Source: Colwellia sp. (GTDB lineage Bacteria; Pseudomonadota; Gammaproteobacteria; Enterobacterales; Alteromonadaceae). From it: a stretch of 64,000 nt of DNA. A program made the position numbers and the translations under genes. Below are positions 1-64,000 of the stretch, piece after piece. Under the pieces are notes generated by a model, which had not been told where the DNA came from, searched no databases, and worked only from the letters and a program-made list of their open reading frames with translations. The stretch lies in the NCBI GenBank assembly GCA_013215385.1, contig JABSOY010000020.1, positions 26,511 through 90,510 of the forward strand. The letters are read 5' to 3'. Numbering within the stretch: position 1 is the first letter of the stretch; every line of letters starts with the position of its first letter.

Positions 1-179
1 ATGGGTTAGGGTATAACTATTCTTGGTATCGAATGTAAACTTAACTATTATGAATGAACAAAGTGCACTGCGTGTTATTGGCATTATCACTTAACCATAA
101 GTTTATTAGGCTAGATTAAAAACCTTTTATAAGTCTGGCTTTAACAATTAACAAAAGACTATCAACAAAATACAATTAA

Positions 180-1462
<1,283 letters not shown>

Positions 1463-1514
1463 AGACTGCTATCTGCAGTAAAGTACCGCTGTAGATAGCC
1501 ATTTGAGGCATAAC

Positions 1515-2354
1515 ATGACATTAGAAAATTTAAGTGTAAACAAAACCTTTGGCGGTTGGCAAAAGCAATATAGTCATCACTCTGCGGTATTAAATTGTAA
1601 TATGAGGTTTGCTATTTATTTGCCGCCGCAAGCTTCAAACGCTAAAAAAGTACCCGTTCTATATTGGCTCTCAGGTTTAACCTGTACTGATGAAAACTTT
1701 ATGCACAAAGCAGGCGCTCTGCGAATGGCGGCTGAGTTAGGTATCGCGATCGTTGCCCCTGATACTAGCCCTAGAGGTGAAGATGTCGCTGACCATGATG
1801 GTTATGACTTAGGTAAAGGAGCCAGTTTTTATGTCAATGCTACGCAAGCCCCCTGGAATCGTCATTATCAAATGTACGACTACGTGGTCAATGAACTGCC
1901 GAAATTAATTGAGTCGACTTTTCCGGTATCTAACAAACGTTCAATCGCGGGTCACTCGATGGGCGGTCATGGCGCATTGACTATCGCGATGAAGAACCCT
2001 GAACTTTATAGCTCGGTGTCAGCATTTAGCCCGATCAGTAATCCAATGAATAGCCCTTGGGGACAAAAAGCTTTCACTGCTTATCTAGGTAAAAACAAAG
2101 ATGATTGGCGAGCTTTTGACGCCAGTGAACTGATGAGACAAGCGACACAGTTCGTGCCTGCAAAAGTAGATCAAGGCGAGTCTGATGACTTTCTAGCAGA
2201 ACAATTAAAGCCTGAAACACTTACCGCAGCAGCACAAGTGAGTAACTACCCATTGGAGCTGAACTTGCACCAAGGTTACGACCACAGCTATTATTTTATC
2301 GCGAGCTTTATTGAAGAGCACCTACGTTTTCATTATGCACACTTGCATAATTAA
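1515..2354 (+). CDS. fghA: S-formylglutathione hydrolase (esterase D family)
   Basis: ATG at 1515 preceded by GAGG. The N-terminus reads MTLENLSVNKTFGGWQKQYSHHS. The serine elbow GHSMGGHGA and the C-terminal HQGYDHSYYFI are present, and the gene is paired with frmA. Confidence 0.9.
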   Translation: MTLENLSVNKTFGGWQKQYSHHSAVLNCNMRFAIYLPPQASNAKKVPVLYWLSGLTCTDENFMHKAGALRMAAELGIAIVAPDTSPRGEDVADHDGYDLGKGASFYVNATQAPWNRHYQMYDYVVNELPKLIESTFPVSNKRSIAGHSMGGHGALTIAMKNPELYSSVSAFSPISNPMNSPWGQKAFTAYLGKNKDDWRAFDASELMRQATQFVPAKVDQGESDDFLAEQLKPETLTAAAQVSNYPLELNLHQGYDHSYYFIASFIEEHLRFHYAHLHN

Positions 2355-2363
2355 TGCTTACCC

Positions 2364-2399
2364 ATGCCGTTGAACTATTTGACGGCATTGCTTCTTTAT
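2364..2399 (+). terminator. possible rho-independent terminator of fghA
   Basis: Stem ATGCCGT (2364-2370) pairs with ACGGCAT (2382-2388), followed by a T-rich tail. The stem is short and the loop is 11 nt. Confidence 0.35.
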
Positions 2400-2427
2400 A
2401 TACCTTCAATGCTTAATTAGCAGTGCA

Positions 2428-2955
2428 TTATAGAGCCGATTTACACAAACCGTATGCATAAGAGTCCACATATTGATTATTAATTAAGATATGTTGCTTA
2501 AAACATCCTTCTCGAGAGAAGCCCATTTTTTCCAATACGACGAAAGAAGCTTCATTATGCACAGAACAAAATGCGACTAATTTGTTAAAATTAAGCTCAT
2601 TGAGCACATATTCTTTAACTAGCTTTAATGCACTGCTAGTAATACCTTTCCTTTGGAAACCACTTTTTATAATAAAACCAATTTCAGCCGTTTTAGTGTC
2701 ATGGTTTACAACTCTAAGTGAAACCCAGCCAATTTTTTCATCAGTAGCTATTTTCGTGATCGGTAAAGTGCACCAGCGATCACTTTTTATATCCCAGGGT
2801 AATGATCTAATTTTAAATGCTGCTTTTGCTTCTTCTGTTGTCAGTGTTTTAGAGACATGTTTCATAATTTTTGAGCACGTTAAAATATCAACAAAAAACT
2901 CAAAATCCAATTCGCAAAGTGGCGATAAATTAATTCTATCATCTGATAATTGCAC
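2428..2955 (-). CDS. GNAT family N-acetyltransferase (RimJ/RimL-like)
   Basis: 175 aa with a GTG start. The acetyl-CoA binding stretch is EIGFIIKSGFQRKGITSSALKLV and the length fits a GNAT. An attC R'-like core lies 20 bp upstream, followed by an AAGGA RBS. Confidence 0.8.
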   Translation of the reverse strand: MQLSDDRINLSPLCELDFEFFVDILTCSKIMKHVSKTLTTEEAKAAFKIRSLPWDIKSDRWCTLPITKIATDEKIGWVSLRVVNHDTKTAEIGFIIKSGFQRKGITSSALKLVKEYVLNELNFNKLVAFCSVHNEASFVVLEKMGFSREGCFKQHILINNQYVDSYAYGLCKSAL

Positions 2956-2967
2956 GATAATCCTTTA

Positions 2968-3072
2968 GTTTTATAACGCCATATTAAGCGGAAAATAATA
3001 ATTAGCTAAAATTTGTGAGGAAAAAACAACCGCTAGTAGTTATTTGTCCGTTTTAACCCCTCATAGTTTTTT
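2968..3072 (-). repeat. attC-like recombination site (degenerate member)
   Basis: The left end TATAACGCC-ATATTAAGCGG and central GCTAAAATTTGTGAGGAAAAAACAACC match the family. The right end is CCGTTTTAA...GTTTTTT. The right core overlaps the stop codon of the upstream cassette ORF. Confidence 0.5.
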
Positions 3073-4093
3073 ACAAATACTTTTGAAACCAACTAACTAA
3101 CTCTTGATTAGCCTTTTCTTTATTTATCATTAAACCATGGTCGTCATCTGGATATAGAACCAGCTTATGAGGTATATTATTCTTTGATAACGCCTCAGCG
3201 AGGTCAATGGAATGATTGACTGATACCCGTTTATCATTAGTGCCATGTAACAGCAAAATGGGAACATTTGGTGATAATTTATCAACCCAAGTTAATACTG
3301 AACGTTTGGCTAATTCCGTTATTTTGTTTTCGTTGTAATCAGGAATTCGATTTTTATACACTTTTTCCATAGAAGGGCGATATTCTAACCCTTTTAATAA
3401 ATCTGTATTTCCTGCAATAGTTGCTATCGCTTTAATATTTTTAACTTGCTTTAAAGCTATGTGTGTCTGCATTCCACCTCTACTAAAGCCATACATACCT
3501 ACTCGTTCAGGATCCGCACCTTCAATTTTAGAAATGTAATTTAATAACGCAGAAACATCATTAACATCTTTTCCGCCAAATTCATCGTGAGCAACATTTT
3601 TTGTACGAGTACCTCGATATTGGCTTCCTCGATATTGACTGCCAATAATAACAAAACCTTCATTGGCAATTGGAAATAAGTTATGCATCATAGAGCCAAA
3701 AACGACTGAACCGAAGCGACCATTGCCACCTCGGTTATATATTAACACCGGTAATTTCTTTACACTTGATTTAGGCTTAATAATATAGCCTTCTACTTCA
3801 TTACCATCGACTTGATACTTAAAAGTGCGGCACGACAAGTTACTCTTATATTGGTTAAATTTATCTTCTCCAAACATGGAGTCAAAAAATGACATTGCCT
3901 TTAATAGCTTTTCTTCAGACTTAATTCTACTTTTACGTTTTTTCTCCATAAAACCACGCCATGATTCGTAGCTTGTAAATTGAGCGCTAAAACAGTTTTG
4001 TTGATTTTTTATTTTTTCATCATTGATCAGGTTTGATGCTTGAGAAGTAAAAGAAGCTACAACTAAAAATAATCCTACTAAATATTTACTCAC
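3071..4093 (-). CDS. secreted S9-type serine peptidase / alpha-beta hydrolase
   Basis: Signal peptide MSKYLVGLFLVVASFTSQA. The nucleophile elbow is GFSRGG, with a late LLLHGTNDKRV and DDDHG (Ser-Asp-His order). GTG start with a GGAG RBS. The gene is flanked by attC-like sites. Confidence 0.75.
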   Translation of the reverse strand: MSKYLVGLFLVVASFTSQASNLINDEKIKNQQNCFSAQFTSYESWRGFMEKKRKSRIKSEEKLLKAMSFFDSMFGEDKFNQYKSNLSCRTFKYQVDGNEVEGYIIKPKSSVKKLPVLIYNRGGNGRFGSVVFGSMMHNLFPIANEGFVIIGSQYRGSQYRGTRTKNVAHDEFGGKDVNDVSALLNYISKIEGADPERVGMYGFSRGGMQTHIALKQVKNIKAIATIAGNTDLLKGLEYRPSMEKVYKNRIPDYNENKITELAKRSVLTWVDKLSPNVPILLLHGTNDKRVSVNHSIDLAEALSKNNIPHKLVLYPDDDHGLMINKEKANQELVSWFQKYL

Positions 4094-4122
4094 ATGAACT
4101 CCGTATCGGTGATTAATTAAAT

Positions 4123-4220
4123 TTCTAACGCTAGATTAAGCGGTAAAATAAGTCAGCTAAAATACCGAACTAAGTGTAAGTAGCCAACCATTTATGTTCA
4201 GTTAGGTTGCTTTGTTATAC
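4123..4220 (-). repeat. attC-like recombination site
   Basis: Sequence runs TTCTAACGC-TAGATTAAGCGG ... AGCCAACC ... GTTATAC. The inverse cores are TTCTAAC and GTTATAC, and the site ends directly at the stop of ORF 4221..4655. Confidence 0.6.
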
Positions 4221-4655
4221 TTAAGTAAGAAGTGAAAATTGAGATTTGAACTGAGCGATCAATTTTTTATTTTTTGAAGAGATAATTAAGCACTTTTCAG
4301 CCTGGCAAATAAAACTAAATAGTTTATCTATTGGCTGCCCGTTGTTATCCAATTTAGCAATAAAGTCATAGAAGTTATATATCTTATTAGAAGATTTACT
4401 CGAGCTAGTAATATAGTCTTCTGAACTCAATTCCATAATTCGCTTCGGGTCAAACTTAACTAACCTAATTAAGGAAACATTATACTCATTTTCTATGTCG
4501 CAAATATAATTATGAACACTTTGTTTACTCGTTGATTCTTTGCAATTTTCAGGCATTACAATAACCTGATCAAATGCATTAATAGTTAAAACATTATCGT
4601 TCGATATTACTGTACTTGAAAACCCTACTGCCAACAATATAGCTAAATATTTCAT
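4221..4655 (-). CDS. hypothetical secreted protein (cassette ORF)
   Basis: 144 aa with N-terminal signal-like MKYLAILLAVGFSSTVIS and an AGGAG RBS. I recognise no family. Confidence 0.6.
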   Translation of the reverse strand: MKYLAILLAVGFSSTVISNDNVLTINAFDQVIVMPENCKESTSKQSVHNYICDIENEYNVSLIRLVKFDPKRIMELSSEDYITSSSKSSNKIYNFYDFIAKLDNNGQPIDKLFSFICQAEKCLIISSKNKKLIAQFKSQFSLLT

Positions 4656-4670
4656 CTGAACTCCTTGTAT

Positions 4671-4763
4671 GTATAACGCCTAATAAGCGGGAATAAATAG
4701 TTGATTAAAATTGCAACGAACCAAGATTTAATCGTTTTTTCTTCATCATATTTTCACACAAGG
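4671..4763 (-). repeat. partial or degenerate attC-like site overlapping the 3' end of the MocR gene
   Basis: The left half GTATAACGCC-TAATAAGCGG-GAATAAATAGTTGATTAAAATTGCAACGAACCAAG matches the family well. The expected right half (CCGTTT..CTTGTTAxx) is at best very degenerate. Confidence 0.45.
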
Positions 4764-6153
4764 CTCCCAATCTAATCAAGGCTTTTAATCGGTGCCCTAA
4801 CGTTGGATGTGCAAAGCTTAATCTCAAGCAATTTGAAAACTTTTTCTCTGACGAGAATAACCGGCCTGGCGTGATTATTATGCCTTCGGCAATAGCACGT
4901 TGATAAAGTAAGAAGGTGTCAATTTCTACGGGTAGTTGCACCCAAATGGCCAACCCACCATCAGGTACGGTAAATGTTGTCGCGATTCTCCAATGATCTG
5001 CAATACCATTTGTTAACTGATCACGTTGTACGCGTAGTACTTTACGATATTGCTGTAAGTGCCTTTCGAAATGACCTTCGGCTAAAAAGTTCGACAAACC
5101 ATGTTGTATAGCTTGGCTGGTCGATAGCTGATAAACCAATTTCATCTGTACTATTTTTTTAAAGTGCTTGCCCGCGACAATCCAGCCAATACGCAAATCT
5201 CTTGAAAGTGACTTAGAAAAAGAGCTACATAAAATAAAGTTTCCCTGTGTATCATAGCTTTTAAGTGGCTCGACCTTAGAATGAAAACCTAAGTCTCCGT
5301 AGATATCATCTTCGATGATGATGATATTTTTATCGTTGGCAAGCGCTGCTATTTTACGTTTTTCTTTTACGGGGATAAGCGCCCCAGTTGGCGTGGCAAA
5401 GTTAGCCGTTAGCACACAAGCTTTTATGTCCCACTGTTTAGTTGCTTCATTGAGAGCGTCGGCCGTTAAGCCAATAGTATAAGAGCTTGGCAGTTCAACG
5501 ACTTGTAGTTTAAGTTGCTGTAATAGTTGTAAAACGCCATAAAATGCCGGGCTTTCTATGGCAACAATATCGCCTGGTTGGCACGTAGCCATCAAAGCTA
5601 AAAACAAACTGTTTTGACAGCCTGAAGTAATGCATATTTCCTGCGCTGAAATATTCAGCTCGCGCCTTCGATAATGTTCACTAATTTGATGTCTTAGTGA
5701 TAAGTCCCCTGGTGGCTCACAATAATAGAGCGCATTATTTTGCGGATTCTTTCGTAAAGCACGACTGATATGTCGGTTTAATAACAATAAGTGATTTGGC
5801 GCTTGGCTGGTGTCTAAATTTCGCGGGGCGATATCAAAAGCAGCGGTGCGTTCCATAATTTCATAAAAAACCTCAGGTACATCAACCAGTTTTGGTTTAC
5901 CAATTTCAGTCAGAGCTTGGCTAATCTGTTGAGGCGGCTTTGCGGGGGCAACGTAGTAGCCAGATTTTATTTTAACAAAAACAATCCCTCTTGCTTCTAG
6001 GGTATGCAGCGCTTTTTGCACGGAAATTTTTGAAACATTATACAGCCTGGCCAGATCTCGGATAGAAGGTAACCTTTCGTTGGGCCGCCATTTTTCATCA
6101 TCAATTTGAGCAATTAGCTTATTGGCTAGTTGTTCGTATTTGAACTGTCTCAT
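4705..6153 (-). CDS. MocR/PdxR-type GntR family regulator with aminotransferase-like domain
   Basis: N-terminal wHTH LPSIRDLARLYNVSKISVQKALHTLEARG. The C-terminal part, about 350 aa, is a fold-type I aminotransferase-like domain with SFSKSL (PLP-lysine-type motif). Confidence 0.85.
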   Translation of the reverse strand: MRQFKYEQLANKLIAQIDDEKWRPNERLPSIRDLARLYNVSKISVQKALHTLEARGIVFVKIKSGYYVAPAKPPQQISQALTEIGKPKLVDVPEVFYEIMERTAAFDIAPRNLDTSQAPNHLLLLNRHISRALRKNPQNNALYYCEPPGDLSLRHQISEHYRRRELNISAQEICITSGCQNSLFLALMATCQPGDIVAIESPAFYGVLQLLQQLKLQVVELPSSYTIGLTADALNEATKQWDIKACVLTANFATPTGALIPVKEKRKIAALANDKNIIIIEDDIYGDLGFHSKVEPLKSYDTQGNFILCSSFSKSLSRDLRIGWIVAGKHFKKIVQMKLVYQLSTSQAIQHGLSNFLAEGHFERHLQQYRKVLRVQRDQLTNGIADHWRIATTFTVPDGGLAIWVQLPVEIDTFLLYQRAIAEGIIITPGRLFSSEKKFSNCLRLSFAHPTLGHRLKALIRLGALCENMMKKKRLNLGSLQF

Positions 6154-7640
6154 TGGTCATGTCCATTATTCAATCTGTACCTATTGTAATTTATAATAGT
6201 GTATCTATAAATGACAGATTAACAATTTACACTTCCCGCAATGAAAATATCTGCTGGGCAAACCAAGTGAAACCATCATACTCGTTAGAAAGAAACCTCA
6301 TTTTTAAAACCTCCGACACTGACGACAGAATTTACCATCGCGAGCAAAAAGGTAAGTATCAATTGATCCGCCGTAGTTTAAGCGTGATATTAATACTGCT
6401 TTTTGTCTTGCTCCCTTTTATACAATTTAACGGCACACAAGCGGTATATTTTGATCTTCTTCAGCAACAAGTACATTTATTTTCATTAACTTTATTCCCT
6501 CAAGATTTACTGATCGTCTGTTTAGTTTTTATTCTTGCTGCTTTTGTGCTGTTTTATATCACCCAATTTTATGGTCGTGTCTGGTGCGGGTTTACTTGTC
6601 CGCAAACAGTTTGGATGCTGATGTTCAATTGGATAGAACGTCGAATTGAAGGAACTCATAATCAAAGTAAGTCGTTAAACGCACAACCTTTAAGCTTAAA
6701 TAAACTCTATAAAAAAGGCCTTAAGCACTTTATTTGGGCAGTAGTATCTCTTTTTACTGCACTGGTATTTATGTCATATTTCATCACGGTTGATGAGTTA
6801 TACCTGCCATTCCTTTTGTTTAATACCTCAGAAACAACCCTATATTGGGTGCTATTTTTCGCTGTTTGTACTTATGTAAATGCTGGCTGGATAAAAGATA
6901 AGATGTGTCAGCATATGTGCCCTTACTCTCGTATACAGTCGGCAATGTTTGATAAATCTACCAAGTTAGTGACTTACGATAATTTACGAGGCGAAAACCG
7001 TGGTGCTCGTAAACGCTCTCAAGTTAAACCACAAGGAATGGGCGATTGTGTAGATTGCGATCTGTGCGTGCAAGTATGCCCGGTAGGTATCGATATTAGA
7101 GATGGCCTACAATATGAATGCATTAATTGTGGACTGTGTGCTGACGCTTGCGATATGACGATGGAGAAGTTTAATTATCAAAAAGGCCTTATTTCATTTA
7201 CCAACGAAAAAAACGCTAATAACAATTGGCAGCGTCATTTAGGCTACGGTAGCGTAGTTACAATAACTTTAACTTCTATGCTTATTTGGGCAAATGTTTG
7301 GCAGAATTTTGAAGTAAATATTATTAGAGACCGACAAGCACTTTATCGCGTTAATCAATTTGGTGATATAGAAAATACCTTCTTGTTTAAAGTTCGAAAT
7401 AAATCGAGCGGAACCAAGTTTTATCAAATAGAGGTTAACGGATTAGATAATGCAAAAATCACCGGTTTAGCAAAAATTGAAGTATTACCAGGAGAGCTAA
7501 AAATTGCTTCGATTACGGTATCTGTCGATAAACCATTAACAGAATATATAAACCATGTTGGCTTTAACATAACCGATATTGAGAGCAGTAGTAATATTGT
7601 AAAAAACAGCTCTTTTTATAGTGGTAGTGGTGGTTGGTAA
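6153..7640 (+). CDS. CcoG/FixG-like 4Fe-4S ferredoxin membrane protein (start uncertain)
   Basis: Motifs present are RIYHREQKGKYQLIRR, GRVWCGFTCPQTVWM, CVDCDLCVQVCP and CINCGLCADAC. The TTG at 6153 and the ATG at 6159 abut the MocR start codon, so the in-frame GTG at 6267 is a plausible alternative start. Confidence 0.8.
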   Translation: MVMSIIQSVPIVIYNSVSINDRLTIYTSRNENICWANQVKPSYSLERNLIFKTSDTDDRIYHREQKGKYQLIRRSLSVILILLFVLLPFIQFNGTQAVYFDLLQQQVHLFSLTLFPQDLLIVCLVFILAAFVLFYITQFYGRVWCGFTCPQTVWMLMFNWIERRIEGTHNQSKSLNAQPLSLNKLYKKGLKHFIWAVVSLFTALVFMSYFITVDELYLPFLLFNTSETTLYWVLFFAVCTYVNAGWIKDKMCQHMCPYSRIQSAMFDKSTKLVTYDNLRGENRGARKRSQVKPQGMGDCVDCDLCVQVCPVGIDIRDGLQYECINCGLCADACDMTMEKFNYQKGLISFTNEKNANNNWQRHLGYGSVVTITLTSMLIWANVWQNFEVNIIRDRQALYRVNQFGDIENTFLFKVRNKSSGTKFYQIEVNGLDNAKITGLAKIEVLPGELKIASITVSVDKPLTEYINHVGFNITDIESSSNIVKNSSFYSGSGGW

Positions 7641-7770
7641 TGTTTTACTGCTTACTGATAAGCGCCCTTTTACTATTTTTCCATTGAATAAAAGCACCCG
7701 CTATGCGAACATTGAGCTAGGTATAATAATTTGTTGGTTGCTTGTGACGTTCAATTTCTCTAAAACATTA

Positions 7771-8130
7771 ATGGTATTGCTTTTGTGTTTGACCTTTGTA
7801 GGTCAGGCAATGGCGTCTACTATTATGTCTTATCATATGATGAGTATGACGGGAATGAATGGCCAAGACATGTCACCAGATATGGCAATGATGGATCACA
7901 GTAACCATAATATGCTTGATACCTCTACTGATAATTCAACAACCTCGACAGAAGAATGTTGCACTGAAACATGTAATTGTTTTACCGGTGGTTGCTCAAA
8001 TGTTGCTGCTTTCATGGCAATTTCAGGCAATGTGCCAATCATTAGTTTGCCTGCAAAAATACTTTCCCATTCTCGTTTGGCACAAAGCCAGCAACCCGTA
8101 TCACTATATCGCCCTCCAATACTAAGCTAA
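7771..8130 (+). CDS. Met/His/Cys-rich small exported protein, putative copper-binding
   Basis: The ATG at 7771 gives a signal-like MVLLLCLTFVGQAMA. This is followed by MSYHMMSMTGMNGQDMSPDMAMMDHSNHNM and a Cys cluster EECCTETCNCFTGGC. The longer form from 7621 overlaps the ccoG-like gene and lacks support. Confidence 0.55.
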   Translation: MVLLLCLTFVGQAMASTIMSYHMMSMTGMNGQDMSPDMAMMDHSNHNMLDTSTDNSTTSTEECCTETCNCFTGGCSNVAAFMAISGNVPIISLPAKILSHSRLAQSQQPVSLYRPPILS

Positions 8131-8283
8131 ATACAGATTAAATGTGTCCAAAATTTGGTTCATTTATATAATTAGTCTCTGTATTAGGCTTTTTTGATCT
8201 CGTGTTTGGTACATATTTTCAATCACATCAAAAACAACCTAATTAATTAAAAAATAATAATTAATATCCCTATTGGGGGGGTT

Positions 8284-8808
8284 ATGTTTTCAAATAAATT
8301 TACCTTAAAAGTTATAACAACTTGTGCTGTCGTCATGGCACTGACAAGTTGCTCTGACGTCGAAATAGTTGCTGATGTTACGCCATCACAAAAAGCTACG
8401 CCACAAACTATAGTCTTAGATGTATATAAAAGCCCAACTTGTGCCTGTTGTAATAAATGGATAAATCACATCAACGAAAATGGCTTTGAATCTAAGGTTC
8501 ATAGTTCTCAAAATTTTTCAGTTATTAAAGATGAAAAAAAAATAGCACCTAGGTATCGTTCTTGCCATACCGCTGTATCAAAAGATGGTTACGTTTTCGA
8601 AGGACATGTGCCAGCAAAATTCATCAAGCAATTTATCACAGAAACACACGCGAGTGATGTTATCGGTTTGTCTGTTCCTGCTATGCCAGTAGGCACACCA
8701 GGAATGGAAGTTGATGACAAGTTTCAGCCTTACCGTGTTTTACTTTTACTAGCAGATGGTAGCTATAAAATTTATGCAGATGTTCAATCTTATAAGGAAC
8801 AGTTCTAA
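8284..8808 (+). CDS. DUF411 / CopG-like metal-binding lipoprotein
   Basis: Lipobox LTSC and a CxCC motif (PTCACCNKW). A later stretch reads RSCHTAV...GHVPA. A strong GGGGGGG RBS precedes the start, and the stop overlaps the cusC start (TAATG). Confidence 0.75.
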   Translation: MFSNKFTLKVITTCAVVMALTSCSDVEIVADVTPSQKATPQTIVLDVYKSPTCACCNKWINHINENGFESKVHSSQNFSVIKDEKKIAPRYRSCHTAVSKDGYVFEGHVPAKFIKQFITETHASDVIGLSVPAMPVGTPGMEVDDKFQPYRVLLLLADGSYKIYADVQSYKEQF

Positions 8809-10280
8809 TGAATAATCTACACGAAACTAACAAGCTTCACATGAAATTCAGTGTAGGAATGCTAGCTTTTACACTTTTTTCTGCTAACGCTACACAGTCT
8901 CCGGTAATGAGTGCCAACCCGGCTTTATCTTTTGAAAAAGCAGTAAAAGCAGCTCAAAAAAATGACCCTTGGCTAACGGGAAGTATTCATCAACAAAGAG
9001 CTATTGAGTCGATGAGTTCGGCGGTAAATACCTTACCTGATCCGAGAATGTCGATTGGATTTGCTAACTTACCGACTAACGGTTTTGATTTTGGTCAAGA
9101 AGGAATGACACAAGTAAAAATAGGCGTTTCACAGATGTTTCCTCGCGGCGATACACTCGAGATAAAAAGCCAACAACTCAGAATTCAAAGTGAAGCGTTT
9201 CCATATCAACGTAAAGATAGAGAATCAAAAGTAGCCGTGACCGTAGGAAGTTTATGGTTAGATGCCTATCGCGTTCAGCAAAGTATCGCATTAATTGCAA
9301 AAAACACTTCACTGTTCGAGCAGTTAGCTGATATTGCTGAAGCGAGCTACTCATCAGGTTTAGGTAAAACTCGACAGCAAGATATTGTACGAGCACAACT
9401 AGAGTTAACGCGCTTGGAAGACAGATTAGACAAATTAGATCAGCAAAAGAACCGTTATGAAGGAATGCTTTCACCATGGCTGATAAAGTTCTCTACCGCC
9501 AAATCATCTAAGAAAAGCAATGTAATAGATGAATTTTCATTAGGCACTGATTTTGCTTTACATAATATAGTGCTTAGTCAGCAACTGCCGCAAATTGATT
9601 TACTTAATCGTGATTTAGTCTACAAAAAACATTGGCTTCAGCCAGGAGAATTGGTGCCGTACTTTTCAAAACATCCTGCGGTTATTGCCATAGAAAAGAA
9701 AGTCAAAGCAACTAAAGTAGGGATTAAGTTAGCAAAGCAAAAATACCAACCAGAATGGGGTGTAAATGCAAGTTATGGCTATCGTGCGGATGATCCTATG
9801 GGTAATAGTAGAGCTGATTTATTCTCAGTTGGCGTGACATTCGATTTACCGATTTTTACAGAAAACAAACAAGATAAAGAGCTTCAATCTGCGATATCAA
9901 CAACAGAAGCGGTAAAAACCGAAAAACTACTATTACTTAGACAGTTACTAGGTTCTTACTCAAGTGCAAAAGGACGATTACTGAGATTAATAAACCGACA
10001 GAACCTCTATAAAACAAAATTATTACCGCAAATACATGATCAAGCAGAGGCCTCTTTAACCGCATATACCAACGATGACGGCGATTTTTCGGAAGTTGTT
10101 CGCTCACGTATTGCCGTGCTTAATGCTGAAATAGATGCGTTAACGCTAAATGTTGAAGAGCAAAAAATACGGCTGGAACTTAATTACCTTTTTGTTGGCA
10201 ATATCAATACGCCAATGACAAAAACCACGATGAATTTATCGAGTAGCACTCAAAATGCTGCTATTTTTGGAGAAAAATGA
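8808..10280 (+). CDS. cusC: TolC-family outer membrane efflux protein of a Cus-type system
   Basis: 490 aa with a signal-like N-terminus and the two-repeat outer membrane factor architecture. It is translationally coupled to the downstream adaptor and RND pump (ATGA overlap at 10277). Confidence 0.8.
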   Translation: MNNLHETNKLHMKFSVGMLAFTLFSANATQSPVMSANPALSFEKAVKAAQKNDPWLTGSIHQQRAIESMSSAVNTLPDPRMSIGFANLPTNGFDFGQEGMTQVKIGVSQMFPRGDTLEIKSQQLRIQSEAFPYQRKDRESKVAVTVGSLWLDAYRVQQSIALIAKNTSLFEQLADIAEASYSSGLGKTRQQDIVRAQLELTRLEDRLDKLDQQKNRYEGMLSPWLIKFSTAKSSKKSNVIDEFSLGTDFALHNIVLSQQLPQIDLLNRDLVYKKHWLQPGELVPYFSKHPAVIAIEKKVKATKVGIKLAKQKYQPEWGVNASYGYRADDPMGNSRADLFSVGVTFDLPIFTENKQDKELQSAISTTEAVKTEKLLLLRQLLGSYSSAKGRLLRLINRQNLYKTKLLPQIHDQAEASLTAYTNDDGDFSEVVRSRIAVLNAEIDALTLNVEEQKIRLELNYLFVGNINTPMTKTTMNLSSSTQNAAIFGEK

Positions 10281-11869
10281 TGAGCACAAATATCTTAGGA
10301 AAACAGATAAAACCAATTCTTGTTGGCATGATTATCGGCAGTGTTTTCACTTTTTTTGCATATAACCTACTAGCTCCGACAAGTAGTGAAGCAGTTGCAA
10401 GTGCTGCAACTGAAGAGAAAAAACCACTTTATTGGGTAGCACCTATGGATGCAAATTATAAGAAAGATAAAGCCGGTAAATCGCCAATGGGCATGGATTT
10501 AGTCCCGGTATATGATGATGGCGGTAGTGGTCCAGATGAAGGCCCTGGGACAATAAGAATATCACCTAACGTTATCAATAACTTAGGTGTGCGAACTGAA
10601 GTTGCTCAGTATAAAAAACTTCATAGTCAAATAAACACTGTCGGTTTTGTAACCTATGATGAAGATAAATTAGTGCATATTCATCCTCGAGTTCAAGGAT
10701 GGATTGAAAAACTATATATAAATGCCGTTGGAGATTCTGTTACAAAAAACCAACCACTGTACGATATTTATTCTCCTGAACTGGTCAATGCACAAGAAGA
10801 GTTATTGCTAGCACTTACCAGTAATAATCAACGATTACTTGTTGCGGCACAAAATCGCCTTACCGCCCTGAAATTTACCCGAGCAAGTATTAATAAGCTC
10901 AAAAAAGATAAAAAGGTACAACAGTTTATTACTTTTTATGCACCGCAGCGAGGTGTTGTAAAACAACTAGACATACGAGAAGGTTTTTATGTAAAGCCTG
11001 AAACGATGATGTTATCAATTGCTGATTTAAGCCAAGTTTGGGTAAAAGCTGATGTTTTTGAAAGAGAAGTTTCGCAAGTTTCAATGGGAAATAAGGTCTT
11101 CATGCGTCTGGATTATTTACCGAATAAATTGTGGGAAGGTAGTATCGAACATATTCATCCAATGATTGACCCTAAAACGAGAACTGCCATTGTTCGGTTA
11201 CGCTTTGATAATAAAAATGGCGAATTAAAACCTAATATGTTTGCACAGATATCTATCGATACTAGTTCCGATGAACGCGCGTTATTAATTCCAAAAGAAG
11301 CCCTAATAAGAACGGGTAATCAAGACAGAGTCGTGCTTGCGTTAGGAGAAGGGAATTTCAAATCTGTTGAAGTTTCTGTTGGTCGTTATGATAATGAAAG
11401 TGTTGAAATACTTAAAGGGCTTAGTGAGGGCGAAAGAGTCGTCAGTTCCGCACAATTCTTACTTGATTCAGAATCAAGTAAATCATCTGATTTTAAACGG
11501 ATGAATTACGATGAGTATGACAGTGAAGAAGCTATAGAAATGGAAATGAATATGAGTGATAACAATAGCACTATTTCTTCTACTAAAGTCTCCTCTGCCA
11601 CAGTGAACGGTACTGTCGTTTCTGTAATGGTCGATCATAGAATGGTCACTATCGACAGAGAAGCTATTGTAGCTTGGGGACGCGAAGCTGACACAGTTGA
11701 TTTTATCGTCGCTGATAATATTGATATGTCCTTATTTTCAAAGAATGCTTATGTGATGTTCACCTTTGAAGTGCAAGAAAGTAATTTTACTATCGTCAGT
11801 GCAATGGCTATGTCGAAAACTGATTCTACGCTGCCTATACAGCAAGCTGCTAACGACGAAGGAGAATAG
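10277..11869 (+). CDS. cusB: heavy-metal efflux RND periplasmic adaptor with a C-terminal CusF-like extension
   Basis: It has the N-terminal metal-binding region [12 protein letters not shown] and an HlyD-type barrel-sandwich body ending [14 protein letters not shown]. About 90 extra residues follow, resembling the CusF OB fold. Confidence 0.85.
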
Positions 11870-14800
11870 TGATGATTACGTCTATTATCCGTTGGTCTGT
11901 TGGCAATCGAGTCTTCGTATTGCTAGCGACATTGTTACTTGTTGGCGCTGGCTTATATTCCGTCAGTAAAACACCAATTGATGCACTGCCTGATTTATCG
12001 GATGTGCAAGTCATTATAAAAACAAGTTACCCAGGTCAAGCGCCCCAAGTGGTTGAAGATCAAGTAACGTATCCCATGACAACAGCCATGTTGTCAGTAC
12101 CAGGTGCAGTAACCGTGCGCGGTTATTCATTCTTTGGAGATTCATATGTATACGTGATTTTCGATGAGGATACTGACCTTTATTGGGCGCGTTCAAGGGT
12201 ACTTGAGTATTTAAGCCAAGTGGCCCCAAACCTGCCCAGCGATGCACGCCCGCAACTAGGCCCTGATGCAACAGGCGTTGGTTGGGTATATTTATATGCC
12301 CTTACCGATAAAACAGGCAAACATGATTTAAGCCAATTACGCAGCTTACAAGATTGGTTCTTAAAATTTGAATTACAAACGGTTCCTGGCGTATCTGAAG
12401 TAAGTACGCTTGGCGGCATGGTTAAGCAATATCAGGTCAGGATAGATCCTGATAAATTACGCGCTTTTGGTATTCCACTTTCTCTTATTCAAACAGCCAT
12501 TAAACAGGGTAATCAAGAAATAGGCGCATCAGTAGTAGAAATGGCCGAAGCTGAATATATGGTCAGAGCAACAGGTTACATAAAAAGTGTTGAGGACTTA
12601 GAAAACATTCCGTTGGGAGTAAACGAAAATGGTACCCCCCTACTGTTAAAAGATGTCGCTGATATTGGTACGGGTCCGCAAATGCGCCGCGGTGTCGCTG
12701 AGCTTAATGGCGAAGGTGAAACCGTTGGCGGCATCGTGGTGATGCGTTTTGGTGAAAATGCTCAGCAAGTGATCATCCGCGTAAAAGAAAAGCTTGAACA
12801 GCTAAAGAAAGGACTACCAGAAGGCGTTGAAATAGTAACGGTTTATGACCGTTCTGCATTGATTGAACGAGCAGTAGATAACTTGACGTTTAAACTGCTA
12901 GAAGAATTTGGTGTGGTCGCACTAGTTTGCATAATTTTCTTATTCCATGTGCGTTCTTCTTTAGTGGCAATTGTTTGTTTACCCGTAGGTATTCTAACCG
13001 CTTTTATTGTAATGCACTTACAAGGGCTGAATGCAAATATCATGTCGTTAGGAGGGATAGCAATCGCGATTGGCGCAATGATTGATGGCGCTATCGTCAT
13101 GATAGAAAATATGCACAAGCATATGGAAAAAACACCGCTAACCAATGAAAACCGATGGCAAATTGTTATCGATTCAGCCAGTGAAGTAGGTCCGGCATTA
13201 TTCTTCAGTTTATTAATTATTACGGTGAGTTTTGTGCCGGTATTTACCTTAGAAGCTCAGGAGGGGCGCATGTTTGCCCCGCTCGCTTTTACAAAAACCT
13301 ATGCCATGGCAGCATCTGCAGCACTTGCTATTACCTTAGTCCCCGTACTGATGGGCTATTTTATTCGAGGTAAAGTGCTACCTGAGCATAAAAACCCGGT
13401 CAATAGGTTTTTAACCTTTATCTACCTACCTGCTTTGAAAACAGTGTTACGTTTTCCAAAAATGACCTTAGTTGCGGCATTAGCGGTTCTAGCTGTTGGG
13501 ATATATCCACTTGATAAAATTGGTAGCGAGTTTATCCCACCGCTTGATGAAGGTGACTTGATGTATATGCCGACAACCTATCCGGGTATTTCTATCGGTC
13601 AGGCTCGTCAACTGCTGCAACAAACTGACAAGTTGATTAAAACAGTTCCTGAAGTAAAAACAGTATTTGGTAAAGTAGGTCGTGCTGAAACAGCAACAGA
13701 TCCGGCACCTCTGACCATGATAGAGACTTTCATCCAGTTAAAACCACGTGACCAATGGCGAGAAGGCGTAACGACAGAAAGTTTAAAAAAAGAGCTAGAT
13801 TCATTAGTAAAACTTCCTGGGGTTACCAATGCTTGGGTTATGCCAATCAAAACACGTATCGATATGTTAGCAACGGGCATTAAAACACCGGTAGGAGTTA
13901 AAATTGCGGGGCCTGATTTATCGGTTATTCAAGATATTGGTAAACAGTTAGAGGTAATATTAAAAGATGTTCCTGGCACCGCGTCAGTTTATTCAGAGCG
14001 TGTTGCGGGTGGTCGATATATCAAGGTTGATATTCAGCGTGCAAAAGCCGCTCGTTATGGTTTAAATATCGCAGAAATTCAACAAGTGGTCGCAACGGCC
14101 ATTGGCGGGATGAATGTCACTAAAACGGTTGAAGGTTTAGAGCGATATCCGGTGAATTTACGTTACCCTCAAGATTATCGCGACTCTCCTGAACAGTTAT
14201 CTCTGTTACCGATAGTTACCCCTAATGGACAGCGTATTTCATTGGGTGATGTCGCTAATATCATCATAGAAAATGGTCCTCCAGGCATTAAATCTGAAAA
14301 TGCACGTCTAAATGGTTGGGCTTTTGTTGATATCGAAGGTGTTGATGTTGGCAGCTATGTCGCTGCCGCACAGAAAGTTGTCTCTGATAAATTACAGTTG
14401 CCTGCGGGTTACTCTATAGCTTGGGCAGGACAATATGAATACATGCAACGGGCGAAAGCTAAGCTAACGTATGTTGTGCCATTGACCTTATTTATTATCA
14501 TTTTTTTACTTTATCTTAACTTCCGTAATGTTATTGAAGTCGCGATGATCATGGGAACACTGCCGCTGGCGATGGTTGGAAGTATTTGGTTAATGTACCT
14601 TGAAGGATTCAATTTTTCTGTGGCTGTTGGTGTTGGCTTTATCGCATTGGCAGGGGTCGCAGTAGAGATCGGTGTCATTATGTTAGTTTATCTCAATCAA
14701 GCTTATCAAGAGATGCTAAGTGAACACCGTTTAAAGAATATTGCTACCACAAAAGAAGATGTACTACAGGCCGTATTACGTGGTGCAGGTATGCGTGTTC

Positions 14801-15009
14801 GCCCAGTAATGATGACAGCCGCCGCCATTATTGTCGGTTTATTACCTATTTTATATGGCACAGGAACAGGCTCAGAAGTAATGAGCCGAATAGCCGCACC
14901 TATGGTTGGCGGCATGATGAGTGCCGTAATTCTAGCGTTACTGGTATTACCCGCTTTATTTTATTTATGGCGTTCGTCATCTATAAAAAATACAGCTTCA
15001 ACAACCTAG
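11869..15009 (+). CDS. cusA: heavy-metal (Cu/Ag) efflux RND transporter
   Basis: 1046 aa with a 12-TM RND organisation. The CzcA/CusA-type N-terminus is [19 protein letters not shown] and the [10 protein letters not shown] segment is present. The start is GTG 11869 or ATG 11872. Confidence 0.9.
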
Positions 15010-15114
15010 TGATAGGAAGTACTAAAGCAAAAATGAAGAGGCGAATAATATCGCACTGGATAAATTAACTTTAAAATTAACTTTAAAATAAAATAAGAAA
15101 CTTAGGAGTAAACC

Positions 15115-15444
15115 ATGAAAACATCATTAATTAAAACCGTCAGTAAAATCGCTTTGGTATTAATACCAACCATAACTCTATCTATGGCTGCGACCGCGCA
15201 TGATCCTAAAATGCATGCAAAAAAGGCCGTAAAAGCAGACTGTAGTAAAATGGATCACAGCAAGATGGATATGAAAGATCCTGTTGTTATCGCCATGATG
15301 AAAAAATGCAAAAAGCAAGCTAAAGCGCCACATGCAAAAATGGACCATAGCAAAATGGGCAAAATGGGCAAAAAAATGGATCATAATAAAACAAAAGATA
15401 TTGATGATAAAAGCAATAAAAAAGAGAGTCATGATCATCATTAA
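15115..15444 (+). CDS. small exported Met/His/Lys-rich protein with MDHxKM repeats
   Basis: Signal peptide ...LSMAATA. The repeats are KMDHSKMDMKD, AKMDHSKMGKMGKKMDHNK and a C-terminal SHDHH. An AGGAG RBS precedes the start. Confidence 0.7.
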   Translation: MKTSLIKTVSKIALVLIPTITLSMAATAHDPKMHAKKAVKADCSKMDHSKMDMKDPVVIAMMKKCKKQAKAPHAKMDHSKMGKMGKKMDHNKTKDIDDKSNKKESHDHH

Positions 15445-15510
15445 TTAATTTCTATATTCACTTAGTATTCAGCTTGGATGCTAAGTGACTTTACTTACAA
15501 AGGAATAACG

Positions 15511-16044
15511 ATGAAAATATTTAAGTTATTACTCTTGCTGATAGCTTTAGCCCTTGGAACTACTGCAACAGTTATGTATTCAGGCATTGTCAATGTAGCT
15601 GCCGATGAACCGCACAGTGACTTTGTTTATTGGTTACTAGAAGAAACCAGAAATAACTCAATAAAAAAAGCAGCTCAGCATATCGAAGTACCAAACTTAG
15701 AAGATGCTGAATTGTTATTAATGGGTGGAGCAGATTACGAGTTTATGTGCTCAAGTTGTCATTTAAAACCTGGGCAAAGTGAAAGCGATATGAGCTTAGG
15801 TTTATATCCTGCGCCACCTAACTTAGCGGTTTCAAATGATGAACATAAAGGGCATGAACACGGTGATGAAAACCAAGCTGATCGCAATAATTTTTGGGTC
15901 ATTAAACACGGAATTAAAGCTTCAGGAATGCCTGCCTGGGGTAAAACCCATGATGATCAACGCATATGGGCAATGGTTGCTTTTATAAAACGACTACCGA
16001 CTTTGTCACCAGAGCAATATCAAATTCTTACCGCTGTTGAATAA
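15511..16044 (+). CDS. membrane-anchored or exported c-type cytochrome
   Basis: The ATG at 15511 gives MKIFKLLLLLIALALG. There is one CxxCH haem motif (CSSCH), a GMPAWG motif, and a His-rich insert NDEHKGHEHGDE. Confidence 0.75.
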   Translation: MKIFKLLLLLIALALGTTATVMYSGIVNVAADEPHSDFVYWLLEETRNNSIKKAAQHIEVPNLEDAELLLMGGADYEFMCSSCHLKPGQSESDMSLGLYPAPPNLAVSNDEHKGHEHGDENQADRNNFWVIKHGIKASGMPAWGKTHDDQRIWAMVAFIKRLPTLSPEQYQILTAVE

Positions 16045-16085
16045 TAAATACACCGATAAATATAACAAGATAACCAGAGATACTT

Positions 16086-16658
16086 ATGAAAATAATGAAT
16101 AAAATAGCCGCGGTTCTACTAGCAACACTTACTCTATCAATGGCAGCAAATGCCCATGATCCAAAGTCTCATGCAACTAAAGCGCTAAAAGCTGATTGTA
16201 GTAACATGGAACATAAGAATATGGCGATGGACGATCCTCTGATGAAGGCTATGATGAAAAAATGTTTACATCAGATTGACCATTCAAGTAAAAAAATGTC
16301 TCCTGTAGAAAAAACAGTTCACCTCTTTCATATGGCACTGAAAAAAGGCAAGCAAAAGCAAGCTAGAGAGCTACTCGATGATAATGTGACCATATTTGAA
16401 GGGGGACGAGTAGAACGTACTGCGGCTGAATATGCTAACCATCATATGTTAGCGGATATGAAATACTTGGCCGTAATTAACACCGAGACACTAGAGCAAA
16501 ATATTAAAGTTTTCGGTGATATTGCTTATGTTATGTCACGATCCAAATCAACAGGACAATACAAGAACAAGGATATTAATCATGAAAGTATGGAAACCAT
16601 GATCCTTCAGAAAACCAATGGTAACTGGAAGATCAGCCATATTCATTGGTCAAACTAA
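16086..16658 (+). CDS. exported protein: Met/His-rich N-terminal module fused to a putative SnoaL/DUF4440-like domain
   Basis: The first 60 aa or so (LSMAANAHDPKSHATKALKADCSNMEHKNMAMDDPLMKAMMKKC) are paralogous to ORF 15115. I judge the C-terminal 120 aa or so (...NGNWKISHIHWS) to be NTF2-like by pattern only. Confidence 0.6.
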   Translation: MKIMNKIAAVLLATLTLSMAANAHDPKSHATKALKADCSNMEHKNMAMDDPLMKAMMKKCLHQIDHSSKKMSPVEKTVHLFHMALKKGKQKQARELLDDNVTIFEGGRVERTAAEYANHHMLADMKYLAVINTETLEQNIKVFGDIAYVMSRSKSTGQYKNKDINHESMETMILQKTNGNWKISHIHWSN

Positions 16659-16811
16659 ATAAGTTACTGGCTTATATAATGAGTAAATTTTTTATTCTCA
16701 GCTCTGAAAGTAAAAATCAGCCAGGAAAAGATTATTCTTGCAGGGAATACTAAGAAGACTTACTTGGATGATATGTCGTTAAAATTTAGTCAGTTAACTA
16801 ACTGTAAAGTC

Positions 16812-16857
16812 GTCAATAATAAAGCCAGTAAAATTTCGAGTGCGCTTTATTATTGAC
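16812..16857. terminator. bidirectional hairpin between convergent genes
   Basis: Perfect 14-bp arms GTCAATAATAAAGC (16812-16825) and GCTTTATTATTGAC (16844-16857) flank an 18-nt loop. Confidence 0.55.
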
Positions 16858-16872
16858 CTAATATCTATAAAT

Positions 16873-17676
16873 CTAGTGGTGCCCTTCAACTAAATATATA
16901 TGATGAATCGTCAGCGTACCATCCGCTTCTGGTTGAACCCAAACTTCATATTTATCCGCAGAAATTATCTTATGGCCTTTGCCATATTCAAAATTCCCTT
17001 TCGATGTTCCACATTTTCTGGGGCCGCCCTTACATTTACCGCCTGCATTTACAGCAGTGCCATCATCATAACTATTGTTGTCTTCGGGGTGTTCATACAT
17101 GTCCATTAATAGTTGATAATCATGTCCGTTTGGCCATTGACTACCCTCGCTTTGAGAGTAATCCATGCACGTCCCTTGACTTGAACCATCCTCACTTGTG
17201 TGACCTAAACCGAACACATGACCAATTTCCTGGCACATCACATGGTTTTTCATTTCTGCAGTCCATGAAGAAGCATAACTGTCATTCAATTTTGCTGTTC
17301 CTTGAGAAATATGACCACTCGAATTAAGGTTAATAGAAGCCATGCCTAACCAACCGTTACGTCCATAACTTGCGTTACACACCCTCATTTGACCAATTAC
17401 CATATTGCAACGCTTACGCGTTTTGCTTCTATCATTGGCTGAGTCGATAGTGAATATAAATGGGCTCTGCAACCGTGACCAAGCGTATAAAGAGTCGCTT
17501 AGCTCTTGATCCCAATCTGCGGTTGTACTATCAATAACCTTTAAGTTAATCGTGCTCGTTTTACTTGCCCAGTGATAATCATTCCATGTATGGTCTGCTA
17601 ATACATTATTTGAGACAAATAATGATAAGATGATAAAAGCTGAATTAGCTATTATATTCATTGATTTCATAATCAT
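16873..17676 (-). CDS. secreted metzincin-like zinc metalloprotease with a variant QExxHxxGxxH motif
   Basis: The N-terminus is signal-like. The motif HVMCQEIGHVFGLGHTSED is present, and I checked the DNA, where CAG encodes Q in the place of the first His. The C-terminal region is rich in Gly, Lys and Cys. Confidence 0.65.
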   Translation of the reverse strand: MIMKSMNIIANSAFIILSLFVSNNVLADHTWNDYHWASKTSTINLKVIDSTTADWDQELSDSLYAWSRLQSPFIFTIDSANDRSKTRKRCNMVIGQMRVCNASYGRNGWLGMASINLNSSGHISQGTAKLNDSYASSWTAEMKNHVMCQEIGHVFGLGHTSEDGSSQGTCMDYSQSEGSQWPNGHDYQLLMDMYEHPEDNNSYDDGTAVNAGGKCKGGPRKCGTSKGNFEYGKGHKIISADKYEVWVQPEADGTLTIHHIYLVEGHH

Positions 17677-18061
17677 ACATTACTCAACTTTGCTTGATAT
17701 CAAAACTCGTTAATAACAAATTTATAGCGAGTCAATTAAGCCTTAAGTATAGATAATTTTTTAGTCTATCGTTAATTAGCAGTAACATATTTTTTGCACA
17801 AAGATTCAATTTAGTTGCGTTTTGATTATCTTATTTTAGGATTTATAAGGTGTGTATTTAATGACTGATAAGTCGATGTTTCTTAAAAAGAGAAAGGCGA
17901 ACGTTAAATAAAACATTGATAATAACGTTATGTTGTTGAAAGTTAGTTGTTATAAATACAAAAGCAGCTTGTTAATGAAGACACTAAGCCTGGCAGTTGA
18001 TTTAAACATTTAAACTGGTTACTGTACCTTGATTTTTAACATGATATGGATGCTAACGTTA

Positions 18062-19411
18062 ATGAATAAACAACTTGGACTATTATGGGGTCTCTCCCTG
18101 CTAATCACTTTTTATCTTGGTTATGGTTACAAATCCCTGTCACCTGCACAACCGGCTGAGTTAACGTCGTCTACTAATAATTCAATTGCTACAGTAAATG
18201 ATTTACTTGCAGGAAAGGAAAATATCAAACTTAGTGCGGTAACACCGGATCAAAATAAACAATCAAACAGCAATGATAATGATAATGATAATGATACTAA
18301 ACTAGCTCTAACCAAGGCAATCAACATAACGGAATCAATAGGTGAGATAAAGTCAATACTCGGTAACGGTATGAATATAGCCGGTATTGCTAAAGCTTAT
18401 ATAATGATTAGTGACTTTAATCAGCAAGATTTAGAAAAAGCCTTGGCGCAGCTCGAAAATACTGCCAATCAGCCTGACAACGCTTCTCTACTTTCATTAC
18501 TGTTGGTCAAATACGCAGAGCAGAACCCTCAAGAATCAATGGACTATATAAATTCGAATATCACGTCACCGCAATCAAAGAGCGCTGCAGCTAACAGCGT
18601 TATAGGAGTTTGGTCTAATAATGATCCCCTTTCAGCGTATGACTGGTTTCTTAACCAACAAAAACATCAAGATAAAAAAGGTAGCTTACCCTATGCTCGA
18701 AGAGCACTGTATTCTATTTTTTCAGGGCTAACTAAACAGGACTTCCATGGTGCTATTGATAAGCTTATAGATATTTCAAGTGATTCTGGCAATGGTTTTA
18801 TGGCTGTTTATGGCATGGCTGACGTTTTAACTAAAAAAGATGAGTTTGCTGAACTCATGAACAGGACAAGTGAATTAGCAGATATAAGACTTAAAAATAA
18901 TGTTGTGCAATCTTGGGTTAAACGCGATCCACAAGAAGCAATTGAATGGGTTGACTCTGTCGATGATATTGAGGGGAAAGCACAGTTACAAAAAGAAGTG
19001 TTTTCGGGCTGGTTGGCAACCGAACCTAAAGAGGCAGCCAACTGGTATCTAAGTAGTGCTGCACCTGAAGAAAAACAACTTTATGCAGACAAAATAATTA
19101 AGCAGTGGGGGATGTTTCAAGCTGGTACTCCTGAAGACGCACTTGATTGGTTAAGTCAACAAACAGAAATAGACTTACAGAAATCGACTGCAACATTACT
19201 CAAGTCTTCGGCTTATAGCAATACCGACTTTGCTATAAACAACCTCAACTTATTGAGTAATGATAAAGAAAAGTTAGACGTTTCTATCAGTATTCATATG
19301 ACTCTTGAGCGAAATAATAAGAAAAAAGCAGCTGAGTTTGTTGAGCAATCAACAATCAAAGAGGCATTACAAAAGAAAATAGAAGAGTACAAAAAGTATA
19401 GTGCTGATTAG
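18062..19411 (+). CDS. hypothetical membrane-anchored repeat protein
   Basis: The ATG at 18062 gives the TM/signal MNKQLGLLWGLSLLITFYLGYG. An (ND)n tract follows. A helical motif xxPxxAxxW recurs (NDPLSAYDWF, RDPQEAIEWV, TEPKEAANWY, GTPEDALDWL). Confidence 0.65.
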   Translation: MNKQLGLLWGLSLLITFYLGYGYKSLSPAQPAELTSSTNNSIATVNDLLAGKENIKLSAVTPDQNKQSNSNDNDNDNDTKLALTKAINITESIGEIKSILGNGMNIAGIAKAYIMISDFNQQDLEKALAQLENTANQPDNASLLSLLLVKYAEQNPQESMDYINSNITSPQSKSAAANSVIGVWSNNDPLSAYDWFLNQQKHQDKKGSLPYARRALYSIFSGLTKQDFHGAIDKLIDISSDSGNGFMAVYGMADVLTKKDEFAELMNRTSELADIRLKNNVVQSWVKRDPQEAIEWVDSVDDIEGKAQLQKEVFSGWLATEPKEAANWYLSSAAPEEKQLYADKIIKQWGMFQAGTPEDALDWLSQQTEIDLQKSTATLLKSSAYSNTDFAINNLNLLSNDKEKLDVSISIHMTLERNNKKKAAEFVEQSTIKEALQKKIEEYKKYSAD

Positions 19412-19457
19412 GAAAATATCAGTTTTTTTAAATAATGATATAGCTAGACCAGCGGTT

Positions 19458-20357
19458 CTAGCTATCAAAATCGACTATATTTTCTACTAGGTAATCTAAA
19501 AAAACTCGTGTCTTGGGTGAAACCATCTCTCGTTTTAAATAAATGGCGTAGGTGGCACTTAGTTCTTCATAAGGGCTGAAAGTATAAGTCTGCATTACTT
19601 GCGTTAAAGAGCCATCGGCTAATTCATCTTTAACCGCCCATCGTGGTATTAAAGCTAAGCCAGTATTATTTAACACTAATTGCTTTTGACCATTTACTGA
19701 GTTCACAGAAATAACATGATTAATGGTTAGCTTAGTTCTTTTTTCTGCCATCAAAAACCACTCTTGCCAACGAGCATAACTGTACTTAATACATTGATGT
19801 TCAGTTAAATCTTCAGGACAAAGCGGGGTGCCGTTATTAGCTAAGTATTGCGGGCTAGCACATAATAAAAAGTCATTAAATGCCAAGCGTTTCGCAATCA
19901 TTGTCGAATCAGCTAAACGTCCACTTCGAATGGCAACATCGATATTTTCTTCGACAAGGTCGACCACACGTTCTGTTAACTCAAGCTTTATATCAATATC
20001 TGGGTACAACTTCATAAAACGGGGGATTAATGGCAGAACAATGCTTTCGCCAAAACCTACGGTCATGCTTATTTTAAGCTTACCTTTTGGCTTTTCTTGT
20101 AAATCATTTACCGCCCTTTTAGCTTCATCAAATTCCGCTACTATGCGCTGAGAAAACTCATAATACTTGCGCCCTGCTTCCGTTAATCCAGTGTTTCTTG
20201 TAGTTTTATTTAACAGCCTTACACCTAAGTCATGCTCAAGAGCCGCTAATTGCCTTGAAATAGAAGAAGGTTGTACATCAAAGATTCGACTGGCTGCTGA
20301 GATACTTCCTGTTTCAACGACACAGTTAAAATACAGTAACCGATTCAGTGAACTCAT
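19458..20357 (-). CDS. LysR family transcriptional regulator
   Basis: I prefer the ATG at 20357 (MSSLNRLLYFNCVVETGSISAASRIFDVQPSSISRQL), preceded by a GGGAGGG RBS. It is divergent from an oxidoreductase gene. Confidence 0.85.
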   Translation of the reverse strand: MSSLNRLLYFNCVVETGSISAASRIFDVQPSSISRQLAALEHDLGVRLLNKTTRNTGLTEAGRKYYEFSQRIVAEFDEAKRAVNDLQEKPKGKLKISMTVGFGESIVLPLIPRFMKLYPDIDIKLELTERVVDLVEENIDVAIRSGRLADSTMIAKRLAFNDFLLCASPQYLANNGTPLCPEDLTEHQCIKYSYARWQEWFLMAEKRTKLTINHVISVNSVNGQKQLVLNNTGLALIPRWAVKDELADGSLTQVMQTYTFSPYEELSATYAIYLKREMVSPKTRVFLDYLVENIVDFDS

Positions 20358-20514
20358 AATCCCTCCCTTACATCGTCTGTTATTAGTATTAATAACCTTA
20401 ACCTTGAGTTGCTTAAAAAGCAAAGGTGATTTGTCAGTTGGGTAATGGTTTGCTCAACCGGCAAAAACTACAATAGCCATACTTTAACTAAACAACAACA
20501 AATCGAGTACCAAT

Positions 20515-21492
20515 ATGAAAGCAATGATCATTAAAGAAATCGGGGCGACTGACGTTTTTCAACTTGCAGAAAAAGCAAAACCAGTAGCTAAATCAGGACA
20601 CCTGGTAGTAGCCGTAAAAGCGACCAGTGTTAATCCTCTAGATACTATGCTGCGCTCTATTGAGCTGCCGTGGTCAACAAACTTACCTGAAATACTACAC
20701 GGTGATGTTGCTGGTATTGTTATTGAAGTCGGCACCAACGTTAGCAACTTTAACATTGGCGATGAAGTTTACGGCATGGCTGGCGGTGTCAATGGTGTTG
20801 ATGGTGCTTTAGCTGAATATATGTTGGTTGATGCACGTCTCATGGCTAAAAAGCCAAAAACGCTGACCATGAAACAAGCGGCTGCATTACCATTAGTATC
20901 GATTACCGCTTATGAAGCACTCGTTGAAAAAATGAATGTTAAAGCAGGTGACAATGTTCTTATTCATGGTGCTACAGGCGGTGTTGGTCATATCGCTGTT
21001 CAGTTAGCCAAAATACTTGGTGCCAACGTAACCTCAACCTATTCCCCTGCGAACAAAGCACTGGCAAAAACACTAGGTGCCGATAACTTGGTTGATTACA
21101 CAAGCGAAACAGTGGCAGATTATGTAACTGAATATACCGGTGGTGTAGGTTTTGACAAAGTATTCGACACCATTGCCGGTGACAACATTCAAAAATCATT
21201 TGAAGCGGTTAAGTTTAATGGTCATATATCGACTATTTTACCGATTGAAGACCCATTACAAATTGCGCTAAAAAGTTTGTCATTTCATAGCATTTTGATG
21301 TTAATTCCCTTGTGTCATGGTATTAACCATGAATCACATGGTCGTATCCTTACTGAAATTGCAGCTCTGGTTGATGCAGGCAAGATTAGCCCTATTATTG
21401 ACCAAAGTGATTACTCGATTTGGGACGTTGCCAAAGCGCACGACCACCTTGCTTCAGGTAAAGCGGTTGGTAAAATTACCTTAACGGTATAA
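20515..21492 (+). CDS. NADPH:quinone oxidoreductase (MDR/zinc-type ADH superfamily)
   Basis: 325 aa with the nucleotide-binding motif GATGGVGHIAVQLAK and the C-terminal GKAVGKITL. Confidence 0.85.
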   Translation: MKAMIIKEIGATDVFQLAEKAKPVAKSGHLVVAVKATSVNPLDTMLRSIELPWSTNLPEILHGDVAGIVIEVGTNVSNFNIGDEVYGMAGGVNGVDGALAEYMLVDARLMAKKPKTLTMKQAAALPLVSITAYEALVEKMNVKAGDNVLIHGATGGVGHIAVQLAKILGANVTSTYSPANKALAKTLGADNLVDYTSETVADYVTEYTGGVGFDKVFDTIAGDNIQKSFEAVKFNGHISTILPIEDPLQIALKSLSFHSILMLIPLCHGINHESHGRILTEIAALVDAGKISPIIDQSDYSIWDVAKAHDHLASGKAVGKITLTV

Positions 21493-21512
21493 ATCAAGGC
21501 TTTTCTCTTAAC

Positions 21513-21541
21513 AAAAGTGCTAATAAATTTAGCACTTTTTA
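21513..21541 (+). terminator. rho-independent terminator
   Basis: Stem AAAAGTGCTA (21513-21522) pairs with TAGCACTTTT (21530-21539), followed by Ts. Confidence 0.6.
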
Positions 21542-22187
21542 TACTGATGAATATCTTATCATCAGATCTAATTAGCTCTCTCTTAGCCTTATCTGTGGGG
21601 GCCATAAAAAGTGAGAATCGCTTCACCATGTGAGAAAAAATAACATCATATGTGACTACGCATAATTTTTGAGACTACTAATCACTAAATTAGGTTGGCT
21701 TCTAATGATCACTTATGCCGCATTGCCGACCTAATGTCACCTTGAATTCACCACATTAAATAGTCCGCTTCGCCAACATTGCGATCGTTATCATATAACT
21801 GTTAATGATCAATTCGTGCGCATTCCTGACTTTAGATCTTGCTTCACTAACGGCAGCTGCAAGACTTAAAGCGGTCGTTAGCATCAATGATTGACTAATG
21901 ACAAGCCGACATGATCAGAATAATTTAAAACTCTACAATTGCCACGGAGTAGATTCAGGTTAATTAAGCTTTTAATTTATACATCTAAACGCAATGAGAG
22001 GTCCATCACTTGTTATTATCGAGACCACTCTCTCGGCAATTTACTACTGTCAGAATTTTTTACACTTTCGTGCGTTGATTTTTTTGTGTTTTTATAAGCG
22101 ATTGAATTAATTCATATTATGTAAGCGAGCATCAATTTTGCATGTTGATTAAATACACTCATAAAAACCTGATTGGGAAACAATGAC

Positions 22188-22949
22188 ATGAAAACTATTG
22201 CTAACTACTCTCGCCTATTAGCGGGTATCTTTTTTTTCGGGTGTTTGATGTTGCCCTCACAAGCTAAAGCAAGCCTCATAGTGGAATCAGGCTTCGACCT
22301 CTTCACAACAGTGACACCAGGTACAACGTTTGGCGGTTTCGAGTTCATGGGAGTACCGCTTGGACCGTTTGATTTCGGAACAGGCCCCATTAACGTTGGC
22401 AATACCGATACTATAGTTAAGCGTCTGGAGCAGGCCGATGGTGGCGGAGGAACGAGCGGTTCGGACACTATTGATATCGAAATAGTTGCTTTGCAGCTTA
22501 GGAGTGTTGATATTATCGATTTGGGGGCGGGTCTTAACTATTACTACGCGACCTTATCGACCACTCAGCAGAGTCTTGGCAAAATGACAATTAATTTCGA
22601 TAACATGTTAGGGGGGACATTTGATACCAGCTTCTTCGACGTCTTCTTCGACATCAGGCTTGGGAGTCTCTCAGGTGCGATCGTGGCATCAAATATGATA
22701 AACCTGAACAGCTCTGGCAACCAGTGGGGCCGAAACGCACCTACAGACGCTGTGAAAATACCTGAAATTAACCACATGCTTAATGGAAACAATACAGATC
22801 ATGACTTCTGGTCTATTGGTGTAGTCAACCACGACGGGCCACACCCCGTGATAACGGCCGATGTGCCCGAACCAAGCACCCTCTTGATCTTTGGTCTAGG
22901 GTTGGCAGTTCTTGGTATTAGCCAGCGAAAACGCTCCCAACAGAGCTAG
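22188..22949 (+). CDS. PEP-CTERM sorting-domain protein
   Basis: Signal peptide ...LPSQAKA. The C-terminal VPEPSTLLIFGLGLAVLGISQRKR has the PEP motif, a TM helix and a basic tail. GC is visibly higher than in the neighbouring sequence. Confidence 0.8.
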   Translation: MKTIANYSRLLAGIFFFGCLMLPSQAKASLIVESGFDLFTTVTPGTTFGGFEFMGVPLGPFDFGTGPINVGNTDTIVKRLEQADGGGGTSGSDTIDIEIVALQLRSVDIIDLGAGLNYYYATLSTTQQSLGKMTINFDNMLGGTFDTSFFDVFFDIRLGSLSGAIVASNMINLNSSGNQWGRNAPTDAVKIPEINHMLNGNNTDHDFWSIGVVNHDGPHPVITADVPEPSTLLIFGLGLAVLGISQRKRSQQS

Positions 22950-23612
22950 TTTTTATTCCCCTTCAATCGCCCATAACACCTAAAAGGCGCATAGACATCA
23001 GTGCAGCGGTTCTCTCGCAGGCCGTTTGCTTTAGTTCTTCAAGCCGATGAATCTGTGCTCCAACGTCCTCTGTAAGGTATCACACCTGCTGTTTTCTGTT
23101 TAAAACAATTAATGACTATAGTGGGTACTGGCCTATCCTTAACTTACAAATCTGATAGTTCCGCTTTCGTATCACAGTCACTAAAAAACGCCTTCAAAAT
23201 CTAACTTTGCTAACGACCGGAATGTGCTCATTGTGACTGCTAGATATCTTGATTCGGCTCTTAATTTATGACCGCATACAGCCCTAAAGCTGTCGGTATG
23301 GTACTAAAACCTAACGTCTGCAGTGTGGCAAAAGTGATCGTACAGAGACAACAAGACACCTACGGCTATGAGCTTAGATGGGTCGTAGCTGATGTTGACT
23401 GTTATTTGCTTTTTGTGAATATAAAATTAGTCTTAAAACCGCTCATGTCAAGGTCCGATAAGTCAACTAACTGGTGTTCACTTGACCTCGACAAACACTA
23501 AGTATTTCAAAAGCTACCCATTCCAAGCGCACCTTTCTGATATTATTTAGTGGCTGACGACATAGGAAACGATATTGACCTTATCAGTACCAATAAAACA
23601 AGGATGCGTTTA

Positions 23613-23810
23613 TTAATGCGCTAAGTGTTCAAGCAAATCAGTAAGTGGCGAATACCATTTATAAGGGATAAGTTCTTCGTGCGAGGGTTTAACATCATTA
23701 GGATCCACATTTCCAAGCTTTACATGGCCATTGCTTACTTTCAGTGCTGAAATACTTGTATCGTCACAGATAACAATGGATTGATTATTTTCCCGTCCTT
23801 GAATTAACAT
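23613..23810 (-). CDS. divergent CsrA/RsmA-like RNA-binding protein
   Basis: 65 aa. It aligns without gaps to the E. coli CsrA sequence as I recall it (MLI..R......I.I.DD..I..L.V....VKLG...P..V....EE). An AAGGAC RBS precedes the start. Confidence 0.55.
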   Translation of the reverse strand: MLIQGRENNQSIVICDDTSISALKVSNGHVKLGNVDPNDVKPSHEELIPYKWYSPLTDLLEHLAH

Positions 23811-24234
23811 TATTCGTCCTTATTTTGATTGCGTTATATAAAGATAGTACAAAAAACTTTATATGGACAATTACTCAACAACATTCTAATTAGGGTGTTA
23901 TTTAGAGTAAAAGGACTATATAGCGCACCAAGAAGTCATTAACGCTGACCTATTTACATTGCTCATTAATTACGAGCAAAGGACCACTGTTACCACATTG
24001 CGACATTAGACCTTACATCCGTAAAGACCACTTTGAGCTTTAAAGCAGTCATCACAAATACAATATCCTATTGTGTTTTATTTCAAATATTACATAGAAT
24101 CAGTTTAAGCTTTCCCCCTTAACTAAAAGTTAACATCAACTGGAAATTGTTTCGATATTTTTCTGGTGCGCTCAATTCTATGATGACCACAGATAAACAA
24201 ACAATATGAAAATAAGTCAAACGAGGAAAAACAG

Positions 24235-25098
24235 TTGAATAATGAAATTTTAGTAATTGGTGGTACGGGTCAGGTAGGTAGTCATTTGGTAGATTTGTTG
24301 ATCAACAATGACAGCAACTTTAAGTTATTGGCAAGAAGCCAAGAAAAAAAGGAAAAACTTGCCGAGCAAGGCATAAATTCTGTGATAGGTTCGGTAGGTG
24401 ATGAGGCTGCTCTAAAGTTAGCTCTTGTAGGCATCGAACAAATATTTCTATTAACCAGTAATGCCCCTGAAATGTTTAGCAGTCAAAAGCAATTGATTGA
24501 TCTCGCTATTGAGACTGGAGTAAGAAAAATAGTCCGTCTCTCCGCAGAGCCTGCTGATGCAGATTGCGATATGAGTATGTATAGCGAACATGGAAAAATT
24601 GATAACTACTTGATCCAATCTGACATCGAACATGTGATTTTTCGACCGACTTATTTTCTCCAAAATATAGCGGTAATGCATGGTGGTTTCATTAAAGAAA
24701 ATAATATGTTTGCCCAGTATTTAGGGGAAACAAAAATACCGATGATAGACACCAGAGATATTGCCGAAGCGGCATTTTATACTTTACAGAGCGATCAATT
24801 TAACAATGCCACTTATTACCTGACAGGTCCAAAAACAGTGAGTTTTTCCGACTTTGCTACTGCTTTATCTGACCAGCTCCAGCGTAAAATCAGCTATCAA
24901 AATATTTCATATGCGCAACAGGAGGCTGGGCTTAAAGGCGCAGGAATACCTGACTGGGTCTGCGATACAGTGATGAAGTTATTTAAAAAATGGGCTGAAA
25001 ATGAAGATCATGCTATCACTGATGATTTTGAAAGAATCACAGGTAAAAAAGCCATTGGTATAGAACAATACATTAGTGACCATTTGGCAGCGTTTTAA
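24235..25098 (+). CDS. NmrA-family / atypical SDR NAD(P)-binding oxidoreductase
   Basis: TTG start after a GAGGA RBS. The N-terminal Rossmann motif is VIGGTGQVGSHLV. Length is 287 aa. Confidence 0.8.
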   Translation: MNNEILVIGGTGQVGSHLVDLLINNDSNFKLLARSQEKKEKLAEQGINSVIGSVGDEAALKLALVGIEQIFLLTSNAPEMFSSQKQLIDLAIETGVRKIVRLSAEPADADCDMSMYSEHGKIDNYLIQSDIEHVIFRPTYFLQNIAVMHGGFIKENNMFAQYLGETKIPMIDTRDIAEAAFYTLQSDQFNNATYYLTGPKTVSFSDFATALSDQLQRKISYQNISYAQQEAGLKGAGIPDWVCDTVMKLFKKWAENEDHAITDDFERITGKKAIGIEQYISDHLAAF

Positions 25099-25148
25099 AT
25101 AATTATCACAAAAGTACATTCATGGTCACTAACAAACTGATGGTGTTA

Positions 25149-26048
25149 TCAACTATCAGTTTGTTCTGACATTTCCTGTAAACTTTGCCATAACAATGAA
25201 GCTACAGGACCCAACAATCTATTTTTATTTTTTAATAGACAGTAATTTACCTGTAGAGAGTTATAGCTATCAACTAATGCTAACGGCCTTAATTGTCCCG
25301 ATGCTAATTCTTGTTTGATCAAATGTTCAGGTAAACCACCCCAGCCCATACCACTCAGAATTAGCGTTTTCTTAGTAGCAAAATCATTAACATACCAACA
25401 TCTTTGACCCGTTTGCACGCCAAATAATTGTCCTTTGCTTTGCTTGCCAGAATCTTGGATCACTATTTGATACTCTTTTTCAAGTTGACGAGCTTTAATT
25501 AGCATTTGGTGCCTATTTATTAATTTTGGCGCGGCAACGCTAACCACAGATGCTTGATGAATGTTCAATAAATCATATTTTTGATTAGTACTTGTCTCAT
25601 CGATAACAACAGAAATAGCCAAATCAGCTTGTTCTTTGTCAAGCGCTGCAACAGCACCGCTTATTTGCTCTTGACGAATGATCACCTGAGTATCTGGGTA
25701 TTCATATTGAATTTTTTCTAATACTGGCAAGATAATAGTCAAATCAAAAGTGCTGTTAACGGCTAAGATTATAACGGCTTCATTACCTGCATTAAGGTGC
25801 TTACTAAGATCTTCTATTTCTTGGGCCTTCTGCAATAACATTAAAGCCAGTTGATAGATTTGTTGACCTTGCATTGTTAAGCTCATGCGATAGCCTTCCC
25901 GGTTAAACAGCTCTATACCTAACTGGCTTTCTAGCTGTTTTATACCTTTACTCACAGCGGCTTGAGTCTTAAATAGTGTTTCGCTAGCCGTTTTTAATGT
26001 GCCTAACTCAGCAACAGTTTTTAGCATTTTTAATTGTTCAATTTTCAT
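25149..26048 (-). CDS. LysR family transcriptional regulator
   Basis: I prefer the ATG at 26048 (MKIEQLKMLKTVAELGTLKTASETLFKTQAAVSKGIKQLE). Confidence 0.85.
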   Translation of the reverse strand: MKIEQLKMLKTVAELGTLKTASETLFKTQAAVSKGIKQLESQLGIELFNREGYRMSLTMQGQQIYQLALMLLQKAQEIEDLSKHLNAGNEAVIILAVNSTFDLTIILPVLEKIQYEYPDTQVIIRQEQISGAVAALDKEQADLAISVVIDETSTNQKYDLLNIHQASVVSVAAPKLINRHQMLIKARQLEKEYQIVIQDSGKQSKGQLFGVQTGQRCWYVNDFATKKTLILSGMGWGGLPEHLIKQELASGQLRPLALVDSYNSLQVNYCLLKNKNRLLGPVASLLWQSLQEMSEQTDS

Positions 26049-26226
26049 TTTTTGACTCAACGTTTCAAACGATAAGAACATATTAATAGCTTAGTCAGAG
26101 CTAGTTAACTTAAAGTTGAGTTCAAATTGAATAAATTTCGATTTTTTAAATAATTCGATTGATTAAACTATTCACTAATGAATTTAAGTTTTACAAATAT
26201 CAAGTTGGACCTTTCAGGAGAATAGT

Positions 26227-26952
26227 GTGATAAGAGAATACCCCCTAGCAACACCTCACGGCAAAATCAAAGAGATTTTTGAAGATGTATTTCTTGTAAC
26301 AGGTAGCGTTGTTATGGCACCGGGTATCCAACTCAGCCGTAACATGATTATTATTCGCGAAGACACATCACTTACGTTAATTAGTACTGTAAGGCTAGAC
26401 GATAAAGGATTACAAGCTCTTGAGGCGCTTGGTGATGTAAAACATGTTGTCAAACTTGGCGCTTATCATTTAGGTGATAACAATGGCATTGACGACCCAT
26501 TTTATCTTAATCGCTATAATGCCAAGCTCTGGGCAATGCCAGAGATGAAGCACTCTACAGGTCTTTCAACGACAAATTTTCTTACCGTTGGCGCTGAACT
26601 GCCTTTTAAGGACGCTTTGCTGTTCTCGTATGAAACGTCTAAAAAGCCAGAAGGATTACTGTTAATCAATAGAGCAGGCGGTATTCTTATTTCTGGTGAT
26701 AGCCTGCAGAATTGGCTGGAGCCTGATGAGTATTTTAGCGAAGTTGCAGCAACCGCTATGAAGAAATTTGGTTTTTTCCGCGCCGCAAACATAGGTCCTA
26801 AATGGCTCCGTGCCTGTGAAGCAAAAGCATCGGACTTTTCGCAAGTTTTAGAATTGGAGTTTAGTCATCTTTTACCTTCCCATGGCAGACCAATTATTGC
26901 TACAGCTAAGCAAGAGTTCAGTGCTACCATCAGTGAACTTTTTAAGTTGTAG
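26227..26952 (+). CDS. conserved hypothetical protein (possibly metallo-beta-lactamase-fold/DUF4336-like)
   Basis: GTG start after an AGGAG RBS. Length is 241 aa. I see no catalytic motif I can name, so the family guess is weak. Confidence 0.55.
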   Translation: MIREYPLATPHGKIKEIFEDVFLVTGSVVMAPGIQLSRNMIIIREDTSLTLISTVRLDDKGLQALEALGDVKHVVKLGAYHLGDNNGIDDPFYLNRYNAKLWAMPEMKHSTGLSTTNFLTVGAELPFKDALLFSYETSKKPEGLLLINRAGGILISGDSLQNWLEPDEYFSEVAATAMKKFGFFRAANIGPKWLRACEAKASDFSQVLELEFSHLLPSHGRPIIATAKQEFSATISELFKL

Positions 26953-27045
26953 AATACCGAGGAAAATGGCAGTTAAGCTCAATCGTCGAATTCGATAAAG
27001 CTTTCATTATTTTAAAACTATTTTAAACACAACGAGGAGTGAACA

Positions 27046-27669
27046 ATGCAGTTATATGGAATGGGGTTATCGCGGTCTTTCCGCACTTTATGGGCAGCGG
27101 AAGAAACAGGAGCTAATTACGATTATATCGAACTAGATTTCGGCAGTAGCGGTGACAATGGCCCCCAATCTAAGCATTATAAAAAGCTCAATCCACAGGG
27201 GAAAGTGCCAACATTGGTCGACGGTGAGCTAGTGATCTGCGAAAGTGCCGCCATCTTAAACTATTTAGCTGCCAAGGCACCGCAGCACAATCTTATGCCG
27301 AAAGACGGCACCGCAGATCGAGCAAGATATGATGAAATGTGTTTCTTTATTTTGTCTGAGCTAGAGCAGCCGTTATGGACAACAGGAAAACACAAGTTTG
27401 CCATCCCTGAGCAATACAGGGTGCCAGAAATATTGACCAAAACTACCGCGTTTGAATTTGCCAAAGCCCAGTCCGCTTTGTTGGCTCTTAAAAGTGATCG
27501 TAAATATGCCGTGGGGGAGTATTTTACCATGGCTGACATTTTACTAGCTCAGACATTGGGCTGGGCCCAAAGATTTGAATTTTCAATTGATGACAGCTTG
27601 CTTGAATATAAAGAGCGAATGACTAAGCGGGATGCCTTTGCCCGAGCCATGAAAAAAGCTGGAAAATAA
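27046..27669 (+). CDS. glutathione S-transferase family protein
   Basis: 207 aa. The N-terminal thioredoxin-like region contains KVPTLVDGELVICESAAILNYL, which is the GST G-site pattern. Confidence 0.85.
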   Translation: MQLYGMGLSRSFRTLWAAEETGANYDYIELDFGSSGDNGPQSKHYKKLNPQGKVPTLVDGELVICESAAILNYLAAKAPQHNLMPKDGTADRARYDEMCFFILSELEQPLWTTGKHKFAIPEQYRVPEILTKTTAFEFAKAQSALLALKSDRKYAVGEYFTMADILLAQTLGWAQRFEFSIDDSLLEYKERMTKRDAFARAMKKAGK

Positions 27670-28206
27670 AATATAAACTTGGTAAGAACTACTAAAATTG
27701 ACAACTCTTTGCGCCTAAAAAATGGTAGTCTCGTGGCAAAGGTTGATGTGCTAATAAAAAATCCTTATGACCGCTTCAGAAGAGTTACCGTTAGTGAAAC
27801 AAACGCTAAGGTCAGTAATGCGCACGAAGAAGTCATTATTCTTTAAGAATACTTGTGACGAAATAATCACTGGGGTAATGCTAACTAATGCCACAAAGCG
27901 GTCTGAATTTACGAGTAAAAACAACCCTGTTTTATGTTCACTTTGATACGATAGCTGACGTTTCACTATTTCGTTTTTATGACTTCTTGGTGCGCGAAGC
28001 GGAATTGAGCAACCTATAAGTCTAAACTTCTGCACTTTACTTGATAGCAGTCGTTACAGTTTGGATTTAGAAAGCTGATTTTCAGATTTTCAATCGGCAG
28101 ATCATTTTGTGCCATTATGGAAAATCAAATAGTGATGTAATGAATAATGTTGATGACTTGGAGGTATGACCCTTTCGCTCCAATGTCATAAGAAGAATTT
28201 TTATTT

Positions 28207-29277
28207 TTAAGATTCGATAGATGTATTTTTTCTCTCAAAGTCAATAATCACACGTTTTCGACTTTCTCCCCAACGGTATCCTCCGATAGCACCATCTCCA
28301 CGTATTACACGATGACAAGGGATGACAAGTGCTACGTTGTTGCCAGCACAGGCATTTGCAACTGCTCTGGAAGCTTTAGGTGCTCCAATAGCTTGAGCGA
28401 TTTCACCGTAAGACATGACTTTTCCATAAGGTATACTACGGAGAAAATCCCATACTTTTTTTTGAAATGCAGTTCCTCTTACATCTAGCGGTATATCTAA
28501 ATCTATTGATGTTCCATCTATATATAAGTTAAGTAACTTTAACCAATGACTCAACTGCTCTTCATTTTTTGAGGACATCGGCACTATTTCCGCACATGGA
28601 TATTCTGACACTAGTTGAGCTAATAACTGATGCTCGAATTCTCCAAATTGCAAAAATGATAGCCCTTTATTTGTAGCGGCAATTAAAACAAGACCTAAGT
28701 TAGTGATACCAACAGCATATGAAATCTGAACACCATCACCACCTTCTCGGTATTTTTTTGGCGTCATGCCTAAATGACTATTCATTCGACCATAAATGAC
28801 GGAAGTAGACTCAATACCCGATTCAAAGATAGCATCTGTAACACTACCGGAAGTTCTCAAATTTACCTTTAATGTATTCAACTGAACCTGATCGATATAA
28901 CTCTTTGGTGTGACATCAAGATATTTTTTAAATAACCTATGTAATTGAAATTGAGTCAGCCCAACAGAACTTGCTAATTTCAGCGCGGTTAAGGGCCCTT
29001 CGGTATGCTCCTCGATATTACGGCAAACATGTAAAAGCTTTATTAATCCGGTGTCCTGACTTGCATTGCGTTCAGGTTTGCAGCATTTACAGGCTCGATA
29101 TCCATCATTGTAAGCCAATGAAGCATCCTCAAAATAAACAACATTTTCTCTTAGCGGTGCTTTAGTACTACATGACGGATTACAAAATATTTTTGTTGTT
29201 TTAACACCGTAATAAAATTGAAAGTCGAACGCTGTATCTTGTGCAACTATCGCTTTCCAGTAAACGTCATTAGACAT
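28207..29277 (-). CDS. ada: bifunctional Ada-type regulator / methylated-DNA-protein-cysteine methyltransferase
   Basis: The N-terminal Zn-Cys cluster is CNPSC...CKCCKP. The central part is an AraC-type HTH. The C-terminal active site is PCHRV. I prefer the ATG at 29277. Confidence 0.85.
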   Translation of the reverse strand: MSNDVYWKAIVAQDTAFDFQFYYGVKTTKIFCNPSCSTKAPLRENVVYFEDASLAYNDGYRACKCCKPERNASQDTGLIKLLHVCRNIEEHTEGPLTALKLASSVGLTQFQLHRLFKKYLDVTPKSYIDQVQLNTLKVNLRTSGSVTDAIFESGIESTSVIYGRMNSHLGMTPKKYREGGDGVQISYAVGITNLGLVLIAATNKGLSFLQFGEFEHQLLAQLVSEYPCAEIVPMSSKNEEQLSHWLKLLNLYIDGTSIDLDIPLDVRGTAFQKKVWDFLRSIPYGKVMSYGEIAQAIGAPKASRAVANACAGNNVALVIPCHRVIRGDGAIGGYRWGESRKRVIIDFERKNTSIES

Positions 29278-29396
29278 ATTGATTACCGTTAATTTTGTTG
29301 AAGACTGACATTGTATTTTTAAAATCATTCTATTTCTATCTGATAATTGCGCCTAACTAATATTAGTTAGGCGCAATTATTAAAACCGATTGATAG

Positions 29397-29873
29397 TTAT
29401 TTTCGATCAAGCCTTAAAGCATAACATCCATACGCCGTAAACCTGGCCATAATAAATTTAACCTCGATATGTGCTAAAAACTCACTAATAGTCAGCTCTG
29501 TGTTTATAGGAGAGACTACACGCGCGTCATAGATACCTTCTTCATTATCGTATGCCCTCAAAACTAAGTTATCTCCAAAATAATCATTTTCAGAATTACT
29601 GGCTAAAAGGATTTGATCATAACTAATTGCTTCATCAGATTGATTTGCAAGTACATAAACTGCTCCGTATTCTTTGAAAGGCCCAGGCTTAGAAAAAGGG
29701 CAGTAACTTGCAAGAATTAGCTCTTCACCTGCAACAGCTCTCCTCAATACATCCCGGCAAGGCTCTCCACCCGCGGCAATTAAATGTACTATGGGTTGAT
29801 TTTGATCATCAATGCCAGACTCTCTTACTTTTATTAGAAAATCTTTACGTATTGGGGTTATTTGGTATTTCAT
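29397..29873 (-). CDS. DUF1203 domain protein
   Basis: 158 aa. The pattern AAGGEPCRDVLRRAVAGEELILASYCPF is typical of DUF1203, from memory of the family. Confidence 0.65.
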   Translation of the reverse strand: MKYQITPIRKDFLIKVRESGIDDQNQPIVHLIAAGGEPCRDVLRRAVAGEELILASYCPFSKPGPFKEYGAVYVLANQSDEAISYDQILLASNSENDYFGDNLVLRAYDNEEGIYDARVVSPINTELTISEFLAHIEVKFIMARFTAYGCYALRLDRK

Positions 29874-29894
29874 AATGTCTCCTAAATAAGGTTA

Positions 29895-32150
29895 CTAATT
29901 GAATCTATGGGTAAATTTTAAAAACAGGCTTTTTTCTTCGTCCTTTATAACGGTTACATATGAAGGGTTTTCATATTCATCTTGGAATGTACCATAGCCT
30001 AAAAACAATGAATTTCCAGGCGTGGATTCCCATTTTAATAGTACATCGCCAACAATTATATTTTGGTCTTTCATACTACTGAACAAGGCATTGCTATTAA
30101 CTTTTTGTTTATCAAGAATTAACCTAAGTGACCAATCTTGATTGAATTGATAAGTTGTTTTAAATCTAAGTTGCCTACTCGAAAATATCTTTTCATCGGC
30201 AGCGGTATTAAGCATATTATCTAAGAACTGGATTTTGAATTTTAATTTTGGTGTAACTTTAAATGACATTGATAAAACGGTTTGTTGTAATTTTGCCAGC
30301 TCCGGAGCTAACCCGTTTGCAGGCTGATAATTTACCGTATCACCTTGTTTATAGTTAATATCAAACCCCATGAAAGAAAACCATAAACTCTCAACACCAA
30401 TGAAAAATGTGTTTTGATTGAATGTAGTTAATTGGGACAGTGTTGCATAATCGTCTTCCCTCAAACGTTCACTTTTATTTATTGCTTTAAATCTTATGTG
30501 TGTTTGTCCCGGTAATTCTGTACTGATTACAGCCGATTGAATTTGATCCAGATAAGTGCCTTTTGTATCCCAGACATTTCTAAGCTCAAATTCAGTTGTA
30601 TAAGATATAAATAGAGGGTTGTCTGCTAGAAATCGATAAGCATATTGTTGTGTGATTTCAGTTATTCCCTTACGTGGAATATAACCAATTGGACTATCGA
30701 AGTCTTCAGCAACACTCTGTGCCTTTGCGTTATAGCTCCAATATTCACCTCCCCCGCCAATGGTTAAATATAGTGCACCAGCTTCATTTGAACTTGTGTT
30801 TGAAGAATTGTCTGAATAGGCGATCTGCGAGTCCATATTCCAATTTTCGTTGAATCTATAGCGCGTTTGCAGCGCAATGTTTGTTGAATCTACTTCACCC
30901 TTAGAATAATTTGATATAAATAGACCTAAATAGGAATCGTAGCCTATAGTTTTTCTTATATTAGAGACTGATATTTTTGCCTCCTTGCTTATTGTACTAT
31001 TTGAAGTAGCACTTTCATCATCGATAATCATGCCACCAATTGACCAATCTCCAAGTTGCGCTGTTGTTCTTAAACCAGCACTAGGATCAATTATTTTTCT
31101 AGTGAAAAGTAAATTCAGCGGTGTACTAAAATAGTCGGCATTCTCTATAAAAAAGAGCCTTTTTTCAGGAAAGAAAACCTCAAATCTTTCATTAGTAACA
31201 ATTTGTGCTTCGTCAGACTCTATTTGGGAAAAATCAGGATTTAAAGTTAAGTCTAAAACAATTCGGTCATCCCATACAAATTTAGCATCCAAACCTAAAT
31301 CGCTTTCACTCTTGTTTTGCCAACCTTCGCGACTTAATGACGATTTCGATTGAGATTTTTTTGTAGTAACAAAAGGAGTCAGTTCCATTTTCAATGATTT
31401 TCTTTCGACATTAATATTACCTAAAGTACCTGCTTGTGAAATTCTTGAAGAAATATTAGTTGAGTATTGAGGGAAAAAAGCATTTTCATTATTTCTAGGG
31501 ATTCCTCGATAAACAAAAAAACCCCAGTTTTGTACATCCCCTGGCGGAAACCTTAAACTTGAAAGTGGAATTTTAATTTTGACAAGATAACCGTTGTTTG
31601 CTGTTAAAGATTCGGTAAACCATATAGGATTAAAAGATAAATCCCATCCGACACCTTCGCTAAACATGCCATCAATTTGTGAGCCAACCGCGTTTGCTTG
31701 AAAGCCATACATTTGTTGGGAATTAGCAAATGGGATTAAATGTAAAGCAACTGTATCTTCGTCTTGTGAGAACCCATCTCTTGGTGAAACTGTAGATCGA
31801 ATCAAATCAGGGGCATCATCAAAGCACATAAAAACACCGTATAGATGCGCTTTATCATACGATAGATAAACTGCCGTTTTTTGTGAGCTTTGTGCGCCAT
31901 TAATGGGAGAACGAGTAAGTAAACTATCTATTTTATGACCGATTAAGCTTTGGTGATTTCCGTTTTCCATTGCCGATAAATAAGCTGATAATTTAGGCTC
32001 TTGGTTAACTTCTGGGATATTCACTTTATATGTAATATTTTTTTGCTGTTCAGCTTTAGTTGTATTGCTAAAAATAATTATTAAAAATAAAGCGCTGAGG
32101 TATTTTAAAGTATTCAACAAGTTTCCTGGTAATGTAATGAGTTTTACCAA
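29895..32150 (-). CDS. large outer-membrane/secreted protein, DUF5916 / CBM9-like
   Basis: 751 aa with a signal-like N-terminus. It has a beta-rich composition and ends in an aromatic residue (...FTHRFN). The family assignment is by pattern only. Confidence 0.6.
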   Translation of the reverse strand: MVKLITLPGNLLNTLKYLSALFLIIIFSNTTKAEQQKNITYKVNIPEVNQEPKLSAYLSAMENGNHQSLIGHKIDSLLTRSPINGAQSSQKTAVYLSYDKAHLYGVFMCFDDAPDLIRSTVSPRDGFSQDEDTVALHLIPFANSQQMYGFQANAVGSQIDGMFSEGVGWDLSFNPIWFTESLTANNGYLVKIKIPLSSLRFPPGDVQNWGFFVYRGIPRNNENAFFPQYSTNISSRISQAGTLGNINVERKSLKMELTPFVTTKKSQSKSSLSREGWQNKSESDLGLDAKFVWDDRIVLDLTLNPDFSQIESDEAQIVTNERFEVFFPEKRLFFIENADYFSTPLNLLFTRKIIDPSAGLRTTAQLGDWSIGGMIIDDESATSNSTISKEAKISVSNIRKTIGYDSYLGLFISNYSKGEVDSTNIALQTRYRFNENWNMDSQIAYSDNSSNTSSNEAGALYLTIGGGGEYWSYNAKAQSVAEDFDSPIGYIPRKGITEITQQYAYRFLADNPLFISYTTEFELRNVWDTKGTYLDQIQSAVISTELPGQTHIRFKAINKSERLREDDYATLSQLTTFNQNTFFIGVESLWFSFMGFDINYKQGDTVNYQPANGLAPELAKLQQTVLSMSFKVTPKLKFKIQFLDNMLNTAADEKIFSSRQLRFKTTYQFNQDWSLRLILDKQKVNSNALFSSMKDQNIIVGDVLLKWESTPGNSLFLGYGTFQDEYENPSYVTVIKDEEKSLFLKFTHRFN

Positions 32151-32768
32151 GGTTAAGTTTTGTTGGTTTTTGTTACTATCGGATTATTGCGGTGAGGATT
32201 TTTTAAATATAAAAATCTTCATGCCGCGCATAACTACCAAACATTGTGTATTCATATATCTGATTAAGTCTAAAGCTGTTTTGGGAGGGTAGGCTCTTAA
32301 AATTAAAGCCTGATGTTATTTATGGAAAGAGAGTCCTCATTTTATCTCATATATTTATGTCTGCTTATGATTCGAGAGTGAGCCTAATATTGAATGATTT
32401 CAGCTAATAGTTTTGGTCGGCTTTGTGGTAGTAGTTAGCCTTTCAAATTCAGGCAACAATGTCAGCTTATGGCTAGCACTTGTCCTAAAGAACAATCTGT
32501 AGTTAACGTCAACAATGCGCACTTTTTGGACGTTAGCTTTTGGTGAGGAAAAACTAACAGTTTTCATTATTCTAAGGTCACTAGCTGCCACAAAATAGAC
32601 CTTTTATATAAACTAAAAAGTCGCTTCAAAAGGACCGTTTTATAGCTAACCGCAGACTTATTGACGACTTACGATGGTTTAATAAAATTTTGATGAATTC
32701 AGTTGGATTTGTAAGTTTATATCCGATTGCTATAATCAACATAATGCTTTATTCAAAAAAAACATGTC

Positions 32769-33794
32769 ATGAAATACTATTATACAACCACACTCCTTAG
32801 TTTTTTATTAATATCCTGTGGAGGAGGCTCTAGTAGTGGAGATACCCCAACAACGATAGAACCAACATCCGTCCCTCTTGTGTCTTTCTCTATTTCTGAT
32901 GCCCCCTCTGATTCAGTGACGTCAGTGAATGTTACTTTTAGTTCAATCACTTTAAAATCAGATAATGACGACGATGATGATAACTCTGGACTTGATATAC
33001 CTATTTTAGATGATGAGGGCAATCCTACGACAATGACTATTGACCTCATGGATTATCAAGATGGTGATGAACAACTTATTATTAGTAATATTGAGCTTGC
33101 TGTAGGAAATTATAAGAGCTTAGTGCTAAATACATCCGGTTGTCCTCAAAACCAAAATGGCAGTACTGAGTTTTGCTGGGTTACTGACAGCAACGGTATT
33201 AAGCCGCTCAAAACACCGAGTAATAAACTAAAATTAGGCGAATTTAGTATTTCCACTGAATCTGAACAGGTTTATACCATTGAGTTCAATTTACGTTCAT
33301 CAATGACAAAGACTGCGGGAGGTGCATCATATAACCTAAAACCTCACGGGATTCGCATCGTTAATGGAGCAGAAGTTGGTTCACTAAATGGCATAGTTGA
33401 TGTCAATTTATTAACCTCAGGTGACGAATGCGAAATGGTTTTTGAAGAAGACACTGATCACGGTAAGGTTGTCTATTTATATCAAGGTGATATTGTCCTA
33501 GATGTTGTGATGGGCGATGAATTTGCCCCCGATGAAGCTCTAAATGAAATTCCCAAGAATGTTGTTATGCCTTATGCATCTGATTCAATTTCTTTTGATA
33601 TCGATACAGATATATACAGCTACGCTTTTGCACACCTTCCTACTGGAAGTTATACCGTTGCATTTTCGTGTAGTGCTGTAGGTGATGATTCTGTGGAATA
33701 TAACGGTATAACCATTTCGAATCCTAGCGATCAACAGCATATTGTTACTATTAATGCTAACGTTGAATTAGTGTCAAATTTCACCGAAAACTAA
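32769..33794 (+). CDS. DUF4382-like lipoprotein
   Basis: Lipobox LISCGGG. The stretch FSISDAPSDSVTSVNVTFSSITLK is typical of the DUF4382 N-terminus. An acidic D-run is also present. Confidence 0.65.
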   Translation: MKYYYTTTLLSFLLISCGGGSSSGDTPTTIEPTSVPLVSFSISDAPSDSVTSVNVTFSSITLKSDNDDDDDNSGLDIPILDDEGNPTTMTIDLMDYQDGDEQLIISNIELAVGNYKSLVLNTSGCPQNQNGSTEFCWVTDSNGIKPLKTPSNKLKLGEFSISTESEQVYTIEFNLRSSMTKTAGGASYNLKPHGIRIVNGAEVGSLNGIVDVNLLTSGDECEMVFEEDTDHGKVVYLYQGDIVLDVVMGDEFAPDEALNEIPKNVVMPYASDSISFDIDTDIYSYAFAHLPTGSYTVAFSCSAVGDDSVEYNGITISNPSDQQHIVTINANVELVSNFTEN

Positions 33795-33884
33795 TTGAAT
33801 TCATAAACAAAATATAACGAAGTATGCTTACAAAAAAGAAACACTGATCTAAGCTATAGACACTTAAATGGAAAAGGAAAAAAA

Positions 33885-34448
33885 ATGTTCTCGATTAGAA
33901 ATTTAGTCTGTTTAGTCTTTTGTTTTAATTTAGCCGCATGTGCTTCATTAGGGACAGGCACTAAAGCAGAGAAACAACAAAAAATTCTGGCAATGAAAGA
34001 TGCAGTATTAACTCAGCTTTTTGCTACAAAACCCGACACACGTGCGCAAATAAATTCGGCTCATGGTTACGCAGTATTTTCTAATGCGAATATTAATTTG
34101 ATATTCATAGCTGCGGGAACGGGATACGGGGTTGTGAAAGATATGCGTACAAGTAAATATACCTATATGAATATGGCTGAGGGGGGAATCGGCTTGGGAC
34201 TTGGAGTGAAAGACTACCGTCTTGTGATGGTCTTTCATACAGTAAGCGCAATGAAAGACTTTATTAACAAAGGTTGGACTTTTGGTGGTAACGTTGATGC
34301 TTCTGCAAAAGCTGGTGATAAAGGCGCATCAGTTGAAGGCGAAATATATTATGGTGATATCACAGTATACACTTTTACTGAAAGTGGTTTAGCACTTCAG
34401 GCTACCGTTAAAGGTACTAAATTTTGGCAAGATAAAGAACTGAATTAA
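33885..34448 (+). CDS. SYLF (Ysc84/DUF500) lipid-binding domain lipoprotein
   Basis: Lipobox LAACAS. The Gly-rich beta motifs GGIGLGLGVKDYRLVMVF and TFGGNVDASAKAG are present. Confidence 0.65.
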   Translation: MFSIRNLVCLVFCFNLAACASLGTGTKAEKQQKILAMKDAVLTQLFATKPDTRAQINSAHGYAVFSNANINLIFIAAGTGYGVVKDMRTSKYTYMNMAEGGIGLGLGVKDYRLVMVFHTVSAMKDFINKGWTFGGNVDASAKAGDKGASVEGEIYYGDITVYTFTESGLALQATVKGTKFWQDKELN

Positions 34449-35109
34449 ACACTAGATTCTTTATTACTTTATCTTTTTTTACTAATTTACAAGCTTGCCT
34501 AAGTTAATAATAAAAACAACTTTGTGATCTCTAACGATACTCTTTACCAAGCAAGCAGTTTATAAGTTGATGAATACGGCCATTAAATATGGTCGTTTTC
34601 TATCAACACTATATTGTAATATCTTAAGTCTTATGTGCACCATATAATTATCGTTGTTTCCTTATATAAATTGATCTCCTCAATGCTTATATTCCAGCAT
34701 TAATAGGACGATTAAAACTTAACGGTTTGGTGTGGAAAGGAGAATTTTCACCGTTACCACAAAGGCTCCAATTCGTAAACTCTGAAACGTCTGCTGATTA
34801 GCTCTAAGAAGGCGTTAAGTTTATCAAAAAATAATGGCTGCAAACAAAGAAAACCAAAAACTCTCAATATGATTGGCCGATCAAAATAAACATAATAATT
34901 TTCTAATGATTTGTGACGTTATGACCGTTATTTTGACTAATGTTGCAAAAAATTCATAAAAATATCACATGTTCGCCTACGTGAGTTATCAAGCCAGATA
35001 ATCCATTCCCTAAATTTTATCAGCTCGACTTATCTTTATTAGTTTTATGAAATCCAATCATTTTTCGTTATAGTCATGGCGGAATAATAATAATGATAAA
35101 AGGATAATT

Positions 35110-38004
35110 ATGAAGAGTTCTGCAAGTCAAAAATTACTATTGGGGTTGATATGCACTGTATTTTCAATGCTATCGGTAACCGCTTCTGCCACCGTTGTGA
35201 TGAAAGCTACCGCAAATAAAAACCTCGAGTACCCAAGTTTATTAACAGGAAAATATAACAGCCAAATAACGACTCCAAACTCAGTGCTTGGTTTTGAAGT
35301 AGGCCAAAGAACGGCGACCCCTGAACAAATAAATGCGTTAGTAAACCTGTGGACCAATGAAAGTAAAAAAGCCAAAATTGTCGAGTATGCCCGTACCTAT
35401 GAAGGCCGAGCGTTGCATTACTTGGTGATCAGTTCAGAAAAAAACCTTAAAAACTTAGACAAAATTAAAAACAATATTGCTCAACTGAGCCGGCCTAAAT
35501 CACTTAGCGCCAGAAAAATCAAGTCACTAATTAAAGAAACCCCCGCTACCGCTTGGATGGCTTATAGTATTCACGGCAATGAGTCGTCTGGAGCCGATAG
35601 TTCATTGGCACTAATTTATCATTTACTTGCTTCAGAAGAAGCAGATGTAGCTTCATTATTAGATGATTTAGTCATTTTAGTTGACCCTATGATGAACCCT
35701 GACGGCAGAGCGCGCTTTACCAAAAGCATGCAAGAACACCGCGGAGCCGCACCAAATATTGATAACCAGTCGTTAATACACAGTGGTGAATGGCCTTTTG
35801 GTCGAGGTAATCATTACCTGTTCGATTTAAACCGTGATTTTTATTTTGCCGCTAATCCAGAGTCGCGAGGCCGTATCAAAGCCATAAACCAGTGGTATCC
35901 ATTGTTGATGATTGACGGCCATGAAATGGGTGCACAAGATACTTATCTTTTCGGTCCACCTCGTGAACCTATTAATAGCCATGTACCTGCTAGTATAAAA
36001 CGTTGGGCCGATGTGTTCGCACAAGAACAAGCAAGCGTATACGACAAAAAAATATGGCCATACTACACCGGAGAATGGTTTGAAAACTTATACCCTGGTT
36101 ATTCAAACTATGCGGAATACCGTGGCTCTATTCATATTTTATATGAACAAGCACGTACCGCTGAAGATGGCATAAGAACACAAAATGGCAATATTCGTAC
36201 CTACAAAGAATCAGTTGACCATCAGTTTGTTAGCTCCATTGCTAATTTAAAATCGTTACAAAAACACAGTAACGCGATTTTTAATGATTTTGTCAAAAAT
36301 CGCATGGCGCACGTGGCAACCACAGGTCAATACGCCAATAAAAGTTTTGTTATTTTACCTACCGACAATACCAGTAGAATGAATGACTTCTTATATTTGT
36401 TAGACCTGCAAAATATTAGTTATCAAAAAACATCAAAAGCACAAACCGTTGATGAAGCGATTAATCATTTAGGGCAAAAAATTGCAGATGCCAAGATCCC
36501 CAAAGGATCTATTATTATTCAAAATCGTCAATATGAAGCGCCGCTTATTTCAGCTATTTTGGAGTTTGACGCAAAAATAAACGACAAGGTACTACTCGAA
36601 GAACGTCAAAAAACCTTACGTGACGGCAGCTCAGTTATGTACGACTCTACCTCATGGAACTTAAGCATGATGTATGGTTTACCTGCCTTAGAAGTATCAA
36701 CACACATGACTAAAAATTTAGTCGCTGTTGAAAAAGCTAATCAATCAGGAAACATCAGTGAAATCAATAATGCTATTGCTTACCTTGTTGATGGTGCTAG
36801 CGATGCATCAGTGGGTTTTGCTGCCCGCTTAATGGAACAGAATGTTCAGGTAAGAGTATTAGACAAACAAGGCTTATTTAATAAACATCGTTTTAATCGT
36901 GGCTCTATAGCCGTGTATTTATACGACAACATTTTAGAGAAATCAGCATTGCATGCACTTATCAAACAAGCGGCGCAAGATACCGGAGCAACAGTTACCG
37001 CGATTAGCCAAGGTTTAGGTGCCGGTGACTTACCTGACATTGGCGGCGAACATTTCCAGTTACTCAAAAAACCTCAAATAGCTCTTTTATCGCAAAATGG
37101 TATTAATGTCGAAGACTTAGGTTCTATTTGGCACATGATCGACACGCAGTTAGGTATTCGACATTCCCACTTAAATCACGAATTGCTTAATGGTATGGAT
37201 TTACGTCAATACAATGTCATTGTGGTTCCTAGTCGTTACTACGGCACATTATCAACAGCGAATATTTCATTGCTTGAAAACTGGGTGAAAAATGGCGGGT
37301 CATTAATCGTCAATGGTAATTCAGCACAACAACTCGCTAATGAAGAAGAGTTTTCAAGTGTTAATTTGTTAGCTAAAACTTTTGAAGATTCGGCTGAGTA
37401 TAATATTGCTTTATATCGTGAATGGTTAGCACAACAAAAAACGATCACCAACCGCAGCAAAGTAAATGATCATACTGTGGCTACCGACTTATGGTTTCCG
37501 TGGAGTGATAACGAAGAGCTAAAACCAATGAAAAAAGAGCAACTAGAAGCATGGGATAATTGGAATAAAAACTTCATGCCTTCCGGTGCAATGGTGGCAG
37601 CAAGAACCGATCAGAAACATTGGTTAACTTACGGCGTGCATGAACAACTGCCTATTTTAACCAGTGATGCTCCGCTGTTTATGGTGAAAGATGGCGCCAA
37701 TGCGGTCGTGCGATATGGCGTATTAAGCCCGAATAAAAAAGCAGAAGCTAAACAAGTCGGCTGGAGTACCATTCCAAAAGGTAATGACTTATACCTTCGT
37801 ATGAGTGGTTTAATTTGGCCAGAAGCTCAACAACGACTTGCTAATACAGCCTATTTAACACAAGAGTCAAAAGGTAACGGGCAAATAATTATGTTCGCCA
37901 ATAAACCAAACTTTCGTGGTGCAACCAAAGGAACTGCGCGCTTATTACTTAATGCTATGGTTTATGGACCTGGGCTAGGAGCAAAAACAGCAATCAATCT
38001 TTAA
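35110..38004 (+). CDS. secreted M14-family zinc carboxypeptidase-like protein with a long C-terminal extension
   Basis: Signal peptide present. The zinc motif is in YSIHGNESSG (HxxE), followed by DPMMNPDGR and a later GHEMG. Length is 964 aa. Confidence 0.75.
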   Translation: MKSSASQKLLLGLICTVFSMLSVTASATVVMKATANKNLEYPSLLTGKYNSQITTPNSVLGFEVGQRTATPEQINALVNLWTNESKKAKIVEYARTYEGRALHYLVISSEKNLKNLDKIKNNIAQLSRPKSLSARKIKSLIKETPATAWMAYSIHGNESSGADSSLALIYHLLASEEADVASLLDDLVILVDPMMNPDGRARFTKSMQEHRGAAPNIDNQSLIHSGEWPFGRGNHYLFDLNRDFYFAANPESRGRIKAINQWYPLLMIDGHEMGAQDTYLFGPPREPINSHVPASIKRWADVFAQEQASVYDKKIWPYYTGEWFENLYPGYSNYAEYRGSIHILYEQARTAEDGIRTQNGNIRTYKESVDHQFVSSIANLKSLQKHSNAIFNDFVKNRMAHVATTGQYANKSFVILPTDNTSRMNDFLYLLDLQNISYQKTSKAQTVDEAINHLGQKIADAKIPKGSIIIQNRQYEAPLISAILEFDAKINDKVLLEERQKTLRDGSSVMYDSTSWNLSMMYGLPALEVSTHMTKNLVAVEKANQSGNISEINNAIAYLVDGASDASVGFAARLMEQNVQVRVLDKQGLFNKHRFNRGSIAVYLYDNILEKSALHALIKQAAQDTGATVTAISQGLGAGDLPDIGGEHFQLLKKPQIALLSQNGINVEDLGSIWHMIDTQLGIRHSHLNHELLNGMDLRQYNVIVVPSRYYGTLSTANISLLENWVKNGGSLIVNGNSAQQLANEEEFSSVNLLAKTFEDSAEYNIALYREWLAQQKTITNRSKVNDHTVATDLWFPWSDNEELKPMKKEQLEAWDNWNKNFMPSGAMVAARTDQKHWLTYGVHEQLPILTSDAPLFMVKDGANAVVRYGVLSPNKKAEAKQVGWSTIPKGNDLYLRMSGLIWPEAQQRLANTAYLTQESKGNGQIIMFANKPNFRGATKGTARLLLNAMVYGPGLGAKTAINL

Positions 38005-38028
38005 TTAATATTTTTAATCATTAAAGAT

Positions 38029-38060
38029 AAAAAACACCATCGAAAGATGGTGTTTTTATT
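38029..38060 (+). terminator. rho-independent terminator
   Basis: AAAACACCATC-GAAA-GATGGTGTTTT followed by a T tract. Confidence 0.8.
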
Positions 38061-38172
38061 TATGAAAAAATAGCCTGCCCACTAACTTTTTAAGGTAAGA
38101 TCTCATCGCTAAGTAATATGCTTTCACCTTATTAAATTCAAACCTTCAATGAATACCTGGAAAATAAATATC

Positions 38173-39975
38173 ATGCGAGTAGCCGTTTCTCAATTTGCCA
38201 CCTCTTCAAATGTTCAAGAAAACCTAGCAACTTGTCTTCGGATGATAAATGAAATAGCAGTGTGTAAACCGTCACTCATTGTTCTTCCTGAATACTGTAA
38301 TACTCAGCCTAGGTACGTTGACCATAATCAGGCATGGCATGAAGCCTTAACACTTGATGGTGTTTTTTTACAAAATATTGCCGAGCAAGCAAAAACACAT
38401 GATTGCTACATAGTGATCAATGTAACCTTACGACGAGATCTTTCACGGGACTTTTCGGACAATGAACAAAGTGGTTCGATTAAATCAAATATTAGTGTCA
38501 CTTCTTGTTTATTTTCACCACTTGGAGAGCTTATTCACCAAGAAGACAAACAAAGCTTGATGGCCGATGAAAATGATTTTTTTATTAGCGCAAGTAAAGC
38601 TGCTGAGGTGATAACAACACCCTTTGGACAATTAGGACTATTAACAGGTTGCGATAGTATGACCTTTGAGGCATCACGAAAATTATCGTTAAGTGGTGCG
38701 CATTTATTATGTAATCCGCTGCACACCTTCGCCTTAGACCAAAGTAATTTACATGGCCCTGCCCGCGCCTGCGAAAACAAAGTATTTTTAGCTTCGGCTA
38801 ATAAAATTGGCTCACTAGTTTCACCAGAAAAAGATGCGATAAATTCAGTACAAAGTTCAATGACTGAAAACCTTGATGTTGGTATAGGTGTTGGTGTGGG
38901 TCAAAGCCAGATCGTTTCGCCCGAAGGTAAGGTATTAGCAAAGATAACAAACAATGACGAAGGTTTTGTTTTCGCTGATATAGATTTAACTGGAGCAGGT
39001 ATAGCCGCTAACAACAAATTTCGTCCTGACGGCACTGAACTTATTAAACAGCTGCGCCCTGAGCTTTATCAAAAGCGGATATTGCCAATACAGAAAGCCT
39101 CTGACCTTGAGCACAACAGTAATATACCAGAAACGGCTAATGTCGCGATATTTGCAACTTACAAGACTAACGAAGCAGCCATTGAAGATGTTTGTCATTA
39201 TATTGTCAATAATCTTAGTGATATTATTCAATTACCTGAATTATTCTTTATCGCAGATAAAACAATCACCAATAGCGCCGAACAATTAGCCCAAATAGAA
39301 CACTTAAGTAAACAACTTATTAAGCAAGTCAGCGCAGAACTAAGACCCTTTCAGTACGTGTGCACGAGTTTAGTTATTAACGGCATGCATCAGGCCGTAT
39401 TAATAAGCGAACAGGGTTTATTTGCCATACAAGGGCAAATTCATTTTTGTGAACGATACCGGTGGACTGAACTAGCTGATGATATAAAAATTATCGAACT
39501 GCCCTTAGAGCAAGGGAACATTAACATTGCCATGCTAACAGCTGATGACGCTAACATACCAGAGATAGTTAAGGTTGCCGCGTTGAATAATACTCAGCTT
39601 TTATTAGTGCCTTTTGATATTCAACAAGCGTATGAAGTAGAGTATGGTCTGATATCTCGCGCGGCTGAAAATAGAATTTGCATCGTAGCGGCGAGTCGCG
39701 AAAAAAGCTTTGCTGCCGATTCTCTGTCCGATAGCACTAATAACAATAACGCTAATAAAAACAAAGTAAAAACGCTGAAATCGACCGGGTTAATTATAAA
39801 TTCAACCACTAAATCAGCCCTATTAGTCCCATTAAAATCAGGTAAGTTCACTGGTTATATCAACCAACCGTTGGTCAAGTATCAGCACGGTAAAATCACT
39901 AAAGCTTTGGTTCATCCTATCGCCGCTAGTAACAAGCTTATGGTTAACAATCATCTGCCAACAAAATACAACTAA
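38173..39975 (+). CDS. tandem carbon-nitrogen hydrolase (nitrilase superfamily) protein
   Basis: Domain 1 has LIVLPEY (Glu), EDKQSL (Lys) and GLLTGCDSM (Cys). Domain 2 has IIQLPELFF but reads MLTADD where the Cys would be. I prefer the ATG at 38173 (MRVAVSQF). Confidence 0.7.
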   Translation: MRVAVSQFATSSNVQENLATCLRMINEIAVCKPSLIVLPEYCNTQPRYVDHNQAWHEALTLDGVFLQNIAEQAKTHDCYIVINVTLRRDLSRDFSDNEQSGSIKSNISVTSCLFSPLGELIHQEDKQSLMADENDFFISASKAAEVITTPFGQLGLLTGCDSMTFEASRKLSLSGAHLLCNPLHTFALDQSNLHGPARACENKVFLASANKIGSLVSPEKDAINSVQSSMTENLDVGIGVGVGQSQIVSPEGKVLAKITNNDEGFVFADIDLTGAGIAANNKFRPDGTELIKQLRPELYQKRILPIQKASDLEHNSNIPETANVAIFATYKTNEAAIEDVCHYIVNNLSDIIQLPELFFIADKTITNSAEQLAQIEHLSKQLIKQVSAELRPFQYVCTSLVINGMHQAVLISEQGLFAIQGQIHFCERYRWTELADDIKIIELPLEQGNINIAMLTADDANIPEIVKVAALNNTQLLLVPFDIQQAYEVEYGLISRAAENRICIVAASREKSFAADSLSDSTNNNNANKNKVKTLKSTGLIINSTTKSALLVPLKSGKFTGYINQPLVKYQHGKITKALVHPIAASNKLMVNNHLPTKYN

Positions 39976-40195
39976 TACGATATATGGCTTAAACGGTTAT
40001 TTGCGAAATTGCTGCAGTTAATCGTTCTGCTTTTTAAAATAAAAAATATCTTTATCGTTGTTTAGTATCATTTCATGGCTAGTTTTTTACGGTTTGTCGT
40101 TAAGCCCTTGTTAAAGATAAATGTAAACAGCTAAACTGTTCATCATTAAAATTTTTCAAAAATGTACTGACTTAGCTTAAAGTGACCGAATAAAT

Positions 40196-41326
40196 ATGAC
40201 AAAAACCGTTAAAAAAACAATCGAGCTTAAAAACATCCTGATATTATTACTCTCTATTTGGTTGGGGTTAACCTTTTATTCATTGTTGTCACTAATATCA
40301 AATTGGCTGACAAGCCACCACTTTGAAATGAATTTATTAGCTCACATAGAATTTATTACCTTTAGGATATGGATACCTTGGGTGGTATTAACACCTATTG
40401 TGCTTTGGTTAGCATTACGATTTCCCATCAGGCCTAAAAGCTGGCTGAAAGGTTTATTAATACACGCTTTATTTTTACTAATTTTGTCTTTAGTTTCTGG
40501 CTTATTTATTAGTTTTCACTATCATTTTTTTGAGAACATGAGCCCAGGAATGGCAGCGTATCAACCGTGGCAACATATTGGTCACTTTCTCTTTGGTGAT
40601 AATCTATTTTTGTTTAATACCATTATTTACACCATTTTAGTTACCAATGTAAATATTAAAAACTTCGCTCAAATTGCTGATAAAGAAGCGCTTATGGCTA
40701 GCCAGTTAAATAATCAACTTGTTGAGTCTCAATTGCAAACGCTTAAAATGCAAATCAACCCGCATTTTTTATTCAATACGCTCAATGTTATTTCAGTATT
40801 AGTGATGAAATCTGAGCAAGATAAAGCTACCGAAATGATCAATCGATTAAGCAGCTTTTTTAGAAACTCTTTGGATGAAAAAGATCAACAATGGATCCCT
40901 TTGAAAAAAGAGCTCAACCATGTAGAACAGTATCTTGCAATAGAACAAGTACGATTTGGCGATAGAATTAGCATAGTCAAAAATTATGATAAAAATGCTG
41001 ATTCTATACCCGTTCCTTCGATGTTATTACAACCTTTAATCGAAAATGCCATGCAGCACGGTTTAGAAGAAAAAGAAGGAAAAGGGCAATTAAGCATAAG
41101 TTGCCATGTTCAAGGAGACTATTTATCGATAGTCATTATGGACGACGGAGCTGGTTGCAACTTCGATGACAAAAAATTCAAGGCTGGCATAGGTTTAAGC
41201 AATGTAAAGTCTAGGTTAAAGCGCTTATATGGTACCAAACACACCTTGAGTTTTAACAGTAATAAACAAGGCGGTGTCACGGTAACATTAGCCTTGCCAA
41301 TTAACGTAGGGGATATTCAAGAATGA
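40196..41326 (+). CDS. LytS/YehU-family sensor histidine kinase
   Basis: The N-terminus is multi-TM. The His_kinase motif is MQINPHFLFNTLN, with a C-terminal HATPase (GIGLSNVKSRL). Confidence 0.85.
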   Translation: MTKTVKKTIELKNILILLLSIWLGLTFYSLLSLISNWLTSHHFEMNLLAHIEFITFRIWIPWVVLTPIVLWLALRFPIRPKSWLKGLLIHALFLLILSLVSGLFISFHYHFFENMSPGMAAYQPWQHIGHFLFGDNLFLFNTIIYTILVTNVNIKNFAQIADKEALMASQLNNQLVESQLQTLKMQINPHFLFNTLNVISVLVMKSEQDKATEMINRLSSFFRNSLDEKDQQWIPLKKELNHVEQYLAIEQVRFGDRISIVKNYDKNADSIPVPSMLLQPLIENAMQHGLEEKEGKGQLSISCHVQGDYLSIVIMDDGAGCNFDDKKFKAGIGLSNVKSRLKRLYGTKHTLSFNSNKQGGVTVTLALPINVGDIQE

Positions 41327-42126
41327 CAATAAAGGTATTAATTGTTGATGATGAACCTTTGGCTCGAGAAGGCGTAGCTCTGCACTTACAAGATGAAAAA
41401 GAGTTCTCTATCGTTGGCGAATGTGAAAATGGTAGTGATGCTATAAGGTCTATATTGTCATTAAAACCTGATTTGGTTTTTCTTGATATTAAAATGCCGA
41501 AAGTAAATGGTTTTGACGTTGTGAATGCGGTGGGTAGCCAACATATGCCGCCAGTAATTTTCTTAACGGCTTATGATGAATACGCCATAGAGGCATTTAA
41601 TACTCATGCCATTGACTATTTGCTCAAACCCATAGACAAAGTTCGTTTTAAAGAAAGTTTAGACCATGCCCGTGACCAAATTCTAAAAAATGCGATTTCA
41701 CAACGTAGTGCACAGCTCACCCAACTATTAAGCCAGACGCAAGGCCTAAGTACATTGCCTACACCAACCAGCCAAACATCGTCATTGGTTCAAAATGAAC
41801 GTTTAGTGATTCGATCTAATGGTCATGTTTATTTACTTAAGTCTGAAGATATTTACTGGATTGAAGCAGAAGGTGATTATGTCTCCGTACACACCCCACA
41901 AAAGTCACACCTTGTCCGTGAAACGATGAAGAATATGGAAGCGCGTTTGAATGAACAAGGATTTCAGCGCGTCCATCGCTCTAGCATCGTAAATTTGAGC
42001 TACGTAAGTGAACTCATTAGTTTAGACAGTGGCGATTATCAAATCATTTTACGTGACAATACCAAGGTAAAATTGAGCCGGAATTACCGAGATACTCTAT
42101 ACCAAAGGCTTAATGCCACACCTTAA
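41323..42126 (+). CDS. LytTR-family response regulator
   Basis: Receiver domain VLIVDDEPLAR...DLVFLDIKMP. The C-terminal part is a LytTR DNA-binding domain (FQRVHRSSIVNL). An ATGA overlap couples it to the kinase gene. Confidence 0.9.
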   Translation: MTIKVLIVDDEPLAREGVALHLQDEKEFSIVGECENGSDAIRSILSLKPDLVFLDIKMPKVNGFDVVNAVGSQHMPPVIFLTAYDEYAIEAFNTHAIDYLLKPIDKVRFKESLDHARDQILKNAISQRSAQLTQLLSQTQGLSTLPTPTSQTSSLVQNERLVIRSNGHVYLLKSEDIYWIEAEGDYVSVHTPQKSHLVRETMKNMEARLNEQGFQRVHRSSIVNLSYVSELISLDSGDYQIILRDNTKVKLSRNYRDTLYQRLNATP

Positions 42127-42130
42127 CAAT

Positions 42131-42169
42131 ACACTTAAGTAACACACTTAAGTAACACGCTTAAGTAAA
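42131..42169. repeat. 13-bp tandem repeat x3 (ACACTTAAGTAAC)
   Basis: Copies at 42131-42143, 42144-42156 and 42157-42169 (the last degenerate), directly downstream of the LytTR gene. Confidence 0.8.
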
Positions 42170-42196
42170 TAAAATTGACCATATTTACAGGATGCT

Positions 42197-42718
42197 ATGA
42201 AAACTCTAACGATTGTTATCACCCTCTTCTTTTTACTCCTGCAACCAAGGGCATACGGCATGTCGGGCTCAATTGACAACATCAAAAATTTTAGCTTATT
42301 ATCTTCAACGTTAGCAAGTTCAGGTATGCCTAACCCATCTGAATTCCAACTGGTTAAGCAAAATGGTTATCTGCATGTGATTAATCTTATTCCTGGCGAT
42401 TTTAGTATTGAGAATAAGGAAATAACGGCTCTTAAGATGTCATTTGACCAAATAGCAGTAGACTGGAGCGAGCCAACCTTGGCAGATTTTCAACAGTTTG
42501 TCCGATTAATGAAGGCATATAAGCAAGATAAAGTATTGGTACATTGTCGGTTAAATTATCGGGCATCGGCATTTGCCTACCTTTATCAAACCACACAATT
42601 AGGTGTACATGAAGCTACGGCCCAAAGCCAGATGCAAGCTATCTGGCAGCCCAACGATATATGGCTTGAGTTCATCAATGATGTACAAGCTCACTACCAG
42701 ACTACAAGTAAGAAATAG
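42197..42718 (+). CDS. exported DUF442 / protein-tyrosine-phosphatase-like protein
   Basis: Signal peptide present. The P-loop-like motif is VLVHCRLNYRAS. Confidence 0.6.
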   Translation: MKTLTIVITLFFLLLQPRAYGMSGSIDNIKNFSLLSSTLASSGMPNPSEFQLVKQNGYLHVINLIPGDFSIENKEITALKMSFDQIAVDWSEPTLADFQQFVRLMKAYKQDKVLVHCRLNYRASAFAYLYQTTQLGVHEATAQSQMQAIWQPNDIWLEFINDVQAHYQTTSKK

Positions 42719-42870
42719 AAATAGACCAAATTAAAATGCAAACCCGAACTCTTTCATCGACAAAATCTGCTGTTCATCCATAACTAACTGAACTTCGCCG
42801 ATTGGCTCGGTATCAAGATTAAAACACCGTTAAGCTTGGCTCATCTTTAAAATGAGCAATACGGTGATAA

Positions 42871-44130
42871 ATGCAAACTATTCTTGAGTCACAAAACAGT
42901 GATACAAAACCAATAAAACGTTACCTTATAATTGGTACCTTCCTCTTTTTGTTACTGACTTGGCTGATCAATTCATTTTTCTTTAATTCTGCTAACAGCA
43001 ACTCGGTTATATCAGCTGAAGGTTTAGCTATAACTACGGTAAAGTCAGGAGATTTAATTCAGGATGTAAGAGCCCCTGGCAATCTTGTGGCAATAAACAG
43101 AAAATGGCTGTCATCTCGAGTAAGTGCAAAAGTAATCAAACGTGTGCTTGAACCCGGAGCCATAGTAACCCCGATGAGTATCATTTTAAAATTATCATCT
43201 CCTGAGCTTACCCAAGAATATAAACGCGTAAAAATCGAATACAAAATAGCGCAAGCCCAACTCGATGCGCTAAAAGAAATTCAGATCACCGAAAGACAGA
43301 AAAAACATGCCGATGTACAGTTGCTGGAAGTTGAAAAACAACAAGCGATTGAAGACGCCGAAGCCAAAAGACAACTCAGAATCACTAAAATAATCCCACT
43401 GTATCAATATAGTGAAGCGGTATTACGTGAGAAGAAATTAACACTGCAACTAGAAATTGCCCAATTCGAACTAAAACAAATACCCAGACTACAAACCAGC
43501 TTGCTCAGAGTTGAACAAGCAAAAGTAGAACAACAGTTATTGCGCGTTTCTTTATTAGAAGAACAAGTAGGTCGACTCAACGTGCGTGCACAAATGCATG
43601 GCGTATTACAAAGTATCTCGGTCGAGGAAGGTCAAGAAATATCCCAAGGAACAGAATTAGCAAGAGTTGCCGATCAGAAAAATTTAAAAGCTGAACTTAG
43701 AGTACAAGAAAGCCAAGCCAAAGATATTAAAATAGGTCAAATTGTTGAAATTGATACTCGACGCAGCAAAATTAGCGGCATTGTTTATCGTATAGACCCT
43801 GCGGTTGTGAACGGCACTGTTACTGTCGATGTTCAGTTACCCAAAAGCTTACCCAGTGAAGCCCGCCCTGATCTTAGAGTAAATGGCACCATCGAAATTA
43901 AACGCTTAGAAAACGTATTATTAATTGATAAACCTAGCCACTGGCAAGAATCTAGCACCGTCTATTTATTTAAACTCACTAGCGATTCCCAAGCAGTGAG
44001 AACCAAAGTGGTTATCGGTGCCAGCTCGACCACATCGATACAACTTCTTAGTGGTTTAACACAAGGCGAGCAAGTCATCGTGTCTGATACCTCTAACTTA
44101 CAGCAATATCCATTATTAACGATTAATTGA
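42871..44130 (+). CDS. HlyD/MacA-type periplasmic adaptor
   Basis: It has an N-terminal TM, a long coiled coil (AQAQLDALKE...) and a C-terminal beta-barrel region. The ABC ATPase and permease genes lie downstream. Confidence 0.8.
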   Translation: MQTILESQNSDTKPIKRYLIIGTFLFLLLTWLINSFFFNSANSNSVISAEGLAITTVKSGDLIQDVRAPGNLVAINRKWLSSRVSAKVIKRVLEPGAIVTPMSIILKLSSPELTQEYKRVKIEYKIAQAQLDALKEIQITERQKKHADVQLLEVEKQQAIEDAEAKRQLRITKIIPLYQYSEAVLREKKLTLQLEIAQFELKQIPRLQTSLLRVEQAKVEQQLLRVSLLEEQVGRLNVRAQMHGVLQSISVEEGQEISQGTELARVADQKNLKAELRVQESQAKDIKIGQIVEIDTRRSKISGIVYRIDPAVVNGTVTVDVQLPKSLPSEARPDLRVNGTIEIKRLENVLLIDKPSHWQESSTVYLFKLTSDSQAVRTKVVIGASSTTSIQLLSGLTQGEQVIVSDTSNLQQYPLLTIN

Positions 44131-44256
44131 TCAACAAACCTTAGCTTTCAAAGTAATTAGATAGCTGCGATGAGTTTGCTAACTCATCGCTAAATTTAAC
44201 GATAGCGCAGTGCTAGCAAATTAAATAAAACAAATTTACCCCTAGGGAATTCAATA

Positions 44257-45030
44257 ATGACTAACAAAAAAACACTCATCAAAATAACAAACCTCAATAA
44301 AATTTATCACACCGATGGTATTGAAACTAATGCCTTAAAAAATGTCAATTTAACGATATCAGAAGGTGATTATGTGACGATACAAGGGCCATCTGGCGGA
44401 GGAAAGTCTACCTTGCTTGCTATTATTGGTTTACTTGATAAAGCCACTAGTGGTGATTATCAAATTAGTAATTATTCGGTAGAAAGCTTAACCGGCTCAC
44501 AAATGGCAAAAGTAAGAAATAGAGAAATAGGATTTATTTTTCAAGACTTTAATTTAATTGGCGACATGACCGTCAGTCAAAATGTTGAATTACCCTTGGT
44601 TTATCGCGGTATTAAAAAATCAGTAAGAACAGCCAAAGTTGCAGAAGTATTAAAACGAGTAAACATGTCCCAAAGAGCTAAACATTTACCTAATCAATTA
44701 TCAGGTGGCCAACAACAACGGGTTGCGGTTGCAAGAGCTTTAGTTGGCAGTCCAACCTTATTACTTGCCGATGAGCCAACAGGTAATCTTGACTCCATCA
44801 ATGGGGATTCGGTTATGCAACTACTGGGTGAACTTAATGAACAAGGAGTAACCATTTGCATGGTAACTCACGACAGCCGTTATGCTCATTTTGCTAAGCG
44901 CACAATTAATTTATTTGATGGTGAAGTGGTGGAAAGTTCAGTTAACGAACAAGCCAATAAAAACAAAGCTGACACACGAGAAATTGCCGAACTTATCCCC
45001 CGCGAATTGTCAGCAGAAGTAGGTGCATAA
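44257..45030 (+). CDS. ABC transporter ATP-binding protein (MacB/LolD-like)
   Basis: Walker A GPSGGGKST, signature LSGGQQQR and Walker B LLLADEPT. Confidence 0.9.
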   Translation: MTNKKTLIKITNLNKIYHTDGIETNALKNVNLTISEGDYVTIQGPSGGGKSTLLAIIGLLDKATSGDYQISNYSVESLTGSQMAKVRNREIGFIFQDFNLIGDMTVSQNVELPLVYRGIKKSVRTAKVAEVLKRVNMSQRAKHLPNQLSGGQQQRVAVARALVGSPTLLLADEPTGNLDSINGDSVMQLLGELNEQGVTICMVTHDSRYAHFAKRTINLFDGEVVESSVNEQANKNKADTREIAELIPRELSAEVGA

Positions 45031-45032
45031 TT

Positions 45033-47588
45033 ATGTCGCATCTAACTAAGTCGAAAGTAACTATCGCAAATGTAACTATCGAAAATGAAGCTAGCTCAAA
45101 GAATAATGGCCAGACGTCTCCTGATAATGATGATATGACTCAGAACAATTTCATCGAAAATATAATGATCGATGTTCGTTATGCATTTGCGCGCTTTATT
45201 GCTTCGCCCATAACAACCTTCATTATTATCATTACACTGGCACTGAGTATTGGCGCGACTACCGCAATATTTTCAGTGGTCAATGGATTAATGTTTTCAG
45301 CCACTCCATTTAAAGACAGTGCACAGCTGGTCATATTGCAGCAACAAGATTTAAGTAGAGATCAAACCTACGGATTTTCTGCCAGTGAAATGTTGGACTA
45401 TCAAAGTCAATCACAATCCTTTGACAATATGGCTGAATATCACAACATGACGTTTACCATGTATGGCCATGGTGATCCGGTAAGAGTGCGAACCGGAGTA
45501 GTTTCAGCTAACTTTTTCAATCTGTTAGATTTAACGCCAATACTAGGTCGTACTTTTACTGACGCAGAAGATGACTTAGGAGCTGAACCTTTAGTCGTTT
45601 TAACTTATGAGTTTTGGCAAAACGAATTTAATGGTCAAGACGATGTTATCAATAAAAGTGTCGAGTTTAATAACCGCAGCCATAAAATAATTGGTGTTTT
45701 ACCTCATTTTCCACAATTTCCTGATGTTAATGATGTTTACATGGCCATTCCATCATGCCCATGGCGTAGCAGTGAAAATGCAGTATCTAATCGAGCTATG
45801 CGGATGATGTCGGCTTTTGCCAAAATAAAACCTGACTATTCTCTTACTGCAGTAAACACTGAAATGGCTGACATAGCAAAGCGCTTAGGTAATAACTTCC
45901 CTGAAGCCTATGCAGAGAATGCCGAGATTAGTGCAACTGCTCTTTCGCTTAATGATGAACTGGTACGAAGCAGTCGTCCTTATTTATATACCTTGTTAGC
46001 GACAACCTTATTATTATTTTTAATTGCTTCAGCCAATGTGACTAACTTAACCTTGTCACAACATTCAAAACGTAAACGCGAATTTGCCGTACGTGCCTCT
46101 TTAGGTGCGAGTAAAGCAAGGTTAGCGCAATTATTATTAACAGAAAGTTTATTACTCTCATTGTTAGGCGGTGGTTTAGGACTATTATTTGCTTTTCTTG
46201 GCTTAGACTTTCTTAAAGGTTTTGCTGCAAACTTCAGCTCATTAGCGACCGAAATTACTATCGATAGTACGGTAATGTTATTTGCCCTAACCATATCTAC
46301 CGTGTCGGGCATCATCGCAGGCATAGTGCCCAGTTTTGCTAAGGTAAATTTAGTCACTTCCCTTAAAGAAGGTGGTAAGTCTTCATATTCAACCGATCAT
46401 GGTTTTTTACGCAATATCCTATTAATTTGCCAATTTGCTTTGTCATTAACACTATTGATAGCGGCGGGACTAACGATAAAAAGTTTAGATAATTTGCAGA
46501 ACATTGACTCAGGTTTTACCGCAAAAAACGTTAAGACTGCACAATTGGATTTGAATTGGACTGTTTATAACAACGCTCAACAGCAATGGCAATTTTCACA
46601 GCAAGTATTACAAGAAGTTCGTAAGCTTCCTTATATAACGTCGTCGGCATTAAGTTTAACTTATCCTAATGATACAGTTGGTATAAACTTTGGTAGCGTC
46701 CGCCAAGCGATTCAGCTTGACGACCGAGATTATAATCCTGATGAAGTCTTAGCCAATGCTTTTATTCGCCGCATTACTGACGGGTACTTTACGACTATTG
46801 GCAGCACTTTATTATTAGGGAAAGATTTTACTGCCAACGATGACGATAATGCGCCCAACGTTGCCATTATCAATAACAAATTAGCAAAAAAATGGTGGCC
46901 TAATACTAGCGCTATTAATCAAGCTATATCATTAGATCGAGGAGAAAATTGGTTTACTATTGTTGGTGTTATTGAAGACATAAATGAACGTGGGGCATCA
47001 ACTGAGCCAAGTTTTCAAATTTACCTGCCGATGGCACAATCTCCTGTTAGTCATATTGCTATATTAGCCAAGCATAACACCGATACAGCGACAACTTTTA
47101 GGCAAGATATTAAAGGTATTATTGCTCGGCTAGATGACCGCCAGCCGTTATCAAAATTTGAAACTCTGCAACAAGCCGTTGATAACTCGATTTCCCTAGA
47201 AAGATTTTTGGCACAACTGTTAACCATATTTTCGATGATCGCTTTAGTGATCACCGTAAGTGGTGTCAGTGGTGTAATGAGTTACATGGTCAACTTACGT
47301 ACCCGAGAAATAGGCATCAGAATGGCTATTGGCGCTGATAAAATAAAAGTGATTTCGTTAATACTTTTTTATGGTGTAAAACTAACACTGATTGGGTTAA
47401 TAATAGGTCTGGCAGGCGCTTACTTTAGTGGTCGTTGGTTGAGTATTCAGTTATTTGATATTAACGCCTTTGATGCTTTTATCTATGGATCTGCACTATT
47501 AACCTTACTGGTTATCTCTATCATAGCCTGTTTATTACCGGCATGGCGTGCCAGTTCTATCCCGCCAATGCATGCGCTCAAACAGTAA
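45033..47588 (+). CDS. duplicated FtsX/MacB-type ABC permease (ADOP-like)
   Basis: 851 aa. There are two halves, each with an extracytoplasmic domain followed by an FtsX-type TM bundle. It starts 2 nt after the ATPase stop. The N-terminal 45 aa or so are atypical, so the true start may be internal. Confidence 0.8.
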   Translation: MSHLTKSKVTIANVTIENEASSKNNGQTSPDNDDMTQNNFIENIMIDVRYAFARFIASPITTFIIIITLALSIGATTAIFSVVNGLMFSATPFKDSAQLVILQQQDLSRDQTYGFSASEMLDYQSQSQSFDNMAEYHNMTFTMYGHGDPVRVRTGVVSANFFNLLDLTPILGRTFTDAEDDLGAEPLVVLTYEFWQNEFNGQDDVINKSVEFNNRSHKIIGVLPHFPQFPDVNDVYMAIPSCPWRSSENAVSNRAMRMMSAFAKIKPDYSLTAVNTEMADIAKRLGNNFPEAYAENAEISATALSLNDELVRSSRPYLYTLLATTLLLFLIASANVTNLTLSQHSKRKREFAVRASLGASKARLAQLLLTESLLLSLLGGGLGLLFAFLGLDFLKGFAANFSSLATEITIDSTVMLFALTISTVSGIIAGIVPSFAKVNLVTSLKEGGKSSYSTDHGFLRNILLICQFALSLTLLIAAGLTIKSLDNLQNIDSGFTAKNVKTAQLDLNWTVYNNAQQQWQFSQQVLQEVRKLPYITSSALSLTYPNDTVGINFGSVRQAIQLDDRDYNPDEVLANAFIRRITDGYFTTIGSTLLLGKDFTANDDDNAPNVAIINNKLAKKWWPNTSAINQAISLDRGENWFTIVGVIEDINERGASTEPSFQIYLPMAQSPVSHIAILAKHNTDTATTFRQDIKGIIARLDDRQPLSKFETLQQAVDNSISLERFLAQLLTIFSMIALVITVSGVSGVMSYMVNLRTREIGIRMAIGADKIKVISLILFYGVKLTLIGLIIGLAGAYFSGRWLSIQLFDINAFDAFIYGSALLTLLVISIIACLLPAWRASSIPPMHALKQ

Positions 47589-47600
47589 CGTATATTAAGA

Positions 47601-47635
47601 AAAAACCCGTAAGTTAATTAACTTACGGGTTTATT
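47601..47635. terminator. bidirectional rho-independent terminator
   Basis: Perfect 24-nt palindrome CCCGTAAGTTAATTAACTTACGGG (47606-47629), flanked by an A-run and a T-run, between convergent genes. Confidence 0.85.
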
Positions 47636-47673
47636 AAAATAAAACCTGCACCAAGTCTATATGGATTTACGCA

Positions 47674-48144
47674 TTATTGAATTTCCAATAGTGTTATTTC
47701 AAACATAATTAATGAACCAGCCTTTATTTTACCTGAAGTGGTATTGCCGTAAGCTAAATTTGCAGGTATAAAAAATTTGAATTTATCGCCAACAACCATT
47801 AACTGTACACCTTCAGTCCAACCGGGTATCACTTGATTTAAACCAAAGCTAATAGGATTGCCACTTTCTACCGTACTTTCAAAGACAGAGCCATCTAATA
47901 CAGTACCGTGATAATGTACTGTTACTTTTGATGTAGCGGTTGGGTGTTCAGTTCCTTCGCCTTTTTCTAATACTTGGTACTGCAAACCAGAAGCTGTTTC
48001 AACGACATTTTCAAGGGATTTATTTTTTGCTAAAAAATCTTTAGCTATAATCATATTTTCAATTGCTAGTTTTTTATCATTAGAATTTTTAGTAAAGAAG
48101 AATATCGCCAATGCAACAACTATAACCAAAACAACATATTTCAT
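47674..48144 (-). CDS. FKBP-type peptidyl-prolyl cis-trans isomerase
   Basis: GLQYQVLEKGEG...VHYHGTVLDGSVFES...VIPGWTEG...IPANLAYG, with an N-terminal membrane anchor. Confidence 0.9.
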   Translation of the reverse strand: MKYVVLVIVVALAIFFFTKNSNDKKLAIENMIIAKDFLAKNKSLENVVETASGLQYQVLEKGEGTEHPTATSKVTVHYHGTVLDGSVFESTVESGNPISFGLNQVIPGWTEGVQLMVVGDKFKFFIPANLAYGNTTSGKIKAGSLIMFEITLLEIQ

Positions 48145-48412
48145 GATTTATTCCATAAATTTAAAGTGTTGTGCATTCTAGCACTCAGTTCTTTGATATA
48201 TAAAACTAATTAAATCATTAATACCCTAATAGTATAAAGTACGGGGCAATCTGAGGTATTTAGCCAATTTTACTAAAAAGGCACTTTATGCACAGGGTAA
48301 AAAAAGCCAAGCGGGGTTTTAATTATAAATAGCTATAGTCTAAAGAGACGAGCTAAGTTTCGTTCAAGCTTTCAGCCCCAAAAGAGCATGATCAATCAAA
48401 ATGGTTATTACA

Positions 48413-48874
48413 ATGAAAACACTGCTAATTGTAGCGCATGCGCCTTCTAAAAATACGCAATTAATGGTTAATGCTGTTTTGAAAGGAGCACAGCACCCTG
48501 ATATTGAACAGGTTCACACACATTGGATCCCACCATTAGAAGCCACACCCGAAGATGTATTAGCCTGCGATGCGATAATTATGGGCACGACTGAAAACCT
48601 TGCTTATATGAGTGGTGCTTTGAAAGATTTTTTTGATCGCTGTTATTACCCTTGTTTGGAAATAAAACAAGGCTTGCCCTGTGCTTTATATGTTCGTGCA
48701 GGAAATGATGGCACAGGAACATGCCGAGCTGTCGAGTCGATTTGTACAGGTTTGCGTTGGCACTGGATCCAACCACCATTAGTGTGCCGAGGAAACTGGC
48801 AAACAACATTTCTTGACCAATGTGAAGAACTCGGCATGACGATGGCAGCCGGACTTGATGTTGGGATCTATTAA
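48413..48874 (+). CDS. flavodoxin-like fold NAD(P)H-dependent oxidoreductase
   Basis: The ATG at 48413 gives MKTLLIVAHAPSKNTQ. The size and pattern fit flavodoxin-like FMN reductases. Confidence 0.65.
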   Translation: MKTLLIVAHAPSKNTQLMVNAVLKGAQHPDIEQVHTHWIPPLEATPEDVLACDAIIMGTTENLAYMSGALKDFFDRCYYPCLEIKQGLPCALYVRAGNDGTGTCRAVESICTGLRWHWIQPPLVCRGNWQTTFLDQCEELGMTMAAGLDVGIY

Positions 48875-49002
48875 TCCGAATTAAATGTAGCCTGTTATTT
48901 GTTAGCTTTAACGAACATCTCCTGCTTATGGGCTAGCGGTAAAATTAAAAATAGACTGATAAAAACAGTAATAACCGTGATGATTGAATGTTCAGCTCCA
49001 GG

Positions 49003-49230
49003 TCAAAATCCACCGTCAACTATTAATACCGGTCCATTATAGCGACTCACGATAGGAGCACTGGCACGCCAATGTTCATCCAATATTCCGCTAGTAAAAA
49101 CAGCATATAGCCATGCGCCATTAGCTCATGCCATAGATTACGTGACAATTGATAAAGTGTTTACTTCACGATAATGGTAGAATAGCCCTTTAAATACTGA
49201 ATATTACTGTCTAAAACTATCGTTTTGTCC
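49003..49230 (-). pseudogene. decayed short-chain dehydrogenase/reductase (SDR) remnant
   Basis: The minus strand reads ...PIVSRYNGPVLIVDGGF* (SDR C-terminal xVDGG motif). In another frame upstream it reads LSRNLWHELMAHGYMLFLLAEYWMNIG, which resembles the SDR LxxELAxxGIRVNxxxPG segment. The frame is broken and there is no start codon. Confidence 0.4.
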
Positions 49231-49278
49231 GCATTGACGACATTTATCAGTTGTTATTCTAACGTTAGTTTTGTGTGC

Positions 49279-50211
49279 TTACTTGACTCTAGTTGCTTCA
49301 ATCTTTTTAACTATCTTTTCACACATAAGATGACTAGCTAAAATATTTTGTAATCGTTGTATATTTGCAGTGCCTAATTTCACATCAATAAGCCAGTCTT
49401 CGATCATCGCTTCAAAGCCACGAGTATATAAGTGGCTCTGCCAGTCATTAAAGCCTAATTGAGTTACATTTCCTGATTGATAATGCTCACCTCTAACTAA
49501 ACCTTTGATTTGGTATTTTTCATTAGCTAAGAATAAATCTAGCTGTTCTTCGGTAGAGCCACTTAAACGGTTCATTGAACCTTCAACTAAAGTATTATCA
49601 TGCTTAAATTGAATATGAACATTGGCGAGTAAATCACCTTTCATAAATGAATTTACATTTATTTCGTTAGGAATCTCGGTTGGAGCTAACTGAGCCAAAA
49701 AGCGAAGGCCATCAACTAAATGTATAAAATCATTATAAATAAATTCACGAGGTATTGCAGGCAGTGCGACACGGTTTTTTTGCCAACGAATATGAATCGC
49801 TTCTTTGTTTTCTAAAGGCACGATAAGTGGCGAAAATCGACGATTAAAACCAACGTAAAGTGGCAAGTTTTTTGTCAGAGCTAAAGTAATTAATGCTTCA
49901 CATTCTTCAAATAAAAAGCTTAAAGGTTTATCAACAAAGGTAGGGATACCTGCATGTAAGCATTTTTGTGCTATTGAAAAATGACTTGTTGTTGAAGTAT
50001 GGATCATTACCGCATCAGGCTTACTGTTAATGAGTTCTTCTATGTCAGTATAAACTTCATCAATGCGGTATTTTTTCTTCAATTCCATGAGTATAGAAAC
50101 ATTTCTGGTGCATAATATTGGTTGAATGTCTTTATGATTGGCAACTATAGGTAAATATGCTTTTTGAGCGATATCGCCTAAGCCAATCAGTGCAATACGA
50201 AGTTTTTTCAA
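49279..50211 (-). CDS. Gfo/Idh/MocA family oxidoreductase
   Basis: N-terminal Rossmann motif LRIALIGLGDIAQKAYLP. The family motif EKP appears as VDKPL. Length is 310 aa. Confidence 0.85.
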   Translation of the reverse strand: MKKLRIALIGLGDIAQKAYLPIVANHKDIQPILCTRNVSILMELKKKYRIDEVYTDIEELINSKPDAVMIHTSTTSHFSIAQKCLHAGIPTFVDKPLSFLFEECEALITLALTKNLPLYVGFNRRFSPLIVPLENKEAIHIRWQKNRVALPAIPREFIYNDFIHLVDGLRFLAQLAPTEIPNEINVNSFMKGDLLANVHIQFKHDNTLVEGSMNRLSGSTEEQLDLFLANEKYQIKGLVRGEHYQSGNVTQLGFNDWQSHLYTRGFEAMIEDWLIDVKLGTANIQRLQNILASHLMCEKIVKKIEATRVK

Positions 50212-50605
50212 GATGATTTTTAGATCCAGTTAAAATATTGTTATTGATATGATGAGGACATTATTAAATGTTTTCAATAGCCAAGGTCTGTTATGTAGCA
50301 ACATTAGATCATAAATCTAAGCTGTAATTAGCGCGGTAAAACTTACAGAGAATACTGAACTTAAGTAATGTCAAAATGAAGCTATAAGTCTTTATTCTTA
50401 AAAGTGATAATGTCAGCTTTCGTATCTAAACTGACTCTCATGAGAGAATATCTTGGTCCACAAAAAGTCGTTCCAGCTTCATTATAACTGTCTAGATCTA
50501 TATTGGGGTGTTTAACTCTACGCTGTCCGTTAAGCACATCATTTACAACCTACCTATCGGTCGGTTAGAATAGAGTTTATTCAAGCAGTAAATAAAGTAG
50601 TTAAA

Positions 50606-51193
50606 ATGAGAGACGCAGAATTAACCCGACAAAAAATATTAGAAATAAGTGCTGATGAAATTCATAAAAATGGCTTCATCGCAACCAGCTTGTCTTGTAT
50701 TTTAGCGCGCTGTGAAGTTTCTAAAGGCGCTTTATACCATCATTTTAAAAATAAAATGGAATTGGGTTACGCTGTTTTTGAAGAAATTTATACCCCAATG
50801 TTTTTAGAGCTATGGCAACCTGCAGTAGAAGTTGAAGATCCAATAGAAGGTTTGTGTGAATTTTTTACCGCCATGTATGAAGAAGGCAGTTGCGACGAAA
50901 TTGTTTGTGGTTGCCCTTTAAATAACCTTTGCCAAGAAATGTCAGCTATTGATGAAGGCTTTCGTTTACGTATTTTAAATATGCAACAACAGCTGAATCA
51001 ACTTATTTCTTTAAACTTGCAACGAGTGGCTAGCCAACTTCGTGATGATATTGACGTTAGCCAAGTCGCTTATTTTATTGTGGCTAGTTTTCATGGTTCA
51101 TCGAGTTTAAGTAAAAGTTCGAAAAACAAAGATCTTTTTGAAAAAGTAATTAAAGAACTGTGTTCTTATATCCGTCACCTTCGTATTAGTTAG
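50606..51193 (+). CDS. TetR/AcrR family transcriptional regulator
   Basis: N-terminal HTH KILEISADEIHKNGFIATSLSCILARCEVSKGALYHHFKNK. Confidence 0.9.
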   Translation: MRDAELTRQKILEISADEIHKNGFIATSLSCILARCEVSKGALYHHFKNKMELGYAVFEEIYTPMFLELWQPAVEVEDPIEGLCEFFTAMYEEGSCDEIVCGCPLNNLCQEMSAIDEGFRLRILNMQQQLNQLISLNLQRVASQLRDDIDVSQVAYFIVASFHGSSSLSKSSKNKDLFEKVIKELCSYIRHLRIS

Positions 51194-51369
51194 TCCCTCT
51201 TTCTATAGTTCCAACGACTTATTCAGTCTTTCTCATCTCATCCTATATTGTAAATAATTATTAATAGGATGATTTAATTATTTACATACCGCTTGGTCGG
51301 TAAGTATAATATCCTCTATTACAGAGATTGAAGTTAGCATCTCATCACTTTTTTACAATGGACAGGAAA

Positions 51370-51984
51370 ATGAAACATCTCTTTATACTTTTCACGCTAT
51401 TATTATCTTCATCATTTGCAAATTTCTCTAATGCAGCAACTAATGATGCAACTTCGCCTTATTCTGTAATAGCCGAAACGGGTCAACGCTTATTTTCGCG
51501 TATTGCTAACGATCAAAAGGCCTTGAAAAAATTCCCTGAACTCATGCGTATTATTGTTGAAGAAGAGTTAATGCCATCAATTGATTATAAATATGCCGCC
51601 TTTAAGATACTTGGCAAACATTTAAAAAAAATGTCTAAAGTACAACGTGAAAAATTCGTCGTTTCAATGCGTAGTTACTTAGTCAGAACTTATGCTACAG
51701 CGTTAAAGCAGTATAAAAACCAACAGGTATCATTCGAACCTAACCGTCCAACTAAAGGTGCAAAAATCGTCGGTGTAGACGCTATAATTTCTGATGGTAA
51801 AGCTCCAGATATAACCATTACTTTTCAAATGCGTCAGAATAAAAAAACCAAACAATGGAAAGCGTACGATATGATTATTGAAGGTATTTCATTGATTAGC
51901 AGTAAACAAGCAGAAATAGCTAAGCGCATCAAAAAGAACGGTATTGAACAAGTAACTTTAGAGCTAGCGGCTTTTAGCCAGTAA
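51370..51984 (+). CDS. MlaC/Ttg2D-family phospholipid-binding periplasmic protein
   Basis: The ATG at 51370 gives a signal peptide MKHLFILFTLLLSSSFA. The body matches the toluene-tolerance Ttg2D pattern (...WKAYDMIIEGISLI...). Confidence 0.75.
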   Translation: MKHLFILFTLLLSSSFANFSNAATNDATSPYSVIAETGQRLFSRIANDQKALKKFPELMRIIVEEELMPSIDYKYAAFKILGKHLKKMSKVQREKFVVSMRSYLVRTYATALKQYKNQQVSFEPNRPTKGAKIVGVDAIISDGKAPDITITFQMRQNKKTKQWKAYDMIIEGISLISSKQAEIAKRIKKNGIEQVTLELAAFSQ

Positions 51985-52092
51985 GCCAGCTGGTTACCTT
52001 AAAATAATAATCCATAAAGCCTCTTAATCTGCTAGCAAGCTATGCTAAAATCTTGAGCAATTTTATTAATATACAAGTAATTTTTAGCATAG

Positions 52093-52761
52093 ATGACTGT
52101 TATAAGCTTTTTCCTTACGCGCCACGGCGAAACTCAGTGGAATAAAATAGGTAAGTTTCAAGGACAACTTGATAGTCCTTTAACTGAAAAAGGCTATCAG
52201 CAAGCCCACCTAATGGCGGAGCAATTAAATCAAAAAAATATTAGTTGCATTGTTAGCTCTACATTAGCAAGAGCGGAAAAAACAGCGGCTATTTGCCAAG
52301 ATTTATTGCAATGCCCATTATTATTAAATGAGCAATTAATCGAAAGAAATTTTGGTTCTTGGCAAGGAAAACTTATCAATGAGGTAAAACTTGATACTAA
52401 TTACCAAGACATTTTTCATCAAGTAAACAACACCGCTCCGCCATCTGGCGAATCAGGCATTGAATGTGCTGAACGTTTTCAGCAATGTTTGATCGATATT
52501 GTTAACGAAAACAAAGAACAGCCAAAGTTCATCGAACAAACTAACAAGCATATTTTGGTGGTTAGCCATGGTGATATCTTACGCTGTTTTTTATCGACTC
52601 TGGTGAGTAACTTTTCTAATAACCATGCAATAAATACGCAAGATAAAGCCTTTGATAACGGCTGTATTTTCCAGATAAATTATAATATTGAACAGCAAAA
52701 CTTTACACTGATATCAGTTATTGATATTACTCAATCTTTATCGGTGGCACTTACTGAATGA
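52093..52761 (+). CDS. cobC: histidine phosphatase family protein, probable alpha-ribazole phosphatase
   Basis: RHGETQWN catalytic motif and a late SHGD. It overlaps the cbiB start (ATGA). Confidence 0.7.
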   Translation: MTVISFFLTRHGETQWNKIGKFQGQLDSPLTEKGYQQAHLMAEQLNQKNISCIVSSTLARAEKTAAICQDLLQCPLLLNEQLIERNFGSWQGKLINEVKLDTNYQDIFHQVNNTAPPSGESGIECAERFQQCLIDIVNENKEQPKFIEQTNKHILVVSHGDILRCFLSTLVSNFSNNHAINTQDKAFDNGCIFQINYNIEQQNFTLISVIDITQSLSVALTE

Positions 52762-53723
52762 TCACCTCAGCGATTATGATGCTCGCCTATATTTTGGATT
52801 TATTTTTTGCCGAAGTTAAACGTTTTCATCCTTTGGTTGGTTTTGGATTTTTAACCAATAAGGTTGAATTAGTCGCTAATTTAAAACCGACAGCAAATGA
52901 AAACACCAATAAGTGGCAACCGAGATTATTCGGCACTCTTTCTTGGTTACTATTATGTATTCCTCTCCCCGTTATATATTATTATTTTCACCAAAACACT
53001 TTTGTATTTTGGTGCTTAGACGCGATGACTCTTTATTTTTCTATTGGTTTGAAAAGCCTAAAACTTCATGCTCTGCAAATACTTAAACCACTAGAAAAAA
53101 ATGACTTAACAACCGCTCGGCACTTTTGTGGTTATTTAGTTAGCCGAAAAACCAACGAGTTATCTGAACAAGAAATATCAAGAGCAACGGTAGAGTCTGT
53201 ACTTGAAAATGGTCATGACGCTGCCGTAGCGAGCTTTTTTTGGTTTATTGTTGGCGGTGCGCCTTTAGTTATTTTACATAGATTAGCCAATACGTTAGAT
53301 GCGATGTGGGGTTATAAAAACCAACGTTTTCTCCACTTTGGCTGGTGCGCGGCCCGCATGGATGACTTACTCGGTTGGCCAAGTGCTAAAATTAGCGCGC
53401 TATTGTATGCCTGCCAAACGAACTTTTCGTTAACCCAAATGGTCAAGGCACTAAAAAATGGCTATCAGCAAAGTCAAAATTATAAAAGTTTGAATGGTGG
53501 CTGGGTAATGGCAACAGGCGCTAGCGTGTTAAACTTTGCCCTTGGCGGAACGGCTATTTATCATGGTAAAACAGTAATTTCACCGACCTTAGGTTGTGGT
53601 AAAACTGTGGTCAGGCAAGATATTTTTCGCAGTGTAACGCTGGTGAATAAAGCTGTTATTATTTTTATTGCGCTTTGCTTTAGCCATGACCTGATTAATA
53701 TTTTATTTGTTGGGAGCTGGTAA
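52758..53723 (+). CDS. cbiB: adenosylcobinamide-phosphate synthase
   Basis: Multi-TM protein of 321 aa showing the CobD/CbiB pattern (HPLVGFG..., ESVLENGHDA, LDAMWGYKN). Confidence 0.85.
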   Translation: MITSAIMMLAYILDLFFAEVKRFHPLVGFGFLTNKVELVANLKPTANENTNKWQPRLFGTLSWLLLCIPLPVIYYYFHQNTFVFWCLDAMTLYFSIGLKSLKLHALQILKPLEKNDLTTARHFCGYLVSRKTNELSEQEISRATVESVLENGHDAAVASFFWFIVGGAPLVILHRLANTLDAMWGYKNQRFLHFGWCAARMDDLLGWPSAKISALLYACQTNFSLTQMVKALKNGYQQSQNYKSLNGGWVMATGASVLNFALGGTAIYHGKTVISPTLGCGKTVVRQDIFRSVTLVNKAVIIFIALCFSHDLINILFVGSW

Positions 53724-54793
53724 TGACGATCCACCCTAATAAAGCTCCAGCTGCACTCGTTCATGGCGGGCAACTCAATCAAATGGCTGAGCTTTACCAA
53801 ATACCTACTGAACAATGGCTAGATCTTTCTACCGGCATAAGTCCAACGAGTTATCCGATCCCTGAAATACCGCAAGATATTTGGCAGCAATTACCGCAGC
53901 CAAGCAAAAGCTTATTCAACGCAGCTCGGCGTTATTATGGAACTAAAAATATTAGCGCAACTAGTGGTAGCCAAGCAATTATCGCGCGTTTACCGCATTT
54001 ATTTAAACATTACGTGCAAAAAAACATCACTCACATTGATGTCTGGTTACCGCAGGTAGGTTATAAAGAACATGAAAAATCATGGCGTGATGCTGGTTTT
54101 AATATTAAGCAATATCAACAATTACCCTCTGGTGAAGAATTAACTCAACACGCGATTGTGGTCGTTATTAACCCCAATAATCCGACCGGTAAATTGCAAC
54201 AGCAACCAACGTTAACAGCATTACTCAAAAAAATAGCGGCTCTATCAGGTTGGTTAGTAGTTGATGAAGCTTTTATGGATGTTATTCAGCCCAGCCAGTC
54301 GATTATTAATTTAACTGACAATAAGCACCTTTTTGTTTTACGTTCGGTTGGTAAGTTTTTTGGTTTAGCTGGTATTCGAATTGGCTTCTTAAGTGCCAAT
54401 CAATATTGGCTAGAAAAGTTAAAAGCAATGTCTTCGCCATGGGAAGTAAACGGTCCGGCACAATTTATTACTGAGCAAGCATTAAATAATCAGCAATGGC
54501 AATCTAGACAACAACAAACACTTATTACGTTATCAACGCAACTCGAAGAATTATTAACAGCAACGTTTTTAAAGCCGTTAAGTAAAGACGCAGAAATAAA
54601 AATTAGCATAAGTGGCTGCGGATTATTTAAAACATTAATTCACCCTCAAGCGACAGAGCTTTTTCAATCATTCTGTCGACAGGGGCTTTACGTGCGTTTA
54701 TGCGATGAAAAAAACGCCCTTCGTTTTGGTGTACCTAAGCAAGATCAATTTGCTAAACTAATTAAGTTACTTGCTCAACATCGCCATAGCTGA
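53723..54793 (+). CDS. cobD: threonine-phosphate decarboxylase (class I/II aminotransferase fold)
   Basis: N-terminal HGGQL...DLSTGISP. The PLP Lys region is RSVGKFFGLAGIRIG. It is coupled to cbiB (TAATG). Confidence 0.8.
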   Translation: MTIHPNKAPAALVHGGQLNQMAELYQIPTEQWLDLSTGISPTSYPIPEIPQDIWQQLPQPSKSLFNAARRYYGTKNISATSGSQAIIARLPHLFKHYVQKNITHIDVWLPQVGYKEHEKSWRDAGFNIKQYQQLPSGEELTQHAIVVVINPNNPTGKLQQQPTLTALLKKIAALSGWLVVDEAFMDVIQPSQSIINLTDNKHLFVLRSVGKFFGLAGIRIGFLSANQYWLEKLKAMSSPWEVNGPAQFITEQALNNQQWQSRQQQTLITLSTQLEELLTATFLKPLSKDAEIKISISGCGLFKTLIHPQATELFQSFCRQGLYVRLCDEKNALRFGVPKQDQFAKLIKLLAQHRHS

Positions 54794-55294
54794 AGCGAGT
54801 TTATCTGCATATTCAGTGTTTTTTAACTGCCCTTTTTCGCTATCAAAATTATCATAAAAGTTTGGCACAGATAAATGAGCTTTCACATCACCAGCAAAAT
54901 ATGGTGCTGAATTTACTGCTGCAGCTAAAACTGTTGCTGCGCCGCCAGGACCCGGCGAGGTAGAAAGTAATACTAACGGTTTATTTTGATATACTTTTTG
55001 CAGCGTACGAGAACTCCAGTCAAATAGGTTTTTAAATGCTGCGGTATATGAACCATTGTGCTCTGCAAAACCAATAACCACAGCATCAGCACTGGCTATT
55101 TTATCAATAAAGTTCTGAGCTAATTGCGGCTTACCTAATTCAGCTTCTCTATCTTCACTAAACAAAGGCATTTCATAATCATTAATATCAAGCACTTCAA
55201 CTTGTGCATTTTCCACTAAACTTGCGGCGTGGCTTACTAACTGTTTATTAATTGATTTACGGCTACTGGTGGCAGCAAAAGCGATAATTTTCAT
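54767..55294 (-). CDS. NADPH-dependent FMN reductase family protein
   Basis: MKIIAFAATSSRKSINKQL..., EHNGSYTAAFKN, 175 aa. It overlaps the cobD 3' end by 27 nt in convergent orientation. Confidence 0.8.
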   Translation of the reverse strand: MKIIAFAATSSRKSINKQLVSHAASLVENAQVEVLDINDYEMPLFSEDREAELGKPQLAQNFIDKIASADAVVIGFAEHNGSYTAAFKNLFDWSSRTLQKVYQNKPLVLLSTSPGPGGAATVLAAAVNSAPYFAGDVKAHLSVPNFYDNFDSEKGQLKNTEYADKLASAMAMLSK

Positions 55295-55408
55295 ATGAAC
55301 TCCAATTTTGTAACGATATACCTACTATTTATAGGTATTGCAATGAAAGTAGTGTAGTTTATTTCCTATAGATTAATAACAACCTAATTACAAACATATT
55401 GTTTCCAT

Positions 55409-56341
55409 ATGAAAGCTAATACAACTTTATTCCCACCCCAAAATAAAAGTAATTTACTTGATGGCATCGCTATTTTTGTGCAAGTTGTACAAAGTAAAAG
55501 CTTTGTCAATGCTGCTGAAAAAATGAATCACTCAACCTCTTATATCAGTAAAGAGGTCAGTAAGTTAGAAACTCGTTTAGGCGTGCGTTTATTGCATCGC
55601 ACCACAAGGACATTGAGCTTAACATCTGAAGGTGAAGTTTATTATCAACAATGTCAGCAGATAATTGAAGATGCTTTGCAAGTAGAAAGTAGTATTTCAG
55701 GACGACAGCAAATACCTCAAGGTCGTTTAAAATTAAGCTGCCCTGTTGGTATAGGCGTTTCACGTATTCGCCCTATATTGGCAGAGTTTCTTGCTAAGTA
55801 TCCAAAGATAACTTTAGACATTGACTTAAACGATCATAAAGTAGATTTAGTTGCCGATGGCTTTGATATAGTCATCAGAGCTGCAGTTCAACTTGAAGAC
55901 TCGAGTTTGATCAGTCGCCGTTTTATGAACTCAACTAGCCTGACGCTCGCTTCACCTGAATATTTAAAGAATCATGGTACACCTATGCACCCTGAGGAGT
56001 TAGTTGATCATCAAATGATCAGTTACCGTAACTTAAAAACACCTGAAACTTGGCACTATACCACTAAGAGCGGGCACAAAACTCAGACCCATGTGACGAG
56101 CCGCGTATCATGTAATAACTCAGAAATGATGATTTCACTTTGTTTGGCTGGGCAAGGCATAATACGCATGCCGCTTTTTAATTTACGAGAAGAAGTAGAG
56201 TCCGGTAAATTAATTCCGTTGTTTGAAGATTTAATGCCGATTAATATAGGCGTTTATCTGGTTTATCCAAGTAAAAAAAATATGCCCGCTAAGCTGAGGT
56301 GTTTCATAGACTTTATAATGGAAAAACTAGGCGATAGTTAG
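55409..56341 (+). CDS. LysR family transcriptional regulator
   Basis: HTH FVQVVQSKSFVNAAEKMNHSTSYISKEVSKLE. It is divergent from the FMN reductase gene. Confidence 0.85.
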   Translation: MKANTTLFPPQNKSNLLDGIAIFVQVVQSKSFVNAAEKMNHSTSYISKEVSKLETRLGVRLLHRTTRTLSLTSEGEVYYQQCQQIIEDALQVESSISGRQQIPQGRLKLSCPVGIGVSRIRPILAEFLAKYPKITLDIDLNDHKVDLVADGFDIVIRAAVQLEDSSLISRRFMNSTSLTLASPEYLKNHGTPMHPEELVDHQMISYRNLKTPETWHYTTKSGHKTQTHVTSRVSCNNSEMMISLCLAGQGIIRMPLFNLREEVESGKLIPLFEDLMPINIGVYLVYPSKKNMPAKLRCFIDFIMEKLGDS

Positions 56342-56348
56342 TAAACAA

Positions 56349-56984
56349 CTACGCCAAGTGCTGCTTTTGCTCAAACATCCCTTTCACTAAGAAGAATTGA
56401 GCAAGGTAATAGCTGGTCATTATCCAAAAGCTGGCATTAGGTATTTGTTGATAGAATTGATTAAGTCCAATTAATGAATCAGAGATAATAAAACTTATAC
56501 CGCCAATAATCAGCCAAGTATTCGATTTTTGTGACAGTAACGTTGTTATTCCCATCAACAGAAGTACCGTCATATATATCAATACCGGTATAAATAGCTC
56601 ACCTAAACCAGCATAAATGAATGAAAACATGCCAATGCCATACAAGCAATATAATACGATTATCGGCACACGTTTTAAGGGAAAAGGTTTTAAGCTAAAA
56701 ATATAAAAAATATGGGCAACTAAGAAAGAACCTAAACCAAAAATAAACCAATTAATCCGATCGTAATCTAAGAAGAAGTCTCCTAAAGCGGAAAATACTA
56801 AACCGACTATAAATAGTTTATGAGCACTTTCTCGAGTTATAGACCATTGTTGCCATGAAAACTGGAGTAAAACAGCGATAGGTAAAATCTTCAATGCCCA
56901 GCTAAACGGAAACGGTGTTAAAAAAGTAGAAAGAATAAATATAATGGCAAAAGATATAAATAAATTTTGCTGTGTTTTCGTCAT
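56349..56984 (-). CDS. YhhN-family lysoplasmalogenase-like membrane protein
   Basis: 211 aa and about 7 TM. The motifs ALGDFFL and ISDSLIG are typical of YhhN. Confidence 0.7.
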   Translation of the reverse strand: MTKTQQNLFISFAIIFILSTFLTPFPFSWALKILPIAVLLQFSWQQWSITRESAHKLFIVGLVFSALGDFFLDYDRINWFIFGLGSFLVAHIFYIFSLKPFPLKRVPIIVLYCLYGIGMFSFIYAGLGELFIPVLIYMTVLLLMGITTLLSQKSNTWLIIGGISFIISDSLIGLNQFYQQIPNASFWIMTSYYLAQFFLVKGMFEQKQHLA

Positions 56985-57291
56985 TTTTTTATATTCCTAT
57001 TAAATATTTCCCTCAGTTTATTGAATAAACGTTTGAAAATCATCTTTTAAATCAACAAGTGATAATAGGTAAAGTTTTAATACTAAGAAGCCATTAAGAG
57101 TTCTACACGATAGAATAATATAACTGAATTAATGTTTTATAAGCTCAGTAAAGCTAATTTTTTGGTTAAACCTTTGTTTAGTGCTAAAAACTGAACGACG
57201 AGTACCATGACACGTAGCAAAAGCTTTAACAGCTAAAAATAATAAGTTCTATAGATAATTAAATGACCACAGAGGAGCTATGATTACCTAT

Positions 57292-57327
57292 AAAAACGCT
57301 TAGCCGAATAGAATAGGGCTAAGCGTT
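57292..57327 (-). terminator. rho-independent terminator of the TonB-dependent receptor gene
   Basis: On the minus strand: AACGCTTAGCC-loop-GGCTAAGCGTT followed by TTTTT. Confidence 0.75.
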
Positions 57328-57358
57328 GTGTTTACTAATGTACCATTTAAAACCGGTA

Positions 57359-59458
57359 TTAAAACTTGTAACTTACCCCGAACTTTACGGTTCTAGGTTT
57401 ACCCACATTAATCTCACCGTTTTCACCACCGGCTAAATAACCTTTATCAAACATGTTTTCAATATTCAATCTCACTAATAAGTCATTGCCTGCCATAGGT
57501 AAAGCATAGCTGAAGCCAGCATCAAAACGAGTGTAACCCGATTTTTTTAGGCTATTTTTAGCATCAGCATAACGATCACCTTCGTAAAAGGCACCAAGAT
57601 TAAGTGCGGCATTTTCTGAAATTGAATACTTAAGCCAAACAGAAGCGGTTAACTCTGGTACATCTTCAGGACGGTTGCCTTGATATTCATTATGGGCATC
57701 ATATTTTGCATCGAGATACATAGCAGAAGTGATCAATGATAAGTTTTCATTGATCTCACCAATTACGCCGATCTCTAACCCTTTATGGCGTTGAATACCG
57801 CCTTGCGTTGTGATCATCTCGAATTCAGCATCGTTCTCCAAGTTAACTTCAAGCACGATATTTTTACGTTTGATGTCAAAAGCCGCGGCATTAAGGCGTA
57901 ATTTACCAGAAAATAATTCCCACTTAGCACCAACTTCAACCATGATGCCTTTTACCGGATCTAGCTCAAGACCGAAATTTGCATCTTCATCATCAGTTAC
58001 ATCACCTTGCGGTTCAAAGCTTTCACTGTAATTTGCATAAAGTGAAGCATTTTCATTCGGATGATAAATCACCCCAAATTTAGGCAATACCGAAGAGTTA
58101 TCCGCATCGGCTTTTTCTTGCTTATCAAAACGCACCCCGAGTAATACTTGCCATTGATCATTAACTGTGATCAAATCTTGCCCGAAAACACCATAATATT
58201 TATAAGATTCATCTTTTGCTTTCGCATCAGCGTAATCAAGTTCTTGACGAGGGATAATCGTACCTTCGTTAAGGTTCGCTTCCTGTTTATCACCTTTCAC
58301 TTTTAAAGAGGTATATTCGTGCTTTAAATAATTACCGCCCACTAATAGATCATGGGACAAACCAGCAAAGTCAACTGAGCCTACAAAATCGAAATAAAAG
58401 GCCTTTTGCTGCCAGTCTTCTAATTTATCGTAAGGTTTGTTTTCATAAATACCTGTTTCGGGATCAAAGTCATCTTGTGTTTGCGGCTTACTTTCCCAAC
58501 GTTCACGTTCGTTATGTTGGTTGTTATACCCTGCTTCTAGTTGCCAGTTTTCATTGAGTTGGTAACGAACATCTGCACCATAGTTTTGACTTTGCGCATC
58601 AATTTTTGTCCACGGCATATCCCAAATAAGATCATCACCACCGACCACATCACCATTGTCATCAACCAAAGCACCACTGTCTTGACCCGCTACTTCATCT
58701 GAACTGTCAAAATGAAATGACAAGGTTAAGTCATCATTGACATCAAAATCGGTCATCAGGCTACCGACAAAAAAATCACTTTCTTGCTCGGTACCATCTT
58801 GATATTCACGCCAGTTTTTATTGTCTTCTTTTTCAAGAATAGCGCGATAACGCATGGTCTTTTCTTCATTAAAACTCCCCCCTATATCGAGGCCTAATCT
58901 TAATGAACCATTTTCATCTCCTTTTACTGATATTTCAGTAAACGAATCAAAGCTTGGTTTTTTAGTGACTAAATTAATTAATCCGCCGGGCGTTGATTGC
59001 CCGTAAAGCAGACTTGAAGGTCCTTTCAATACTTCAACATTATCAATCAATGCCATAGGTAAACGATATTTAGAGAAATGCTGGTGGCCATTTTTTAGCA
59101 AGTTGGTACTTTCTTCTAGGGTAAAACCACGCAAACTGAAACGCTCTCGGTCCGTTGTTACCCTGCCAATAGATACACTGGCGTCATTTCTCAGTGCTTC
59201 GCCTAACGTTACCACCAGTTGATCATCCATTACTTCGGTTGGAATAACCGTTACTGATTGAGGAGTATTCAACAATGAAACATTTGAACGCATAGCAGCA
59301 TGCGCTTCGTCTGTTTTGTAATGAGCATGCCTGCCTACTACTGTTAATACTTCGATATCCTTATCGGTTTTATCATCTGCTACTTCCATTGCAAATGCGC
59401 CTGTTGGCTGTAAAATTACTGCGATAACTACGGATATCAATTTAACTTTTGTGTTCAT
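57359..59458 (-). CDS. TonB-dependent siderophore receptor
   Basis: Signal peptide and plug domain (VEVLKGPSSLLYGQSTPGGLINLVTKKP). The 22-strand barrel region ends ...FGVSYKF. A Fur box lies upstream. Confidence 0.9.
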   Translation of the reverse strand: MNTKVKLISVVIAVILQPTGAFAMEVADDKTDKDIEVLTVVGRHAHYKTDEAHAAMRSNVSLLNTPQSVTVIPTEVMDDQLVVTLGEALRNDASVSIGRVTTDRERFSLRGFTLEESTNLLKNGHQHFSKYRLPMALIDNVEVLKGPSSLLYGQSTPGGLINLVTKKPSFDSFTEISVKGDENGSLRLGLDIGGSFNEEKTMRYRAILEKEDNKNWREYQDGTEQESDFFVGSLMTDFDVNDDLTLSFHFDSSDEVAGQDSGALVDDNGDVVGGDDLIWDMPWTKIDAQSQNYGADVRYQLNENWQLEAGYNNQHNERERWESKPQTQDDFDPETGIYENKPYDKLEDWQQKAFYFDFVGSVDFAGLSHDLLVGGNYLKHEYTSLKVKGDKQEANLNEGTIIPRQELDYADAKAKDESYKYYGVFGQDLITVNDQWQVLLGVRFDKQEKADADNSSVLPKFGVIYHPNENASLYANYSESFEPQGDVTDDEDANFGLELDPVKGIMVEVGAKWELFSGKLRLNAAAFDIKRKNIVLEVNLENDAEFEMITTQGGIQRHKGLEIGVIGEINENLSLITSAMYLDAKYDAHNEYQGNRPEDVPELTASVWLKYSISENAALNLGAFYEGDRYADAKNSLKKSGYTRFDAGFSYALPMAGNDLLVRLNIENMFDKGYLAGGENGEINVGKPRTVKFGVSYKF

Positions 59459-59489
59459 ATGTCCTCAATGCCTATTTTCCCAAAAAGTA

Positions 59490-59523
59490 TCAAGTCACTT
59501 GAATCAAGATTCAAGTGACTTGA
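59490..59523. repeat. perfect 16-bp-arm inverted repeat in the receptor leader
   Basis: TCAAGTCACTTGAATC (59490-59505), then AA, then GATTCAAGTGACTTGA (59508-59523). It lies 32 nt upstream of the receptor start codon. Confidence 0.9.
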
Positions 59524-59559
59524 GACTTAATTAATTGTCATGTAAATAATCCAGAGAAT

Positions 59560-59578
59560 CTTAATGAGAACAATTATC
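59560..59578. promoter_or_regulatory. Fur box
   Basis: CTTAATGAGAACAATTATC matches the consensus GATAATGATAATCATTATC at 14 of 19 positions by hand alignment. It sits in the promoter region of the TonB-dependent receptor. Confidence 0.65.
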
Positions 59579-59688
59579 ATTGTCAATTGTAAGAACGCAA
59601 AAAACTGAATGTTTTTATGTATTCAGGCTTTTTTTTATTTGTATCACATTTAATTTACACATTAGAAACATTTAAGTACTCTATAAAT

Positions 59689-60885
59689 TTAATTTATCAA
59701 CAACTGTGGTGAGAATGGCCTAGACGCTTCATCTGGTATAGAAACACTGATAGTGGTTAATACAATTCCTGCCAAGCAGATTATTATTGCGAGTATCCCA
59801 GAAGTCCCCTGCCATTTAACGACAGAGGGCTGCTTACGTTTAACCTTAAGCCAGGCCATGTATATCCCTGACGCTATGATAAAGCTTAGGCATAGACCAA
59901 AGACAAACCAAATAACTTTAGAGGTAATACCTGAAAAATGTCCAAAATGAATGAGGTCTACTGAATCAGTTAAACGGGCATATATTGATAGCTCTGTCGC
60001 ATACTGAACGGCTAACACTTCACCACTCACTGGATGAAGGTAAATACGGTTAGCTCTGTCAACAACAAGAAAGTCATTATTATTACCTCTGATTTCAATC
60101 GGTTTATTAGCGCTATTCGGGTAACGTATATAGGTAATATCCAAACTTTCAAAGGCTACTTTAGCTTTAATAATTACCTTAGTTAAAGCTAATGGTTTTG
60201 CATTAACTACTTCTGATTGTATTTGGGGCGGCTGCGGATAATATTCAATCTTTGCAGTCTGGAGGCTTTGATCAATAAAATACCAGAAACTGGTTATTGA
60301 AACCGTCGCGATAAACCACCATGACCATAGCGCGATGATTTTATGCCAGCTAGACCATGTTGTTCGTTTTGAGCTTTTAAGTTTATCTGGTCGCTTAAAG
60401 AAATAACGCCACCAGTCTTTATAAACAAAAAAACTACTCACTAAAATAATAAGTAGTAATAAGCTTAGTGAAGTAACAATAAGTTTGCCGACATCGCCCA
60501 TCGAAAGCTTGCGGTGGATGTCTCGAATAAAGCGAGACAATCGCCCCCAGCGACCTTCCCCTAAAATTTGTCCGGTATTGGCATCAAAATAGACAAAGCT
60601 GCGCAAATTATTTGTCACTATCTGAGCTTCGCCAGCAAGGTACCTTTCAGGCCTTATTTGAATTCTTTGTAGATAACTATCGGGGTATTTTTTAGCTAGC
60701 TGATTTTCAAGTTGATGAAAGTCGACTTTTGTTCTTGGGGTTAGCGCCCGAAATTTTTGATCGATTAAATATTCAATCTCATGACTTATACTAGCAAGTG
60801 TTCCAGTGAAACATACAAATAATAATAATGCGCCTAAAAATACTCCAGCCCAAGTATGGAGTTGAAACCACTGCTTATTTGTCAC
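59689..60885 (-). CDS. PepSY-associated TM helix protein (PiuB-like iron-regulated membrane protein)
   Basis: 398 aa. N-terminal WFQLHTWAGVFLG motif, four TM segments, and a position upstream of a siderophore receptor. Confidence 0.8.
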   Translation of the reverse strand: MTNKQWFQLHTWAGVFLGALLLFVCFTGTLASISHEIEYLIDQKFRALTPRTKVDFHQLENQLAKKYPDSYLQRIQIRPERYLAGEAQIVTNNLRSFVYFDANTGQILGEGRWGRLSRFIRDIHRKLSMGDVGKLIVTSLSLLLLIILVSSFFVYKDWWRYFFKRPDKLKSSKRTTWSSWHKIIALWSWWFIATVSITSFWYFIDQSLQTAKIEYYPQPPQIQSEVVNAKPLALTKVIIKAKVAFESLDITYIRYPNSANKPIEIRGNNNDFLVVDRANRIYLHPVSGEVLAVQYATELSIYARLTDSVDLIHFGHFSGITSKVIWFVFGLCLSFIIASGIYMAWLKVKRKQPSVVKWQGTSGILAIIICLAGIVLTTISVSIPDEASRPFSPQLLIN

Positions 60886-60944
60886 TTTTAACCTTTACAA
60901 TTTCCTACCAACCCTTTTGATGGTCGATATACCCCAATATTTTG

Positions 60945-61028
60945 CCGCCACTATATCAGCTATATATTATTAAGGTAAATTTTGGACTATGTCTCAGAGT
61001 TTAGCTGTTTTCGGGTTTGCTGTTAGTT
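60945..61028 (-). repeat. degenerate terminal attC-like site
   Basis: GGTAAATTTTGGACT...AGCTGTTTTCGGGTTTGCTGTTAGTT resembles the family centre and right half (GGCTAAAATTTTGAGGAAC...AACTGT.ATTTTTCCGTTT...CTTGTTAG). The left half is poorly conserved. Confidence 0.35.
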
Positions 61029-61221
61029 ACGCAGGTTGATAAATAAGTTATCTCGCTAAATCCTCTCATATCACCATAGAAAGCTAAAGCGTATAATTAT
61101 GTCAGTATGGTTTGCTTTCGTAGCCAAACTTCATTACAGGCATTAAACCAAATTTCTTCTTTTGCCACATAACGGTCATTACCTAAAAAACACAAAACAA
61201 CGTTTCGGATTAGAATTCGTA

Positions 61222-61322
61222 TCGATAACGCCCCACTAAGAGGCAAATAATAGTTGGTTAAAATAAGCGACGAAGGAGCAAAAACCAACTATTTTTTGTC
61301 CTTGTTTAACAGCTTGTTAGCC
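61222..61322 (-). repeat. attC-like recombination site
   Basis: CGATAACGCC-CCACTAAGAGG-CAAATAATAGTTGGTT ... AACCAACTATTTTTT-GTCCTTGTTTAACAGCTT-GTTAGCC. The internal arms AATAGTTGGTT and AACCAACTATT are a perfect match. Confidence 0.7.
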
Positions 61323-61324
61323 AT

Positions 61325-61849
61325 TTATTCGGGTTCCATAGGAGCGTTGTCAAATAATGTAATATAGTCAGTACTTTCGGATAACTTTAAAAAAATAGAA
61401 AATTTAACATTCTTCGGTTCTTTAAATACTTCCTTAAAATTGACATTCACTGCAAATTCGAAACCACTAGGTTTTTCAGCCCTCATTTTGTCTTGAATGA
61501 TAATTAAATTATTTATTGCTTCTTCAGTGAAGACAAGTTCATATTCTGTCCTTTCAGCGAGAGAGTTAAGCCATCCATTTTCAGCGGGAAGTGTTTTAAC
61601 AGCGTAAATATATAAAGGGTAATTTTGTATAATGTTGCCTTTTGTAGTGACTAAAGTTAAAGATATTTTCGTTTTGGAGATATTTATCTCTAGTGGTTTA
61701 GTGATATGTATTTTGGCTTTTAATTCATTTGGGGCAAGTTCCAAAAAGCTATTTTCATCAAAAGAACTAAATTTAAGCATTGTTGCAAAGGGAATGCTTG
61801 TGCAACTGCAAAGGATTAAGCAATTTATGATTATAAAAATCCGTTTCAT
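61325..61849 (-). CDS. hypothetical lipoprotein (cassette ORF)
   Basis: 174 aa with lipobox-like MKRIFIIINCLILCSCTS and a GGAG RBS. I recognise no family. Confidence 0.65.
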   Translation of the reverse strand: MKRIFIIINCLILCSCTSIPFATMLKFSSFDENSFLELAPNELKAKIHITKPLEINISKTKISLTLVTTKGNIIQNYPLYIYAVKTLPAENGWLNSLAERTEYELVFTEEAINNLIIIQDKMRAEKPSGFEFAVNVNFKEVFKEPKNVKFSIFLKLSESTDYITLFDNAPMEPE

Positions 61850-61864
61850 GATAACTCCATTTAT

Positions 61865-61962
61865 GGCTAACGCTTATATAAGCGGAAAATTATAGTAGGC
61901 TAAAATTTTGAGGAACGAAAAAAAGCCAACTGTAATTTTTCCGTTTGATGTTCTTGTTAGCT
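61865..61962 (-). repeat. attC-like recombination site
   Basis: GGCTAACGC-TTATATAAGCGG ... GGCTAAAATTTTGAGGAACGAAAAAAAGCCAACTG ... TTTTTCCGTTTGATGTTCTT-GTTAGCT. The right core contains the stop codon of ORF 61957..62265. Confidence 0.7.
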
Positions 61963-62265
61963 TTTAGCTGATTGACCATTATCCAGTTTCAGTAAACAAT
62001 TACCATTCTTCTGTTTATTGACTGAATAACCATCCGCAAAAAACTTACGATCTGAAAAACTTATTTCAAACTTACTTTTTAAATTAAAATAAGCCTGAAA
62101 ATTGCAGTTCTTTAATAAAAGTTCTGATATGTAATGATTTTTTGATATGAGATTACCGTTAATGTCGGTATTTTCACTGGTGACAACTTTACCTTCCAAC
62201 ACTTTGTTATTCTCGGCATAAGAGCCAAACGAAAAAACTAATAATACTAAAATTGAATATTTCAC
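61957..62265 (-). CDS. hypothetical small secreted protein (cassette ORF)
   Basis: 102 aa with a GTG start after AAGGA and signal peptide MKYSILVLLVFSFGSYA. Confidence 0.6.
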   Translation of the reverse strand: MKYSILVLLVFSFGSYAENNKVLEGKVVTSENTDINGNLISKNHYISELLLKNCNFQAYFNLKSKFEISFSDRKFFADGYSVNKQKNGNCLLKLDNGQSAKS

Positions 62266-62289
62266 ATAAATCCTTATTTGTGATTAAAA

Positions 62290-62386
62290 AGCTAACGCCC
62301 CATTAAGAGGCTTTTAATTGTTGGCTAAAATGCGAGGAACGAAGCTAGCCAACTGTTCAGCGTCCGTCTTGAATAGCTTGTTATGT
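62290..62386 (-). repeat. attC-like recombination site
   Basis: AGCTAACGCC-CCATTAAGAGG ... TTGGCTAAAATGCGAGGAACGAAGCTAGCCAACTG ... CGTCCGTCTTGAATAGCTT-GTTATGT. The right core contains the stop codon of ORF 62381..62641. Confidence 0.7.
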
Positions 62387-62641
62387 AGATCGACTCTCCA
62401 TCCGTGAATTTTGGAAATTTAGGTGACTACTTCTAATAAACATAACTATGGAAATGGTAATGACAGCTAGTCCAAATCCAATACAAATGTAGTCACCACT
62501 TGTATATGACACATTTACTCTTCCGTTGAAGCCAGAAGCATATGCGTCTGCAAACTTACCCAGAACATAAGCTCGGCTTAAAACGGGTGTAATACACATA
62601 AAAGTGCCTAAAATTGCAATTAATTTTATAAACTTATCCAT
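62381..62641 (-). CDS. hypothetical small membrane protein (cassette ORF)
   Basis: 86 aa with two hydrophobic helices (LIAILGTFMCITPVL and ICIGFGLAVITISIVMFI) and an AGGAG RBS. Confidence 0.55.
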   Translation of the reverse strand: MDKFIKLIAILGTFMCITPVLSRAYVLGKFADAYASGFNGRVNVSYTSGDYICIGFGLAVITISIVMFIRSSHLNFQNSRMESRST

Positions 62642-62668
62642 TGAATACTTCTCCTTTTTTTGAAATCT

Positions 62669-62760
62669 ACATAACGCTTTGCTAAGCGGTAAATAATGGT
62701 TGGCTATAATCGCGAAGCGATGGCTAACTGTTATTTTTCCGTTTAAGCAACTTGTTATGT
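62669..62760 (-). repeat. attC-like recombination site
   Basis: The ends ACATAAC and GTTATGT are perfect inverse cores. The L-box-like pair GCTAAGCGG and CCGTTTAAGC carries a bulge. The central stem is TGGTTGGCTA...TGGCTAACTG with the tip TCGC-GAA-GCGA. Confidence 0.75.
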
Positions 62761-62788
62761 GTTTATTTTTGCATACAACAATTGTTTT

Positions 62789-63901
62789 TTAGTCAGGTAT
62801 TTCTATTTCTTGATTTTCATTTATTCGAAGACTATGGAGCTTAAGAACATCAATCGATGTTCTTCTCCCTGATGTGATGAGTAATTGACATGTAATAGAT
62901 ATTTGCTTTTTCTCATGTTCAGCCTTTAACGTCTCATAAAGTCTAGAGTCTGTTTCTATAAAGCAAGTATGCTCTTTACCATCAATCTCTAATCGTAAAT
63001 AAACCCTGCCTTTTTCATCCTCTATAGGCCAACTATATTTCTCAATATAAGCTGGTAAATCAACGTACTCTTTAGCTTTACTTTTACTCAATATACCTTT
63101 AAAACGCTCTATTTTTTCCCTGTCAGAATAATTAAAAACAACCTTGTTAGGAACATTGTCAAAAACTTCCTCCTTGAATGACCAGTCAAAATTGAACTCT
63201 AATTTATCTGAACTATTTGAAAATAAGTCGAGAAAATTATGACAAAACGAACTGTCGATACCGATACTGTGTAATTTTGCAGGAGACTCATAATCATTAG
63301 ATTTTATTTTTTCAGAAATTCTAGATAAGGCGATTGCCAAATTAGCATTTACGTACCGGCTAAGCGAGGTCTCATGCTCAAATACATTGTTCTGACTATA
63401 TTCTTCATCAATATCTAATAATTGAAGTTCAACAGTGTATATGAATGATCCCGCTTTAGGTGCCAACATATTTACACCTGATAGATAATGTTTAATAGCT
63501 TTCCTTTTGCCTTTAACTTTTATGTTATTACTTGCAGATGACTTTATAATTCCATACAGTCCTGTTAAGGCATTTAGACCTTCACTAAACTTGATTCGAC
63601 CATGATTTATTCGTTCTCCGGATGAGCGAACCTGTAAAAAGTCACTTTCTCCATTAAGAAGTTTATTTCTGAAATTTTCAGAGCAAAATCCATGTGCATT
63701 TGAAATGTTTAGAATAGCTTCAGCTAATAAGGTATTTGACTGCTCATGATTAACTAATACTTCAGCAGGCAGAACGATCTCAAGCTCATGGGGTTGGTCA
63801 TACCAAACACTAAATCGTTCAGGGACAACTGTCTTTTCCTGAATTCCATTTATACGAAAGTAATTTTTAAGAGAAGTAAGAATAGCTTGATTATTGTTCA
63901 T
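62789..63901 (-). CDS. hypothetical protein, 370 aa (second gene of a multi-gene cassette)
   Basis: Long uninterrupted ORF. Its ATG overlaps the stop of an upstream ORF (ATGA at 63898-63901). It has no signal peptide and no domain I recognise. Confidence 0.7.
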   Translation of the reverse strand: MNNNQAILTSLKNYFRINGIQEKTVVPERFSVWYDQPHELEIVLPAEVLVNHEQSNTLLAEAILNISNAHGFCSENFRNKLLNGESDFLQVRSSGERINHGRIKFSEGLNALTGLYGIIKSSASNNIKVKGKRKAIKHYLSGVNMLAPKAGSFIYTVELQLLDIDEEYSQNNVFEHETSLSRYVNANLAIALSRISEKIKSNDYESPAKLHSIGIDSSFCHNFLDLFSNSSDKLEFNFDWSFKEEVFDNVPNKVVFNYSDREKIERFKGILSKSKAKEYVDLPAYIEKYSWPIEDEKGRVYLRLEIDGKEHTCFIETDSRLYETLKAEHEKKQISITCQLLITSGRRTSIDVLKLHSLRINENQEIEIPD

Positions 63902-64000
63902 ACTTTAGCCACCTCCAAGTTGTAAATCATTTCCGCTTTACTAGCTAATTCCATCATGTTTACTAAAGCCTTACTATCAAACCTTTGTTTCAATGGAATC
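63898..64000 (-). CDS. 3' end of an unidentified gene (partial, continues beyond the window)
   Basis: The minus-strand frame is open from the window edge: ...IPLKQRFDSKALVNMMELASKAEMIYNLEVAKV*. Its stop TGA overlaps the ATG of the 370-aa ORF. Confidence 0.5.
   Translation of the reverse strand, partial: IPLKQRFDSKALVNMMELASKAEMIYNLEVAKV

What the first reader, a model, noticed from the sequence alone, without database searches (positions are those of the whole stretch)
2428..4763. Integrase-less cluster of attC-delimited cassettes (CALIN-like) between fghA and a MocR regulator
The GNAT, S9 peptidase and 144-aa secreted ORFs are all on the minus strand. They are separated by imperfect palindromes of about 95-100 bp with the layout xxTAACGCC-(N)-TAAGCGG ... 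GGCTAAAAT..GAGGAAC..AGCCAAC ... CCGTTT..CTT-GTTAxx. That layout is inverse core sites plus bulged inner repeats, which is the architecture of integron attC sites. The same family recurs 56 kb away at 60.9-64 kb. Each ORF starts 15-25 nt after a core and carries its own RBS, as in canonical cassettes. No intI or attI is visible. The GNAT gene has a cassette-like 5' junction but no attC at its 3' end.
Basis: partly seen in the sequence, partly recalled or inferred. Interest (0 to 1): 0.7.

Follow-up and report, generated by a model that had tools for sequence, protein, structure and literature searches.

The report
Stranded, decaying integron cassettes in Colwellia
Three accessory genes between mocR and fghA in an uncultured Colwellia genome are integron gene cassettes stranded away from any integrase, with their recombination sites partly eroded; this is a well-known kind of element (a CALIN), so the case is ordinary.

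Summary
The spacers at 2970-3068 (E1) and 4122-4220 (E2), and a half-copy at 4673-4725 (E3), belong to one repeat family with four cleaner copies at 61.2-62.8 kb.

A pattern taken from the family hits 119+ stretches in Colwellia, Pseudoalteromonas, Shewanella and Vibrio genomes. In seven of them it lies 0.7-3 kb from a divergent integron integrase (TIGR02249). 44 outside copies show a hairpin with strong covariation and extra bases on one arm, the attC architecture.

A covariance model built only from outside copies scores E1 at 55 bits, E2 at 33 bits and the four distal copies at 79-90 bits. Nothing else in 64 kb scores significantly, so this is not a REP family.

Sister Colwellia contigs lack the 2.3-kb, low-GC block, and homologues of the S9 hydrolase and the GNAT sit between attC sites in other arrays.

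The sites here are eroded. E1 has lost R'', E2 has 9 of 29 pairs broken, E3 is a 3' half fused to mocR, and the GNAT cassette ends at its R''.

Verdict: a small decaying CALIN, a new member of a known kind, of modest interest.

The parts
2427..2976 (-). GNAT cassette: Acetyltransf_3 ORF 2428-2955, with a 5' boundary at the G|TT of E1. The 3' end is truncated at TATAA|, where the R'' of its own attC should begin.
   Evidence: Pfam PF13302, 81 bits. A 46% identical homologue in Colwellia sp. MB3u-8 (L056 1651-2208) sits between attC sites at 1563-1665 and 2203-2295 and shares the 5' leader GTTATAAA..AGGA..TCGTGCAA. Similarity to that cassette stops after ...GGCTYTATAA. Sister-genome flank resumes at about 2419-2426.
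2977..3068 (-). E1: attC of the S9 cassette. The L', R' and inner stem are kept; the R'' core and the adjacent 5-bp helix are lost.
   Evidence: CM R1 55.4 bits, E 1e-11, 7 of 29 pairs non-standard. nhmmer covers model positions 10-98 only. The equivalent site in Thalassotalea (L043 2400-2500, 98.7 bits) has CTTCTAACAAATCATT where the window has CTATGAGGGGTT.
2977..4128 (-). S9 cassette: secreted S9 / alpha-beta hydrolase ORF 3071-4093 plus E1.
   Evidence: Pfam PF00326, 104 bits. A 73% identical homologue in Thalassotalea sp. ND16A (L043 1385-2395) lies exactly between two attC sites, with a conserved leader after GTTAGAA.
4129..4220 (-). E2: attC of the orf144 cassette. It is full length, with R'' GTATAAC and R' GTTAGAA, but the L-box and stem pairing is eroded.
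   Evidence: CM R1 33.5 bits, E 5e-6, 9 of 29 pairs non-standard. nhmmer covers model positions 3-99, E 6e-8. Fold z-score -0.45 and +0.33 on the two strands.
4129..4676 (-). orf144 cassette: 144-aa ORF 4221-4655 with a signal-peptide-like N-terminus, no known family, plus E2.
   Evidence: no Pfam or PADLOC hit. No relatives were found in JGI metagenome contigs.
4677..4725 (-). E3: the 3' half of an attC (loop, inner stem, L', R'), fused to the mocR coding sequence after CTTGG. It supplies the last 4 codons and the stop of MocR.
   Evidence: nhmmer covers model positions 44-98 only, E 2e-5. The full-length CM score is 15.5 bits, E 0.27. Sister mocR DNA and protein homology ends at 4721...RLNLG|SLQF* here against ...RLNLG|TGK* in sisters.
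61222..62760 (-). Second cluster: four well-formed attC sites (61222-61322, 61864-61962, 62289-62386, 62668-62760) separating small ORFs. This is the distal end of a cassette array that runs off the window at 64000.
   Evidence: CM R1 90.2, 84.8, 81.2 and 78.7 bits. Hairpin z-scores reach -6.0. The metagenome contig breaks 647 bp beyond the window end.

Best explanation
Window 2427-4725 is a 2.3-kb fragment of an integron cassette array. It holds three co-oriented cassettes (orf144, a secreted S9-type hydrolase and a GNAT acetyltransferase) between mocR and fghA in an uncultured Colwellia. No integrase lies within at least 59 kb, so it is a CALIN.

The spacers are attC sites of the family used by chromosomal integrons of Colwellia, Pseudoalteromonas, Shewanella and Vibrio. 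The gene (minus) strand is the attC top strand and the window + strand is the recombinogenic bottom strand.

The fragment was not placed by a canonical IntI crossover at G|TT. Its upstream end is in the loop of an attC, joined to mocR at a TTGG shared by both partners. Its downstream end is at the R'' of the GNAT cassette's lost attC.

Inferred, not shown: the sites have since eroded, so the cassettes are probably no longer excisable and are being domesticated. With no Pc promoter, they would be expressed by read-through from mocR or from their own weak promoters.
For: Family and structure:
- 44 non-window copies give a 29-pair hairpin with 95.1% of cells paired, against 28-48% when partners are slid.
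- There are 141 compensatory cells against 45 in shuffles (0 of 500 reach the observed value).
- All unpaired extra bases lie on the 3' arm of the bottom strand.

Link to integrons:
- In L040, L070, L052, L062, L082, L021 and L103 the pattern lies 0.7-3 kb from a full-length integrase and always divergent from it.
- Four of these integrases were checked and score 397-466 bits on TIGR02249 'integron integrase' (cut-off 265).

Window sites:
- CM and HMM scores for E1, E2 and E3 are given. No significant hit lies outside the two clusters.

Insertion:
- Sister contigs with MocR 85-94% identical carry other genes between mocR and fghA or frmA and have no attC.
- The block is 32.7% GC against 41-43% for frmA, fghA and mocR.

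Cassette identity:
- S9 and GNAT homologues are flanked by attC sites in Thalassotalea and Colwellia arrays, with the same 5' boundaries.

Definition of CALIN: PMC4889954.
Against: - The generic IntegronFinder attC model could not be run. My model is family-specific, and its training sites were collected with a 35-nt pattern derived from the window's own copies, which inflates scores for the 3' arm (most of all for E3).
- E1-E3 do not fold better than shuffles.
- Low-scoring sites also occur inside genuine arrays (L043 1260-1359 at 34.7 bits, L112 2028-2125 at 36.8 bits), so 'eroded and immobile' is an inference, not a demonstration.
- orf144 has no known cassette homologue.
- Whether the genome has an intI is unknown, because the second array runs off the window.
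- No promoter-like excess was found in the block (9 sites against 12 expected), so expression is unproven.
Confidence: 0.85

Rival explanations
1. The spacers are an ordinary REP-like intergenic palindrome or terminator family of this genome, unrelated to integrons.
For: E1-E3 are intergenic imperfect palindromes that fold weakly. Only 64 kb of the genome could be scanned.
Against: Apart from the seven elements in the two clusters, nothing in 64 kb is significant with either the CM or the HMM. The family lies next to TIGR02249 integron integrases in seven genomes with consistent polarity. It has the attC-specific asymmetric bulges and R-box cores. None has a T-run, and no terminator-like site falls in a spacer.
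Confidence: 0.02
2. The cluster arose by integrase-catalysed insertion of a circular multi-cassette intermediate at a secondary (attG-type, GWT) site in the chromosome, as shown experimentally by Loot et al.
For: Such insertions are frequent and are proposed to generate small CALINs and SALINs (10.1101/2022.09.11.507474). The same replicon carries an array with intact attC sites 56 kb away. The downstream junction falls within 1 nt of the AA/C of R''.
Against: An attC x attG insertion gives no attC upstream of the first ORF and a complete attC after the last one. Here the layout is the reverse: a half attC upstream, broken in its loop and not at G|TT, and none downstream. Extra deletions would have to be invoked at both ends.
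Confidence: 0.1
3. The cluster is still a working reservoir: its cassettes can be excised by the integrase of the nearby array and reinserted at attI.
For: E2 keeps both cores and is significant with the CM. Genuine arrays contain sites that score as low. Cury et al. propose such exchange.
Against: Excision needs two competent sites. E1 has no R'' core at the right spacing and has 5 broken pairs in the R box and adjacent helix. E3 lacks its whole 5' arm. The GNAT cassette has no site at all. Fold energies equal those of shuffles.
Confidence: 0.12

Closest known systems
[quoted passage not shown] 2016, PMC4889954)
   Same: At least two attC sites lie less than 4 kb apart on one strand, with no intI or intI pseudogene nearby. 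The cassettes are co-oriented, promoter-less and of unknown or accessory function, with no resistance genes. The element sits in a replicon that also carries another array.
   Different: The sites are visibly eroded and the element ends inside attC sites rather than at crossover points, so it looks like a late, fossilising stage. The generic IntegronFinder model was not run.
Sedentary chromosomal integron arrays of marine Gammaproteobacteria (Vibrio VCR-type attC; Shewanella, Pseudoalteromonas, Colwellia)
   Same: The attC sequence family is the same: TAAC-AAG-N5-C-AAR-(C)-GG ... CCKCTTA-N4-GGC-GTTA. The bulges are on the same arm as in VCRs (VCR sequence recalled from memory). Cassette homologues are shared with Thalassotalea and Colwellia arrays.
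   Different: There is no integrase, attI or Pc here. There are only three cassettes, and the sites are heterogeneous and degraded, whereas the array at 61-64 kb has sites scoring 79-90 bits.
Genome-inserted cassettes, SALIN and attG insertions (Loot et al., 10.1101/2022.09.11.507474)
   Same: Cassettes lie outside an integron, next to a host gene whose transcription could drive them. The paper proposes domestication through loss of the folded attC.
   Different: The junction structure does not match a simple attC x attG product (see rival explanations).

Membership tests
attC recombination site | Inverse core sites R'' (RYYYAAC) and R' (GTTRRRY) at the two ends | tested here: inconclusive
   E2 has GTATAAC ... 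GTTAGAA, so the feature is met. E1 has R' GTTATAA but no AAC at the right spacing. E3 has R' GTTATAC only. E4-E7 have both cores.
attC recombination site | Imperfect hairpin (R box, L box, variable loop) supported by covariation, with extrahelical bases on the R''-L'' arm of the bottom strand | tested here: met
   This is met for the family: 29 pairs, 95.1% paired, 141 compensatory cells, and bulges only on the 3' arm of the bottom strand. For the window copies, E1 has 22 of 29 pairs standard and E2 has 20 of 29. Neither folds better than shuffles.
attC recombination site | Significant match to an attC covariance model | tested here: met
   A family-specific CM built from 44 sites of other genomes gives E1 55.4 bits, E2 33.5 bits and E3 15.5 bits (not significant as a full site; its 3' half gives E 2e-5 with nhmmer). 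The IntegronFinder attC model was not available.
attC recombination site | Physical association of the site family with an integron integrase, in fixed polarity | tested here: met
   In seven genomes a divergent intI lies 0.7-3 kb from the first site. TIGR02249 scores 397-466 bits for the four integrases checked.
attC recombination site | Recombined by IntI as a folded bottom strand | not testable with these tools
   This needs a suicide-conjugation or excision assay.
CALIN | At least two attC sites within 4 kb of each other and no integron integrase nearby | tested here: met
   E1 and E2 are 1.05 kb apart, and the E3 half-site adds a third. tblastn with IntI1 and a Colwellia IntI finds nothing in the 64-kb window (best E 4).
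Integron gene cassette | A single, usually promoter-less ORF bounded by G|TT crossover points, found as a mobile unit in different arrays | tested here: met
   S9 (73% aa identity) and GNAT (46%) homologues lie between attC sites in L043 and L056, with the same 5' boundaries. No homologue was found for orf144.
Complete integron | intI, attI and Pc adjacent to the array | tested here: not met
   None is present in the window. The array at 61-64 kb points towards sequence beyond the window, which could not be read.
REP / dispersed intergenic palindromes | Many copies scattered through the genome beside unrelated core genes | tested here: not met
   No significant copy lies between 4.8 and 61.2 kb. 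Only 64 kb was available.

The most novel reading that the evidence does not exclude
Both ends of the stranded fragment fall at structural landmarks of attC hairpins: the loop at the upstream end, and the base of the stem at the R'' AA/C position at the downstream end. This could mean that CALINs of this type arise from breakage or processing of extruded attC hairpins, followed by microhomology joining (TTGG at the mocR junction). Candidate processes are nuclease cleavage, replication slippage, or rare top-strand cleavage by IntI. That would be a defined route from array to domesticated chromosomal genes, rather than random rearrangement.
Probability: 0.1. Interest if true: 0.45.

Novelty: new member of a known kind. 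Interest (0 to 1): 0.25.

Why it matters
CALINs are common (hundreds to thousands in RefSeq), so the element itself is not surprising.

Its modest value is as a clean, datable example of cassette domestication. The donor-type cassettes are seen intact in other arrays. The empty or alternative locus is seen in sister genomes. The sites show graded decay: a half-site, a lost R'', eroded pairing and a missing site.

It also shows that one attC family is shared across Colwellia, Thalassotalea, Pseudoalteromonas, Shewanella and Vibrio, with the same cassettes circulating between genera.

Tried and rejected
- Rfam (gathering thresholds) and tRNA scans of the window found nothing. Rfam reported no hit here.
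- A search for an attC remnant downstream of the GNAT found nothing. nhmmer gave no hit on 2380-2450, even with E up to 1000. The apparent TGCTAAT-TAAGC resemblance to R'' is native flank shared with L132.
- The idea that E3's 5' arm lies inside mocR was rejected. The MocR tail ...KKKRLNLG is native in sisters, and the HMM matches only the 3' half.
- Two JGI metagenome scans, for orf144 and for the GNAT, found no relatives.
- An attempt to place the window in the 91-kb NCBI MAG contig and read beyond 64 kb failed. Only the ENA scaffolds were returned, and they break in or near the array.
- The 63-aa ORF at 61097-61288 was rejected as a gene. Its many 'homologues' are translations of attC sites.
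- The weak CM hit at 25188-25267 (16.8 bits, E 0.12) was treated as chance.
Full report
**What is there**

Reading on the minus strand, the order is as follows:
- mocR (6153-4705; GntR plus aminotransferase domains)
- a 144-aa ORF (4655-4221)
- an S9 / alpha-beta hydrolase with a signal-peptide-like N-terminus (4093-3071; PF00326, 104 bits)
- a GNAT acetyltransferase (2955-2428; PF13302, 81 bits)
- the convergent fghA (1503-2354, with its terminator hairpin at 2364-2388) and frmA

TAACGCN5TAAGCGG occurs six times, all on the + strand, against 1.05 expected. Seven elements align as one family. They are E1 2970-3068, E2 4122-4220 and E3 about 4673-4725 in the finding, and E4-E7 at 61222-61322, 61864-61962, 62289-62386 and 62668-62760.

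**Is the family attC?**

I took the conserved 3' arm (gene strand) as a 35-nt degenerate pattern and scanned one genome per species. It hit at least 119 stretches, almost all in Colwellia, Cognaticolwellia, Thalassotalea, Pseudoalteromonas, Shewanella, Vibrio and related marine Gammaproteobacteria.

The four I checked score 397-466 bits on NCBIfam TIGR02249 'integron integrase', where the cut-off is 265. In all seven loci the integrase is divergent from the pattern strand, and the first site lies 0.7-3 kb away. This fixes the gene strand as the attC top strand.

I aligned 44 non-redundant sites from other genomes as bottom strands. They give a 29-pair consensus hairpin:
- an invariant TAAC/GTTA R box
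- a 5-bp helix that covaries freely (for example CCATT/AATGG, GCAAT/ATTGC, TTGCT/AGCAA)
- an AAG/CTT plus CGG/CCG L box
- an inner stem and a variable loop
- all unpaired extra bases on the 3' arm of the bottom strand

Of all cells, 95.1% are paired, against 28-48% when partners are slid. There are 141 compensatory cells against 45 in shuffles, and 0 of 500 shuffles reach the observed value. This is the canonical attC architecture, and it resembles Vibrio VCRs (VCR sequence from my own recollection).

**Do the window's elements belong?**

I built a covariance model from those 44 outside sites and ran it over the whole window with filters off.

| Element | Bits | E-value | Non-standard pairs |
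|---|---|---|---|
| E4 | 90.2 | 9.7e-21 | 4 of 29 |
| E5 | 84.8 | 2.5e-19 | 2 of 29 |
| E6 | 81.2 | 2.1e-18 | 3 of 29 |
| E7 | 78.7 | 9.4e-18 | 1 of 29 |
| E1 | 55.4 | 1e-11 | 7 of 29 |
| E2 | 33.5 | 5e-6 | 9 of 29 |
| E3 | 15.5 | 0.27 | not applicable |

Apart from weaker opposite-strand matches to E4-E7 themselves (18-22 bits), nothing else falls below E = 0.1. A profile HMM of the same alignment, run locally, shows the following:
- E1 lacks model positions 1-9, which is R''.
- E2 is full length.
- E3 matches positions 44-98 only, which is the 3' half (E 2e-5).
- Nothing is found downstream of the GNAT.

One caveat applies. The training sites were collected with a pattern derived from the window copies, so the 3'-arm scores are somewhat circular. 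The 5' arm, the stems and the integrase association are independent evidence.

As single strands, E5 and E7 fold as clean hairpins (z -3.1 and -6.0), and they fold better on the + (bottom) strand. E1-E3 fold no better than shuffles.

**Is the block an insertion of cassettes?**

The window comes from an uncultured Colwellia. The identical MocR is annotated 'MAG: Colwellia sp.'. Identical contigs occur in two further runs or assemblies, and a 99.9% identical copy in a third.

Sister contigs whose MocR is 85-94% identical keep FixG and mocR on one side. Most also keep fghA-frmA or frmA on the other. Between them they carry different genes, and none of them has an attC hit:

| Sister locus | Content between mocR and fghA or frmA |
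|---|---|
| L130 | AraC regulator plus aldehyde dehydrogenase |
| L132 | a DEAD-box helicase |
| L125 | a 1495-aa protein |
| L127, L134 | an M24 peptidase and several further genes |

DNA homology to the sisters stops at window 4721 on the mocR side and at about 2419-2426 on the fghA side. The intervening 2.3 kb is 32.7% GC, against 41-43% for the flanking genes.

The S9 gene has a 73% identical homologue in Thalassotalea sp. ND16A. It lies exactly between two attC sites and has the same leader after GTTAGAA. The GNAT has a 46% identical homologue in Colwellia sp. MB3u-8, also between two attC sites, with the same leader after GTTATAAA. Cassette boundaries therefore follow the G|TT rule at 4677|4676, 4129|4128 and 2977|2976.

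**State of the sites and the ends**

- *E3.* E3 starts in the loop of an attC. It is joined to mocR directly after CTTGG, four codons before the native stop (...RLNLG|SLQF* here...RLNLG|TGK* in sisters). TTGG is also the attC stem sequence that precedes the loop, so the joint has a 4-nt microhomology.
- *E1.* E1 has CTATGAGGGGTT where the Thalassotalea site has CTTCTAACAAATCATT. It has therefore lost its R'' core and the adjacent helix.
- *E2.* E2 keeps both cores but has lost L-box pairing.
- *GNAT cassette.* It follows its Colwellia homologue up to ...GGCTYTATAA and then continues into native flank. It is cut within 1 nt of the AA/C of its own R''.

Neither end is a G|TT crossover. A simple attC x attG insertion (Loot et al.) would give no site upstream and a full site downstream, and so does not explain the layout.

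I infer that an array fragment was fixed here by illegitimate, possibly hairpin-associated, recombination, or was inherited in that form. I also infer that the sites are decaying, as expected for domesticated cassettes. Low-scoring sites also exist inside real arrays, so loss of mobility is likely but not shown.

**Comparison and verdict**

The element meets the published definition of a CALIN: at least two attC sites within 4 kb and no intI nearby (PMC4889954). No intI or intI fragment is present in 64 kb.

The second cluster at 61-64 kb is the distal end of an array whose cassettes also read on the minus strand. Any integrase would therefore lie beyond 64 kb. The public contigs break there, so whether the genome encodes IntI is unknown.

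The finding is a new member of a well-known kind and of modest interest.

Noticed in passing
window 62789-64000 (continues beyond the window; L001 192-1858): The 370-aa ORF and the DUF4365 gene upstream of it match the two components of the PADLOC candidate anti-phage system PDC-M02: B at 564 bits and A at 163 bits. They sit directly upstream of attC E7, so they appear to be a two-gene defence cassette in the second array.
   Followed up: partly
window 1319-1465: A 19-bp tandem repeat (TCACTTTGATAAATAAGAG, 7.9 copies, 80% matches) fills the frmA-fghA intergenic region and overlaps the end of the frmA ORF (…[10 protein letters not shown]).
   Followed up: partly
window 2388-4721 compared with L125, L127, L130, L132, L134: The interval downstream of mocR is hypervariable among close Colwellia relatives. 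Five different gene contents are seen, and fghA itself is missing in L125. It is therefore a general hotspot for accessory genes, not only for cassettes.
   Followed up: partly
window 61097-61288: The 63-aa ORF is an artefact. It overlaps attC E4, and its dozens of tblastn 'homologues' in other genomes are translated attC sites.
   Followed up: yes
window 60886-61221: The last segment of the second array, between attC E4 and the PepSY_TM gene, has no convincing ORF and no attC at its far end. This marks the array's distal boundary next to core genes (PepSY, TonB-dependent receptor).
   Followed up: no
L043 1260-1359; L112 2028-2125: Genuine arrays in other genomes also contain attC sites with degenerate 5' arms (34.7 and 36.8 bits), so site erosion is not confined to stranded clusters.
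   Followed up: no
window 25188-25267 (-): There is a weak covariance-model hit here (16.8 bits, E 0.12), far from either cluster. It is probably a chance hairpin.
   Followed up: no

What the first reader, a model, noticed from the sequence alone, without database searches (positions are those of the whole stretch)
60945..64000. Sedentary-integron-like cassette array with near-identical attC sites, running off the window
From the PepSY promoter region to the window end, minus-strand ORFs alternate with attC-like sites at 61222-61322, 61865-61962, 62290-62386 and 62669-62760. The ORFs encode a lipoprotein (174 aa), a secreted protein (102 aa), a membrane protein (86 aa), a 370-aa protein and a partial gene. 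A degenerate terminal site lies at 60945-61028, followed by a decayed cassette of about 195 bp (61029-61221). The sites share the left end (A/C)TAACGC..TAAG(C/A)GG, the centre GGCTAAAAT..GAGGAACGAA..AGCCAAC, and the right end CCGT(T/C)T...CTTGTTA(G/T). Site 62669-62760 has perfect ACATAAC/GTTATGT cores and a bulged stem. Two stop codons lie inside the right core and a third lies 3 nt from it. High similarity among attC sites is the hallmark of large chromosomal integrons, so intI/attI would be expected beyond 64000. All cassette products lack recognisable domains and are candidates for new functions.
Basis: partly seen in the sequence, partly recalled or inferred. Interest (0 to 1): 0.8.

Follow-up and report, generated by a model that had tools for sequence, protein, structure and literature searches.

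The report
Integron gene-cassette array in Colwellia
This is the far end of a genuine integron-type gene-cassette array in a marine Colwellia genome, and one cassette carries a candidate two-gene anti-phage system; this kind of element is well known, and whether its integrase lies just beyond the window could not be determined.

Summary
The four repeats at 61223-61322, 61865-61962, 62290-62386 and 62669-62760 are genuine attC sites. A covariance model built only from 13 sites next to curated integron integrases in five other genomes recovers them to within 1 nt (73-89 bits, + strand only). The family shows 97.9% pairing and 20 of 30 covarying pairs. Conserved one-sided bulges lie on the 3' arm. 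The cassette-boundary core rule holds for 3 of 3 window pairs and 77% of 242 pairs family-wide, and sites abut ORF 3' ends strand-specifically (77% against 16%).

Three claims fail or are overstated:
- No degenerate site or decayed cassette is detectable at 60945-61221, and 60886-60962 is conserved PepSY backbone.
- Sites A-D are 65-71% identical, not near-identical.
- The partial gene is DUF4365. Together with the 370-aa protein it forms one two-gene cassette matching PADLOC candidate defence system PDC-M02.

The window contains no intI. It does contain a second, integrase-less cluster (CALIN) at 2428-4759. The closest relatives have neither array nor integrase at the PepSY locus. Complete integron versus CALIN stays unresolved, and the 91-kb contig of the Colwellia MAG encoding NQZ24027.1 should settle it. 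This is a new member of a known kind, of modest interest.

The parts
61223..61322 (+). attC site A, the last site of the array. The + strand is the folding (bottom) strand. R' core is at 61223-61229 (CGATAAC on +) and R'' core at 61316-61322 (GTTAGCC on +).
   Evidence: Covariance model R1 scores 79.0 bits at E=3e-18 on +, against 15.6 bits on -. nhmmer gives E=7.6e-25. It is 92.7% identical to a site in the integrase-linked L031 array.
61865..61962 (+). attC site B. Its left core GGCTAAC is the exact reverse complement of A's right core GTTAGCC.
   Evidence: R1 scores 88.5 bits at E=9e-21 on +, against 20.5 bits on -. It folds as a hairpin at -15.2 kcal/mol (z = -3.2), against -13.2 on the other strand. 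Core rule.
62290..62386 (+). attC site C. Its left core AGCTAAC matches B's right core GTTAGCT.
   Evidence: R1 scores 72.6 bits at E=1.5e-16 on +, against 11.4 bits on -. Core rule. The stop codon of the 86-aa ORF lies inside its right core.
62669..62760 (+). attC site D. Its left core ACATAAC matches C's right core GTTATGT. Its right core GTTATGT matches the R' core of the next upstream site (L001:83-89, equivalent to window position ~64558-64564).
   Evidence: R1 scores 78.9 bits on +, against 22.4 bits on -. It folds at -22.0 kcal/mol (z = -6.4) on +, against -14.5 on -. It is 96.7% identical to a site in Colwellia sp. MB3u-41.
61229..61870 (-). Cassette 1 (642 bp, taking the crossover at G|TT). 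It holds the 174-aa lipoprotein gene 61325-61849 and attC A.
   Evidence: ORF. The protein belongs to a real family of 194 representative clusters with an invariant Cys16 in an L-x-G-C lipobox. The AlphaFold model has pLDDT 92.3, and no fold match reaches E<=1e-3. No Pfam, NCBIfam or PADLOC hit.
61871..62295 (-). Cassette 2 (425 bp). It holds the 102-aa ORF 61957-62265 (GTG start, signal-peptide-like N-terminus) and attC B.
   Evidence: No family hits. The stop codon lies inside the R'' core.
62296..62674 (-). Cassette 3 (379 bp). It holds the 86-aa ORF 62381-62641, which has two hydrophobic segments, and attC C.
   Evidence: No family hits. A GGAG-type ribosome-binding site lies upstream of the ATG (read from the sequence).
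62675..64000 (-). Cassette 4 (about 1889 bp in total, running to about 64563 beyond the window). It is a two-gene module: PDC-M02B (370 aa, 62789-63901) and PDC-M02A/DUF4365 (185 aa, 63898 to about 64455, only its last ~34 codons inside the window). The genes overlap by 4 nt, and the cassette ends with attC D.
   Evidence: L001 is 100% identical to window 52789-64000 and extends 646 nt further. Pfam DUF4365 at E=1.3e-22. PADLOC PDC-M02B at E=2.7e-170 and PDC-M02A at E=1.3e-48. The gene pair is conserved in Photobacterium, Shewanella, Halomonas and a phage-like contig.
60963..61222 (.). A 260-bp lineage-specific stretch between the last attC and the conserved PepSY upstream region. Its origin is unknown, and it is not detectable as an attC or a cassette remnant.
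   Evidence: Homology to the relatives L136 and L137 ends at 60962. No covariance-model, profile or BLAST signal.
2971..3068 (+). attC site F of a second, integrase-less cluster (CALIN). It follows the 340-aa S9-type hydrolase gene 3071-4093 (-). Its right (R'') end is degenerate.
   Evidence: R1 scores 51.6 bits at E=5e-11. nhmmer gives E=8e-13. The hydrolase matches Peptidase_S9 at E=1e-29. A 73%-identical homologue is an attC-flanked cassette in Thalassotalea sp. ND16A.
4123..4220 (+). attC site G of the second cluster. It follows the 144-aa ORF 4221-4655 (-). Its right core GTTATAC matches the left core GTATAAC of half-site H.
   Evidence: R1 scores 27.9 bits at E=1e-4. nhmmer gives E=3e-7. 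The cores were read from the sequence.
4671..4724 (+). Half attC site H. Only the L'-R' half is present, and it is fused to the 3' end of the MocR-like regulator gene 4705-6153 (-). It marks the upstream end of the second cluster.
   Evidence: nhmmer matches profile positions 3-56 only, at E=1e-5. R1 scores 18.2 bits at E=0.036. ORF.
2428..2955 (-). GNAT acetyltransferase gene (175 aa), the last gene of the second cluster. It has no attC of its own.
   Evidence: Acetyltransf_3 at E=1.5e-22. A 47%-identical homologue is an attC-flanked cassette in Colwellia sp. MB3u-8, L117. No site was found at 2355-2427.

Best explanation
Window 61223-64000, continuing to at least ~64650 outside the window, is the promoter-distal end of an integron-type gene-cassette array on the minus strand of a Colwellia sp. 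chromosome.

The array has four complete cassettes:
- a 174-aa lipoprotein gene;
- a 102-aa ORF for a putative secreted protein;
- an 86-aa ORF for a putative membrane protein;
- a two-gene DUF4365 + PDC-M02B module, which is a candidate anti-phage system.

Each cassette ends in a ~92-100-nt attC site of a family shared by Colwelliaceae, Pseudoalteromonas, Shewanella, Psychromonas and Thalassotalea.

Inferred mechanism, from established integron biology:
- The window's + strand of each site (the 'bottom strand') folds into an imperfect hairpin when single-stranded. The hairpin has paired R boxes, a short unpaired spacer and one-sided extrahelical bases.
- An IntI tyrosine recombinase cuts between G and TT of the R' core. 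It excises cassettes as circles (attC x attC) and re-inserts them at attI next to the Pc promoter.
- Distal cassettes such as these are mostly silent unless they carry their own promoter. The PDC-M02 module may do so, because ~60 nt of its upstream DNA travels with it between genomes.

Shown here: site identity, structure, strand polarity, cassette boundaries, and the family's association with intI elsewhere.

Not shown: recombination activity, expression, and whether this array is joined to intI/attI (a complete integron) or is an integrase-less cluster (CALIN) that an IntI elsewhere could mobilise in trans. My estimate is about 35-40% complete integron and 60-65% CALIN.
For: 1. Independent model. 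A covariance model was built only from 13 sites in five arrays adjacent to TIGR02249 integron integrases (399-506 bits against a cutoff of 265). It finds the four sites at 73-89 bits on the + strand, against 11-22 bits on the - strand.
2. Structure. On 150 family sites, 97.9% of cells are paired, 20 of 30 pairs have compensatory changes, 0 of 500 shuffles reach the observed values, and slid controls are <=50% paired. G.T pairs are conserved on this strand only. One-sided bulges lie on the 3' arm, including a T in 148 of 150 sites. Sites B and D fold better on the + strand.
3. Cassette-boundary rule. The right core of site n is the reverse complement of the left core of site n+1 in 3 of 3 window pairs and 187 of 242 pairs (77%) family-wide. 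This compares with 14.5% within a single site and ~9% in controls. The rule also links site D to the next upstream site.
4. ORF association. An ORF ends at or just before R'' on the predicted top strand for 77% of 330 sites, against 16% in the mirror control. All 4 testable window sites comply.
5. Array behaviour. Sites are co-oriented in 118 of 119 loci, with a median spacing of 532 bp. Dense arrays reach 18 sites per 8 kb.
6. Cassette mobility. Homologues of two cassette genes from the window's second cluster are attC-flanked cassettes in other genera. The PDC-M02 pair occurs without attC in four other contexts, so it was captured here.
7. Lineage specificity. The array is absent from the same locus in the two closest relatives.
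Against: - No integrase, attI or Pc was seen. There is none in the 64-kb window, and the sequence beyond ~64650 could not be obtained.
- IntegronFinder's general attC model could not be run, and Rfam has no hit in the window. Membership therefore rests on a family-specific model plus the association with intI.
- The covariation alignment was fitted to the model's structure, which inflates the pairing percentages (caveat).
- Sites C, F and G do not give the canonical hairpin as their minimum-free-energy fold.
- The R cores each deviate by one base from the RYYYAAC/GTTRRRY consensus.
- Recombination and expression are untested.
Confidence: 0.92

Rival explanations
1. The array is the distal part of a complete, large sedentary chromosomal integron. 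On this reading intI (on the + strand), attI and Pc lie a few to tens of kb to the right of 64000.
For: - In all five integrase-linked loci the orientation places intI on that side.
- The array continues past the window with at least a fifth site.
- Two independent short-read assemblies break inside that site, which suggests a multi-copy repeat and therefore more cassettes.
- Related genomes hold dense arrays of this site family, up to 18 sites per 8 kb.
- The window's probable source contig is 91 kb, so up to 27 kb may lie beyond the window.
Against: - The same window holds a cluster of the same sites that certainly lacks an adjacent intI (2428-4759).
- The sites are only 65-71% identical.
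- The two nearest relatives have no array or integrase at the locus, so this is not a conserved genus-level integron position.
- None of the top 120 IntI relatives sits on a 91,178-bp contig (weak evidence).
- CALINs outnumber complete integrons and average 5 sites each (PMC4889954).
Confidence: 0.37
2. The repeats are generic extragenic palindromes (REP/BIME-like elements, MITEs or transcription terminators) that merely happen to lie between genes, with no link to integron recombination.
For: - They are intergenic imperfect palindromes.
- No integrase is present in the window.
- Rfam has no match in the window.
Against: - There are only seven copies in 64 kb. All lie in two co-oriented clusters and none in other intergenic regions.
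- They associate strand-specifically with ORF 3' ends, 77% against 16%.
- The inter-site core-matching rule, 77% against 9-14%, has no explanation under REP or terminator models.
- The same family abuts curated integron integrases in five genomes.
- There are no T-tracts, and terminator-like sites are not enriched.
Confidence: 0.02
3. The array is a decayed, no longer recombining relic, fixed in this lineage with its sites drifting.
For: - The second cluster has degenerate sites: F has lost its R'' core, G scores only 28 bits, H is a half-site, and the GNAT gene has no site.
- No integrase was seen.
- IntI fragments or pseudogenes occur next to such sites in four other loci.
Against: - The four sites of the finding score 73-89 bits, within the range of integrase-linked sites (87-110 bits).
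- All three inter-site core pairs are perfect.
- Each site has 90-97% twins in other genomes.
- The array is absent in relatives whose flanking TonB receptor is 88-90% identical at protein level, so the acquisition is recent.
Confidence: 0.12

Closest known systems
Chromosomal integron cassette arrays and CALINs as defined by IntegronFinder (Cury et al. 2016, PMC4889954)
   Same: The array has co-oriented promoter-less cassettes, each ending in a structured attC with R''/R' cores. Median cassette size is ~0.5 kb and most genes are of unknown function. Clusters occur both with and without an adjacent intI. The window's first cluster (2428-4759) fits the CALIN definition outright.
   Different: No intI, attI or Pc was observed for the finding's array, so it cannot yet be assigned to 'complete integron' or 'CALIN'. 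Only five sites were seen, below the SCI thresholds of >19 sites (Cury 2016) or >10 cassettes (Darracq 2024).
Vibrio cholerae superintegron with VCR attC sites (the model sedentary chromosomal integron)
   Same: Both have a taxon-typical attC family of uniform length, a chromosomal location, small cassettes of unknown function, and defence cassettes within the array.
   Different: From general knowledge, VCRs are ~120-nt sites that are highly similar to one another. These sites are 92-100 nt, belong to a different sequence family, and are only 65-71% identical within the array. The family spans several genera and also occurs on Pseudoalteromonas secondary replicons and a few plasmids.
Taxon-specific attC families (Ghaly et al. 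2021, PMC8352920; title and abstract only, seen)
   Same: The idea is the same: attC sequence and structure are conserved within bacterial taxa and can be captured with dedicated covariance models.
   Different: I did not check whether this exact Colwelliaceae/Alteromonadales family is one of their models.
Divona, a DUF4365-containing single-protein anti-phage cassette of the V. cholerae chromosomal integron (Darracq et al. 2024, bioRxiv 10.1101/2024.07.02.601686)
   Same: Both are integron cassettes with a DUF4365 (PD-(D/E)xK-type) nuclease domain, and defence function in this setting has been validated for Divona.
   Different: Here DUF4365 is a stand-alone 185-aa protein, translationally coupled to a 370-aa partner (PDC-M02B) that has no Pfam domain and no crr6 domain. 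No phage assay exists for it in the paper library I could search.
PADLOC candidate system PDC-M02
   Same: Both components match full-length (M02B at E=2.7e-170, M02A at E=1.3e-48), and they are adjacent and overlapping, as in four other genomes.
   Different: This is a candidate only. No paper in the searched library names it, and an integron-cassette context for it has not, to my knowledge, been described.
The DUF4365 nuclease domain of the nuclease-APAZ partner protein in SPARDA short-Argonaute defence systems (PMC10810196, PMC12205087)
   Same: It uses the same nuclease domain family as the effector of a defence system.
   Different: There is no Argonaute or APAZ here. The partner's model shows only weak OB-fold-like local similarity.

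Membership tests
Integron attC site / gene cassette | An imperfect palindrome of about 55-140 nt, bounded by the inverse core R'' (RYYYAAC) and the core R' (G|TTRRRY). | tested here: met
   The sites are 92-100 nt. The conserved TAAC...GTTA ends are invariant in 147-150 of 150 family sites. The window cores ACATAAC, AGCTAAC and GGCTAAC and their complements each deviate by one base from the consensus. The integrase-linked L031 sites are the canonical GCCTAAC/GTTAGGC.
Integron attC site / gene cassette | A conserved hairpin structure rather than a conserved sequence, with extrahelical bases on one arm that mark the recombinogenic bottom strand. | tested here: met
   97.9% of cells are paired and 20 of 30 pairs are compensatory, with clean controls. 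One-sided bulges lie on the 3' arm (column 84 is T in 148 of 150 sites; column 94 is G/A/T), and G.T pairs occur on this strand only. The model scores 73-89 bits on + against 11-22 on -. The identity and order of the bulged bases relative to textbook sites could not be benchmarked here.
Integron attC site / gene cassette | Each cassette carries the last six bases of the preceding site's R' core. The R'' of its own attC is therefore complementary to the start of the cassette, which is the signature of a crossover at G|TT. | tested here: met
   Met in 3 of 3 window pairs plus the D/upstream-site pair. Family-wide it holds for 187 of 242 pairs (77%), against 14.5% within a single site and ~9% for mirrored or random pairs.
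Integron attC site / gene cassette | The site lies immediately 3' of a usually single, promoter-less ORF, and sites are co-oriented in the array. | tested here: met
   All 4 testable window sites comply. Family-wide the figure is 77% against 16% in the mirror control, and 87 stop codons lie inside R''. 118 of 119 loci are co-oriented.
Integron attC site / gene cassette | The sites are recognised by the general attC covariance model of IntegronFinder. | not testable with these tools
   The model is not available here, and Rfam 15 has no hit in the window. As a substitute I used a family model built from integrase-linked sites.
Integron attC site / gene cassette | The sites are recombined by an IntI integrase (excision and integration). 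| not testable with these tools
   This needs an experiment. The only indirect support is that sites of the same family lie adjacent to five TIGR02249 integrases.
Complete integron | An intI gene (a tyrosine recombinase with the IntI-specific domain) adjacent to the array and transcribed divergently from it. | tested here: inconclusive
   There is no IntI-like sequence anywhere in the 64-kb window (tblastn). The upstream end of the array lies outside the window and could not be fetched. The contig-length fingerprint search was negative but weak.
Complete integron | An attI site and a Pc promoter at the head of the array. | not testable with these tools
   The head of the array is not in the available sequence.
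Sedentary chromosomal integron (SCI) | A large array: >19 attC sites or species-wide presence (Cury 2016), or >10 cassettes (Darracq 2024). | tested here: inconclusive
   Only five sites are visible (four plus one partial). The array is absent at the same locus in the two closest relatives.
Sedentary chromosomal integron (SCI) | Highly similar attC sites within the array. | tested here: not met
   Pairwise identity among A-D is 65-71%. The sites belong to one family but to different sub-types, and each sub-type has 90-97% twins in other genomes.
Sedentary chromosomal integron (SCI) | A chromosomal, non-mobile context. | tested here: met
   The array is flanked by PepSY, a TonB-dependent receptor, YhhN, LysR and CobD genes. 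The window's GC content is uniform at 33-43%. No transposase or plasmid genes were noted near the array, but the middle of the window was not fully annotated.
[quoted passage not shown] | At least two attC sites with no intI nearby. | tested here: met
   This is met for the window's first cluster (sites at 2971, 4123 and 4671). That cluster is bounded by fghA on one side and a MocR-like gene on the other, with no IntI in the window. For the finding's own cluster the same test is inconclusive, because its upstream end is unseen.
PDC-M02 candidate anti-phage system (PADLOC) | Both components (M02A with DUF4365, and M02B) are present and adjacent. | tested here: met
   Shown. The genes overlap by 4 nt, and the same architecture occurs in four other genomes.
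PDC-M02 candidate anti-phage system (PADLOC) | The system confers phage resistance. | not testable with these tools
   No paper in the searched library names it.
REP/BIME-type extragenic palindromes | Many copies dispersed through intergenic regions, independent of gene orientation and of integrases. | tested here: not met
   There are seven copies in 64 kb. All lie in two co-oriented clusters and are tied to ORF 3' ends.

The most novel reading that the evidence does not exclude
The DUF4365 + PDC-M02B module is a functional, self-promoted two-gene anti-phage system: a PD-(D/E)xK-type nuclease effector paired with a sensor that carries an OB-fold-like nucleic-acid-binding domain. On this reading it was recently captured as an integron cassette. 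Colwelliaceae would then keep their cassette pool as several small integrase-less clusters scattered between core genes (two within this 64-kb window) rather than in one array. A single IntI would mobilise these clusters in trans, and some would be expressed by read-through from host genes, as in the half-attC fused to the MocR-like gene.
Probability: 0.3. Interest if true: 0.5.

Novelty: new member of a known kind. Interest (0 to 1): 0.3.

Why it matters
The finding adds a well-delimited cassette array and an attC family with a working covariance model and hundreds of sites. The family spans Colwellia, Pseudoalteromonas, Shewanella, Psychromonas and Thalassotalea, which are cold-marine bacteria whose integrons are little described. 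The paper library I searched holds essentially nothing on Colwellia integrons.

It also gives a concrete example of a PADLOC candidate defence system (PDC-M02) packaged as an integron cassette. This fits the recent demonstration that chromosomal integrons store anti-phage systems (Darracq et al. 2024), and it offers a compact two-gene system for testing.

The three small cassettes are typical uncharacterised cassette cargo. One of them belongs to a real lipoprotein family of about 200 clusters with a confident model and no match in the Protein Data Bank (best Foldseek E 0.013).

None of this changes how integrons are understood.

Tried and rejected
**Extending the contig beyond 64000**
- Exact-protein look-ups of the 370-aa and PepSY proteins reached only a 34.9-kb metagenome contig that breaks 646 nt past the window, plus 1.8-kb contigs.
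- The metagenome scan with PepSY found nothing closer than 33% identity.
- The 91-kb NCBI MAG contig is known only through NQZ24027.1.

**Contig-length fingerprint**
- None of the 120 best relatives of a Colwellia IntI lies on a 91,178-bp contig. This is weak evidence, because clustering can hide it.

**The 'degenerate site' at 60945-61028**
- It was rejected.

**A possible attC downstream of the Shewanella submarina copy of PDC-M02**
- It resembled a Vibrio VCR site from memory, but it does not fold better than shuffles, so I dropped it.

**The cystatin-like lead for the 174-aa protein**
- The lead was one plant PP1 hit. The structure search does not support it.

**Fold of PDC-M02B**
- No match reaches E<=1e-3. 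There are only weak OB-fold/SSB local hits and no sequence hit to the Protein Data Bank.

**The marginal model hit at 25188-25266 (-)**
- It lies inside a 310-aa ORF and is treated as chance.

**L016, which shares adhC with the window**
- It is not syntenic, so it is uninformative.

**Promoter and terminator scans of 60800-64000**
- There is no enrichment over shuffles.

**Synteny around PepSY-TonB**
- The flanks differ on both sides in all three genomes, so no empty-site junction could be defined beyond the homology end at 60962.

Full report
**Observation**

The region holds four direct repeats of about 92-100 nt at 61223-61322 (A), 61865-61962 (B), 62290-62386 (C) and 62669-62760 (D). They alternate with minus-strand ORFs of 174, 102, 86 and 370 aa and a partial gene that runs off the window. 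The shared ends TAACGC-N5-TAAG(C/A)GG and CTTGTTA are real. The left-end pattern has six exact matches in 64 kb. Four are these sites and two lie at 2974 and 4126.

**Is it an attC family? An independent test**

A degenerate 39-40-nt pattern from the sites was scanned against one genome per species. Most were in Colwellia and Colwelliaceae, and others in Psychromonas, Pseudoalteromonas, Shewanella, Thalassotalea and some Vibrionaceae. It found full-length homologues in five of these loci:
- L031, Ca. Colwellia aromaticivorans
- L043, Pseudoalteromonas sp. ZZD1
- L022, P. fuliginea
- L085, Shewanella sp. MBTL60-007
- L102, a Psychromonas MAG

All five pass the curated NCBIfam integron-integrase model TIGR02249, at 399-506 bits against a cutoff of 265. 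In each locus the sites lie on the side and strand expected if cassettes diverge from intI.

I aligned the 13 sites of these five integrase-linked arrays, with no window sequence included. Fifteen of 30 predicted pairs show compensatory changes. I then built covariance model R1 from this alignment.

| Site | + strand (bits) | - strand (bits) |
|---|---|---|
| B | 88.5 | 20.5 |
| A | 79.0 | 15.6 |
| D | 78.9 | 22.4 |
| C | 72.6 | 11.4 |

R1 also finds 2971-3068 (51.6 bits), 4123-4220 (27.9 bits) and, marginally, 4671-4759 (18.2 bits). A sequence-only profile built from 217 distinct external sites gives the same seven hits. It shows that 4673-4724 is a left half-site only.

**Structure and strand**

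On 150 family sites, 97.9% of pair cells are standard pairs and 20 of 30 pairs have changes on both sides (634 cells). No shuffle out of 500 reaches these values. Sliding the partners by 1-3 columns drops pairing to 30-50% and the covariation score from 0.41 to at most 0.08. The caveat is that this alignment was fitted to the model.

The folded strand has these features:
- an invariant TAACG/TGTTA R-box stem;
- a 2x2 unpaired spacer;
- a long stem with G.T pairs that exist only on this strand;
- one-sided bulges on the 3' arm: a T in 148 of 150 sites, and a G/A/T about 9 nt nearer the R box.

Sites B and D fold as this hairpin. They are more stable on the + strand than on the - strand: D at -22.0 against -14.5 kcal/mol (z = -6.4), and B at -15.2 against -13.2. 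From established integron biology, this is the architecture of a recombinogenic attC bottom strand. For these minus-strand cassettes the window's + strand is the bottom strand.

**Cassette signatures**

*Boundary rule.* In integrons the crossover at G|TT makes each cassette begin with the last six bases of the previous site's R' core, and these pair with the R'' of the cassette's own attC. In the window the pairs are:
- A-right GTTAGCC with B-left GGCTAAC;
- B-right GTTAGCT with C-left AGCTAAC;
- C-right GTTATGT with D-left ACATAAC.

All three are perfect, whereas the two ends of a single site usually do not match. Across all loci the rule holds for 187 of 242 adjacent pairs (77%). This compares with 14.5% within one site, 9% for the mirrored arrangement and 8.9% for random pairing.

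*ORF association.* For 254 of 330 sites (77%), an ORF on the predicted top strand ends between 8 nt inside R'' and 40 nt upstream of it. Eighty-seven of these use the TAA inside the core. The mirror control gives 16%. All four testable window sites comply.

*Array behaviour.* Sites are co-oriented in 118 of 119 loci, with a median spacing of 532 bp.

These properties exclude REP-like elements, MITEs and terminators.

**What the cassettes are**

Taking the crossover points, the cassettes are:

| Cassette | Coordinates | Length | Content |
|---|---|---|---|
| 1 | 61229-61870 | 642 bp | 174-aa protein |
| 2 | 61871-62295 | 425 bp | 102-aa ORF |
| 3 | 62296-62674 | 379 bp | 86-aa ORF |
| 4 | 62675 to ~64563 | ~1889 bp | two genes |

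*Cassette 4.* A metagenome contig (L001) is 100% identical to window 52789-64000 and extends 646 nt further. It shows that the partial gene is a 185-aa DUF4365 protein (Pfam E = 1.3e-22) that overlaps the 370-aa gene by 4 nt. The two genes therefore form one cassette. About 100 nt upstream of it is another, different-looking palindrome ending in GTTATGT, which is exactly the complement of site D's R''. Two independent assemblies break inside this fifth site.

PADLOC identifies the pair as candidate defence system PDC-M02: M02B at E = 2.7e-170 over its full length, and M02A at E = 1.3e-48. M02B has only 20 homologue clusters among 5.8 billion proteins. In Photobacterium, Shewanella, Halomonas and a contig with PM2-like phage genes plus ParDE, it is always preceded by an overlapping DUF4365 gene. 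None of those copies has an R1-type attC. DNA homology between these contexts starts about 60 nt upstream of the DUF4365 start codon. From this I infer that the module carries its own control region and was captured as a cassette in this lineage.

DUF4365 is the nuclease domain of SPARDA short-Argonaute systems. It also occurs in Divona, an experimentally validated defence cassette of the V. cholerae chromosomal integron. An AlphaFold model of M02B is confident (pLDDT 85.9). It has no significant match to solved structures and only weak local similarity to OB-fold ssDNA-binding proteins (E = 6e-3 to 0.3).

*Cassette 1.* The 174-aa protein belongs to a real family of 194 representative clusters. 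The family has an invariant Cys16 in an L-x-G-C lipobox. Its model is confident (pLDDT 92.3) and has no significant fold match.

*Cassettes 2 and 3.* The 102-aa and 86-aa ORFs have no family hits.

**The terminal end**

The claimed degenerate site at 60945-61028 and decayed cassette at 61029-61221 are not supported:
- No covariance-model hit at E<=10 and no profile hit.
- Folding is no better than shuffles.
- No similarity to 120 attC-bearing loci.

DNA homology to the closest relatives runs from the TonB receptor through PepSY and stops at window position 60962. These relatives are Cognaticolwellia mytili and a MAG, whose TonB receptors are 90% and 88% identical at protein level. So 60886-60962 is conserved PepSY upstream backbone, and 60963-61222 is lineage-specific DNA of unknown origin.

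**Complete integron or CALIN?**

The window contains no IntI-like sequence. It does contain a second cluster at 2428-4759, made up of:
- a GNAT gene;
- site F;
- an S9-type hydrolase gene;
- site G;
- a 144-aa ORF;
- half-site H, fused to the 3' end of a MocR-like gene.

This cluster lies between fghA and the MocR-like gene and has no adjacent integrase, so it is a CALIN. Homologues of its hydrolase (73% identical) and its GNAT (47% identical) are attC-flanked cassettes in Thalassotalea and in another Colwellia.

The relatives have no sites and no integrase within 10 kb of PepSY-TonB. The TonB receptor is 100% identical to NQZ24027.1 from a Colwellia sp. MAG, on a 91,178-bp contig. That contig is probably the window's source, but it could not be fetched. 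None of the 120 best relatives of the Colwellia IntI lies on a contig of that length, which is weak evidence.

In complete genomes CALINs (279) outnumber complete integrons (164) and average five sites each (PMC4889954). I put the chance that this array is joined to an intact intI at about 35-40%.

**Comparison and verdict**

This is a genuine integron-type cassette array, with 0.92 confidence. It uses an attC family shared across several marine gammaproteobacterial genera. The family is also present on Pseudoalteromonas secondary replicons and a few plasmids, where only the sites match and never these cassette genes.

Identity among the sites is 65-71%, so they are not 'near-identical'. Each site does have 90-97% twins in other genomes, which points to a shared cassette pool.

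This is a new member of a known kind. The most useful specific result is that a PADLOC candidate defence system sits in a cassette. That fits recent work on integrons as stores of defence genes and gives a compact system to test. Interest is modest.

Noticed in passing
window 2428-4759: This is a second cluster of the same attC family, 57 kb from the finding. It runs GNAT gene, site F (2971-3068, R'' end degenerate), S9-type hydrolase gene, site G (4123-4220), 144-aa ORF, half-site H (4671-4724). It lies between fghA and a MocR-like regulator gene and has no integrase, so it is a CALIN. Half-site H is fused to the last ~8 codons of the MocR-like gene, so read-through from that gene could drive the cassettes.
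   Followed up: partly
L001:1-92 (equivalent to window ~64555-64646, outside the window): This is a partial palindrome of a different sequence type. It has 13-bp arms ATATGGACTCTCC/GGGGAGTCCATAT, then a 5-nt spacer, then GTTATGT. It obeys the core-matching rule with site D, and both short-read assemblies break inside it. It is probably an attC of another family and multi-copy in that genome. It has no match in the 120 fetched loci.
   Followed up: partly
L134:2873-3694 and 9447-11751: One homologue of the DUF4365 + PDC-M02B module sits directly after a block of small genes that includes a PM2-type spike protein (P2_N/P2_C). A ParDE toxin-antitoxin pair follows it. The module therefore also travels with a corticovirus-like prophage or satellite.
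   Followed up: no
window 1319-1465: A 19-nt tandem repeat (TCACTTTGATAAATAAGAG, 7.9 copies, 80% matches) starts inside the last codons of the adhC-like gene and fills the adhC-fghA intergenic region.
   Followed up: no
window 59485-59528: A 21-nt inverted repeat (95% complementary, 2-nt gap) lies between the PepSY gene's stop codon and the TonB-dependent receptor gene's start. It may be an operator or an attenuator of this iron-uptake pair.
   Followed up: no
Loci L014, L023, L033, L046, L069, L099, L110: Short contigs carrying this gammaproteobacterial attC family are binned into MAGs labelled Phenylobacterium, Flavobacteriales, Francisellaceae, Saprospiraceae and Desulfotalea. This is most likely mis-binning of cassette-array fragments rather than true hosts.
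   Followed up: no
window 25188-25266 (-): This is a marginal covariance-model hit (18.4 bits, E=0.03) with TATAAC...GTTATGG ends and an internal hairpin. It lies inside the 3' part of a 310-aa ORF (25149-26081, -), so it is probably chance.
   Followed up: partly
L003, L005, L009, L091: Short IntI-like fragments (56-148 aa tblastn pieces) lie next to sites of this family. One example is in Colwellia sp. TT2012. This suggests integrase pseudogenes beside some arrays.
   Followed up: no
window 57357-60962, compared with L136 and L137: The PepSY + TonB-receptor pair is a 3.6-kb module conserved at 78-80% DNA identity. Its neighbours differ completely on both sides in three related genomes, so the pair itself sits at a rearrangement or insertion hotspot.
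   Followed up: partly
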